From Flavobacteriales bacterium (GTDB taxonomy: Bacteria > Bacteroidota > Bacteroidia > Flavobacteriales_D > Sanyastnellaceae): DNA of 36,248 nt. The stretch covers positions 1 through 36,248 of the forward strand of contig JBMZAL010000001.1 in assembly GCA_049611325.1 (NCBI GenBank), in the 5' to 3' direction. The notes below the pieces were generated by a model. The model saw only the letters and a list, made by a program, of their open reading frames with translations, did no database searches and was not told the DNA's origin. How positions within the stretch are numbered: position 1 is the stretch's first letter; each line of letters opens with the position of its first letter. This document shows, in pieces, positions 1 to 36,248 of the stretch. Position numbers and translations under genes: made by a program.

Positions 1-1
1 G

Positions 2-748
2 CGGAAACTTCTTCCATGGGTGGATGGCTTGCTTGAAGCAGGAGAAAAGCACTTTGCGGCCACAGGAAAGCCCTTGTTCAGCTCGCACATGATTGACCTG
101 AGCGAAGAGAGCCTCTCGGAAAACCTCGAGACGTGTGCTGCTTACTTGAAGCGCATGGCGGCCATCGACATGCACCTTGAAATCGAGCTCGGTGTGACTG
201 GAGGAGAAGAGGATGGTGTGGACAACACTGACATCGACAGCAGCCGCTTGTACACGCAGCCAGAGGAGGTTGCGGAAGCGTATGAATTGCTCCGTGCCAT
301 TTCCCCCAACTTCACCATCGCAGCGGCATTCGGAAACGTCCACGGGGTGTACAAGCCTGGGAATGTGGAGTTGCGTCCCAGCATTTTGAACGACTGCCAG
401 AAGCACATTGAGGAGAAGTTCAACACCGAAGCGCAGCCTGTTGAATTTGTGTTCCACGGTGGAAGCGGTTCGAGCCTGGAGGAAATCCGTGAGGCCATCG
501 GGTACGGCACAGTGAAGATGAACATCGACACAGACATGCAGTGGGCTTTCTTGTCGGGCGTACGCGATTACGTGCAAGGCAAGGCGGACTACCTCGCAGC
601 CCAAATCGGCAACCCGGAAGGGGAGGACGTTCCCAACAAAAAGCACTACGATCCACGCGTGTGGTTGCGGAAAGGAGAGGAGGCGTTTGTGGCGCGTTTG
701 ACCCAAGCGTTTGAAGACTTGAACGCCACGGGCAGTCAATCCAAGTAA
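2..748 (+). CDS. fbaA: Class II (Zn) fructose-1,6-bisphosphate aldolase, 3' portion; the 5' end lies upstream of the window
   Basis: The frame is open from the window edge. The translation RKLLPWVDGLLEAGEKHFAATGKPLFSSHMIDLSEE...GNVHGVYKPGNV...FVFHGGSGS...KMNIDTDMQWA...NKKHYDPRVWLR is nearly colinear with E. coli FbaA as remembered. The GTG at 20 in the ORF track is therefore internal. Confidence 0.95.
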   Translation, partial: RKLLPWVDGLLEAGEKHFAATGKPLFSSHMIDLSEESLSENLETCAAYLKRMAAIDMHLEIELGVTGGEEDGVDNTDIDSSRLYTQPEEVAEAYELLRAISPNFTIAAAFGNVHGVYKPGNVELRPSILNDCQKHIEEKFNTEAQPVEFVFHGGSGSSLEEIREAIGYGTVKMNIDTDMQWAFLSGVRDYVQGKADYLAAQIGNPEGEDVPNKKHYDPRVWLRKGEEAFVARLTQAFEDLNATGSQSK

Positions 749-750
749 TC

Positions 751-2337
751 ATGACAAACGGGCAAGCGTGGCGGCCTTTCCGGCTGTCCGATTCCGAGGC
801 GCAGAAGAGGCTGGAAACTCTGGCCTTGGAGAAGCGGGACATGGATGTTCGTGATGCGTTTGCGCAAGACGCCTCTCGTGTGGAGGCCCTGTCCTGGGAT
901 TTGGAGGGGCTGCACGTCGATGCGTCCAAGCAACGCTGGGATGCGGAGGTCAAAGACGCGTTGATCGCCTTGGGCGAAGAGGCGGATGTGTCTGGCGCCA
1001 TTGCGGACTTGTTTGGAGGTGTCAAATTGAACACCACGGAAGGCAGGGCGGTGTTGCATATGGCGCTGCGCGGAAAAGCGGAAGATGGGTTTGAGGTGGA
1101 TGGACAAGATGTCATGCCTGAAGTCCTCGCGGTCCGCGGGCGAATGCTTGACTTTGTGGACAAGGTGCACGCGTTGCACGCCAAGGGCGAAGTGACAGAC
1201 GTGGTCAACATTGGCATTGGTGGATCTGACCTCGGACCAGCCATGGCAGTGAAAGCCTTGCGGCGCTTCTCTTGCGGTCCCCGGTGTCATTTCGTGAGCA
1301 ACGTGGACGGCGCCCATGTGGCTTCGGTGTTGCAGGACTTGAACCCACGAACGACCATGATTGTGGTTGTCAGCAAGACCTTCACCACGCAAGAGACGAT
1401 GGCCAATGCCCGCATTGCCAAGTCATGGCTTGAGTCGGGGGGAGGGACGGCATCCAAACAGCTTGTTGCGGTCTCCACCAATTTGGAAGGAACACGCACC
1501 TTCGACATTTCAGAGGACCAAACCTTTGGGTTTGAAAATTGGGTCGGTGGGCGCTACTCCATGTGGGGACCGGTCGGAGTGTGCATTGCCTTGTCCATTG
1601 GTTCGGAACACTTCAAGGCATTCCTTGCGGGTGCCCGCGCCGTCGACCAACACGTGCGACACACGTCCTTGGAAGAAAATGTGCCCGTGCTCCTCGCCCT
1701 TCTCGGACACTGGAATCAGAATGCCCTCGGTTTCCGCTCCCACGCTGTGTTGCCCTACGCCGAAGACCTTGGTCGGTTGCCGGCCTATTTGCAGCAAGCT
1801 GACATGGAGAGCAATGGCAAATTCGTGGGGCGCGACGGGAAGCCCGTGTCTTGGAACACAGGTGCGGTGGTGTGGGGAGAACCGGGCACGAACAGCCAGC
1901 ACGCGTTTTTCCAGTTGCTCCATCAGGGAACGGAGATTCACCCCGTCGACTTCGTGGCCTTCAAATCGCCCACAAGCGAGCACGAAGGGATGCACCGGAT
2001 GCTTTTGGCCAATGCGTTGGCGCAGGCGGAGGCTTTGTTGCAAGGGCGCAAGGCCCCTGAAGGAGAGCCCCATCGCTTCTTCCCCGGAAACAGGCCTTCG
2101 ACGTTCTTCCTGTTTGATGACTTGTCTCCCAAATCCTTGGGAATGCTCGTCGCCTTGCACGAGCACCGCATCTTCATTCAGGGGGTGCTTTGGGGCATCG
2201 CAAGTTTTGACCAATGGGGGGTTGAACTGGGCAAAGCCATGGCCAACGCCCTGCTCCCAGAATTGGAGGGCAAGCACAACGACGAGACCTCTCACGATCC
2301 GTCTACGGCCTCTTTGGTCAAGCGCTTGGTCGGATAA
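751..2337 (+). CDS. pgi: Glucose-6-phosphate isomerase
   Basis: 528-aa ORF starting 2 nt after the fbaA stop. PGI hallmarks are present: NIGIGGSDLGP, VVSKTFTTQET, GGRYSMWGPVG, LPYAEDLGRLPAYLQQADMESNGK, GEPGTNSQHAFFQLLHQG, FDQWGVELGK. Confidence 0.95.
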   Translation: MTNGQAWRPFRLSDSEAQKRLETLALEKRDMDVRDAFAQDASRVEALSWDLEGLHVDASKQRWDAEVKDALIALGEEADVSGAIADLFGGVKLNTTEGRAVLHMALRGKAEDGFEVDGQDVMPEVLAVRGRMLDFVDKVHALHAKGEVTDVVNIGIGGSDLGPAMAVKALRRFSCGPRCHFVSNVDGAHVASVLQDLNPRTTMIVVVSKTFTTQETMANARIAKSWLESGGGTASKQLVAVSTNLEGTRTFDISEDQTFGFENWVGGRYSMWGPVGVCIALSIGSEHFKAFLAGARAVDQHVRHTSLEENVPVLLALLGHWNQNALGFRSHAVLPYAEDLGRLPAYLQQADMESNGKFVGRDGKPVSWNTGAVVWGEPGTNSQHAFFQLLHQGTEIHPVDFVAFKSPTSEHEGMHRMLLANALAQAEALLQGRKAPEGEPHRFFPGNRPSTFFLFDDLSPKSLGMLVALHEHRIFIQGVLWGIASFDQWGVELGKAMANALLPELEGKHNDETSHDPSTASLVKRLVG

Positions 2338-2498
2338 CGCACCCGAGCTGATTTCAAGGAGACCTGCACGCAGAGCGACGTGGGTTGCGCTGAGTTGGTG
2401 AGATTTTTCGTAGATTTAATGCCAAAGCCTCTCGACGAAGAGGTGTTACGAGTCGATTAATCAAAAAAACTGGGCCCTGCCCTCATAATCTGTTTCCA

Positions 2499-4604
2499 AT
2501 GAAGCACTTGTTTACTGCTGCGCTCACAGCGTTGATGTCGAGCATGGCTCTGGCCAATTTTGTTGGCATGGAGTACGAAGCCGTCGCTGAGACTGCCAAC
2601 GGCACGACCTATCGCGTGTACGCCACGTTTGACAACCCCACGGATGAACTTGTGGCGGTTTACGCCCTCGAGACAGCCCCTATGGAGGTGGGTGTTTCCA
2701 CGTCTTTTTACCAAGACGCAGTGGGGGCAGTCCTTGCCCAAACCATCAACCCCGCATTCTTCGGCGCGTTTCCGTCGTTGCAATACGACAGTTGGTTCAC
2801 CATCGGTTCTGAGGATTCCAATGGCACGAGCGACGTGCAGCAAGTCGGCATGGACACGTACTTCGCCGCTTTTGAAGCAGGCGGCGGTTTCACTGTGGAT
2901 ACCTTCATCGGAGGTTCATGGTTCCTGCTCCCCAACCAAAGCGCTGATGCGGAAGCTGGTGCCGACGGCCGTGTTTTGATTGGTCAATTCACCACCGACG
3001 GGGTAGTCAACTTGACCATGAACTTCCAGTGGGATGACGAAGCGACCAACACGTTCCAAGCGGAGGGAGTGTCCATCGTGTTCCCAGAAGTTCCGGTTCC
3101 TGGATGCACCAATCCCAACGCGGACAACTACAACGCCCTTGCCAACGAAGACGATGGTTCGTGCACGTTTGGTGGCGGTCTGAGCACCGGTTTGTCTTAC
3201 GACGTTGTGTCTGCGGATCCTCTCGGCACTGGAGAGACCACCTACCGCATCTACGCCAACTTCTCTTCCAACGATGTAGAGGTGACTGCGATGTACGGTA
3301 CGGATACGGAGCCTTGGATTTTGGACGGCGACGCAGCGTTTTACCAGGATGCCCTCGGCAGCGACTTTGGAGGATCCATCAACCCCTTGTTTTTCGGTTC
3401 ATTCCCTTCGCTGGAATACGACACGTGGTGGACCATTGGTGCCCAGCCTGGAGATGCCGACGGCTTGAACAACGCCTTTGATCCGGCCTTGACGTCGTTT
3501 GCAGATTGGAACAGCGGCGGAGACTTTGTGGTGAACACCTTCATCGGGGGATCCATTTTCATTGTGCCTGGTGCCAATGGGCAGGGCAACCCCATCAACG
3601 GCCGCGTGCTGTTGGGCCAAGTGACCACTTCAGGCACGACCAACGCCACCATCAACTTGCAATTCCGTGATGCGAACCAGGACTCCTTCTATGCTTCTGG
3701 CATGACCCTGACCTTCCCTGTGGCAGGTGCAGGTTGCAACGATCCTCTGGCCTGCAACTATGACGAAAACGCCGAAGGTGACGCAGATTGCATCTTCCCC
3801 GCGGAGTTCTACGACTGCGACGGCTGCATCAACGACACCGACGGTGACGGCGTGTGCGACGAATTGGAAGTGCTCGGTTGCACCGACAATACGGCGTGCA
3901 ACTTCAACATCAACGCCACGGAAGACGACGGTTCTTGCCAGTCGCTTGACGCGTGTGGCGTGTGCGGTGGAGACAACAGCTCTTGCTCTGGTTGCACCAA
4001 CCCCGCAGCAGACAACTACGATCCTACGGCCCTCTTCGATGACGGTTCTTGTGTGATCAGCGGTTGCACCAACCCTGCAGCGGACAACTACAACCCCGAT
4101 GCGACCAACGACGATGGGTCTTGCATCATCAGCGGTTGCACCAACCCAGACGCAGACAACTACGATCCGGCTGCCAACAACGACGATGGCTCCTGCATCA
4201 TCAGCGGTTGCACCAACGCCATTGCGGACAACTACAACCCTGAGGCCAACAACGACGACGGCTCTTGCATCATCAGCGGTTGCACCAACCCCAACGCGGA
4301 GAACTACAACCCTGAGGCCAACAACGACGATGGATCTTGTGTGGCGACGGGCTGTACGTACCCAGGTGCGGACAACTACGATGCGGTGAATACGGCAGAG
4401 GACGGTTCTTGCATCTTCTCTGGTTGCACGGACGCCACGGCGGAGAACTACATCCCATACGCCAACAACGACGATGGATCATGCGTGTTTGAGCCTTGCT
4501 CAGGTGGCGCGTGCCCATTTGATTCGAACGGCGATGGCGAGATCGGTTCTGCCGACCTGCTCGACTTCTTGGTCGCCTTCGGTCAAGCATGTGAGGATCT
4601 CTGA
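2499..4604 (+). CDS. Secreted Cys-rich repeat protein of unknown function
   Basis: 701-aa ORF with signal peptide MKHLFTAALTALMSSMALA. Two paralogous ~185-aa domains follow (both carry YR[VI]YA.F, FYQDA.G, INP.FFG.FPSL.YD.W.TIG, TFIGGS). There are ten copies of the motif GC[TN]xPxAxNY..A..DDGSC and one Asp-rich unit, DTDGDGVCDELE. The C-terminus is an EF-hand loop, DSNGDGEIGSADLLDFLVAFGQACEDL. No T9SS C-terminal domain is present. Confidence 0.85.
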   Translation: MKHLFTAALTALMSSMALANFVGMEYEAVAETANGTTYRVYATFDNPTDELVAVYALETAPMEVGVSTSFYQDAVGAVLAQTINPAFFGAFPSLQYDSWFTIGSEDSNGTSDVQQVGMDTYFAAFEAGGGFTVDTFIGGSWFLLPNQSADAEAGADGRVLIGQFTTDGVVNLTMNFQWDDEATNTFQAEGVSIVFPEVPVPGCTNPNADNYNALANEDDGSCTFGGGLSTGLSYDVVSADPLGTGETTYRIYANFSSNDVEVTAMYGTDTEPWILDGDAAFYQDALGSDFGGSINPLFFGSFPSLEYDTWWTIGAQPGDADGLNNAFDPALTSFADWNSGGDFVVNTFIGGSIFIVPGANGQGNPINGRVLLGQVTTSGTTNATINLQFRDANQDSFYASGMTLTFPVAGAGCNDPLACNYDENAEGDADCIFPAEFYDCDGCINDTDGDGVCDELEVLGCTDNTACNFNINATEDDGSCQSLDACGVCGGDNSSCSGCTNPAADNYDPTALFDDGSCVISGCTNPAADNYNPDATNDDGSCIISGCTNPDADNYDPAANNDDGSCIISGCTNAIADNYNPEANNDDGSCIISGCTNPNAENYNPEANNDDGSCVATGCTYPGADNYDAVNTAEDGSCIFSGCTDATAENYIPYANNDDGSCVFEPCSGGACPFDSNGDGEIGSADLLDFLVAFGQACEDL
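3990..4493 (+). repeat. Tandem in-frame 72-nt (24-aa) repeat, 7 copies
   Basis: Copies start at 3990, 4062, 4134, 4206, 4278, 4350 and 4422. The string atcagcggttgcaccaac recurs exactly at 4056, 4128, 4200 and 4272. Each copy encodes GCT[ND][PA]xA[DE]NY[ND]PxAxxDDGSC[IV]xS. Confidence 0.9.
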
Positions 4605-4641
4605 TTTGACGATCTAGACAGCACCCTTCCGGAAGGAAGGC

Positions 4642-4675
4642 AAAGCGCCGACGCAAGTCGGCGCTTTCTTTTTTC
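4642..4675 (+). terminator. Rho-independent terminator after the 2499..4604 gene
   Basis: Perfect 11-bp stem, aaagcgccgac (4642-4652) paired with gtcggcgcttt (4657-4667), loop gcaa, then cttttttc. A 12-nt palindrome ccttccggaagg lies just upstream at 4625-4636. Confidence 0.75.
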
Positions 4676-4757
4676 AATGAATTTGTGGGGGCGATGCTTA
4701 GTGTATATTGCACACGAACCACCTGGGTTCGCACCTCTTACACCTGCCACGTCGATC

Positions 4758-6089
4758 ATGGAAAAGCGCAAACTAGGGTTCTGGGAAATCTGGAACATGA
4801 GCTTTGGATTCCTTGGAATCCAATTTGGATTCGCCCTTCAAGGAGGGAACATGTCACGCATTTTTCAAACCCTTGGTGCGAGCAAGGATGAGATTCCCAT
4901 GCTTTGGATTGCCGCCCCGTTGACGGGGCTTTTGGTGCAGCCCATCATCGGGTACCTCAGCGACAACACGTGGCATCCCCGGTGGGGAAGGCGCCGTCCC
5001 TTCTTTTTGATTGGGGCCATTCTCAGCTCGATCGCCTTGTTTTTCGTGCCTTACAGCAGCGAGCTCTGGATGGCGGCAGGATTCCTGTGGATCCTCGATG
5101 CCAGCATCAATGTGAGCATGGAGCCGTTCCGAGCGCTGGTCGCGGACAAATTGCCGGAGTCGCAGCGCAGTTATGGATTTGTGTTGCAAACCCTCATCAT
5201 TGGCATAGGCACGTGGATTGCATCGAATTTGCCTTGGTTCGTGACCCAGTTGGGTGTGTCGAACGAGGCGGGAGCAGGCGAGTTGCCGCGAAGTGTGTAC
5301 GTGTCTTTTGCCATTGGCGCAGCCGTCTTTTTGGCCAGCATTTTGGTCACTGTGTTCACCACGACTGAAGATCCCCCTGAAGTGTTGGGGGCAGGAGAGG
5401 AGGAAGAGGCCAAGGGCTCGGGATTGACGGAAATTTTGGACTTCATCAAGGGCATGCCATCTGTCATGGTCAAACTGGGCGTGGTCCAGTTCTTCAGCTG
5501 GTTTGCCTTCTTCACCATGTGGTCTTTTGCCACGCCAGCGTTGACGGAGGCCGTCTTCCAAGCGCCTCTGCCTGCCAAGGAGGCCGCAGATTATGACGTG
5601 CTGCGATTGGCATACGACCAAGCGGCCAACGCCGTGTCCAGTGCCATGGGGATGTATGGATTGAGCAGCATGGCTTTTGCGTTGTTGTTGTCCGTTTGGA
5701 CGTCTCGCAGAGGGTTGAATCGTCGTTGGACGCACTTGGTCAGCCTGGCCATTGGCGGCTTGGGTTTTGTGTCCATGTCTTGGTGGAATCCAGAAACGGC
5801 GGGGTGGTTGAATGCCAGCTTTGCTTGCATCGGGATCGCGTGGGGAAGCATTTTGAGCATGCCCTATGCCATGTTGTCTGGGGCGGTTCCCTCACGAAAA
5901 ATGGGCGTCGGAATGGGGGTGTTCAACATGTTCATTGTGTTGCCCCAAATTTTGGCTGCCCTTGGAGGCATTGTGTGGCTCAACAACGTCTTGTTTGAAG
6001 GAGACGTGGTCAAAACCATGGTCATTGCAGGCGGAAGTCTTTGGTTGGCCGCGGCGAGCAACCTGCTGATCTCGAAGGAAGAGGGATAA
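4758..6089 (+). CDS. MFS sugar:cation symporter (GPH/SLC45-like)
   Basis: Multi-TM hydrophobic profile. The N-terminus [28 protein letters not shown] and the loop [17 protein letters not shown] are typical of sucrose/maltose-type GPH/SLC45 transporters. The ORF-track ATG at 4677 begins 2 nt after the upstream terminator and adds a non-homologous leader, so I prefer ATG 4758. Confidence 0.85.
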
Positions 6090-6281
6090 ATATGTGTCAG
6101 GGACTGAACGAGTTGTGTCCGGGCACATGTGCACAACTCAAGGGCGTGTGTTTTTGACACTTTGCGGTGTCTGAGTTATCTTTACATGCGAGGAAAATGC
6201 GTCCTCGTCGAGGAATAGTGTGTTTTCGTCGATGCGACAAAACGCCTGAACCCCCTCTTAAGCTCCTATTTATCAAAACAC

Positions 6282-9200
6282 ATGCGTTATTCTCTTTTGC
6301 TTTTGTCGGCATTGTTTGCGTGGACGGCCCAAGGCCAAACCACGTTCAATGTGGACATGTCCTGTGCGCCTGAAGGCTTCACAGATGTTTTTGTGACCGG
6401 CCCGTGGTGCGGCTGGTGTGCCAATGACACGTACAACACCATGACGGACCCAGATGGGGATGGAGTGTACAGCGTGACAGTTGCTGATCTCGTCGGTACA
6501 GTCGAGTACAAGTATGCCATCAATGGTTTCGCCGATCAAGAAAACTTGGTCAACGACATGGTCGATGGTGCTTCTTGTGCACCTGTGACCGACTTCAGCG
6601 GGTATGCCAACCGCCAAATCGCAGCGGACGGCACGGCCAATGATTTCTACGGCACATGTGATGGCACTTGCAACGACGTTCCTGTCGCTCCTGCCGTGGA
6701 TGTGACATTCCAGGTCGACATGAGCCAATACCAAGGGACGTACGGCACCGTGAACATCAACGGTTCATTCAACGGTTGGTGCGGCGCTTGTGCGGCCATG
6801 ACCGACGACGATGGAGATGGTGTATACAGCATCACCATCGGGTTGTCACCGGCCACCTACGAGTACAAATTCACCTTGGACGGTTGGACTGCCCAAGAAG
6901 AATTCACAGAAGGAGATGCGTGCACGAGCACCATCGACGGTTACACCAACCGCACCCTTGACGTGACTGAAGCCACCACGCTCGGCGCGGTGTGCTACAA
7001 CAGCTGCGATGCTTGTGACGGAAATGGTGGTGGTGACAATGGAGGCGGGACTTCTGAAATGGGCGTGACCTTCAACGTGGACATGTCATGTGCGCCTGCA
7101 TTCGACAACGTGTTTGTCACGGGGCCATGGTGCGGTTGGTGCGCCAACGACGTATACAACACGATGACCGACGACGATGGTGATGGCATTTACAGCGTCA
7201 CTGTCCCCGACTTGACTGGAACGGTGGAATACAAGTATGCGATGAACGGTTTCGCTGACCAGGAGAACCTCATCAACGATATGGTTGATGGCGCCACTTG
7301 TGCGCCAGTGACTGATTTTGCAGGCTATGCAAACCGCCAAATCGACGCAGGTTCTGTGGCCAACGACTACTATGGAACTTGTGATGGCACCTGCAACGAT
7401 GCAGCTCCAGTGATGGTCACGTTCCAGGTTGACATGAACGAGCAGACCACAAATCCAATTGGGGTATTCATTGCAGGCAACTTCCAAGGCTGGTCTGCGG
7501 GAGCGACGGCAATGACTGACGAAGATGGCGATGACATTTGGGAATACACTGCGAGTATTTCTGCCGGTGAGGCAGTTGAGTACAAGTTCATCAACGGCCC
7601 CAATTGGGGACTGGACGAGTCTATCCCTGTTGCGTGCGCTGTGAACAGCAACCGTGGCTACACGGTGGGCACAGAAGATGCCGTCCTTGACGCGGTTTGC
7701 TTCGGTGCATGCACACCATGCGGCGATGCTCTCCCAACCGAGGAGGTCACCTTCACGGTGTTGACCGACAACATCACTGTCGCTGCAGACGGCATGTACC
7801 TCGCTGGTGCCATGAACGGATGGAGCGGTGAGCCCATGAACGACAACGGCGATGGCTCTTGGAGCTTGACCAAATCACTCGAGGCGGCCACGTACGAATT
7901 CAAGTTCCAAAACGGCCTCGACGGTTGGGAGGAGTTGGACTGCGGCGGCAACCGAACGGTGGAAGTGGTTTTGGGTGCGCCCATCGCCTACCAAGGTTGC
8001 TTTGCCCAGTGCGCTGACGTGTGCGCAGTGGATCCGGATGCTGCAGATATTACCTTCCAGGTGGATGCGTCTCAAATTGCAGTGTCCTCTGACGGCATGT
8101 ACTTGATGGGGTCCTTCACGGAGCCTGCATGGCAGCTCGGTGCCATTGCCATGAACGACGACGATGGAGACAGCATTTGGTCAGCCACAGTGAATGTGGA
8201 TGGTCCTGCGGCCTTCCAGTACAAGTTCAACAATGGATTGACCGTGTCCATCGACAGCTTGCCTGATCTCTCAGGTGAGGAAAATGCAGACTTCATTGCG
8301 GGTGGTTGTGGCGTGAACAATGGTGTGGGTGGTTCGAACCGCCTCCACGAGCGTTCAGGCGTGGCCGAAACCCTCGACGTGGTGTGCTTCAACAGCTGTG
8401 AGGCATGCGTTGTGGCACCTTCTGTGTTGGTGGCCACCGTGGATTTGTGCGGTGCTGCCGCTGATTCTGTGCGCTTGACGGGGCCGTTCTGGGGCTGGGA
8501 CCCCAACGGAGGTCCGATTGCCACGGACAACGGAGATGGCACTTGGTCTGTGACGTTTGACCCCGCCCCAACTGAAAACATGGAGTACCTCTGGATTGTC
8601 GACGGCACCCAAGAGAACCTCATTCAGGCCATGGTCGACGGCGGTGCTTGCGCACCAGTGACAGACTATGCGAACTACGCAAACCGTCTTTGGGAAGTGG
8701 GGGCTGAGAATCCCTCAGATGTCTACAACTCTTGCAGCGCTTGTGACGGAACAGGTGGTGGAAACACGACGTTCAACGTGGACATGACCTGTGTGGATGC
8801 TGCTGGGGCAACCGTCAACGGAGCAACTTCCTTCACGGAGGTGTTCGTGACTGGACCATGGTGTGGCTGGTGCGCTGCCGATGGCTACAACGTGTTGACT
8901 GACGCGGACGGCGATGGCATCTACAGTGTGGAAATTGGAGGTCTCACTGGCACGGTGGAATACAAGTACGGCATCGATGCATTCACAGATCAGGAACAGC
9001 TTGTGGATGACATGGCCAACGGTGCAGATTGCGCACCTGTTACAGACTTTGCAGGTTACGCCAACCGTCAGATCGAGGCTGGTGCCACGTCAAGCGACGT
9101 GTTCGGAAGCTGCAGCTCTTGTGAGGATCAAGTGGCTCCTGCCAACGTGACCTTCCGCGTGGACATGAACCAATATGCCGAGGCGTATGCGTACGACGGC

Positions 9201-9740
9201 GTCTTCATCAACGGCAGCTTCAACGGCTGGTGTGGGACATGCAACCCCATGTCTGACGACGACGGAGATGGCGTGTGGGAAGTGACTTTGTCGCTTGCTG
9301 TGGGCACCATTGAGTACAAGTTCACCTTGGATGGTTGGAACTACCAGGAAGAGCTTGCGGGCATCGCAGGCATCGAAGCATGCACGTCTTTGATTGACGG
9401 ATACACAAACCGCTCCTTGACGTTCGATGCGGACATCGTGCTTGACGCGGTGTGCTGGGAGTCTTGCGCTGCGTGTGAGCTTGCCGGCGGTTGTACAGAT
9501 CCTGCCTTTGTGGAGTACGATCCGTATGCCACACAAGACGACGGCAGCTGTGGTGAGTTGATTGTGTACGGTTGCACCTACGACGCAGCCAGCAACTTCA
9601 ATCCGATTGCAAACGTGGATGACAACTCATGCGAGTTCACGGAAACGAACGATTGTGCCGCCGACCTCGATGGCGACGGTGCCGTGACGACGGGCGACTT
9701 GCTCGCGTTCTTGGCCACGTTCGGATTGACTTGCCTCTGA
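6282..9740 (+). CDS. Secreted non-catalytic protein with nine CBM-like beta-sandwich modules
   Basis: 1152-aa ORF with signal peptide MRYSLLLLSALFAWTAQGQ. Nine ~100-115-aa modules carry V.F.VDM ... G.FNGW/GPWCGWC ... M.D.DGDG.[YW] ... EYK[FY] signatures, reminiscent of CBM20/CBM48-type E-set modules. Three 'A' modules and two 'B' modules are close paralogues. Two GC..DDGSC motifs follow (9489-9638). The tail is CAADLDGDGAVTTGDLLAFLATFGLTCL. No T9SS domain is present. Confidence 0.85.
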   Translation: MRYSLLLLSALFAWTAQGQTTFNVDMSCAPEGFTDVFVTGPWCGWCANDTYNTMTDPDGDGVYSVTVADLVGTVEYKYAINGFADQENLVNDMVDGASCAPVTDFSGYANRQIAADGTANDFYGTCDGTCNDVPVAPAVDVTFQVDMSQYQGTYGTVNINGSFNGWCGACAAMTDDDGDGVYSITIGLSPATYEYKFTLDGWTAQEEFTEGDACTSTIDGYTNRTLDVTEATTLGAVCYNSCDACDGNGGGDNGGGTSEMGVTFNVDMSCAPAFDNVFVTGPWCGWCANDVYNTMTDDDGDGIYSVTVPDLTGTVEYKYAMNGFADQENLINDMVDGATCAPVTDFAGYANRQIDAGSVANDYYGTCDGTCNDAAPVMVTFQVDMNEQTTNPIGVFIAGNFQGWSAGATAMTDEDGDDIWEYTASISAGEAVEYKFINGPNWGLDESIPVACAVNSNRGYTVGTEDAVLDAVCFGACTPCGDALPTEEVTFTVLTDNITVAADGMYLAGAMNGWSGEPMNDNGDGSWSLTKSLEAATYEFKFQNGLDGWEELDCGGNRTVEVVLGAPIAYQGCFAQCADVCAVDPDAADITFQVDASQIAVSSDGMYLMGSFTEPAWQLGAIAMNDDDGDSIWSATVNVDGPAAFQYKFNNGLTVSIDSLPDLSGEENADFIAGGCGVNNGVGGSNRLHERSGVAETLDVVCFNSCEACVVAPSVLVATVDLCGAAADSVRLTGPFWGWDPNGGPIATDNGDGTWSVTFDPAPTENMEYLWIVDGTQENLIQAMVDGGACAPVTDYANYANRLWEVGAENPSDVYNSCSACDGTGGGNTTFNVDMTCVDAAGATVNGATSFTEVFVTGPWCGWCAADGYNVLTDADGDGIYSVEIGGLTGTVEYKYGIDAFTDQEQLVDDMANGADCAPVTDFAGYANRQIEAGATSSDVFGSCSSCEDQVAPANVTFRVDMNQYAEAYAYDGVFINGSFNGWCGTCNPMSDDDGDGVWEVTLSLAVGTIEYKFTLDGWNYQEELAGIAGIEACTSLIDGYTNRSLTFDADIVLDAVCWESCAACELAGGCTDPAFVEYDPYATQDDGSCGELIVYGCTYDAASNFNPIANVDDNSCEFTETNDCAADLDGDGAVTTGDLLAFLATFGLTCL

Positions 9741-9760
9741 GCATTTGAATGACTTCAACA

Positions 9761-9789
9761 AAGAAGGGGGGCGTCGCCCCCCTTTTTTT
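9761..9789 (+). terminator. Rho-independent terminator after the 6282..9740 gene
   Basis: A G6 run (9766-9771) pairs with a C6 run (9777-9782) around a short loop. The flanks are aagaa and ttttttt (9783-9789). Confidence 0.8.
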
Positions 9790-9844
9790 GTGCCTTCATG
9801 TGCCGTGGGTCGCCTCTTGAAAGGGAGGCTCCTATCTTTGGACC

Positions 9845-10426
9845 ATGAAGCCATTGGTATCCACGAGACTGCCAACCGATGCAGGAGATTTTGAAGTGCA
9901 CGCCTTCGAGAGTGGTGTGTCTTCCCAGCCGCATTTGATGCTCTGCTCGAAGAAACAGCCTGTTGCATTGCCTTTGGTTCGGGTGCACTCCGAGTGCTGG
10001 ACGGGCGATGTCGTTGGATCGCTCCGTTGTGATTGCGGTCCGCAATTGGATTCCTCACTCAAGCAAGTGCAGAAAGAGGGAGGAGCTGTACTCTATCTCC
10101 GGCAAGAGGGGCGAGGCATCGGCTTGATCGAAAAGCTCAAGGCATACAACCTGCAAGACGAAGGCCTGGACACCTACGAGGCCAATGAGCGTTTGGGACA
10201 CCAGCGTGATGCGCGTCGTTTTGACGTTGCGGCTGGAATGTTGGCCTCGCGTGGCTGGACCGCCATCCGGTTGTTGACCAACAATCCGGACAAGGTGTAT
10301 GACCTCGAAAAAGAGGGCATTGACGTGCGCGAGGTAGTGGCCCTTGAAATGGCACCCAACGAGCACAATGCGGAGTACTTGTCTGCAAAGGCCAAGGAGG
10401 TCAAGCAAGGACACACGCGCGCATGA
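9845..10426 (+). CDS. ribA: GTP cyclohydrolase II (monofunctional)
   Basis: 193 aa. Contains RVHSECWTGDVVGSLRCDCGPQL (the Zn Cys cluster), YLRQEGRGIGLIEK and LLTNNPDK. Confidence 0.92.
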   Translation: MKPLVSTRLPTDAGDFEVHAFESGVSSQPHLMLCSKKQPVALPLVRVHSECWTGDVVGSLRCDCGPQLDSSLKQVQKEGGAVLYLRQEGRGIGLIEKLKAYNLQDEGLDTYEANERLGHQRDARRFDVAAGMLASRGWTAIRLLTNNPDKVYDLEKEGIDVREVVALEMAPNEHNAEYLSAKAKEVKQGHTRA

Positions 10427-10428
10427 AA

Positions 10429-10449
10429 AAGGGCCCCAGCGGGGCCCTT
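10429..10449 (+). terminator. Hairpin after ribA (putative terminator with a weak U-tract)
   Basis: The sequence aa-gggcccc-agc-ggggccc-tt gives a 9-bp stem 3 nt after the ribA stop. A second perfect 8-bp hairpin, acccgaaa/tttcgggt, lies at 10484-10504. Confidence 0.45.
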
Positions 10450-10626
10450 CGCAATCATTTGGTTAAGTGGGTGCATGCGACACACCCGAAAGCGAATTTC
10501 GGGTATTGTGGTCTACAAGGCCTCAAACGGAATGAGTTAACACGTTTTATTTAAGTTGCAACGTATTTCATGGTGTTGCCCGTTTGCCACCAACGTTCTT
10601 CGCCAACAAACCAAATCGATCGCAAG

Positions 10627-12069
10627 ATGCCTTCTCCTGCAGTCTCTTTCCCTGGCAAGCGTCTCCTTCACCTGTTTTGTTTCTTGTGCTGGTCTCAAGT
10701 CACGTGGGGACAACACAGTTGGATGCACCCTGACGACCACATTCGGGCGCCGCATTATTTGGAATGGATTGAGGCCCTCGAAAACGAAGATCAATGGACG
10801 CAAGCGAGGTTGTTGACCACCCTGCCCAATGGACGCATTGTGGACATGTCCGCCCATGCGCAAGGACAAGGTGGACAATCCTTGATTCACATCAATGGCG
10901 ACATGCGTTGGGTCGTGAGCTCAGAGGAGCCCTTGTCCAACCTCAGTGCGAGTTTGGTGGAAGGTTACAATGGCGGTTCTCTCGATTTCATGTGGCATAA
11001 CCACTTGCACAGTTTGGGGGGGTATGGTTTGTGGCGAAGGCATTTCGACTTGATTCGTTTTCATGGAGGCGATCAGGGTTGGCAAAAGGTGGCAACCGAC
11101 GGACAAAGTCCGGAGGATCAATCCAATACAGACAGGTCGATGTCGTTTTTCGCCCATGGCAAGGCCCACTTGTTTGTGGATCCGTTGTCATCACGAGGAT
11201 TCACAGCGGAGACCAATTTCGTCTACCACGTGTTGGACCTTGACAAACGTCAATGGACGAGGAAAGGAGCTGTGGATGCGCGATTGGGTCAAATTCGGGG
11301 AGGCATCAATTTGCCCTCTGGCTGGCTGATGCACAATGAGGCAGGAGAATTGATTTGGGTTGATTTTGAGCAGGAAATTGCGCGACTGCTGCCGAATGCT
11401 GCGGGAATGCTGGAGGAGTTTTACGCGTGGCATCGCGAAGAGGGAAGAATGACCTTTGTCGGAGATTCGACCGTCTGGCACCTCTGGAATGGCGAGCGCG
11501 TGACATTGAACATTCCTTGGAAGGCCCTTGATGCGGCGCCGGATGTGCCGTTGTTCGTTCCCTCTTCTTTGCCTTTGAACGACAATTCAATGGCCGCGGG
11601 TCCATCTGTGAATGGCAGGGAGCGAGGTGCGACATTCAACTTGTCGCAGCTGATTCCGTGGCTGTTGTTTTTGGGCTTGGCGATTTGGTTCTGGTTGGAG
11701 CGCCGCAAGTCCAGTCGTCGTAGGGAGGGGCGCTCACCGCAGACTGCGGCCGAGGAAATGAACGAAGAAAAGGCGCAAGGGCAGTATTCTGCACTGACGC
11801 AGATGGTTCTTGAGCACATGGGCAAGCAGTTTGAAACCGAGGAGTTGGATGTCCTTCTGGGCATCAGTCACCTGTCGTCTCCGGAAACGCTGCGCTCTAA
11901 TAGGGCGAGAATGATCCAAAGGGTGAACACAGAGTACCGTGTTACGCAGGGTCAAGATTTGATCGTGCGCCAGCGGGCATTTTCAGACCGTCGCCGAAGC
12001 GTGTACGCAATCGGCGGGACTCCTGGGGCAGCGGCCCAAGATGAAGGGATGGAGGACTCCACCCCATGA
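10627..12069 (+). CDS. Hypothetical single-pass membrane protein: extracytoplasmic repeat domain, TM helix, cytoplasmic winged-helix-like tail
   Basis: Long ORF with no recognisable catalytic motif. The signal-like N-terminus MPSPAVSFPGKRLLHLFCFLCWSQVTWGQ starts at ATG 10627; an alternative ATG lies at 10570. There is one clear TM segment, LIPWLLFLGLAIWFWL, followed by RRKSSRRR. The C-terminal ~90 aa (LTQMVLEHMGKQFETEELDVLLGIS...RMIQRVNTEYR) looks like an HTH/wHTH. Confidence 0.7.
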   Translation: MPSPAVSFPGKRLLHLFCFLCWSQVTWGQHSWMHPDDHIRAPHYLEWIEALENEDQWTQARLLTTLPNGRIVDMSAHAQGQGGQSLIHINGDMRWVVSSEEPLSNLSASLVEGYNGGSLDFMWHNHLHSLGGYGLWRRHFDLIRFHGGDQGWQKVATDGQSPEDQSNTDRSMSFFAHGKAHLFVDPLSSRGFTAETNFVYHVLDLDKRQWTRKGAVDARLGQIRGGINLPSGWLMHNEAGELIWVDFEQEIARLLPNAAGMLEEFYAWHREEGRMTFVGDSTVWHLWNGERVTLNIPWKALDAAPDVPLFVPSSLPLNDNSMAAGPSVNGRERGATFNLSQLIPWLLFLGLAIWFWLERRKSSRRREGRSPQTAAEEMNEEKAQGQYSALTQMVLEHMGKQFETEELDVLLGISHLSSPETLRSNRARMIQRVNTEYRVTQGQDLIVRQRAFSDRRRSVYAIGGTPGAAAQDEGMEDSTP

Positions 12070-12088
12070 AGAGAGAATTGGTCGAGGT

Positions 12089-13453
12089 TCACATGGACAA
12101 CGCGTGCATCCACTCCATGCACACGATGGCACCGATGGTGCCCACGGCATAGCCCAACACCGCCAAGAGAACGCCAACGGGAGCCAATGCGGGGGAGAAG
12201 GCGCTTGCCACAATGGGCGCGGATGCAGCGCCACCGACATTGGCTTGGGAGCCAACGGCGACAAAGAAGAACGGGGCTTTGATGAGTTTGGCCACCAGGA
12301 GCAGCACGACGATGTGAACGAGCATCCAGATCAAACCAATGCTGACCGCACTGCCATACATGGCCCAGTTTTCGATGAGGCTGCCAATGTCCATTTTCAT
12401 GCCAATGGTGGCCACCAAGATGTACAAGAAGACGGAGCCCATTTTGCTTGCACCGGCGCCCTCGTAAGATTTGGCGGAGGTGAAACTGAGGGCAATGCCC
12501 ATCGCAGTGGCAGTGACGACCAACCAAAAGAACCCTTTGGTGATGGAAGAAAGGTAGATGGCCGGAGAGTCTGGATTGGCAGCCATCGTGTTGTCGAGCC
12601 AAGAGGACAACGCCACAGATGCATTGTCGGCGACCAGGTGAGAGACGGCGACCCCTCCAAACGCAATGGCCACGATGACCATCCAATCTGGGAAGCTGGG
12701 AATGCGTGCGGATTTGGCTTGCAATTGTTCCACCTTGTCCTGAAGCTCATTGACTGCGGAGGCATCTGCCTTGAGCCATCCGTCAATTTTTTCGCGGATG
12801 CCAGCCCCGAACAACAGGAAGGGCATCCACAAATTGGCCACGAACACATCGACGATGAGCATGATGGAAAATTGATCGTCCAGCGTATCGGAGATCTCCT
12901 TGAGTGCGGCCTGGTTGGCACCACCACCGATCCAGCTTCCGGCCACGGTGCTTAATCCGCGCCAATAGGCATCTGGCGCATTTCCGCCCAACACCTCTGG
13001 GTTCGACTGTCCCACCAGCCACAAGGCAAGGGGGCCGCCGATGACGATGCCCGCGGTGGCTGCAAAAAACATGATGATGGCCTTGGGTCCGAGGTTGTAG
13101 ATGCCTTTCAGGTCAATGGACAGGCAGAGCAAAATCAAGCTGGCAGGGAGGAGGTACCGCGAAGCCACGAAATACAGGTTGCTCTCTTCGCCATTCACAA
13201 TGCCCAGCGAATTCAACGCCGCAGGAATGAAATAACACATCAGCAACGCCGGGACGAAGGTGTAAAAGCGCTTGAATTGAGGCAGAGAGTGGGTGTAAAA
13301 GACCAACCCCAAAGCACCTGCAAGAAGTCCGAGAACCACTGCATCGTTGGTGAAGACGGCGTTGAGCAAAAAGGAAGAGAGCATGTGGGTCATCGCAAGA
13401 CAGGTTTGGGCAAAAATGCCAAAAACCAGACAAACGAAAAACGGCCCGCGCAT
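12089..13453 (-). CDS. DUF819 family integral membrane protein
   Basis: Polytopic membrane protein. NDAVVLGLLAGALGLVFY near the N-terminus, SWIGGGANQAA and the overall layout match the DUF819 (YjcL-like) family as remembered. The start is ambiguous, either ATG 13453 or ATG 13393. Confidence 0.85.
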   Translation of the reverse strand: MRGPFFVCLVFGIFAQTCLAMTHMLSSFLLNAVFTNDAVVLGLLAGALGLVFYTHSLPQFKRFYTFVPALLMCYFIPAALNSLGIVNGEESNLYFVASRYLLPASLILLCLSIDLKGIYNLGPKAIIMFFAATAGIVIGGPLALWLVGQSNPEVLGGNAPDAYWRGLSTVAGSWIGGGANQAALKEISDTLDDQFSIMLIVDVFVANLWMPFLLFGAGIREKIDGWLKADASAVNELQDKVEQLQAKSARIPSFPDWMVIVAIAFGGVAVSHLVADNASVALSSWLDNTMAANPDSPAIYLSSITKGFFWLVVTATAMGIALSFTSAKSYEGAGASKMGSVFLYILVATIGMKMDIGSLIENWAMYGSAVSIGLIWMLVHIVVLLLVAKLIKAPFFFVAVGSQANVGGAASAPIVASAFSPALAPVGVLLAVLGYAVGTIGAIVCMEWMHALSM

Positions 13454-13501
13454 TTCGCGCAGGCCGTCCTCTTCTTTGGTTCCTGGCAGAACCGAACCCT
13501 A

Positions 13502-16500
13502 TCACCAGACCATCAATGGGATGTTTCCGGATGGAGTGGAGGTCCCCACTTGAATGAAGTAGGTGCCTGGTGCAATGGATTCTCGAATGGGGTACCCCAC
13601 AACGCCTGGGGATTTGACAATGCCTGTTCCCTGCCAGACGACACGTCCGTCAGACGCCAACACGCGGATGGCGGTTTGGTCGTCGTCCAAGCCAGAGACA
13701 AACACCATGTTGTGCTCGGGGCTCATGGGGTTGGGGAACAAGTTCAGTGCAGGAGCTTCAGAGAAGTCGCCCACATTGTCTGTCGACACCTCGTCGTCCA
13801 CTTCGTCACAAATGCCATCTCCGTCGAGGTCGTTGAGGCAGTTGCCGTCACAATCGTAGTACAGCTCGGCATAAGTGCACGATCCGTCGTTGTCGGTGGC
13901 CGTGGCGTCGAAGTTGCAGGCATCTGCGTCCTCACATCCTGCAATTTCCAATTCATCACACACGCCGTCGCCGTCGGTGTCGTTCAGGCAGGCGCCATCG
14001 CAGTCGAAGAACGTCTCTGCGTACTCGCACGAGCCGTCGTTGTCGGTGGCTTCCGTTTGGAAGTTGCACGCTGACGCGTCATCGCATCCTGCGATTTCCA
14101 ACTCGTCACACACGCCGTCGCCATCGGAATCCTGGATGCAGTTGCCATAGCAGTCGTAGTAATCCTCTGCCCAAAAGCACAGGTCGTTGTTCGCCACAGT
14201 CGCTGCTGCGTTGTAGTTGCAAGCGTCTTCCACAGTGCATCCAGCTTCGTAAGAGCATTCTTCGCCTGACGCGGGAGGATCTGTGGCTTCGGGGTTGTAG
14301 TTGCTGGCAATGATGTCTTGACATCCCGAGATTTCCAATTCATCGCACACCAGGTCGTTGTCGGTGTCGTTGATGCAGCCGTCGCAGGTGTAAAATTCTG
14401 CGGGGTAGGTGCAAGAACCGTCGTTGTCGGTGGCATTGGCATCGTAGTCGCATGCGGTCACATCGTCACACCCTGCGATTTCCAATTCGTCGCACACGCC
14501 GTCGCCGTCGAAGTCGTTCTGACAGACACCCTCGCAGTTGTAGTAGTTCTCCGGGTAGGTGCACGATCCGTCATCGTCTGTCGCAGCGGCGTCAAAGTTG
14601 CAGGCATCTTGGTCTTGACAGCCAGCGACTTCCAATTCGTTGCAAATGCCGTCGCCATCGCTGTCTTGGAGACATTGGCCATTGCAGTCGTAGTAGGTCT
14701 CAGCGTAGGTGCATGATCCGTCGTTGTCGGTGGCCGCTGTGTCGTAGTCACAGGCAGTCACGTCGTCGCAACCCGCGATTTCCAATTCGTCACACACGCC
14801 GTCGTCATCCGCGTCGTTCGTGCATGTGCCGTCGCAGTCGTAGTGGGCGGCGGGGTAGTCGCATCCGCTGGAAATCGTCGCATTGACGTCGTAGTTGCAG
14901 CCGCTGGGGTCGGTGCACCCTGCGCACGAGGTGAACTCGCATGAGCCGTCGTCGTCAGAGGCGTTGGCGACATAGTTGCACGCGTCGCTGTTGGTGCACC
15001 CCTCGGTTTCCAACTCACAACACACGCCGTCTCCGTCTTCGTCGCAGTGGCATTGGCCGTTGCAGTCGTAGTACTGTTCTGCGAATGTGCAGCTGCCGTC
15101 GTCCAAAATGGCACCAGGCGTGAAGTTGCACGCGGTCACATCTTGGCAACCAGAGACCTCGGCGGCATCGCAAATGCCGTTGTTGTTTTCGTCTGCGCAG
15201 CCCTCCATTTCTGAGACTTCTGAAGCGCACACTTCCCACGAACCCTCGTATCCGTAGTCGTTCGTGGTGTTGTCCAACTCGACCAGAACGTCGCCCGCGG
15301 CGTTGGTGAGCATCATGCTCCCTCCGATGTCACAGATGCCGTCGTCACCGAAATCAATGGAGCAGAGGCCATCGCCGTTGGTGTCTTCCATGATCAAGGT
15401 GTAACAGCCCACCGGAAAGCACCCGCTGCTTTCGTACGTGGCCATATTGATGGGGTAGTCGCCTCCACTCATGATGGCCTCGCCTTCGCTGTCTTCGATG
15501 CGCCAGCTGATTTCGTTGGCCCACGTGTCCGTGTTGAGCGTCATGGTCCAGTAGTCACTCTCCGCCAAGACGATGCGCTGGACGCTTTGGTCGTTTTCTG
15601 GGAAGTCGTCTTGGACGTTGCCCAACAAGCGAACTTCGAGAGCCAATTCGTTGGTGTCTGCGGCAAGGGCCAATTCAGGCAGCATCACCTCGATACTGGA
15701 TCCGGCCTCCACGCTTTCTTCGTGAATGGTTGTGAACGGGCTGTGTCCGTTGACAGAGGTGGTCAATTCAAATCCCGTGACTGTCTGCGTGCCAAAGTTG
15801 GTCACGATGACTGTGGGCGTCAGTGAGGGGAGGCATGTGGATTCCCCCACATTGCCCAATCCAGCGATGGTCAAGTCGCGTTCTGTCACGGCCAGGCCGC
15901 CCAAGCTCTCCAAAAGGCTTGAACGTGATGATTCCAAACAGGCACGCATCCGGTCACGCTGACCGGCGGTGAACATGTTCTTGCACGTTTCCTGCGCGTA
16001 GTCCATGTAGTTCTCAACTTGGGCACCGTCACAGGTTGGGCTGGTGCATCCAGAGCTGTTGGAGATGGTCGATGGAGTGTCACACACCAAATCACCTTGC
16101 GTTTCGCAATTCGTTTCCGACGTGCACGAAGTGGTGTTGGAGAAGGTGTGGTAGAGTGAAAGGTGGTGGCCCATTTCGTGGGTGACCGTTTTGTTCAAGG
16201 TGCGTCCAGGCTTCAACTCACCCACCAAACCAAAGGCATTGTAGAGCACCACCAAGCCGTCGCGTGCGTCGTTGGTGGGGCCCAAGTAAGCATAACCTTG
16301 GATGCCGTTTCCGCCATCGTTGCCATTGATTTCAGGGACCACGAAAATGTTGATGTAGTCGTCGCCATACCATGTGGTCAAGCTCTTGACCGCGGTCTGG
16401 TCTGCAGCATCGTCGTCTTGACCGTTGCTGATGCCATGTTGCGCGTACCCAGGCACGCTGTTTCCATTGACGCGTACAATGCCGTTGGTGGGCGCTCCAT

Positions 16501-16879
16501 CTGGCGTGCGTCGCGCCATTTCAAACTGGATGAAGGTGTCGGCTCCCTCGCTGTCGCTCACGCGGTTGCGGAAATCGTCGTTCATGCCATCGATGGCAGA
16601 CAAGATTTGGGCATCTGTGATGTTTTCCTCCACACCGACGGGCGATCCGCGGTGAATCACGTGAACCACCACAGGTAGGGTGTGCACATCCATGTTTCGA
16701 TTGGACGAAGCCTGCAAACGTTGAACCGCGGCACGCACGGCGTCAAAGTTCCGGGCGTAGGGTTCAGAGGTGGCCATTTCGGTGGCGTGAAGCGCGTCGG
16801 CCGAGCAGGGCTCAGTGGATTGGGCCGAAGAAAAGAAGCTCATGGTGAGCAGGGCGAGGATGGAAAAGAAAACACGCAT
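13502..16879 (-). CDS. Secreted M43-family (cytophagalysin/pappalysin-type) zinc metalloprotease with a Cys/Asp-rich repeat stalk and a T9SS type A C-terminal domain
   Basis: Signal peptide MRVFFSILALLTMSFFSSAQS from ATG 16879. The zinc motif is HEMGHHLSLYHTF, followed downstream by ENYMDYAQETC and FTAGQRDRM, which are M43 signatures. A TD-W..E..W module is followed by ~9 composite repeats. The C-terminus is LNLFPNP...APGTYFIQV...MVW. The ORF-track start at 16975 is rejected because that extension contains the upstream gene's terminator. Confidence 0.9.
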   Translation of the reverse strand: MRVFFSILALLTMSFFSSAQSTEPCSADALHATEMATSEPYARNFDAVRAAVQRLQASSNRNMDVHTLPVVVHVIHRGSPVGVEENITDAQILSAIDGMNDDFRNRVSDSEGADTFIQFEMARRTPDGAPTNGIVRVNGNSVPGYAQHGISNGQDDDAADQTAVKSLTTWYGDDYINIFVVPEINGNDGGNGIQGYAYLGPTNDARDGLVVLYNAFGLVGELKPGRTLNKTVTHEMGHHLSLYHTFSNTTSCTSETNCETQGDLVCDTPSTISNSSGCTSPTCDGAQVENYMDYAQETCKNMFTAGQRDRMRACLESSRSSLLESLGGLAVTERDLTIAGLGNVGESTCLPSLTPTVIVTNFGTQTVTGFELTTSVNGHSPFTTIHEESVEAGSSIEVMLPELALAADTNELALEVRLLGNVQDDFPENDQSVQRIVLAESDYWTMTLNTDTWANEISWRIEDSEGEAIMSGGDYPINMATYESSGCFPVGCYTLIMEDTNGDGLCSIDFGDDGICDIGGSMMLTNAAGDVLVELDNTTNDYGYEGSWEVCASEVSEMEGCADENNNGICDAAEVSGCQDVTACNFTPGAILDDGSCTFAEQYYDCNGQCHCDEDGDGVCCELETEGCTNSDACNYVANASDDDGSCEFTSCAGCTDPSGCNYDVNATISSGCDYPAAHYDCDGTCTNDADDDGVCDELEIAGCDDVTACDYDTAATDNDGSCTYAETYYDCNGQCLQDSDGDGICNELEVAGCQDQDACNFDAAATDDDGSCTYPENYYNCEGVCQNDFDGDGVCDELEIAGCDDVTACDYDANATDNDGSCTYPAEFYTCDGCINDTDNDLVCDELEISGCQDIIASNYNPEATDPPASGEECSYEAGCTVEDACNYNAAATVANNDLCFWAEDYYDCYGNCIQDSDGDGVCDELEIAGCDDASACNFQTEATDNDGSCEYAETFFDCDGACLNDTDGDGVCDELEIAGCEDADACNFDATATDNDGSCTYAELYYDCDGNCLNDLDGDGICDEVDDEVSTDNVGDFSEAPALNLFPNPMSPEHNMVFVSGLDDDQTAIRVLASDGRVVWQGTGIVKSPGVVGYPIRESIAPGTYFIQVGTSTPSGNIPLMVW
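13505..13747 (-). other. T9SS type A C-terminal sorting domain of the M43 protease
   Basis: LNLFPNPMSPEHNMVFVSGLDDDQTAIRVLASDGRVVWQG...IAPGTYFIQVGT... fits the Por secretion-tail pattern: [FY]PNP near the start, a G.Y strand and ~80 aa in length. Confidence 0.8.
13805..15210 (-). repeat. About nine in-frame composite ~50-aa repeats (TSP type-3-like Asp loop plus Cys motif)
   Basis: The unit is [YF]YDC[DN]G.C..D.DGDG[VI]CDELE[IV]AGC.D..ACN[FY]D..ATD[ND]DGSCTY[AP]E. At DNA level the block gcgatttccaattcgtc[ag]cacacgccgtcgcc recurs near 13930, 14088, 14470 and 14770. Confidence 0.8.
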
Positions 16880-16950
16880 GAGATGGAGTGTGGATAGGGT
16901 TTGATCTCGCTTACGGGGTTGGGTCCACTCCGGTTTCAGTTTCATCCAAC

Positions 16951-16983
16951 GAAAAACCCCGAGGGACGAATCCATCGGGGTTT
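16951..16983 (-). terminator. Rho-independent terminator of the FKBP/yaaA transcript
   Basis: 9-bp stem, 16954-16962 paired with 16975-16983 (minus-strand reading aaaccccga...tcggggttt), with a 12-nt loop and then tttttc on the minus strand. It sits 36 nt downstream of the FKBP stop. Confidence 0.75.
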
Positions 16984-17018
16984 CAAGAAGAATTTTATCA
17001 GAAATTATATCTGCATCC

Positions 17019-17741
17019 TCAGTTCTTCGCCGTGACTTTGATCAGTTCCACCTCGAAAATCAGCGCGGCGTAGGGGGGGATGGCTCCACCTGGTGCAGGA
17101 CGCGCGCCGTAGGCGAGTTCTTGGGGGATGTAGAACGTGGTTTTGCCACCTTCTTTCATCAGTTGGAGGCCTTCTGTCCAGCCGCGAATCACCCCGTTCA
17201 AGGGGAAGGAGATTGGCTCGCCTCGCTTGAGGCTCGAGTCGAATTCGGTGCCGTCCAAGAGGGTTCCGCGGTAGTGAACTGTCACTTCGTCCGTGGCGTC
17301 AGGGGAGGCGCCGGTGCCCTCCACGGTGTGCTTGTACTGCAATCCGGACGCAGTGGTGACGATGCCTTCGTTCTTGGCATTTTCCTTCAAGAAGGATTCA
17401 CCTTCTTCCTTGGCGGCCTGGGCTTGTTGCTCCTTCAGTTTGGTCATTTCAGTCCGAACGATGGCGTCTGCTTCTGACGCGGACATGGTCGCATCGCCCG
17501 CGAGGGTGGCTTCGAAGCCAGACTTGAGCGACTCGCCGTCGACCGAGGAAAGGCCTTCGTTGGAGAGGTTGGTGGCGAACAGGACGCCGAGGGCATAGGA
17601 TAGAGAATCCATGGATTGGGTTTGGGTGGGTTGTTTTTTGTCAGCATTCCGCTTGTCTCTCTGCCCAAATGAGGTGACCGAGAAACACGTGGCAAGGGCC
17701 AAAACGAGGCACATTCTTGCGTGGTGGCGTGGGGTATTCAT
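17019..17741 (-). CDS. FKBP-type peptidyl-prolyl cis-trans isomerase (Mip/FkpA-like, secreted)
   Basis: Signal peptide, a helical N-terminal region, and a C-terminal FKBP domain: VTVHYRGTLLDGTEFDSS, GVIRGWTEGLQLMKEGGKTTFYIPQELAYG, IPPYAALIFEVELIKV. Its ATG overlaps the yaaA stop (ATGA at 17738-17741). Confidence 0.9.
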   Translation of the reverse strand: MNTPRHHARMCLVLALATCFSVTSFGQRDKRNADKKQPTQTQSMDSLSYALGVLFATNLSNEGLSSVDGESLKSGFEATLAGDATMSASEADAIVRTEMTKLKEQQAQAAKEEGESFLKENAKNEGIVTTASGLQYKHTVEGTGASPDATDEVTVHYRGTLLDGTEFDSSLKRGEPISFPLNGVIRGWTEGLQLMKEGGKTTFYIPQELAYGARPAPGGAIPPYAALIFEVELIKVTAKN

Positions 17742-18514
17742 GCCGGCAAAGTTCGGATGAAAACCTTCTTGTTGGGCGTCGACTCCTCAGAAGAAAACCG
17801 GTACCCCAATTCTTGGAATCCCTCGAGTTCTGAAGGGGAGTGGATGCCTTGAAGAAGGACGTGTCGCGCCATGGCGCCACGGGCGGTTTTGGCGAAGGAG
17901 GAAATGGCCTTGAGCTGGCCATTGCGGCGTTCGAGGAAGGTGCACGTCACCACACGTTTGGCCAGGACGCCATGCAAGGCCACGTCTCCGTATTCCGCAC
18001 TGGCCAAATTCAAAATGAGGGATCCTTCGTCCAAGGCATCCGCGCATTCGGTCACCGCTTGCGGAAGGCGCTTTTTCCAAAAGGAAGCCATGTTCTTGAA
18101 GGCTGTGTCGTGACACCACCGCTCGCCCATTTCCAAGCGCACGGGCATGAATCGATCCATGGGGCGGAGCAATCCGTACACGCCATGAAGAATGCGCAAG
18201 CGATGTTGGGCCGCAAGCAGTGACTCGTAGGGCAGGCTGGGCAGGTCCATGGATTTGAATGCGTCACCGCGGAACGTCCATCCGGCCACGGCGTCGCCCT
18301 CAGAAGTCCAAGCTTGGTGCCAAGCGTGCACTTTGGTGGCAAGCGCATCACTGAGATGCAGTTGCGCTTGGGTTTGGGCCAGGGACCAACCCTTGAGGGT
18401 TTTCAAAATTTCGGTGGCTTCTTTGATCAGCACAGGTGAGGACAAAGCCTCATCCAGGGTGGCGTCTGGTCGGCCGGGGTTCAGCGTTTTGGCAGGGGAG
18501 AGAAGCACGAGCAT
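17738..18514 (-). CDS. yaaA: Peroxide stress protein YaaA (UPF0246/DUF328)
   Basis: The canonical N-terminus MLVLLSPAKTLN and a length of 258 aa are typical of the family. Confidence 0.9.
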   Translation of the reverse strand: MLVLLSPAKTLNPGRPDATLDEALSSPVLIKEATEILKTLKGWSLAQTQAQLHLSDALATKVHAWHQAWTSEGDAVAGWTFRGDAFKSMDLPSLPYESLLAAQHRLRILHGVYGLLRPMDRFMPVRLEMGERWCHDTAFKNMASFWKKRLPQAVTECADALDEGSLILNLASAEYGDVALHGVLAKRVVTCTFLERRNGQLKAISSFAKTARGAMARHVLLQGIHSPSELEGFQELGYRFSSEESTPNKKVFIRTLPA

Positions 18515-18551
18515 GGCGCAAAGTTGAAGACAACCGCGTTATCTTTCCTTC

Positions 18552-20414
18552 ATGAAGAATGCCAAAAGCCTCGCAGGATGGCTGACCTGTGTCTTTGTCT
18601 TGGGCTGTGTGGTCGTTGCTCAGGCGCAATCGCCTTGTCCGTCGGACTCCTTGCCCTTGAACGTCAGCGTGACCACCGATGCTTGGGGTTACGAATTGTA
18701 TTGGGAGCTCATCGATGCCTCTGCGGCATGCGGTGATGGAACGGCCTTGCTGTGGGGAGGCAATCCAGAAGTTGGATGTGGTGATGGCGTGGCGGGACTT
18801 CCCAGTGAGGTCTACGACAACAACACCTTGTACACGTCCGCGACCATTTGCGTGAGTGAAGAAGACAGCTTGGTGCTCGTTCACAGAGACAGCTATGGCG
18901 ATGGAGGCAGTGACTTCGCGATTGCACTTGGCGGCAATGAGGCCTTTGGGTTTGACGGCTCTGGCAACGGGAACGATTGGTCCTTTCAGCCTGTGCTTGC
19001 CGTGGCGGATTTGCCTTGTCTTGCCGAATCCATCTTCGCAGACACCATGACTTGGGTGGGGTCAACGGAGGATGCATCTGTCTCTCCGAATGAGCCTTCG
19101 CCACCGGCTTTGGGATGCGGCGCGTTTGGCGGTTGGTGTGAAGCGGGCTTGGAAAATACTGTGTGGCTGTCTTGGGAAGTGCCTGCAGGAGGAGGTGTCT
19201 TTGAAATCAGCACCTGCAACGAACAAACCACATTCGACACGCAGCTTGCGCTTTGGGGCGTGACAGATTGCGCTGATTTTGCGTCTTACGAACTCGTGAA
19301 TGCCAACGACGATGCGGGCTGTGGTTTGGGGTCGTTCCGAAGCACCTTGTTGACGCCTTGTTTGGAAGGAGGGGAGACGATGATGCTTCAAATCGACGGC
19401 TATTACGGCGCCGTGGGGACTGTGGAAGTGAGTGTCACGACCGCGGCGGCAGACGCTTGGACAGTGTCTGCGGGCGTGCAAGACCTGTCATGCAGCCTGT
19501 TGACTTCGTTCGACCCCAACGGATCGATTTCCGTCAACAGCAACGTGGGCAACGAGGCCGTGGCCTGGATGTGGGAGGGGCCGTTTGGCTTCACTTCCGA
19601 CGCCGCCAGCATTGGCCCCCTTCTCCCCGGAGACTACACGCTCGAGGCATCCTTCTGTGGCCAAACGTTCTCTGCGTCTTACGAGGTGGAAGAGCCCGAA
19701 CCCTTGGAGCTTTTGGTTTCGCTTAGCCCCGATTGCGCATTGGGCTCCACCTCTGGTGTGGTGGACATCGAAGGCGGACAGGGCGTGGCGACGGCCACAT
19801 GGACGTCCGGGGCATTCGGCACCACAGGGGTGGAGGTCAGTGGACTTCCAGGCGGCCTGTTCGAGGTCGATGTGGTCGATGAAAATGGCTGCGAAGCTTC
19901 GGAAGTCGTTTGGGTTGAAAGCGTCGGTGTGCCCGAGGTGGACTTGGGACCGGATCAATTTGGATGTGCCGGGGATGCTTTTACCTTGCTCGCCCCCTTG
20001 GGTGCAGGGTTGACGTACGCATGGACCACAGGCTCCTCGGGTGCGTTGGCTGTGGTCCAAACCGACGCGCCCGGAACACTCGTCGTCGGGGTGGAGGTCA
20101 CCGACGGAGCGGGATGCACCGGTGCGGATGCGGTCATTTTGACCTTGGACGATTGCACGTCCGCGTTGGACGATTTGGGACAGGACTTCCGCTTGAATGC
20201 GTACCCCAATCCGTTTGTGGATGACATCCAAGTGGAACTCCCTGAAAGCCATGCCGGAGGAACGCCTCAATTGCGCGACCTGTCGGGTCGCGAGGTGCCG
20301 TGTGTTTGGACGGTGCAAGGAACCACTTACCGCACCCATGTGGAGGTGCCAGCAGGGGTGTACTTCTTGTCAGTGGCTCCAGGCTTGGAAACCATTCGCT
20401 TGGTCAAGCAATAA
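18552..20414 (+). CDS. T9SS-secreted multidomain protein (TD-W module, PPC-like domain, two SprB-type repeats, type A C-terminal domain)
   Basis: Signal peptide MKNAKSLAGWLTCVFVLGCVVVAQAQ. The N-terminal module carries VTTDAWGYELYWEL...HRDSYGDGG. SprB-like repeats are present (DLSC...GSISVN...W.WEGPFGF...LLPGDYTLEA; DCALGSTSGVVDIEGGQG...SGLPGGLFEVDVVDENGC). The C-terminal domain FRLNAYPNPFVDD...PAGVYFLSV...LVKQ spans 20187-20411. Confidence 0.85.
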   Translation: MKNAKSLAGWLTCVFVLGCVVVAQAQSPCPSDSLPLNVSVTTDAWGYELYWELIDASAACGDGTALLWGGNPEVGCGDGVAGLPSEVYDNNTLYTSATICVSEEDSLVLVHRDSYGDGGSDFAIALGGNEAFGFDGSGNGNDWSFQPVLAVADLPCLAESIFADTMTWVGSTEDASVSPNEPSPPALGCGAFGGWCEAGLENTVWLSWEVPAGGGVFEISTCNEQTTFDTQLALWGVTDCADFASYELVNANDDAGCGLGSFRSTLLTPCLEGGETMMLQIDGYYGAVGTVEVSVTTAAADAWTVSAGVQDLSCSLLTSFDPNGSISVNSNVGNEAVAWMWEGPFGFTSDAASIGPLLPGDYTLEASFCGQTFSASYEVEEPEPLELLVSLSPDCALGSTSGVVDIEGGQGVATATWTSGAFGTTGVEVSGLPGGLFEVDVVDENGCEASEVVWVESVGVPEVDLGPDQFGCAGDAFTLLAPLGAGLTYAWTTGSSGALAVVQTDAPGTLVVGVEVTDGAGCTGADAVILTLDDCTSALDDLGQDFRLNAYPNPFVDDIQVELPESHAGGTPQLRDLSGREVPCVWTVQGTTYRTHVEVPAGVYFLSVAPGLETIRLVKQ

Positions 20415-20417
20415 AGC

Positions 20418-21491
20418 TCAGGCGCGCCACTTGGCAAGGCGCTGACAGGCTTCTTCCAGGTTGGCTGTGGCCACATCGAGGTGGGTGACGAGCCTGACTT
20501 TGTTGGGGCCAAACGCAAAGCATGCGATGCCCATGTCCGAAAACGCTTGAACCACGGTGTCTGCGGTGGCTTCGGGGAGCGTGAAAATGACAATGTTGGT
20601 GTCCACCGCATCGACGTGGGCCACATCAGGGTGTGCACCCAACGTTTGCTCAAGCATGCGGGCATGACGGTGATCTTGTTCCAACCTGGAGACATGGTGG
20701 TCAAGCGCGTACAGTCCGGCCGCGGCAAGCACTCCTGCTTGTCGCATGCCGCCGCCCATGACTTTTCGCGACCGATGGGCTTCCGCAATGAAGGACTCCG
20801 ATCCCACGAGCACCGAGCCCACGGGGCATCCCAGTCCCTTGCTCAGGCACAACGACATGCTGTCGAAGAGGCGGCCATAATTCTGCAAGGCCGAGGCATC
20901 GCCCCATTCGCCGCGCTGCACCCACGCGTTCCACACGCGGGCGCCGTCCAAGTGAAAGCCGAGGCCCCGCGCGCGACTGGCTTCAGAAAGGCGCGTGAGT
21001 TCGTTCACGTTCCAAATGGCGCCACCCCCTTTGTTGCAGGTGTCTTCCACGGCGACCAGCGAGGTGCGCGCGTAATGGCTGTCGGCGGGATTGATGTTGG
21101 CGATCATCTCCTCCACATCATACCGGCCACGGTCGCCATGCATCAAGCGCACGGATGCTCCTGAATTTCGGGCGATGCCGCCTCCTTCGTAGTTGTAGAT
21201 GTGGGAGAGCTTGTCGCAAATGACTTCATCGCCCGGGCGGGTGTGCACCTGAATGGCGATTTGGTTCGTCATGGTGCCGGAAGGGCAAAACAGCGCCGCT
21301 TCGTGACCGGTCAATTCCGCGCAGCGTTGCTGCAGGGCTTGGATGCTGTCATCTTCCCCAAACACGTCGTCTCCGACGGGGGCGTCAAGCATGGCCTGAC
21401 GCATGCCGGAAGAGGGTTGCGTGACGGTGTCGCTGCGCAGGTCCACCAACAGATTGGACGGCGGCGGTTGGAGTTGACTTGACTGGGCCAT
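20418..21491 (-). CDS. ltaE: Low-specificity L-threonine aldolase (PLP, beta-eliminating lyase family)
   Basis: Contains DLRSDTVTQPSSGMRQAM, FCPSGTMTNQIAI, and the PLP-binding Lys in SLCLSKGLGCPVGSVL. I chose ATG 21491 (MAQSSQL...). The 70-aa upstream extension in the ORF track has no homology-like features. Confidence 0.9.
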   Translation of the reverse strand: MAQSSQLQPPPSNLLVDLRSDTVTQPSSGMRQAMLDAPVGDDVFGEDDSIQALQQRCAELTGHEAALFCPSGTMTNQIAIQVHTRPGDEVICDKLSHIYNYEGGGIARNSGASVRLMHGDRGRYDVEEMIANINPADSHYARTSLVAVEDTCNKGGGAIWNVNELTRLSEASRARGLGFHLDGARVWNAWVQRGEWGDASALQNYGRLFDSMSLCLSKGLGCPVGSVLVGSESFIAEAHRSRKVMGGGMRQAGVLAAAGLYALDHHVSRLEQDHRHARMLEQTLGAHPDVAHVDAVDTNIVIFTLPEATADTVVQAFSDMGIACFAFGPNKVRLVTHLDVATANLEEACQRLAKWRA

Positions 21492-21543
21492 GCCACGAAA
21501 ATACACGAGGGTTTCGAAGCGGCGTGTAGGGTATCTTGGGGGC

Positions 21544-23691
21544 ATGAAGACTTGGACTGTGAAAAGCGCGCTGACGCTTGTTTTGGGCTTGGCATGCATG
21601 AACGTGCTGCAGGCCAAAGAAGGCATGTGGATCCCCACGTTGTTGAAGGTGGTGGAAGGGGACATGCAGGCGATGGGCCTCAAGCTGACCGCTGAGGACA
21701 TTTACAGCATCAACCACAGCAGTTTGAAGGACGCTGTGGTGCATTTCAACGGCGGGTGCACCGCGGAAATGGTGAGTGCAGAGGGCTTGCTTCTGACCAA
21801 TCACCACTGTGGTTATGGCCAAATCCAACAGCACAGCACCGTCGAGAACGACTTGTTGACCAATGGGTTTTGGGCCATGACCCGCGAAGCAGAACTGCCC
21901 AATCCCGACCTGACCTGCACCTTCATCGACCGCATCGAAGACGTGACCTTGCAGCTGTCACGTGCCTGTGTCGGATTGTCTGGCGAGGCGCGAGAGAAGC
22001 GCATGCAGGAAGAAATGGAGGCCATCGTCAAGCGCGCGACAGAAGGGAAAGGGCTCGAAGGCCGCGTGGTGGCATTTGACTTTGGGAACAGCCACTACCT
22101 CATCACCAGCCGGGTGTTTCGCGACGTTCGCCTCGTGGGCGCGCCACCCTCGGCGGTGGGGAAGTTTGGCGGGGATACGGACAACTGGGTTTGGCCCCGT
22201 CACACGGGAGACTTCAGCGTGTTCCGCATCTACGCCGACGCCGACAACAACCCAGCCGATTACAGTGCCGACAACGTGCCTTACACGCCTGTGCATCACT
22301 TCCCCGTGAACGTGGATGGTGTGAAGGATGGCGATTTCACCATGGTCTTTGGCTTCCCCGGCCGCACGGAGCAGTACTTGACGTCTGACGCAGTGGAGCA
22401 CGTCATCACGCGGTTGAACCCCATGCGCATCGCCATGCGTGACGAAGGTTTGGCGGTGATCAATGCGGCACGTGCTTCGAGCGACGCACTTCGCATCGCC
22501 TACGCGGCCAAGCAGAGCAGCGTGGCCAACGCCTGGAAGAAGTGGAAGGGCCAAAACCGCGGCCTCACCGAGCTCCATGCGCTGGACAAGAAGCGCGCCT
22601 TAGAGGCCCGTTTGAATGCGGCCACAGGCAGTTCCGTGGTGGAGGATTTGGCGGCCCTGAATGCAGACTACTTCCCGTTTTTGGAAGTGCGCGGCTTGTT
22701 CATCGAGTTGGCATACTACGGTCCAGACATCCTGAATTACGCCCACAGTTTCTCAGGCCTCATCGAGGGTGCTGTCGAAGGCGAAAAGCGGGACCAGCTT
22801 CTTGCCAAGTTGCGTGCCAACGAAGCTGGATTCCGCAAGGATTTTGACGCCACGGTCGACGAGCAACTCCTCGGCCGTTTGGTCGACGAGTACCTCGAAT
22901 GGATTCCTGAAAACCTCACTCCTGAGGGGCTTCGCGCCGAGGTTGCCAAGGCCGGTGGTGGTCCTGCGTGGGCGGCCAAGGTGTTTGGCAAGAGCGTGTT
23001 TGACAACGCGGACGGCATGGAGAAGTTGTTGACTTCTGGAAGCGCCAAGGCGTGGGGTAAATTGACCAAGGATCCCGTGTACATCTGGATTGAGAACCTG
23101 CGCGCCCACTACTTCGCTCAGATCGCGCCGGAATATGGCAGATTGAGGGGGGAAATTGAATTGGCGTCAGGCGCCTATACCAAAGCTTTGCGACGGGCGT
23201 TCCCCGAGGAAGTGTTCCCCGTCGATGCGAACAGCACGTTGCGATTGACTTACGGGAAAGTGGAAGGCAGCGCGCCTTACGATGGCATGCAGTACAATCC
23301 GTTGAGCACGGCGCGCGGCATCCTTCAGAAGTACGTGCCTGGAGATCCTGATTTTGACATGCCAGAACGCTTGGTGGAGCTGTTGGAAGCACGTGATTAC
23401 GGAGACTACGCCAACGAAGATGGGGAGCTTGTGGTCTGCTTTACAGGCAGCAACCACACCACGGGCGGCAATTCAGGGTCTCCCGCTTTGGACGCCAACG
23501 GTCACCTCGTGGGCATCAACTTTGACCGGAGTTGGGAAAGCACCATGAGCGACATCCTTTTTGACGGCTCACGTTGCCGCAACATCATGGTCGACATTCG
23601 GTACGTCCTCTGGGTGATGGACGTGTATGCAGGAGCAGGCCATCTCGTCGAGGAGATGACGCTGATCACTCAGGAAGAGGGGACAGAATAA
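21544..23691 (+). CDS. S46 family serine dipeptidyl-peptidase (DPP7/DPP11-like)
   Basis: Signal peptide MKTWTVKSALTLVLGLACMNVLQA followed by KEGMWIP. The catalytic His is in LLLTNHHCGYG and the catalytic Ser in TGGNSGSPALDANGHLVGINFDR. Length is ~715 aa. Confidence 0.9.
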   Translation: MKTWTVKSALTLVLGLACMNVLQAKEGMWIPTLLKVVEGDMQAMGLKLTAEDIYSINHSSLKDAVVHFNGGCTAEMVSAEGLLLTNHHCGYGQIQQHSTVENDLLTNGFWAMTREAELPNPDLTCTFIDRIEDVTLQLSRACVGLSGEAREKRMQEEMEAIVKRATEGKGLEGRVVAFDFGNSHYLITSRVFRDVRLVGAPPSAVGKFGGDTDNWVWPRHTGDFSVFRIYADADNNPADYSADNVPYTPVHHFPVNVDGVKDGDFTMVFGFPGRTEQYLTSDAVEHVITRLNPMRIAMRDEGLAVINAARASSDALRIAYAAKQSSVANAWKKWKGQNRGLTELHALDKKRALEARLNAATGSSVVEDLAALNADYFPFLEVRGLFIELAYYGPDILNYAHSFSGLIEGAVEGEKRDQLLAKLRANEAGFRKDFDATVDEQLLGRLVDEYLEWIPENLTPEGLRAEVAKAGGGPAWAAKVFGKSVFDNADGMEKLLTSGSAKAWGKLTKDPVYIWIENLRAHYFAQIAPEYGRLRGEIELASGAYTKALRRAFPEEVFPVDANSTLRLTYGKVEGSAPYDGMQYNPLSTARGILQKYVPGDPDFDMPERLVELLEARDYGDYANEDGELVVCFTGSNHTTGGNSGSPALDANGHLVGINFDRSWESTMSDILFDGSRCRNIMVDIRYVLWVMDVYAGAGHLVEEMTLITQEEGTE

Positions 23692-23695
23692 CGGC

Positions 23696-23815
23696 TCAGG
23701 AAGCCATCATGCCAATGGCCACCACAACGATGGCGAAGAGGAAGAGTGCAAAAACAACGGGCCCGCCAATTTCGTTTTGCTCGGGCTCAAGGTGGTCGTG
23801 GTGATCGTGTGCCAT
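23696..23815 (-). CDS. Candidate 39-aa small membrane protein (below the ORF-track length cutoff)
   Basis: Minus-strand ATG at 23815 and TGA at 23696-23698. Translation: MAHDHHDHLEPEQNEIGGPVVFALFLFAIVVVAIGMMAS, a His/Asp-rich head plus one clean TM helix. It fills an otherwise empty gap. Confidence 0.3.
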   Translation of the reverse strand: MAHDHHDHLEPEQNEIGGPVVFALFLFAIVVVAIGMMAS

Positions 23816-23962
23816 GCTGCAAAAATACGCGGAACAGCGACAATTTGGCGCGCCTGGTCATGCAACCTTTCTCGGTGAGAAAGGGTCACCTTCATGGGTG
23901 ATGTATCTTGCACCGCCCGCGCGCCCGCGAGGGCCACACATTGAAACCAAAATCTGCACGTC

Positions 23963-26365
23963 ATGATTCTCTCGCCTGCACGCGCTCTTCGGAGCCTCTC
24001 CTTGTTCGCCATGTCCCTTGGTGTTGTTGTGGTCAACCAGGCCTCGGCCCAATGTTCTGAGTCAGAGAGCGCCCTCGTTGTGGAAGTCACCACGGATGGC
24101 TACCCAAGCGAAATTTCTTGGGAAGTGGTCATGGGCGGGGAAGTCGTGTTGAGCGGAGGGCCGTATTCTGAGGGCGGCACGATGTACGCAGACACGTTGT
24201 GTTTTCCATCCTCTGACGAGCCTTGCATTCAATTCGAGATTTTTGATTCGTTTGGCGACGGCATTTTTGATCCCGGAGGGTACAATGTGTACCTCGATGG
24301 CCAAACTGTGGCCTCCGGCGGTGACTACGGCGACTCGGATGGCGCCTTGTTCGCGTGTGCTCCGGGGGAAACGTGCAATGATGCGATTGCGTTGACCGAA
24401 TCAGACTACGGCACGGTCGCCTCTCCCGGAGACTCGTACTGGTACACCTTCACGCCAGAGTCCAACGGCATGTACAGCTTCAGCTCGTGCGGAAACGGCT
24501 GTGACACGCGGTTGTACATCTACGACTACTGCCAAATGGGCAACTTTGACGACACCAACGAAGGCTCCATCTACTATGACGACAATCAAGGAGGTTGCGG
24601 CGACGAGGCGCAATTGACCGTGTTGCTCGAGGCAGGTGTGACGTATTGGATTCGTTGGGCCTCTTTCGACGGTCCTTGCGCTGAGGCTTGGAGTTGGGAA
24701 TTCGGCTTTGCGGGTCCGCCCGCGGGGTGCATGGATCCTGAAGCCTGCAACTACAATCCCATGGCGGAGGAGGACAACGGCTCATGCATCTACCCGGGCG
24801 ATCCCGCGTGCAACGGTCCTGACCTCGTGGTGGTGGAGGAGGCCATCATCAGCAGTCTGCAGACGCAGGTGATGCAGGTGAGCGAATCGGATTGCTACAT
24901 CGATGAGGGATGCCTCAATGGTTACGGCGACCGTGAACTCGTTCGTTTCACGACCCACATCAAAAACATCGGTGACCTGGATTATTACATTGGGGTCCCC
25001 AGCGAGGATGGCAACAACCAGTTCGAGTGGGGAGATTGCCACGGCCACTGGCACCACAATGGCTACGCCAAGTACGATTTGTTTGACCTGAATGGAGATT
25101 TGATCCCAATCGGATTCAAGAACGGATTCTGTGTGATGGATTTGGAGTGCAGCGATGGCGGCACTTACCAATACGGTTGTGGCAACATGGGCATTTCTGC
25201 GGGATGTGGAGACATCTACGGCGCAGGGTTGAGCTGCCAGTGGATTGATGTCACCGACGTGGAAGACGGAACGTACTACCTCGTGGTCCGGGCCAACTAT
25301 GAATTCATTCCCGACGCGTTGGGCCGTGAAGAGATGGACTACGACAACAACCACGCTGCGGTGTGCATCAACCTCGACCGTACATCAGGTGCTTTGGTGG
25401 TGGAACACGTGGGGGGGTGTGAGCCCATCTACGACTGCAACGGGGTGATCTTTGGCACCGCCGAGATGGATTGCAATGGCGAGTGCGGAGGCACTGAACT
25501 CGTGGGCGACCTCGACAACAACGATGCGCAAGAGTATGCAGATGCTGTGGCTTACGTGGAAGGCATCCTCGGCAACGACTTGACAGCCTCTGCCTGCACG
25601 GACATCGACCAAGATGGCCACATCACGGTGAGCGATGCCGCGTTGATGTCGCAGTGCCAATGGTTCAATGAGGCTCATCAGCACCCAGACAGCAGCGGCG
25701 TGCACGACCGTTGCGAATTCCCCGTCCAAGAAATCATCAACATCTACGACACGGTGCATTTCATGGTGGCCGACGTGAATTGGGGCATGAACTTCTTCGA
25801 TGTGCACGTCTTGAATCCCCACAACCGCATCGTGGGGTACGAGCTTGACTTCTCTGGTGTCAGCATCAGCGATGCGGTGAGTTTGGCGGACCCGATCAAC
25901 TACGACATCGCGCCGTCGTTTGTGCCCGGGGGCAACAAGGTCATTGGCCTCAGCTACGACGGAGCGTCCTTCCACAAAAACCTTGAGTGGGTTCCTTTCC
26001 TGCGGGTGTACTGGGCCGACGCCGACGAGGAAGTGTGTTTGGCCGATGTGGTGGATGTGGTCAATGAGGCCTACGAGAACACCCTGCATACGCTTGTGGA
26101 TGGATGTGCCACCGACGTCATCACCATGGAAGCCGCCAAGTCGGTTCAGGTAATGCCCAACCCCATGGGCGACTTCAGCACGGTTCGGTTCCCACTTGGC
26201 GTTTGGGACCTGGAAGTCATGGACGTGCAAGGGCGCATCATCCTTCAGCGTCGCGTTTCTGGCAGAACAACATCGCTCCTCCGCGAGGACCTCGGGGCCG
26301 GGAGCTACGTCTTGCGTTTGCAAAATGAACAAGCATCAGCCGTGGTTCGTTTTGAAGTTCGTTGA
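23963..26365 (+). CDS. T9SS-secreted lysyl-oxidase-like (LOX) copper amine oxidase with accessory modules
   Basis: Signal peptide MILSPARALRSLSLFAMSLGVVVVNQASAQ. Domains in order are a TD-W module (24053-24358), a PPC-like domain, one GCMDPEACNYNPMAEEDNGSC motif (24725-24793) and a LOX catalytic domain (24815-25381). These are followed by EF-hand/dockerin-like loops, a cohesin-like beta domain and a type A T9SS domain (26144-26362, VQVMPNPMGDFSTVRF...GAGSYVLRL...FEVR). Confidence 0.9.
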   Translation: MILSPARALRSLSLFAMSLGVVVVNQASAQCSESESALVVEVTTDGYPSEISWEVVMGGEVVLSGGPYSEGGTMYADTLCFPSSDEPCIQFEIFDSFGDGIFDPGGYNVYLDGQTVASGGDYGDSDGALFACAPGETCNDAIALTESDYGTVASPGDSYWYTFTPESNGMYSFSSCGNGCDTRLYIYDYCQMGNFDDTNEGSIYYDDNQGGCGDEAQLTVLLEAGVTYWIRWASFDGPCAEAWSWEFGFAGPPAGCMDPEACNYNPMAEEDNGSCIYPGDPACNGPDLVVVEEAIISSLQTQVMQVSESDCYIDEGCLNGYGDRELVRFTTHIKNIGDLDYYIGVPSEDGNNQFEWGDCHGHWHHNGYAKYDLFDLNGDLIPIGFKNGFCVMDLECSDGGTYQYGCGNMGISAGCGDIYGAGLSCQWIDVTDVEDGTYYLVVRANYEFIPDALGREEMDYDNNHAAVCINLDRTSGALVVEHVGGCEPIYDCNGVIFGTAEMDCNGECGGTELVGDLDNNDAQEYADAVAYVEGILGNDLTASACTDIDQDGHITVSDAALMSQCQWFNEAHQHPDSSGVHDRCEFPVQEIINIYDTVHFMVADVNWGMNFFDVHVLNPHNRIVGYELDFSGVSISDAVSLADPINYDIAPSFVPGGNKVIGLSYDGASFHKNLEWVPFLRVYWADADEEVCLADVVDVVNEAYENTLHTLVDGCATDVITMEAAKSVQVMPNPMGDFSTVRFPLGVWDLEVMDVQGRIILQRRVSGRTTSLLREDLGAGSYVLRLQNEQASAVVRFEVR
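24815..25381 (+). other. Lysyl oxidase catalytic domain (PF01186-like)
   Basis: GPDLVV...DCYIDEGCL...RELVRFTTHIKNIGDLDY...FEWGDCHGHWHHNGYAKYDLFDL...GFKNGFCVMDLEC...GCGDIYGAGLSCQWIDVTDVEDGTYYLVV...DYDNNHAAVCI is colinear with the human LOX catalytic domain as remembered (PDLV...LLRFPQRVKNQG..DF...WEWHSCHQHYH...GHKASFCLEDT.C...[25 protein letters not shown]...DYTNNVVRCDI). Confidence 0.85.
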
Positions 26366-29300
26366 TGAGAACCCCAATCACTTTGAAGACCACTCCCATG
26401 CGCCTTTGGAACACGCTTTTCTTGCTGGCATGTTTGCCCACGATCGGACTGGCACAAGTCGTCATCAATGAATTCTCGTGCAGCAACTACACCCTCGGCA
26501 TTGCGGGGGACAACGAAGATTTTGTCGAGTTCTACAATCCCAGTGGGGCCAATGTGGATTTGGGCGGGTACTTCTTGTCAGACAACCCTGCCAACCCGGA
26601 CAAATTTGAAATCCCTGCAGGCACCGAAGTTCCGGCAGGGGGGTATTTGATGGTGATGTGTTCTGCCGAAGGGGAACTTCTGACCAACCTCTATGTCGGG
26701 GGATTCTTGAACACCAATTTCAAAATCAACCAGTGTCAAGGGGAGTCGCTTGTTTTCTCAGATCCGGCCGGCAACATTTTGGAGAGTTACACCTATGGTG
26801 CTGACATCCACACCACGCAGGCGGACCACAGCTGGGCGAGAAGTGTGGATGGAGATGCCTCCTGGGAGGTTTGTGTGATGCCTTCACCAGGTGCGGCAAA
26901 CGGGATGGATCCGTTTGACATGTACACAGGGTATGCACCGACCCCCATTTTCAATGTGGAAGCGGGTTATCACACAGGGGCGCTGAGCATCACGCTTTCG
27001 ACACCTGCAGGGTTCGACATTTACTACACATTGGATGGTTACACGCCCACCGAGGGCAGCACACTCTACACCGGTCCCATCGACATTTCATCGACAACGG
27101 TTGTCAGGGCCATCGCATTCGATCCAAACGACGATGTTCCACCCAGTGTGGCACCGAGTTTTGTGGCGACCAACACCTACTTCCTTGGGGCAGATGCCCA
27201 CTCCATTCCAGTGGTTTCAGTCAGTGGAAACGGTCAAGAAGATGGCGCGTGGGGCTGGGGAGGCAATGACGAGTTGGCCCACGTCGAGTTTTTCCATGCG
27301 GATGGCACATTTTGGGTGGAGGCCTCGGGGGACAGCAATGAACACGGAAATGACAGCAATGCCTACGGTCAACGCGGGTTTGATTGCATCATCCGAGATC
27401 AAATGGGGTACAATCATGCCTTTGAGGCTGAGCTCTTCCATGTGAAGGAAAGAGATGAATACCAGCGTTTGATTTTCAAGGCTGCGGCCAACGACAACTA
27501 TCCCTTCGAGCCAGGAGCGCACATTCGGGATGCATACGTGCACACCCTGAGTCACCTTGCCGATTTGAAGCTCGATGAGCGGACCAACGAGAGCTGCATT
27601 GTCTACCTCAATGGCCAGTACTGGGGCGTGTATGAATACCGTGAGAAGGTGGACGACACGGACTTTACGGAAGAGTACTACGACCAAACCCGTCATTTCG
27701 TGGACTTCCTCAAAACATGGGGAGGGACTTGGGAAGAGTACGGTTCAGGCGACGATTGGTACGACCTCGTCACCTTCTGCACAACGCAAGACATGACGGT
27801 GGATGCGAACTACGAATACGCGGTGTCGCAATTGCACCCCATGTCGTTGATCGACTATTTCATTCTGAACAGTTACATCGTTTCGGCAGACTGGTTGAAT
27901 TGGAACACGGCGTGGTGGCGTGGCCGCCATCCCGATGGAGATGCCAAACGTTGGCGCTACGCCTTGTGGGACATGGACGCGAGTTTTGGGCACTACATCA
28001 ACTACTCGGGGGTTCCCGACACAGGGCCCACTGCGGATCCATGCAACCCAGAAAGCATGGGCAATTTGGGTGGGCAAGGACACATTCCGGTGCTCAATGC
28101 GTTGCTCGAGAACGAGACTTTTTGGAACACCTACATCAACCGCTGGGCTGACTTGGGGAACACGGCGTTCACATGCACGAACATGCATGCAGTGCTCGAC
28201 AGCATGGTGCAGGTCATCACGCCCGAGATGCCACGCCAAATGGTTCGCTGGGGCGGCAACATGGCAGGCTGGGAAAACGAGCTTCAGGAATTGCGCGACT
28301 TCATTGACAGCCGCTGCGAGGACGAAGTGGTGGGGGGCATGGAAGACTGCTACGACGTGGTGCCTGTGAACCTGACCTTGGACATTGTTGGACAAGGAGA
28401 GGTCCAGGTGAACTCGGTGGATTTCAACCCCTCCATGGTGCCCTACACTGCGTGGTATTTTGCCGATGTTCCGGTGGCGCTTGAGGCGGAAGAGTCGTTT
28501 GGGGTGGCCTTTTTGTACTGGGAGGTCGTGTCCGGGGACGTCACGATAGCCGACGTCACAGACCCTGTACTGCCCTTGACACTCACTGGGGATGCACACA
28601 TTGTGGCGCACTTTGGAATCCCCGTACCTCCTGAGGAAGTGACCTTTTCTGTCAGCCCTGTGGGTTCTGGATTCATCGTGATTGACGGCACCACCATCAA
28701 CACATACCCCACCACGGATTTGGTGAATGTGGGGAACCACAACTTGCTTGCACAGCCCAACGAGTGGTGGGCCTTTTCCCACTGGTCTTGGAACGGCAAC
28801 GTCATCAACCCCGATGCCGGAGCCTCCCCCGCGCAATTGGAGGTCTTCGAACCAGGTTCGGTGACAGCGCATTTCGTTGAAATCCCACACACGAACTTGA
28901 CTGTGCTGGTGTCTCCACCTCAGGCCGGTCAAGTGCGGGTCGTGGACATGGCGATGGTGGAGGACAGTTGGAACATGTCTTTTGAGCCCGTGGGGCCGGT
29001 GGTGTTTGAGGCCCTGACAGAAGAAGAGTGGCAGTTCAGCCATTGGGAAGTGGCCGTGTCCACGCCCTTGCCAGAGGACAAGGCCAATCCCATGGCCCTG
29101 ACCTTGACGGACGTGCCCTACGAAATTGTGACGGCGCACTTCGAGCCGGTGGAGTTCCACCTGTACGTACCCAACGCATTCACGCCTGACAACGATGGGG
29201 TGAACGACGCGTTCCATCCTCTGGGAGCGGGATTTGAGGGAAGTTCATACTCCTTCAGTGTCTTCAACCGTTGGGGGGAGGTGGTGTTTGCCACTGACGA

Positions 29301-29448
29301 CCCAGAGCAGCCGTGGATTGGCCAAAACAACCAAAAGCTAGGCACCCACTTCGTTCCTGACGGGGTGTACGGATACCGTGTCGAGGCACAAGGCTACCAC
29401 GAACTTGTTCCCACCGTGTTGCGGGGGACAGTGACGGTCGTTCGTTGA
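26365..29448 (+). CDS. T9SS (type B C-terminal domain) secreted LTD-CotH protein (CotH kinase-like)
   Basis: Signal peptide ...MRLWNTLFLLACLPTIGLAQ. The lamin-tail domain is VVINEFSCSN...DFVEFYNPSGANVDLGGYFLSD...AGGYLMV. A chitobiase-C-like segment is present (DIYYTLDGYTPT..STLYTGPIDISSTTVVRAIAF). The CotH core is (LIFKAAANDN...IRDAYVHTLSH...VYLNGQYWGVYEYREKVD). Three ~85-aa repeats each end in [VI][VT]AHF. The gliding-motility type C-terminal domain is YVPNAFTPDNDGVNDAFHP...GVYGYRV (29155-29445). Possible starts are ATG 26365 (shares one base with the LOX stop), ATG 26398 and the ORF-track TTG 26362. Confidence 0.88.
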   Translation: MRTPITLKTTPMRLWNTLFLLACLPTIGLAQVVINEFSCSNYTLGIAGDNEDFVEFYNPSGANVDLGGYFLSDNPANPDKFEIPAGTEVPAGGYLMVMCSAEGELLTNLYVGGFLNTNFKINQCQGESLVFSDPAGNILESYTYGADIHTTQADHSWARSVDGDASWEVCVMPSPGAANGMDPFDMYTGYAPTPIFNVEAGYHTGALSITLSTPAGFDIYYTLDGYTPTEGSTLYTGPIDISSTTVVRAIAFDPNDDVPPSVAPSFVATNTYFLGADAHSIPVVSVSGNGQEDGAWGWGGNDELAHVEFFHADGTFWVEASGDSNEHGNDSNAYGQRGFDCIIRDQMGYNHAFEAELFHVKERDEYQRLIFKAAANDNYPFEPGAHIRDAYVHTLSHLADLKLDERTNESCIVYLNGQYWGVYEYREKVDDTDFTEEYYDQTRHFVDFLKTWGGTWEEYGSGDDWYDLVTFCTTQDMTVDANYEYAVSQLHPMSLIDYFILNSYIVSADWLNWNTAWWRGRHPDGDAKRWRYALWDMDASFGHYINYSGVPDTGPTADPCNPESMGNLGGQGHIPVLNALLENETFWNTYINRWADLGNTAFTCTNMHAVLDSMVQVITPEMPRQMVRWGGNMAGWENELQELRDFIDSRCEDEVVGGMEDCYDVVPVNLTLDIVGQGEVQVNSVDFNPSMVPYTAWYFADVPVALEAEESFGVAFLYWEVVSGDVTIADVTDPVLPLTLTGDAHIVAHFGIPVPPEEVTFSVSPVGSGFIVIDGTTINTYPTTDLVNVGNHNLLAQPNEWWAFSHWSWNGNVINPDAGASPAQLEVFEPGSVTAHFVEIPHTNLTVLVSPPQAGQVRVVDMAMVEDSWNMSFEPVGPVVFEALTEEEWQFSHWEVAVSTPLPEDKANPMALTLTDVPYEIVTAHFEPVEFHLYVPNAFTPDNDGVNDAFHPLGAGFEGSSYSFSVFNRWGEVVFATDDPEQPWIGQNNQKLGTHFVPDGVYGYRVEAQGYHELVPTVLRGTVTVVR

Positions 29449-29465
29449 GGAAAGGACTTCTGGCC

Positions 29466-30293
29466 ATGTTGACGTCCGTGGTGTTGTACACCTCGGCCAA
29501 CCTGTGTGTTAAGGAGCTTTCTCATTTGGGCACGTTCCAGCTTGTCTTTCTTCGATCTGCCGTGTCATTGTTGTTGTGTGTGGTGTACCTGCGTCGCATG
29601 GGCATCTCACTTTTGGGGAACAACAGGGGATGGTTGGTTGTGCGAGGAATCGCCGGGATGTTCGGCTTGGCTGGGTTCTTTCATACCGTCAAGTACATTC
29701 CTCTGGCCAGTGCCACAGTGATTCAATATTTCAGTCCTGTATTCACGGTCTTGCTTGCGTCTCTTTTTTTGAACGAACGGGTTCATCGCTCGCAGTGGTT
29801 GTTTCTCGGACTTGCACTCCTCGGAATTGTGATGGTCAAAGGGGTTGATCCACGGGTGCCTTGGGGGATGTGGGGGTTGGGCCTGTCGTCGGCTTGCTTT
29901 GCGGCAGTGGCCTACCTCGCCACCATGAAATGTCGAGATACCGACCATCCCGTGGGGGTGGTGATTTGGTTTCACCTGTTGGCCGTGCCCGTCATGGGCA
30001 CGTTGTCATGGGGTGATTGGTCTCCCATGACGGACACGGATTGGGGCCTTGCACTGGCCATCGGCGTGTTGAGCATTTCGGCGCAGGTCTTGATGACCGT
30101 GGCGTTGCACAACGAAGATGCAGGCATGGTGATGCCCTTCAAGTACCTCGGTGCCGTGCTCGCACTGGCCATTGGGTGGTGGGGTTATGGGGAAAGCATG
30201 TCGACGATGAGCCTTGCAGGCATGGCCTTGGTCGTGGCCAGCATTTCAGCCAACACGGTGTTGAAAGCGCGGCGCTCAGCTTCGGCCGCGTGA
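29466..30293 (+). CDS. EamA/DMT family transporter
   Basis: About ten TM segments in two EamA-like halves, with ...IPLASATVIQYFSPVFTVLLASLFLNERV.... I prefer ATG 29466. The ORF-track start at 29445 is a TTG overlapping the CotH stop. Confidence 0.85.
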   Translation: MLTSVVLYTSANLCVKELSHLGTFQLVFLRSAVSLLLCVVYLRRMGISLLGNNRGWLVVRGIAGMFGLAGFFHTVKYIPLASATVIQYFSPVFTVLLASLFLNERVHRSQWLFLGLALLGIVMVKGVDPRVPWGMWGLGLSSACFAAVAYLATMKCRDTDHPVGVVIWFHLLAVPVMGTLSWGDWSPMTDTDWGLALAIGVLSISAQVLMTVALHNEDAGMVMPFKYLGAVLALAIGWWGYGESMSTMSLAGMALVVASISANTVLKARRSASAA

Positions 30294-30689
30294 AGCCAAC
30301 TTCATGCCCATCCACGCACACGGCAGGACCATGGCCACCGTGGCGATGGACAAGGCAGGGCCGTGGTCCACGCGAAAGACATCGAACACTGCGCCTGCCG
30401 CATACAAAGCAGTAAGGGCCCAAGCCTCCAGAGGTTGATTGCGGGAAAAGCGACGCACCAGCCAAGTGCCAAGCACCATGCCCAACCCTGTGGAGAGAAG
30501 GCGACCTGCATGTGCGGCGGGGGGCAGGGCAGCCAGAAATTCACTCACTTGCAAGGCGTCATTTACGGCAGGACGGGAAATGCCTTCTGAGAGGCGGTCT
30601 TGCAGCGCTTGTCCGAGTCCCCATCCTACCAAGGTGCTGAGGAAAAACCCTGCAGCCACGCGAAGGGATGCTTGCAACAGGTTGGCCAT
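30276..30689 (-). CDS. Hypothetical 137-aa membrane protein, last gene of the icmF operon
   Basis: MANLLQASLRVAAGFFLSTLVGWGLGQ... has ~4 hydrophobic segments. Its ATG (30687-30689) overlaps the aminotransferase stop as ATGA. Only this 3' part of ORF-track entry 30276..31235 is considered coding. Confidence 0.6.
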   Translation of the reverse strand: MANLLQASLRVAAGFFLSTLVGWGLGQALQDRLSEGISRPAVNDALQVSEFLAALPPAAHAGRLLSTGLGMVLGTWLVRRFSRNQPLEAWALTALYAAGAVFDVFRVDHGPALSIATVAMVLPCAWMGMKLASRGRS

Positions 30690-31600
30690 CACGAGAAGGG
30701 CAGGGTGACGAAGGGAATGCGGCTGGGGTAAGCCTCTTGGAGTCTCAACGTCAGGGGGCCAGGGCCTTGCCGTTCTGCGGGGCCAATGCGGCGTCCGTCG
30801 ACTTCTGCAATGTGGGCCAGACCGCCCATGGTTCCTGTGGTGAAGGCCTCGTCTGCCGTGTAGAGTTGGGTCAAGCTGAAGTCGCCTTCCTGCACCGGGA
30901 TGCCCAATTCTCTCGCCAAGTCCAAGGTGTAGGCACGTGTGATGCCCGGCAGGCAGGCGTGCCCGAATGGGGTGCACAGGACGCCATCTCGGATCAAGAA
31001 CAAATTCGTGGCATTGGTCTCGGCGAGGAACCCCCTGTCGTCGAGCATCACCGCATCGTCGGCACCCGCATGGTTGGCCTGGATTTTGGCGAGGATGTTG
31101 TTGAGCAGGTTGTTGTGGTGGATCTTGGAATCGAGGTAGGAGGGACCATTGCGTCGGATGGAGCTCGTGACGAGCTTGAGGTCCCCCGATCCGTACACCG
31201 CGCCCTTGTACTCCGGCAACACGATCAACGTGCACCCATGGACATTGAGTCTGGGGTCCATGCCTGACGTGGATTTCTCGCCACGCGTCAAGGTCAACCG
31301 GATGTGCACGCCATCAGTCATTCCGTTGGCCTCGAGGGTCTGGAACACGGCGTCTTGAACGGCTTGGGTTGTGGGAATGGCTTTAAACATCAACGTGTGC
31401 GCACTGTCCTGCAACCTTTGAAGGTGCTCCTCCATTTGGTAGATGCGTCCCCCGGCGACACGCAAACCTTCCCACACGGCGTCCCCGCCTTGGACCACGC
31501 TGTCGAGGACGCTGACACGCGCTTCCTCTCGTTTCACAAGTCCATCGACCCAGCACCACGTGCCGGCATTTCGGGGGTCAGGTTGGTTGAATTTGGCCAT
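30689..31600 (-). CDS. Class IV (fold type IV) PLP aminotransferase, BCAT/D-amino-acid aminotransferase-like
   Basis: 303 aa. Contains ...VSVLDSVVQGGDAVWEGLR..., HIRLTLTRG, the Lys region SYLDSKIHHNNLLNNILAKIQA, AETNATNLFLI and CLPGITR. Confidence 0.9.
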   Translation of the reverse strand: MAKFNQPDPRNAGTWCWVDGLVKREEARVSVLDSVVQGGDAVWEGLRVAGGRIYQMEEHLQRLQDSAHTLMFKAIPTTQAVQDAVFQTLEANGMTDGVHIRLTLTRGEKSTSGMDPRLNVHGCTLIVLPEYKGAVYGSGDLKLVTSSIRRNGPSYLDSKIHHNNLLNNILAKIQANHAGADDAVMLDDRGFLAETNATNLFLIRDGVLCTPFGHACLPGITRAYTLDLARELGIPVQEGDFSLTQLYTADEAFTTGTMGGLAHIAEVDGRRIGPAERQGPGPLTLRLQEAYPSRIPFVTLPFS

Positions 31601-31603
31601 GGT

Positions 31604-32317
31604 TCAGGGTTTCAGAGACTGGGCTTGCAAGGCAAGGTAATGTTCGAGGCAGGTCGCACGAAGCGCGGCAAGGTCAGGCGGCACTTCTCCATGGGCCAAC
31701 GTTCGCGGCTCCCAGCCTGAGCTGCGGTGCACTCCGTCATACCAGTAAGGGGCCCAGGCGCCATCTTCAGGACGTCCCCCGGGCTGCCACGTCAGCATGC
31801 CCTTGTCCCAAGGCAATTCCAGGGAGGCACACAGGGCACGAAGGGTGTGTTCAGGTTGGGCAAACAACGATTCTGCAGTCACCACCACGGCGCGGTCTCC
31901 GGCATGTTGGAGAATGCGGTGTTGATGCGCGTAGCCCAAATCGAGCATCGTCGGACGCGCGATGTGGGCCCGGTAGGAGGGCAACACGCCATCGGGATGC
32001 CGCGTGAGAATCACGTGACGGTGGTGGGGGCCATCGACATCTGACCACGACAACCCTTCGAGGTGGTTGGCCATGTGCTTCAAGAAGAGGACGTCATCTT
32101 CTTGGCGGGGCTGCAGGCTCTGGAGTGCTGCGGTACGTGACGTGGGCATGGTGGCCAACACTTCTTCACGTGAGGGGCGTGAGACACCGGTGCAAGACAA
32201 AAAATGACCAAACAGAGGTTCGTCCATCACGCGGGTGTCCCCCCGCTCCGCAAAGCTGTACATCGTGGCCGTACTTCCGTTTCGGGGTCCCGCCCAAAGT
32301 GCCACGGTTCTCGCCAT
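31604..32317 (-). CDS. Sulfotransferase-fold (P-loop-like) protein
   Basis: LWAGPRNGSTATMY resembles the PAPS 5'-phosphosulfate loop (PK.G[ST]T). VILTRHPDGVLPSY resembles the 3'-phosphate motif (R.P.D...S). Its stop lies 3 nt from the aminotransferase ATG, and its start is 7-10 nt from the icmF stop (ATG 32317 or 32320). Confidence 0.75.
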   Translation of the reverse strand: MARTVALWAGPRNGSTATMYSFAERGDTRVMDEPLFGHFLSCTGVSRPSREEVLATMPTSRTAALQSLQPRQEDDVLFLKHMANHLEGLSWSDVDGPHHRHVILTRHPDGVLPSYRAHIARPTMLDLGYAHQHRILQHAGDRAVVVTAESLFAQPEHTLRALCASLELPWDKGMLTWQPGGRPEDGAWAPYWYDGVHRSSGWEPRTLAHGEVPPDLAALRATCLEHYLALQAQSLKP

Positions 32318-32324
32318 CATGTCC

Positions 32325-35300
32325 TCACATGTTTCGGCGGTACGCACCGCCGACTTCGAACATCGCTTCCGTCAATTGCCCCAGCGAGCACCATTTGCAG
32401 GCTTCCATCAGGACGTCAAAGATGTTCTCTCCTGACACGGCCGCGCGTTGGACCTCCGAGATGGCGTCGCCAGCCTTGGTGTTTGACATCGTGTGCAATG
32501 CGGCGAGGTTGGTGAGTTGCTGTTGCTTTTCCTCTTGCGTCGCCCGAATCACCTCGCCGGGCACCAATGTGGGAGAGCCTTCTTTGCTGAGGAAGGTGTT
32601 GACCCCAATGATGGGGTATTCACCCGTGTGCTTGAGCATCTCGTAATGCAGGCTTTCTTCTTGGATGCGCGAGCGCTGGTACATGGTCTCCATGGCCCCG
32701 AGCACGCCGCCCCGTTCGGTGATGCGGTCAAACTCGCTGAGCACGGCTTCTTCCACGAGGTCGGTGAGCTGTTCGATGATGAACGAGCCCTGGAGTGGGT
32801 TTTCGTTTTTCGCCAATCCAAGCTCCTTGTTGATGATGAGTTGAATGGCCATCGCACGCCTCACACTGGCTTCAGTAGGAGTGGTGATGGCTTCGTCGTA
32901 TGCGTTGGTATGCAGTGAGTTGCAGTTGTCGTAAATCGCATAAAGTGCCTGCAGCGTTGTGCGGATGTCGTTGAAGTCGATTTCCTGGGCGTGGAGCGAG
33001 CGGCCTGACGTTTGGATGTGGTACTTCAGCATTTGGGCGCGTGCGGAAGCGCCGTATTTCTCTCGCATCGCTTTGGCCCAAATCCGACGCGCCACTCGTC
33101 CAATCACCGCATACTCTGGGTCGATGCCGTTGGAGAAGAAGAAGCTGAGGTTGGGCCCGAACTCGTCGATGTCCATCCCGCGGCTCAAGTAGTACTCCAC
33201 GTAGGTGAATCCGTTGGCGAGCGTGAAGGCCAACTGGGTGATGGGGTTGGCGCCCGCCTCGGCAATGTGGTAGCCGCTGATCGACACGGAATAGAAATTC
33301 CGGACGTTGTGGTGGATGAAGTTGTCCTGCACGTCGCCCATGAGGCGAAGGGCAAACTCGGTGGAAAAGATGCAGGTGTTTTGGGCCTGGTCTTCCTTGA
33401 GGATGTCGGCTTGCACGGTGCCGCGAACGCTGCTCAGCGCCTCGGCTTTCAAGCCGGCGTAGGTCTTCGCGTCGAGCACTTCGTCGCCGGTGCATCCAAG
33501 CAGCAACAATCCCAGTCCGTCATTGCCTTCCGGCAAATCGCCATGGTAGGCGGGGCGGGGGAGTCCGCGGTCGTCCCATTTGGCCTTGAGGACCTTCTCG
33601 ACGTCCGCCTCCATCCCGTGCTCGCGGATGTGCTTTTCACAGCGCTGGTCGATGGCGGCATTCAAAAAGAAGCCCAACATCACGGGCGCGGGGCCGTTGA
33701 TGGTCATGGACACGCTTGTTTGGGGTGCACACAGGTCAAACCCGCTGTACAGCTTCTTCGCGTCGTCGAGGCAGCAAATGCTCACCCCGGAGTTGCCCAC
33801 CTTGCCGTAGATGTCCGGGCGCAGATCAGGGTCGCGGCCGTAAAGTGTCACTGAATCGAAGGCCGTGGACAAGCGCTTGGCCGGCATGCCGAGCGAGACG
33901 TAGTGGAAGCGCTTGTTGGTGCGCTCGGGGCCGCCTTCTCCGGCAAACATGCGCGTCGGGTCTTCGCCTTCGCGTTTGAAGGGGTAGATTCCTGCGGTGT
34001 AAGGGAAGGATCCGGGCAGGTTTTCCTGAAGGTGCCATTTGGCGAGGTCACGCCAGCCGCTGAGTGCGGGCAGGGCGACCTTGGGGATGTCTTGGTGAGA
34101 GAGCGACTTGCTCGTGGTGGGAATCCGAATGTCCTTTCCACGCACCTGAAAGACGTATTCCGAGGCGGCATAGCGCGCTTGAAGCTCTGGCCACGCCTGG
34201 AGCCAATCATACAGGCGGGCGTCCAAATCGAGTTCGAGTTGCTTTCGCGCAGCATCCAGAGCGTCATAGGCTTGACCTTCCACTTCTCCGGAGGCCGTTT
34301 GCACGGCCTGCACACGTCCGGCAAGGTCGGCTTGCTTGTCCACCCACCGGTCGTAAGCACGGTTGGTCTCTGCGATTTCGCTGAGGTAGCGCGTGCGGGC
34401 AGGAGGGATGATGAAGACCTTTTCGCATTTGCCTTGCTCGGCGGCAAACGTCGAGGTCAATGCGGCGCCTGTCTTTTCCGCCAGCGTGTTCATCATGCGA
34501 CGGTACAGTTCGTTGGTGCCAGGGTCGTTGAACTGCGAGGCGATGGTGCCCACCACGGGCAGTTCGTCGTCTTGGGCTTCCCACAAATCGTGGTTGCGCT
34601 TGAATTGTTTGCGTACGTCGCGCAGCGCGTCTTGCGCGCCCCGCTTGTCAAACTTGTTGATCGCCACCACATCCGCGAAGTCGAGCATGTCGATTTTCTC
34701 GAGCTGTGTGGCGGCCCCAAACTCGGGCGTCATCACGTACAACGACACGTCGCTGTGGTCCATGATTTCGGTGTCGCTTTGGCCGATGCCGCTTGTCTCG
34801 AGCACAATCAAATCAAACTGGGCCGCCTTCAAAATGTCGAGGGCCTCTTGGACGTGGCGGGACAGGGCGAGGTTGGATTGGCGTGTGGCGAGCGATCGCA
34901 TGTACACGCGGTCTGAGTGGATGGCGTTCATCCGGATGCGGTCGCCGAGGAGGGCGCCTCCGGTCTTCCGCTTGGAGGGGTCGACGCTCACAAGGGCGAT
35001 GCGTTTGTCGGGGAAATCGAGCAAAAAGCGCCGCACCAGTTCGTCCACCATGGAAGACTTTCCTGCACCACCTGTGCCCGTGATCCCGAGGACGGGAACG
35101 GTGGGGAGGGAGGCGCGCACCGGTTCGAACGCTTTGCCAAATGCCTCGGCGTTGTTTTCCGCAGCGGTGATGCATCGCGCGAGGTCGCGCACGTTGCGCT
35201 TGCCCAACCTGTCCATGGCGCCGTCGAGGTCGTCCAAAGAGGGCACCGTGTTGAAGTCGGCCTTCTCAATCAAATCGTTGATCATGCCCTGCAACCCCAT

Positions 35301-35687
35301 GGCGCGCCCGTCGTCCGGGTGGTAGATGCGTGCGATGCCGTAGGCGTGAAGCTCTTCGATTTCCTCAGGCAAAATCGTTCCACCGCCGCCGCCAAACACC
35401 CGAATGTGCCCTGCGCCCCGCTCGTCCAGCAAATCCTTCATGTACTTGAAGTACTCCATGTGCCCCCCCTGGTAGGAGGTCATGGCAATGGCCTGGGCGT
35501 CTTCTTGAATGGCGGTGGTCACCACCTCGTCGACGCTGCGGTCGTGCCCGAGGTGAATCACTTCGCATCCCGTCCGTTGCATGATGCGGCGCATGATGTT
35601 GATGGCCGCGTCGTGTCCGTCAAAGAGGCTGGCCGCCGTGACGATTCGGACTTTGTTCTTGGGGGTGTAGGGTGTGGCGTTCTCCAT
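32325..35687 (-). CDS. icmF: Fused isobutyryl-CoA mutase IcmF (B12-binding domain, MeaB-like GTPase, mutase barrel)
   Basis: 1120 aa. The N-terminal B12 domain is ([19 protein letters not shown]...[10 protein letters not shown]...GGGGGTI). The G-protein domain has [12 protein letters not shown] (P-loop), [11 protein letters not shown] and INKFDKRG (NKxD). The C-terminal methylmalonyl-CoA-mutase-family substrate domain has ([29 protein letters not shown], ...[23 protein letters not shown]..., DEAITTPTE). Confidence 0.93.
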
Positions 35688-35736
35688 GTCGTTGCGTGGG
35701 TCCCTGCGAAATTAGGCCAAACCCCGCGCCGCCCTG

Positions 35737-36246
35737 TCACCCCGCCACAGCGTCCACCCTCGGTACGGTGGACAAATCACCGTCCCACGGCCAGTCGTCC
35801 AAGATGGCTTGCCATCCCTTGGGCACAGCCGCGGTCAGCGTCAACGTCCGGTCGCCTTCGGGATGCTCCACGGCAAGTCGGCCGGCGTGCAGCAAAAGCG
35901 TGTCGACGCCGGAATGGTTGGCTACAAAACGGTTGTGCTTCTTGTCCCCGTACCTCGAATCGCCCACGATGGGGTGCCGCAAGTGCCGGAAATGAAGCCG
36001 AATCTGGTGGAAGCGGCCCGTGGAGGGGCGGCATTCCACCACGCTGTACCGCGCGGTTTCATAGGGCCCGACCGGATGGGGGAGTTCAACCCGGGCGAGG
36101 GTGCGGTAGTGCGTTTGGGCCTCCTTGGGTGTGGGGTTGTGCGCCGTGGGCAGGGGCTTCTCCACCACGCCTTCGTCCTCCGTCCAGCCACGGACCATGG
36201 CATAGTATGTCTTGGACGTGCGTCGGTGCACAAACTCGAGCTTCAG
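35737..36246 (-). CDS. truC: RluA-family pseudouridine synthase, TruC-like; 3' portion (the 5' end lies beyond the window end)
   Basis: The frame is open to the window edge (LKLEFVHRRTSKTYYAMVRGW...). TGRFHQIRLHFRHLRHPIVGDSRYGD and LLLHAGRLAVEHP match E. coli TruC (TGRKHQLRRHLAHLRHPIIGDSKHGD, LMLHASQL) as remembered. Confidence 0.88.
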   Translation of the reverse strand: MKLEFVHRRTSKTYYAMVRGWTEDEGVVEKPLPTAHNPTPKEAQTHYRTLARVELPHPVGPYETARYSVVECRPSTGRFHQIRLHFRHLRHPIVGDSRYGDKKHNRFVANHSGVDTLLLHAGRLAVEHPEGDRTLTLTAAVPKGWQAILDDWPWDGDLSTVPRVDAVAG

Positions 36247-36248
36247 GG

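Follow-up and report, generated by a model that had tools for sequence, protein, structure and literature searches.

A predicted extracellular lysyl oxidase family protein with an intact animal-type catalytic domain in marine Flavobacteriales

What is a lysyl oxidase (LOX) for in a bacterium that, unlike animals, has neither collagen nor elastin? The question is raised by one gene in a 36,248-nucleotide stretch of DNA (the window) from a genome bin of an uncultured marine Flavobacteriales lineage. Is the domain really a LOX, and is its active site intact? Would the protein leave the cell? On what would it act, and how did it come to resemble an animal enzyme? The core of the protein is a complete animal-type LOX (copper amine oxidase) domain, a real and intact member of its family, and it is set among the following features.

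23963..26365, + strand: whole gene, a predicted secreted multi-domain LOX-family protein of 800 aa, stop codon included in the coordinates (open reading frame list and translation; full-length homologues 46-97% identical)
23963..24049, + strand: signal peptide-like N-terminus, aa 1-29 (MILSPARALRSLSLFAMSLGVVVVNQASA, then QC), read by eye from a basic start, a hydrophobic helix and an ASA-Q site
24050..24355, + strand: N-terminal beta-sandwich domain 1, aa 30-131 (AlphaFold2 model pLDDT about 87-90)
24356..24718, + strand: beta-sandwich domain 2, aa 132-252, PPC / collagenase collagen-binding-like by structure only (Foldseek)
24719..24817, + strand: Cys-rich linker, aa 253-285 (GCMDPEACNYNPMAEEDNGSCIYPGDPAC), of low model confidence
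24818..25420, + strand: lysyl oxidase catalytic domain, aa 286-486 (PF01186, 5ZE3 match, domain-only AlphaFold2 model, Foldseek)
25040..25054, + strand: copper-binding His triad H360/H362/H364, equivalent to LOXL2 H626/H628/H630 (column-for-column alignment; ligands from PMC5899467)
25118..25120, + strand: LTQ precursor lysine K386, equivalent to LOXL2 K653 (alignment with LOXL2)
25217..25219, + strand: LTQ precursor tyrosine Y419, equivalent to LOXL2 Y689 (alignment with LOXL2)
25421..25732, + strand: dockerin-like segment, aa 487-590, with two EF-hand-like loops, DLDNNDAQE and DIDQDGHITVSD, of low model confidence
25733..26122, + strand: cohesin-like beta-sandwich, aa 591-720 (model pLDDT 72-90), its placement inferred
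26147..26362, + strand: T9SS type A C-terminal sorting domain, aa 729-800 (TIGR04183)

The catalytic domain and its active site

How secure is the family assignment? The Pfam profile PF01186 (Lysyl_oxidase) matches aa 311-473 with 115.5 bits, where the cut-off is 20.4 (E=3.2e-33); the match spans positions 26-196 of the 204 in the profile. A phmmer search of PDB sequences finds human LOXL2 (5ZE3) at E=2.4e-23 over aa 274-463, and a profile built from 41 homologues improves this match to E=1.2e-28. As judged from these sequence comparisons, the match to the LOX family is far beyond chance. The LOX region is poorly predicted in the full-length AlphaFold2 model; when the domain is modelled alone (pLDDT 84.7, pTM 0.83), it resembles only LOXL2, with 5ZE3 as the best Foldseek match (E=2.9e-14, query TM 0.73, 31% identity) and the sole strong one in the PDB, the second best having E=2e-3. 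The LOXL2 crystal form is a zinc-bound precursor in which Lys and Tyr are 16.6 Å apart (PMC5899467), so a template for the active state does not exist.

The original prediction had placed a complete LOX catalytic domain with its copper and LTQ residues at 24815-25381 (aa 285-473), and this reading holds: the domain is in register with the LOXL2 crystal-structure sequence, and the motifs quoted for it, FEWGDCHGHWHH, GFKNGFC, GCGDIYGAG and CQWIDVTDV, all sit at the codons given for them. The copper motif W-x-W-x-x-C-H-x-H-x-H is represented by FEWGDCHGHWH, with the three His ligands present, and a fourth His, H365 (codon 25055-25057), adjoins the triad. In LOXL2, whose copper-ligand identities come from PMC5899467, Y689 binds the metal too as long as the protein is in its precursor state. 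K386 and Y419 are 33 residues apart, as had been counted; the distance is 35 in the human LOX of File S5 (PMC4448552) and 35-36 in animal LOX/LOXL enzymes. Both precursor residues are read from the sequence, and the LTQ cofactor itself is predicted.

The rest of the domain follows the same template. Eight cysteines (C311, C317, C359, C390, C396, C406, C415 and C425) fall in the same alignment columns as LOXL2 C573, C579, C625, C657, C663, C673, C685 and C695, strictly in register with four LOXL2 bonds, C573-C625, C579-C695, C657-C673 and C663-C685. The LOXL2 catalytic domain has five disulfide bonds (PMC5899467), and the fifth, C732-C746, probably corresponds to C468 and C486, which lie outside or offset from the alignments. 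The calcium site is conserved as well: D287, L288, E457, D459, N462 and N463 align with LOXL2 D549, L550, E722, D724, N727 and N728, with at least five of the six ligand positions in register.

Is this active site kept for catalysis? The His triad, the LTQ Lys and Tyr and all the cysteine and calcium positions except D459 are invariant among 41 homologues and again among 99. In 151 domains representing 50%-identity clusters, the His triad is present in 147, the LTQ Lys and Tyr likewise in 147, and a 14-site pattern of copper-binding His, LTQ Lys/Tyr and Cys is complete in 140. Such invariance, when roughly half of the other positions differ between homologues, speaks for selection on catalysis. 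A single prokaryotic LOX with biochemical characterisation turned up in the searched literature, HTU-LOX from Haloterrigena turkmenica. It is an active amine oxidase with a broad amine range, inhibited by BAPN (3-aminopropionitrile) (PMC6452851), which supports activity in prokaryotic members of the family. HTU-LOX and the window protein have in common the LOX domain, the His triad, the LTQ Lys/Tyr and an N-terminal signal or anchor sequence. HTU-LOX differs in being archaeal, a single domain of roughly 290 aa with about 30% identity that is not T9SS cargo, and it lacks most of the cysteines, including the equivalents of C311, C317, C359, C396, C415 and C425.

The domain could instead be a pseudo-enzyme, a non-catalytic binding or scaffold module that keeps its fold. 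HTU-LOX is inactive in its native cells and requires truncation for activity (PMC6452851), and four of the 151 representative domains are without at least one copper His, three of these also without the LTQ Lys and Tyr. Against this, the copper, LTQ and disulfide positions are intact here and in the 140 complete domains, and they do not vary in homologues that are otherwise so divergent; we regard a pseudo-enzyme as highly improbable. The data directly support the identity of the sequence and the fold, and a complete active site that is under purifying selection.

Quinone chemistry of this kind is not confined to LOX. The TPQ copper amine oxidases and the LodA/GoxA-type CTQ lysine/glycine oxidases of marine bacteria carry a quinone cofactor made post-translationally and deaminate primary amines oxidatively, releasing H2O2 and NH3, and the LodA-type enzymes are extracellular. 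Their folds and cofactors are unrelated to those of LOX, and the window protein belongs to neither group. LOXL2 has no overall structural similarity to copper amine oxidases (PMC5899467).

Export signals and accessory modules

Would the enzyme reach the outside of the cell? A signal peptide and a T9SS tail had been proposed; a signal-like N-terminus can be read by eye, and the sorting domain passes a curated threshold. The AlphaFold2 model places a helix at aa 4-28, aa 1-29 are the least conserved part among family members (17% identity), and Grau-Bové et al. 2015 (PMC4448552) give SignalP matches for a near-identical ocean-survey fragment. At the C-terminus, NCBIfam TIGR04183 matches aa 731-797 with 27.0 bits against a cut-off of 23 (E=3.3e-6), and the Pfam T9SS model PF18962 scores 22.9 bits, under its gathering cut-off of 27. 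Residues 729-799 are modelled as a confident beta-sandwich with structural matches to 4g5a and 5m11 (PorZ). A similar C-terminal domain ends 99 of 150 family representatives, and most LOX family members appear from their sequences to be T9SS cargo. Sorting-domain matches are also seen on three neighbour genes, all under curated cut-offs: type B (TIGR04131, 32.7 against 35 bits) on a CotH-domain gene, and weak type A matches on a 620-aa protein and an M43 protein. We consider it likely that the protein is an LTQ/copper amine oxidase located outside the cell.

What else does the protein carry? With human LOXL2 and the other animal LOX/LOXL enzymes it shares the Pfam family, the predicted fold, the HxHxH copper site and the LTQ residues. 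It lacks their SRCR domains, pro-peptide and N-glycosylation context, and has beta-sandwich, dockerin-like and cohesin-like modules and the T9SS sorting domain where they have SRCR domains or a pro-peptide. For beta-sandwich domain 1, Pfam gives no match; mapped by size and order on the model, it is probably part of a structural match, 229 columns long, to 5iku, the tandem collagen-binding domain of ColG. For domain 2, Foldseek returns 5iku (prob 1.00) and, with a TM of 0.61 relative to the target, the PPC domain of a B. anthracis collagenase (5sv5). A Pfam search of aa 30-266 found no match, PPC (PF04151 superfamily) included, even at E<=5. As the PPC likeness is structural only, without a sequence match, the domain is not filed as a PPC or collagen-binding member. 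A comparable arrangement occurs in the PPC-PPC-CHB_HEX_C-LOX protein of Sphaerotilus natans and in myxobacterial multi-domain LOX proteins, which are also secreted and place N-terminal binding-type beta-sandwiches before the LOX domain. These proteins lack the C396-C415 pair (R/Q/P and W instead) and the T9SS domain, and profile comparison of the Sphaerotilus PPC domains with the window protein detects no sequence relationship (hhalign probability 0.3%).

The Cys-rich linker is strongly conserved (75% mean identity), with C256, C262, C275 and C283 invariant, and could be placed in no family. In the dockerin-like segment Pfam Dockerin_1 reaches E=0.11-0.19, under the cut-off, and a family profile compared with the type I dockerins 1daq/2mte of C. 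thermocellum gives E=0.037 over positions 508-559. The cohesin likeness of aa 591-720, where Pfam finds nothing, comes from a Foldseek match to the cohesin+FN3 construct 2w1n (prob 1.00) that does not give query coordinates.

Distribution and evolutionary origin

Is the gene a rarity? The original prediction had described prokaryotic LOX as sporadic, and this part of it fails. The same architecture is found in more than 1,271 protein clusters at 90% identity and a related LOX domain in 3,096 clusters at 50% identity. Its conserved chromosomal locus is shared by 20 Flavobacteriales genome bins and dozens of metagenome contigs, some genomes hold two LOX paralogues, and relatives are already named "lysyl oxidase family protein" by NCBI. 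Moreover, marine_metagenome_135033467 (File S5, PMC4448552) matches aa 1-466 almost residue for residue, and marine_metagenome fragment 136914123 matches the LOX-to-dockerin part. Since a near-identical fragment was in the 2015 dataset, the family had already been recognised as LOX homologues. It appears to be a large, conserved LOX family of uncultured Bacteroidota from marine and freshwater habitats; the family is common in ocean bacteria and had been catalogued before. The 2015 fragments belong to the same family but are truncated and without organism assignment (PMC4448552); newly available are the complete architecture with its T9SS tail, the chromosomal setting and the origin from Flavobacteriales.

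How, then, are the bacterial and animal domains related? The LOX domain is 31-35% identical to animal LOX and has the full opisthokont cysteine pattern, which other sampled prokaryotic LOX lack; the disulfide equivalent to LOXL2 C663-C685 was found, among the sampled sequences, only in opisthokont and flavobacterial-type LOX. Both the identity and the cysteine pattern would fit contamination with eukaryotic DNA or a gene acquired very recently from an animal or fungus. Yet GC content is even along the window (0.54-0.61), the locus is the same in all those bins and contigs, the protein ends in a Bacteroidota-specific T9SS sorting domain, and members of the clade differ among themselves as much as animal LOX do (mean identity 53% inside the flavobacterial-type clade against 47% among animal LOX). 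Contamination and recent transfer are refuted on these grounds, with hardly any probability left to them.

An older connection is a different matter. In the 2015 survey tree, environmental sequences group with opisthokont (animal, fungal) LOX with a bootstrap of 73% and a posterior of 0.99 (PMC4448552), a paper that does not say what these sequences are; the deep branching is not resolved in a quick tree of LOX sequences. It is conceivable, though on balance doubtful, that the marine Flavobacteriales T9SS LOX is this 'environmental' lineage grouping with animal, ichthyosporean and fungal LOX, and so the closest prokaryotic relative of the enzyme behind cross-linking of the animal extracellular matrix, and a candidate donor or ancient recipient. 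If true, the clade would be defined by a shared derived disulfide (LOXL2 C663-C685) beside the LTQ tyrosine, and the transfer partners would be marine Bacteroidota and an early opisthokont.

Gene neighbourhood and possible roles

Can the neighbouring genes tell us what the enzyme does? Two lie next to it on the same strand.

21490..23691, + strand: upstream neighbour, an S46 dipeptidyl-peptidase (PF10459, E=1e-207), syntenic with the LOX gene
26362..29448, + strand: downstream gene with LTD, CHB_HEX_C, CotH kinase-like and type B sorting (below cut-off) domains (Pfam, TIGR04131)

The neighbourhood is enriched in peptidases and amino-acid catabolism (M43 metallopeptidase, S46 peptidase, beta-eliminating lyase, aminotransferase). 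The region is syntenic throughout the lineage, so adjacency need not mean functional coupling and the neighbourhood argument is weak. In one relative's genome, a LOX paralogue adjoins a TonB-dependent receptor.

For the 800-aa protein we infer activity, export, substrate and physiological role along the following lines. The predicted signal peptide would direct Sec export across the inner membrane, and the T9SS would recognise the type A C-terminal domain and carry the protein across the outer membrane to the cell surface or the medium. There the LOX domain would bind Cu(II) through H360/H362/H364, and Y419 and K386 would form the LTQ cofactor autocatalytically. The enzyme would then deaminate primary amines oxidatively (R-CH2-NH2 + O2 + H2O -> R-CHO + NH3 + H2O2); peptidyl-lysine epsilon-amino groups are the likely substrates, possibly also free amines or polyamines. 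The beta-sandwich, cohesin-like and dockerin-like parts would most likely serve to keep the enzyme attached to macromolecular substrates or partner proteins. Our proposal, a tentative one, is that the enzyme acts on external protein material and amines and sets free ammonium and reactive aldehydes, within a way of life in which marine Flavobacteriales scavenge proteins and peptides. A nitrogen-scavenging role is suggested by the HTU-LOX precedent, whose authors propose a role in nitrogen availability (PMC6452851), and is an argument by analogy only.

The same chemistry could have a structural role: allysine formed on proteins of the cell's own surface, of particles or of a host would give spontaneous covalent cross-links in a surface layer or in adhesion, and the co-oriented CotH-domain protein may act together with LOX. 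In animals, cross-linking is what LOX is classically known for (PMC4448552, PMC5899467). The two genes abut: the LOX stop codon overlaps a possible start of the CotH-domain gene (the ATG at 26398 is likely its true start), a terminator-like site was not found at the junction, and the genes are possibly co-transcribed. The two genes remain neighbours at LOX identities as low as about 57%, although the flanking genes are rearranged, and the collagen-binding-like, cohesin-like and dockerin-like structural matches suggest binding and assembly. An assembly or cross-linking role accounts for the tight CotH link and the dockerin/cohesin-like modules no less well than scavenging does. However, the CotH-domain gene is absent beside the LOX orthologue in one sub-clade and beside other paralogues, the window shows no collagen-like or obvious lysine-rich substrate gene, the module assignments are structure-only or under thresholds, and the authors of the 2015 survey thought cross-linking of bacterial collagen-like proteins unlikely (PMC4448552). 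Cross-linking of matrix, host or particle proteins, as first predicted from the sequence, is plausible as one of several roles that the evidence allows; as the main function of the enzyme we think it rather unlikely.

Or is H2O2 itself the useful product, making the secreted amine oxidase an antimicrobial or biofilm-dispersal factor? LodA, the Marinomonas lysine epsilon-oxidase, and AlpP of Pseudoalteromonas act via H2O2, with an unrelated fold and a CTQ cofactor. The LOX reaction yields stoichiometric H2O2, the basis of the archaeal LOX assay (PMC6452851). The enzyme is predicted to be extracellular, and a YaaA peroxide-stress gene (17738-18514) belongs to the conserved neighbourhood, but four genes off, on the opposite strand and in a broadly syntenic block. 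LOX enzymes are also generally known as slow catalysts, a generator of diffusible oxidant needs no substrate-binding or assembly-type modules, and neither an immunity nor a catalase gene adjoins the LOX gene; such a role is improbable.

What does the scavenging proposal, or the family as a whole, mean for biology? By itself, the gene adds one bacterial homologue to the LOX family. Were such an extracellular amine oxidase abundant in ocean Flavobacteriales, it would have a bearing on the processing of dissolved and particulate protein nitrogen, and the protein could serve as a soluble, bacterially encoded model for LTQ biogenesis. An organism-assigned bacterial clade with the complete animal-type cysteine and calcium set makes the origin of animal LOX more testable. 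If the doubtful link to the opisthokont enzymes were true, the 2015 "environmental sequences" beside opisthokont LOX would become a concrete bacterial lineage, and the ancestral 'animal-type' LOX would be open to study in bacteria.

The LOX domain and its active site

The 800-codon ORF at 23963..26365 (+) encodes a complete member of the LOX (lysyl oxidase) family which is under purifying selection, carries a T9SS sorting domain and belongs to a resident chromosomal locus of marine Flavobacteriales. The original prediction had proposed a complete LOX catalytic domain with intact copper and lysine tyrosylquinone (LTQ) residues, aligned to the human LOX sequence. How far does the likeness to an animal enzyme go? 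Pfam Lysyl_oxidase (PF01186) matches residues 311-473 with E=3.2e-33 (115.5 bits; cut-off 20.4). A PDB sequence search returned one significant relative, human LOXL2 (5ZE3; E=2.4e-23, residues 274-463), and this match rises to E=1.2e-28 with a 41-homologue profile. The motifs FEWGDCHGHWHH, GFKNGFC, GCGDIYGAG and CQWIDVTDV are all present, with their codons exactly where the prediction had placed them. The register was read from the printed alignment to the 5ZE3 chain (LOXL2 number = chain index + 317), and the roles of the LOXL2 residues (metal ligands, LTQ, disulfides, calcium) come from the crystal-structure paper (PMC5899467).

Positions of the LOX domain and their LOXL2 equivalents
25040-25054, plus strand: copper histidines H360/H362/H364, within FEWGDCHGHWHH; LOXL2 H626/H628/H630 (Zn in the crystal)
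25118-25120, plus strand: LTQ precursor K386; LOXL2 K653
25217-25219, plus strand: LTQ precursor Y419; LOXL2 Y689
C311-C359: disulfide 1; LOXL2 C573-C625
C317-C425: disulfide 2; LOXL2 C579-C695
C390-C406: disulfide 3; LOXL2 C657-C673
C396-C415: disulfide 4; LOXL2 C663-C685
D287, L288, E457, D459, N462, N463: calcium ligands; LOXL2 D549, L550, E722, D724, N727, N728

C468 and C486, which lie outside or offset from the alignments, probably form a fifth bond (LOXL2 C732-C746). Neither a miss by the LOX HMM nor an active-site residue out of register was found, and the claim of a complete domain with its copper and LTQ residues holds.

In 41 full-length homologues (49-85% identity) every listed copper, LTQ, disulfide and calcium position is invariant save D459, and the same is true across 99 homologues. 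A 14-site pattern, made up of the His triad, the LTQ lysine, the LTQ tyrosine and nine cysteine positions, is complete in 140 of 151 LOX domains from the best 150 of 3,096 representatives of 50%-identity clusters. With a mean identity of 76%, against 33-66% for the other domains, the LOX domain is the most conserved part of the protein. Since the catalytic positions are invariant and the domain is the best conserved, we read this conservation as the mark of selection maintaining a functional active site. A non-catalytic role for the domain, set beside this invariance, is very improbable.

The full-length AlphaFold2 model is confident in the flanking domains and poor in the LOX region (pLDDT 30-50). 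Modelled by itself (residues 280-490, 99 aligned sequences), the domain reaches a pLDDT of 84.7 and a pTM of 0.83. The only strong PDB match of this model is 5ZE3 (E=2.9e-14, query TM 0.73, 31% identity, 213 columns), the runner-up having E=2e-3, and the predicted fold thereby bears out the comparison with LOXL2.

Domain anatomy and extent of the family

The LOX domain sits in the middle of a chain of modules.

Domains of the 800-residue protein
Residues 1-29: Sec signal peptide-like N-terminus, recognised by eye; a helix in the model
Residues 30-131 and 132-252: two confident beta-sandwiches (AlphaFold2 model)
Residues 253-285: conserved Cys-rich linker (CxxxxACNYNP...), from homologue conservation
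Residues 286-486: LOX domain (PF01186, LOXL2 alignment, domain model)
Residues 487-590: dockerin-like segment with two EF-hand-like loops (Pfam Dockerin_1 E=0.1-0.2, below cut-off)
Residues 591-720: confident beta-sandwich (AlphaFold2 model)
Residues 729-800: T9SS type A sorting domain (TIGR04183 above cut-off; Pfam model just below its own cut-off)

The T9SS tail of the original prediction is thus recovered by a family model. In the dockerin-like segment the family profile matches C. thermocellum dockerins at E=0.037, and residues 591-720 are probably the part that matches the cohesin+FN3 structure 2w1n. With the whole model as query, Foldseek matched the tandem collagen-binding domain of ColG (5iku; prob 1.00 over 229 columns) and the PPC domain of a collagenase (5sv5). 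The match list carries no query coordinates, and we infer that both matches belong to the two N-terminal beta-sandwiches. By sequence, PPC membership was rejected: there is neither a Pfam match nor an hhalign match to the PPC domains of Sphaerotilus, which leaves the structural resemblance.

The original prediction had regarded prokaryotic LOX as sporadic, and here it was mistaken: the family is abundant, is already annotated at NCBI and was already among the sequences of the key evolutionary study of 2015, though unassigned (PMC4448552). Among the scored candidates, the full-length query found at least 1,271 clusters at E<=1e-5, nearly all of about 800 residues and carrying the PF01186 annotation, some with PF18962 as well. 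When 1.84 billion cluster representatives were scanned exhaustively, 3,096 had a related LOX domain, 314 of them at E<=1e-30. In most of the best 150 of these the domain lies near residue ~270 of a protein of ~800 residues, and 99 of the 150 have a T9SS-like C-terminal domain. A pattern scan of metagenome contigs gave at least 600 matches. Members are named "lysyl oxidase family protein", "T9SS type A sorting domain-containing protein" or "hypothetical protein" at NCBI.

Grau-Bove et al. 2015 reported LOX in five bacterial phyla including Bacteroidetes, and described most prokaryotic architectures as simple (PMC4448552). File S5 of that study includes "marine_metagenome_*" ocean-survey fragments of the present family, one of which (135033467) is almost identical to residues 1-466 of our protein. 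In the sequence and annotation files of the study these fragments stand directly after two fungal sequences. In the literature searched, no paper connected LOX with T9SS, and none described a LOX from Bacteroidota.

The locus, its paralogues and a possible role

The GC content of the window is uniform (0.54-0.61). Twenty genome bins of uncultured marine Flavobacteriales/Bacteroidota hold an orthologue at 70-97% identity, and all twenty share a locus with YaaA, a 620-aa T9SS protein, a beta-eliminating lyase, an S46 peptidase, LOX, a CotH-domain protein, EamA and an aminotransferase. All named relatives are from metagenome-assembled genomes; no cultured host was found among them. The gene that follows LOX is:

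26362..29448, plus strand: 1,028-aa protein with LTD, CHB_HEX_C/Fn3_assoc, CotH kinase-like and T9SS type B (CHU_C) domains, abutting the LOX stop codon

No terminator-like site was seen at the junction of these two genes. Their pairing is kept down to ~57% LOX identity, even where the flanking genes are rearranged. It is missing in one sub-clade (~54% identity), where EamA directly follows LOX, and beside more distant homologues of full architecture (36-49% identity). A second LOX paralogue, at a different locus, has neither the CotH neighbour nor the T9SS tail, and in one case the next gene downstream of it encodes a TonB-dependent receptor. In view of these exceptions, we rejected the idea that LOX depends on CotH as an obligate partner. 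Could the enzyme serve cross-linking or a covalent form of adhesion, perhaps jointly with the CotH-domain protein? The recurrent pairing speaks for this role and the losses of the pairing against it; we consider the role rather unlikely.

Some related Flavobacteriales genomes carry at least two LOX paralogues. Such paralogues occur at the related loci L021 (16887..18436, minus strand) and L031 (6001..8337, plus strand). One paralogue is a PKD+LOX protein of ~1,040 aa that lies a few kb from the orthologue, and the bin GCA_002746975.1 holds both the T9SS and the tail-less form. A homologue at 54% identity (P0077) is labelled 'MAG: hypothetical protein [Euryarchaeota archaeon]'. Its loci, L025-L028, have the gene order of a Bacteroidetes genome bin (PseudoU_synth, UPF0102, DUF8429, LOX, CDP-OH_P_transf, PurS), with DUF4296 and UvrC on the contig. 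P0077 was accordingly rejected as an archaeal LOX; given this gene order, the label probably stems from faulty binning.

The gap between the genes for the S46 peptidase and LOX holds an unannotated 39-aa ORF (23696..23815, minus strand; MAHDHHDHLEPEQNEIGGPVVFALFLFAIVVVAIGMMAS), whose product is rich in His at its N-terminus and has a single predicted transmembrane helix. Nineteen related bins keep it at 82-100% identity, against 72-97% for their LOX and S46 proteins, and it is still recognisable in a lineage at 53% LOX identity; from this conservation we take it to be a real small gene, conserved very strongly. Neither Pfam nor NCBIfam has a match for it, and it is missing where the second LOX paralogue lies. 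A tie to metal (copper?) handling would be pure speculation.

Other genes of the window deserve mention. The 1,152-aa product of 6282..9740 (+) has Pfam matches solely to AMPK1_CBM, CBM_48, the X25 pullulanase domain and CBM_20 (starch/glycogen binding), with no glycoside hydrolase catalytic domain detected by Pfam, and may be a non-catalytic surface glycan-binding protein. T9SS sorting-domain signals occur on four large genes within 16 kb, 13502..16975 (-), 18552..20414 (+), 23963..26365 (+) and 26362..29448 (+), and this part of the window has the look of a cluster of genes for surface or exported proteins. Among the four only the LOX protein's domain passes the cut-off, the signals of the M43 metallopeptidase and the 620-aa protein being weak; a relative of the latter has SprB repeats. 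The longest ORFs of the beta-eliminating lyase (20418..21701, minus strand) and the S46 peptidase (21490..23691, plus strand) overlap head to head by ~210 nt. As their Pfam matches begin at residues 87 and 42, respectively, translation probably starts further inside each ORF, which would leave two divergent genes. For the proteins of 2499..4604 (+; 701 aa) and 10570..12069 (+; 499 aa), neither Pfam nor NCBIfam gave a significant family.

What would such an enzyme do? By analogy with the family, it would be exported through Sec and then T9SS, the LOX domain would bind Cu(II), and Y419 and K386 would be self-processed to LTQ. Primary amines would then be oxidatively deaminated, giving aldehydes, NH3 and H2O2. 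The accessory modules might conceivably anchor the enzyme on macromolecules that serve as its substrates or partners. Pestov et al. have shown that a haloarchaeal LOX is an active, BAPN (3-aminopropionitrile)-sensitive amine oxidase of relaxed specificity, and proposed that it contributes to nitrogen availability (PMC6452851). On the strength of this archaeal precedent, the peptidase-rich neighbourhood and the paralogue beside a TonB-dependent receptor, we tentatively place first the processing of external proteinaceous material and amines, with nitrogen scavenging. It ranks ahead of cross-linking or adhesion; antagonism based on the H2O2 product seems improbable and comes third, before a non-catalytic role.

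Relationship to opisthokont LOX

The alignment comprised 49 LOX domains: our protein, 19 cluster representatives, and sequences from animals, ichthyosporeans, fungi, Acanthamoeba, myxobacteria, a beta-proteobacterium, Gemmatimonadetes, haloarchaea, Thaumarchaeota and an actinobacterium. In a neighbour-joining tree (48 sequences, 188 columns, 200 bootstraps) our protein and its close relatives, the flavobacterial-type clade, are monophyletic (197/200), as are animals plus ichthyosporeans (185/200). The deep nodes of this tree are not resolved. With the full data, the flavobacterial-type clade branches as sister to eukaryotic LOX. Only ~42% of the bootstrap replicates put opisthokont groups in the sister position, and 43-45 of 200 contain the exact split "opisthokonts + flavobacterial type". 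The tree speaks neither for nor against the ML/Bayesian result published earlier (PMC4448552). Pairwise identity of the clade to all outside groups is flat (30-38%), so nothing suggests recent transfer.

The cysteines are more telling. The LOXL2 disulfide C663-C685 pins the strand that bears the LTQ tyrosine, and its equivalent, C396/C415, is present in every sampled animal, ichthyosporean, fungal and flavobacterial-type sequence. The pair is replaced by R/Q/P/K and W in Acanthamoeba, myxobacteria, Sphaerotilus, Gemmatimonadetes and both archaeal groups, by S and S in Kutzneria, and is also missing in two more distant bacterial representatives. The flavobacterial-type clade is alone among the sampled prokaryotic LOX in having the complete opisthokont cysteine framework. 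This pattern agrees with the published grouping, which places environmental sequences with opisthokont LOX, and falls short of proof, as convergence or incomplete sampling may also account for it.

What is new here is the full domain anatomy of this LOX protein, its placing in an organism and at a locus, the size of the bacterial family, the repeated association of LOX with a CotH-domain gene and the opisthokont cysteine framework in the flavobacterial-type clade. This shared framework gives a handle for testing where animal LOX came from.

Follow-up and report, generated by a model that had tools for sequence, protein, structure and literature searches.

Adjacent genes for a lysyl oxidase and an LTD-CotH kinase-like protein, both predicted T9SS cargo, in an uncultured marine Flavobacteriales bacterium

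The window, i.e., the whole stretch of 36,248 nucleotides that was analysed, belongs to the genome of an uncultured marine Flavobacteriales bacterium with a G+C content of 57%. Its + strand contains a lysyl oxidase (LOX) gene (23963..26365, 800 aa), a gene for a protein with a lamin-tail domain (LTD) and a CotH domain (LTD-CotH, 26398..29448; 1016 aa from ATG 26398, 1027 aa from ATG 26365), and a gene for an EamA/DMT transporter (29445..30293), the TTG start of which overlaps the CotH stop (TTGA). The upstream edge of this unit is formed by a conserved 39-aa ORF with a His-rich N-terminus and one membrane helix, located on the − strand (23696..23815) and divergent from LOX. Genes of S46 and M43 peptidases, of a CBM-rich protein and of another protein with a weak match to a T9SS tail were found in the neighbourhood; this neighbourhood fits a foraging cell surface. 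The initial annotation of the locus as LOX followed by LTD-CotH, each with its own T9SS tag, was correct according to Pfam and TIGRFAM scores.

The LOX protein is represented, from the N- to the C-terminus, by a signal peptide, beta domains, the LOX catalytic domain, a dockerin-like and cohesin-like region and a sorting domain. The predicted Sec signal peptide, MILSPARALRSLSLFAMSLGVVVVNQASA before QC (23963..24049), was read by eye from the translation; Cys31, directly past it, is invariant across 48 homologues. The catalytic domain (aa 311-473, 24893..25381; Pfam Lysyl_oxidase, E 3e-33) places the protein in the LOX family, with 115.5 bits for PF01186 against a cut-off of 20.4, and a PDB sequence search matched the LOXL2 structure 5ZE3 (E 2.4e-23). 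With the three essential His of WEWHSCHQHYH as the reference (PMC4448552), the copper-binding histidine core was found to be present (FEWGDCHGHWHH; copper site CHGHWH, 25037-25054, from the alignment to LOXL2 and homologues), and His360, His362 and His364 are invariant in the 48 homologues. The LTQ cofactor is formed in human LOX by K320 and Y355 (PMC4448552); Lys386 (GFKNGFC, 25118-25120) and Tyr460 (DYDNN, 25340-25342) of the window LOX were assigned to it by alignment with LOXL2. The LTQ Tyr, substituted in 7 of the 48 homologues, is retained in the window LOX. Judging by these alignments, all residues required of a copper/LTQ amine oxidase are present.

The structure model of LOX is of moderate quality and its catalytic core is partly of low confidence; LOXL2 is still the first match, with 5ZE3 as the best Foldseek hit, followed by ColG collagen-binding domains, cohesins and the PorZ C-terminal domain. 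The type A C-terminal sorting domain (aa 731-797, 26153..26353) scored 27.0 bits with TIGR04183 (cut-off 23) and 22.9 bits with PF18962, under its cut-off of 27. This tail is modelled as a confident beta-sandwich, the fold matches of which are T9SS C-terminal domains (PorZ CTD 5M11 and 4G5A).

The catalytic domain, the CHxHxH site and the LTQ Lys and Tyr are common to the window LOX and to known members of the family, namely, human LOX, LOXL2 (5ZE3), prokaryotic LOX (PMC4448552) and LOX of Haloterrigena turkmenica (PMC6452851). Animal LOX is exported from the cell, and the window LOX is likewise predicted to be exported, but, unlike known LOX, as bacterial T9SS cargo with a type A tail. For the majority of prokaryotic LOX proteins, a simple architecture with a single domain is stated (PMC4448552), whereas the window LOX additionally contains N-terminal beta domains, weakly matching ColG collagen-binding domains, and a dockerin-like and cohesin-like C-terminal half. 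Collagen and elastin are both absent here.

The order of parts in the LTD-CotH protein is LTD, CHB_HEX, CotH, three B-repeats and a T9SS type B tail. Pfam domains, counted from ATG 26365, are LTD at residues 32-145 (26458-26799), CHB_HEX_C_1/Fn3_assoc at 199-256 (26959-27129), the CotH kinase-like core at 364-650 (27454..28314, E 4e-29) and CHU_C at 935-1009 (29167..29391). In profile searches, lamin tail structures and the beta-hexosaminidase C-terminal domain 6Q63 were matched by the region of the first two. The putative signal peptide ends at the conserved AQ/VVINEF. Three InlB B-repeat-like repeats of ~88 aa each (28354..29151), detected by self-alignment and by a weak Flg_new_2 match, end in IVAHF, VTAHF and VTAHF, which bears out the [VI][VT]AHF-terminated repeats described earlier; they are all-beta and confident in the AlphaFold model (pLDDT about 80-90). 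The type B sorting domain scored 51.7 bits with PF13585 (cut-off 27) and 32.7 bits with TIGR04131, slightly below 35. Membership of the core in the CotH family follows from PF08757 (102.6 bits, cut-off 23.8), and the core matched 6440 clusters at 50% identity. The AlphaFold model of the full-length protein has pLDDT <50 across most of the kinase core.

As a single sequence, the CotH core gave no match in a PDB search, and the CotH structures were likewise missed with a profile of close orthologues (A2); 5JD9 of B. cereus was reached only with profiles A3 and A4, consisting of diverse CotH domain sequences from an exhaustive search of representatives (E 1.4e-4 for A4). In the A4 alignment, which begins at chain residue 72, with the N-lobe Lys/Glu outside the aligned part, Asp498 and Asn503 of the motif DWLNWN (27889-27906, numbered from ATG 26398) and Asp525 (27970-27972) and Asp527 (27976-27978) of WDMD correspond to B. 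cereus D224, N229, D247 and D249. Catalytic residues of B. subtilis CotH, in which mutation of D228 or D251 inactivates the kinase, were taken from the literature (PMC7821199); B. cereus D224 and D247 were equated with them by the same 23-residue spacing at an offset of 4. The core termed kinase-like in the initial annotation thus retains, on the evidence of the alignment via 5JD9, both the Asp and the Asn of the catalytic loop of Bacillus CotH, as well as the Asp that binds the metal.

The Pfam CotH domain and the aligned Asp498, Asn503 and Asp525 are common to the window CotH and the Bacillus spore-coat kinase (5JD9/5JDA; cotB-cotH-cotG, PMC7821199), but the relationship is remote, and a profile was needed for its detection. 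Bacillus CotH is a product of the mother-cell cytoplasm, whereas the window CotH is a multidomain protein predicted to be secreted. The Bacillus substrates are Ser/Lys/Arg-rich repeats, and their gene clusters with cotH (PMC7821199); the window CotH has no such gene adjoining it, and there is no sporulation.

The abundance of binding-type modules (LTD, CHB_HEX_C, the three Ig-like repeats and the type B tail) is consistent with a non-enzymatic CotH protein, i.e., a surface adhesin or binding protein that has a promoter in common with LOX by accident of insertion. Surface CotH proteins of Mucorales have been described as adhesins or binding proteins, both the periplasm and seawater are poor in ATP, and we know of no source from which an extracellular kinase would obtain it. 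Non-catalytic CotH domains exist, since the catalytic Asp is substituted in several more distant members of the family, in which this column is not conserved. However, Asp498, Asn503, Asp525 and Asp527 are invariant in 14 orthologues (alignment A2) and align with the kinase-inactivating positions of B. subtilis, which argues for retained catalysis, and a purely binding role appears quite unlikely.

The combination of a signal peptide and a sorting domain, typical of T9SS cargo of type A (TIGR04183, e.g., gingipains) and type B (TIGR04131/CHU_C, e.g., SprB), is found in LOX and CotH, respectively. Type B cargo genes often precede a porP/sprF-like gene. No such partner was found beside CotH; a porP/sprF partner downstream was considered and dropped, since the EamA gene stands there. 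Compared with typical T9SS cargo, the window operon is distinguished by one cargo of each tail type and by EamA in the porP/sprF position.

At the junction of the two genes (26363..26400, + strand), the LOX stop TGA (26363-26365) and the first ATG of CotH (26365-26367) have one base in common (TGATG), and a second in-frame ATG is located at 26398-26400. Among the clade loci compared, the TGATG overlap is present only in the window and in loci L001 and L016, being missing even from the 97%-identical L002, and the CotH start conserved across the clade corresponds to 26398. Since conservation favours this start and not the overlap, translational coupling through TGATG, regarded as possible in the initial annotation, was rejected; the true start, by comparison of these sequences, is likely ATG 26398. 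The distance from the LOX stop to the CotH ATG is at most 32 nt in the window and about 2-60 nt across all clade members.

LOX and CotH are likely co-transcribed, as proposed earlier: they lie on a common strand with this short gap, no terminator-like site was found between them at the window junction, and the junction is crossed by contigs from three metatranscriptomes (X25, 26078-26495; X28, 26329-26674; X29, 26156-26402), which are unstranded and could include DNA carry-over. In the metatranscriptome of contig X29, the upstream S46 gene has zero depth. A sigma-70 scan, by which Bacteroidota promoters are undetectable, revealed no promoter of LOX or CotH; the Bacteroidota -7 box (TAnnTTTG) is absent from LOX and the LOX-CotH gap, and the sole nearby match serves the minus-strand 39-aa ORF. 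Accordingly, of the suggestion that CotH starts at 26398 from its own promoter, the start agrees with the conservation and the promoter was not found in the scans.

Separate transcription of the adjacent genes, from a CotH promoter located within the LOX 3' end, the RNA contigs representing DNA carry-over, would be compatible with the real, if short, gap left by the start at 26398, with the insensitivity of the sigma-70 scan, with the unstranded contigs and with the distant locus L074, where 183 nt and a terminator-like hairpin separate LOX and CotH. It is, however, highly improbable, given junction-crossing contigs in three independent metatranscriptomes, the lack of a -7 box in LOX or the gap and of a terminator-like site at the junction, and a gap of no more than 60 nt throughout the clade. 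The transcription unit probably extends to EamA as its third gene, since the EamA start overlaps the CotH stop; this end-to-start junction is the same in all close relatives.

The adjacency of LOX and CotH, the conservation of which in related Bacteroidota had been put forward as a check, holds throughout a single clade of uncultured marine Flavobacteriales. CotH lies directly downstream in 32/32 CTD-class LOX orthologues with at least 57% identity, and LOX directly upstream in 19/19 CotH orthologues with at least 62% identity. Below 57% identity, 16 of the 17 LOX orthologues have no CotH downstream; among these 16 loci, S46 is located upstream in 14, and EamA directly follows LOX in most. None of 16 members of the LOX paralogue class adjoins CotH. 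LOX is absent from CotH loci in 8 of 17 cases at 56-61% identity and in all 27 below 56%, six of the latter having S46 directly upstream. CotH genes equally similar to that of the window were also found in unrelated contexts.

Both genes occur singly at the same syntenic locus: LOX without CotH in a sister clade, and CotH without LOX in Sanyastnella and freshwater relatives. In Sanyastnella coralliicola the order is S46, two small called genes and an uncalled 39-aa ORF, CotH and EamA (+ strand), with no LOX between; the 39-aa ORF is directly upstream of LOX in the window arrangement and of CotH in LOX-less loci. The syntenic block comprises the S46 peptidase, the 39-aa ORF, LOX, CotH and EamA. 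The flanking S46 and EamA are retained as neighbours roughly as well as the LOX-CotH pair, so the conservation of the pair may be mere synteny, and co-occurrence of the partners beyond synteny, expected of an obligate two-gene module, was not found.

Sanyastnella-type loci also encode a different LOX-domain protein (PKD-LOX-PKD), 6.5 kb from CotH, which represents a second, independent co-location of the LOX and CotH families.

Both proteins belong to known, already annotated families. Orthologues with 79-81% identity from MAGs, encoded on one contig (P0010 and P0130), are deposited as ‘lysyl oxidase family protein’ and ‘CotH kinase family protein’; at ~60% identity, P0040 (COA49_01870) and P0182 (COA49_01865), with adjacent locus tags, are both labelled ‘hypothetical protein’. 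Among the papers searched, none pairs LOX with CotH or discusses their adjacency, in line with the initial remark that no described system of this kind was known, and there was nothing relevant on CotH with LTD, with T9SS or with Fam20.

Tight spacing and gene order persist to a protein identity as low as about 58%, which could be due to selection for co-expression and hence to a functional link. As a functional module, the two enzymes would act successively on a common extracellular protein, for example, a Lys/Ser-rich one, cross-linking and phosphorylating it in the maturation of a surface matrix or coat. Such a module would be in agreement with co-transcription, with the catalytic residues apparently retained in both proteins, with the LOX-domain gene near CotH in Sanyastnella-type loci and with the Ser/Lys/Arg-rich substrates of Bacillus CotH (PMC7821199), lysine being the target of LOX too. 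A matrix or coat maturation module, as envisaged in the initial annotation, is nevertheless unlikely: in sister lineages this locus holds one gene or the other singly, CotH is additionally found in unrelated contexts, and the flanking genes are conserved about equally well. No candidate gene of a shared substrate was found nearby, and none of a Ser/Lys/Arg-rich repeat substrate among ORFs of at least 180 aa in the 17-36 kb region, the type A tail of LOX and the type B tail of CotH may lead to different final locations, and the scarcity of ATP outside the cytoplasm applies here as well. Its most specific form, in which CotH would act on Ser/Thr as a kinase and LOX on neighbouring Lys as an oxidase, both in one Lys/Ser-rich surface or matrix protein, so that a Gram-negative marine cell would acquire a coat that is cross-linked and phosphorylated, is very unlikely; if true, the pair would parallel Bacillus spore-coat patterning and the maturation of the animal matrix by Fam20C and LOX.

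The locus is probably a lineage-specific operon of LOX, CotH and presumably EamA, encoding two separately exported enzymes, each able to exist alone. LOX and CotH most likely serve independently as exoenzymes at the surface of a cell that forages on proteins and polymers. Both proteins would cross the inner membrane by Sec and the outer membrane by T9SS. Outside the cell, the substrates of LOX would be lysine side chains or other primary amines, with an aldehyde, ammonia and H2O2 as products, and the CotH protein would be held at the surface as a multidomain protein that may be capable of phosphate transfer. The operon probably arose when LOX came between the 39-aa ORF and CotH of an older, widely conserved S46/39-aa ORF/CotH arrangement, the direction (insertion rather than loss) being suggested by a small sample without a tree; after the arrival of LOX, the two genes would share the upstream promoter region. 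LOX and CotH would accordingly be produced together, and a common substrate is not supported.

Ocean metagenomes are rich in both secreted bacterial lysyl oxidases and non-Bacillus CotH proteins, and to our knowledge neither has a known function. Should the pairing be functional, it would hint at a bacterial surface layer matured by enzymes. The actual outcome is cleaner and more modest: two T9SS cargo enzymes, with their predicted active sites intact, are encoded in an operon that is well defined and expressed. Since the operon is defined, the predicted active sites are intact and the CotH gene is present in the cultured relative Sanyastnella coralliicola, LOX and CotH are good targets for biochemistry, where the role of LOX in amine-nitrogen scavenging, H2O2 production or protein cross-linking and the capacity of a kinase-like protein to function outside the cell are at issue.

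The window, with a G+C content of 57%, contains two ORFs on the same strand, 23963..26365, encoding a lysyl oxidase (LOX) of 800 aa, and 26362..29448, encoding a protein with LTD and CotH domains (CotH). LOX carries a Lysyl_oxidase domain (aa 311–473, Pfam, E-value 3e-33); its tail is of T9SS type A and is recognized by TIGR04183 of NCBIfam (27.0 bits, cut-off 23), whereas the Pfam model for this tail scores under its own cut-off. In the CotH protein, LTD, CHB_HEX_C_1/Fn3_assoc and CotH (E-value 4e-29) domains are accompanied by a weakly matching InlB B-repeat, and the tail is of the CHU_C type B kind (Pfam PF13585, 51.7 against a cut-off of 27; NCBIfam TIGR04131, 32.7 against 35). The domain assignments made for both proteins in the initial annotation were confirmed by Pfam and NCBIfam, and the three [VI][VT]AHF repeats it described in CotH were verified: each spans about 88 aa, ends in (I/V)(V/T)AHF, aligns with the others and is predicted with confidence to be a beta domain. 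Signal peptides of both proteins were called by eye.

Further beta domains in LOX have no match in Pfam. The stretch of aa ~500–730 (window 25470–26150) holds two Asp-rich repeats that together resemble a dockerin (GDLDNNDAQ..., DIDQDGHITVSD), likewise missed by Pfam, and after them a predicted cohesin-like beta domain with Foldseek matches to 2W1N and 6KGD; the N-terminal beta domains (aa ~30–250, window 24050–24720) gave weak Foldseek matches to the collagen-binding domains of ColG (5IKU).

LOX aligns with human LOXL2 (5ZE3) with an E-value of 2.4e-23. LOX activity requires a histidine core and the Lys and Tyr residues of the LTQ cofactor (PMC4448552), and all of these are retained in the window protein, namely the CHGHWH core, Lys386 and Tyr460. 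All 48 homologues aligned share these His and Lys residues, while the LTQ tyrosine (window 25340–25342) is replaced by T, F, I or L in seven of them, which retain the His core and Lys; homologues of this kind may be inactive or perform different chemistry. Among them are two proteins without a T9SS tail, P0077 and P0109.

For CotH, no match was found in PDB with the single sequence, and a profile of close orthologues did not reach any CotH structure; a profile of diverse members retrieved CotH of B. cereus (5JD9, E-value 1.4e-4). An exhaustive search with the CotH core domain gave 6440 clusters. In the alignment with 5JD9, the motifs DWLNWN and WDMD stand opposite D224-x4-N229 and D247-Y-D249. 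The aligned window residues, Asp498, Asn503, Asp525 and Asp527 (numbered from the ATG at 26398), are invariant in 14 orthologues, and the 23-residue spacing in the alignment equals that between D228 and D251 of B. subtilis CotH, at which mutation abolishes kinase activity (PMC7821199). The catalytic Asp is substituted in several remoter members of the family. The predicted structure of the CotH protein is of poor quality across the core.

Marine metagenomes yielded hundreds of homologues of both LOX and CotH, every one of them from an uncultured member of the Flavobacteriales. Adjacency was counted in 80 species-representative genome loci selected by LOX and 80 metagenome loci selected by CotH, using only loci with sufficient flanking sequence. 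Among LOX genes with the type A tail, CotH is located directly downstream in 32/32 loci at ≥57% identity and in 1/17 below 57%; the paralogue class lacking this tail has it in none of 16. Conversely, LOX is located directly upstream of CotH in all 19 loci at ≥62% identity, in nine of 17 at 56–61% and in 0/27 below 56%. The adjacency is conserved in related genomes, is not specific to the window genome and defines one clade. Several contigs with clear LOX homologues bear non-Bacteroidota titles: Comamonadaceae (L002, L005, L034, L037), Methanobacteriota (L024, L073) and Nitrosopumilus (L061). The S46 peptidase gene, a 39-aa ORF and LOX are syntenic in five of these seven, all but L037 and L073; such titles look like binning or labelling errors, which may inflate reports of archaeal LOX.

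The TGATG overlap reported earlier is present in the window, where the A of the LOX stop codon TGA (26363–26365) is the first base of an ATG (26365–26367), and a further in-frame ATG is located at 26398. Comparison of the junctions of 37 related loci showed the overlap only in L001 and L016; locus L002, 97% identical, has TGAAG at this position. Since the ATG equivalent to 26398 is retained in all three, the true CotH start is likely 26398, giving the signal peptide MRLWNTLFLLACLPTIGLAQ followed by VVINEF (by-eye call). The initial annotation had linked a start at 26398 with a separate promoter; that start is likely, and no Bacteroidota −7 box was found in LOX or in the LOX–CotH gap.

The gap between the LOX stop and the CotH ATG is about 2–60 nt within the clade, and no terminator-like site was found at the junction. 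Metatranscriptome contigs from three runs, unstranded and with DNA carry-over possible, cross the junction (X25, 26078–26495; X28, 26329–26674; X29, 26156–26402); in X29 the depth over LOX is 6–21, with none over the upstream S46 gene. Co-transcription of LOX and CotH is the simplest reading, and the proposed operon is upheld. The EamA/DMT transporter gene (window 29445–30293) begins with a TTG overlapping the CotH stop (TTGA), a junction identical in all close relatives, so the unit probably consists of LOX, CotH and EamA. Residues of EamA ahead of its first ATG are conserved in relatives. In Sanyastnella, too, EamA comes after CotH in the same orientation, making this pairing at least as old as LOX–CotH. 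In the distant locus L074 (12314–12500; LOX 53%, CotH 50% identity), 183 nt separate LOX from CotH and LOX is followed by a terminator-like hairpin, GAGCTCCTTCGGGAGCTTTTTTT; the two genes are thus not co-transcribed in every genome.

The conserved block comprises the S46 peptidase gene, the minus-strand 39-aa ORF, LOX, CotH and EamA, with a fused MeaB/methylmalonyl-CoA mutase gene farther along. The 39-aa ORF (MAHDHHDHLEPEQNEIGGPVVFALFLFAIVVVAIGMMAS, 23696–23815) encodes a peptide with a single membrane helix and an N-terminus rich in His. It matches no family in Pfam or NCBIfam and is missing from the genes annotated in the Sanyastnella record; a Bacteroidota −7-like sequence, TATTTTTG, lies just upstream of it (23820–23827). 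A tblastn search of 162 related loci gave 89 matches to the ORF, with hardly any locus contributing more than one; most lie between S46 and the next plus-strand gene. Being His-rich and adjoining a copper enzyme gene, its product might handle metal. Elsewhere in the window (18552–20414), a 620-aa protein in which Pfam identifies no domain with confidence gives a weak match to the type A T9SS tail (PF18962, E-value 0.005) and shares with LOX the N-terminal start QxC...L.V.VTTD.(W/Y).E..WE (pairwise E-value 1e-5).

That the two genes form an extracellular matrix or coat maturation module, as the initial annotation proposed, is unproven and weakened, although the operon part of that proposal stands. 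Each gene occurs at the syntenic locus without the other: LOX orthologues below 57% identity lacking CotH still have S46 upstream in 14/16 cases, mostly with EamA directly after LOX, while in Sanyastnella coralliicola and freshwater relatives S46 and the 39-aa ORF are followed by CotH without LOX between. CotH genes of 59–61% identity also occur in an unrelated context of nucleotide pyrophosphatase, GH16 enzyme, methyltransferase and adenosine deaminase genes. Flanking S46 and EamA are retained about as well as LOX–CotH, whose conservation may amount to synteny alone, and none of the neighbouring genes is a candidate for a substrate common to both proteins. One hint in favour of a functional link is that the two Sanyastnella-type loci encode a different LOX-domain protein (PKD-LOX-PKD, ~1200 aa) about 6.5 kb from CotH. 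This protein (L081, 17847–19294; L082, 11311–14046) is encoded downstream on the opposite strand, also has a Cu-binding MopE-like match, and its host loci have no LOX adjoining CotH. Whatever the arrangement, the 39-aa ORF lies at the promoter-proximal edge, so that LOX occupies the 5′ end of a unit that elsewhere begins with CotH, which suggests that LOX was inserted into an older CotH unit and that CotH was later lost in one branch.

LOX and CotH are members of known families; orthologues in public MAGs are already titled 'lysyl oxidase family protein' and 'CotH kinase family protein', a 2015 paper (PMC4448552) already reported LOX from Bacteroidetes, and the LTD-CotH layout is widespread. 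None of the papers in the literature searched deals with LOX adjoining CotH, so the pairing is undescribed, yet not established as a system. Overall, the observation is confirmed and its interpretation partly supported.

The sorting-domain matches, intact catalytic residues, tight spacing and junction RNA contigs are directly supported. Both proteins would be exported via Sec and then T9SS. CotH, a multidomain protein, would remain attached to the cell surface, and its phosphotransfer site may be active. Little ATP is available in the periplasm or in seawater, so an extracellular kinase role for CotH needs direct proof. In locus L105 (2395–11651), a 59%-identical CotH gene lies among genes of a nucleotide pyrophosphatase/phosphodiesterase (laminin-G), GH16 with CBM domains, methyltransferase and adenosine deaminase, a nucleotide- and glycan-scavenging neighbourhood that may hint at its role. 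Outside the cell, LOX would act as a copper/LTQ amine oxidase, yielding aldehyde, NH3 and H2O2. Amine oxidases at the cell surface can free ammonium from organic amines, and such release would fit the foraging-type neighbours of the pair, which encode peptidases of families S46 and M43 as well as a CBM-rich protein.
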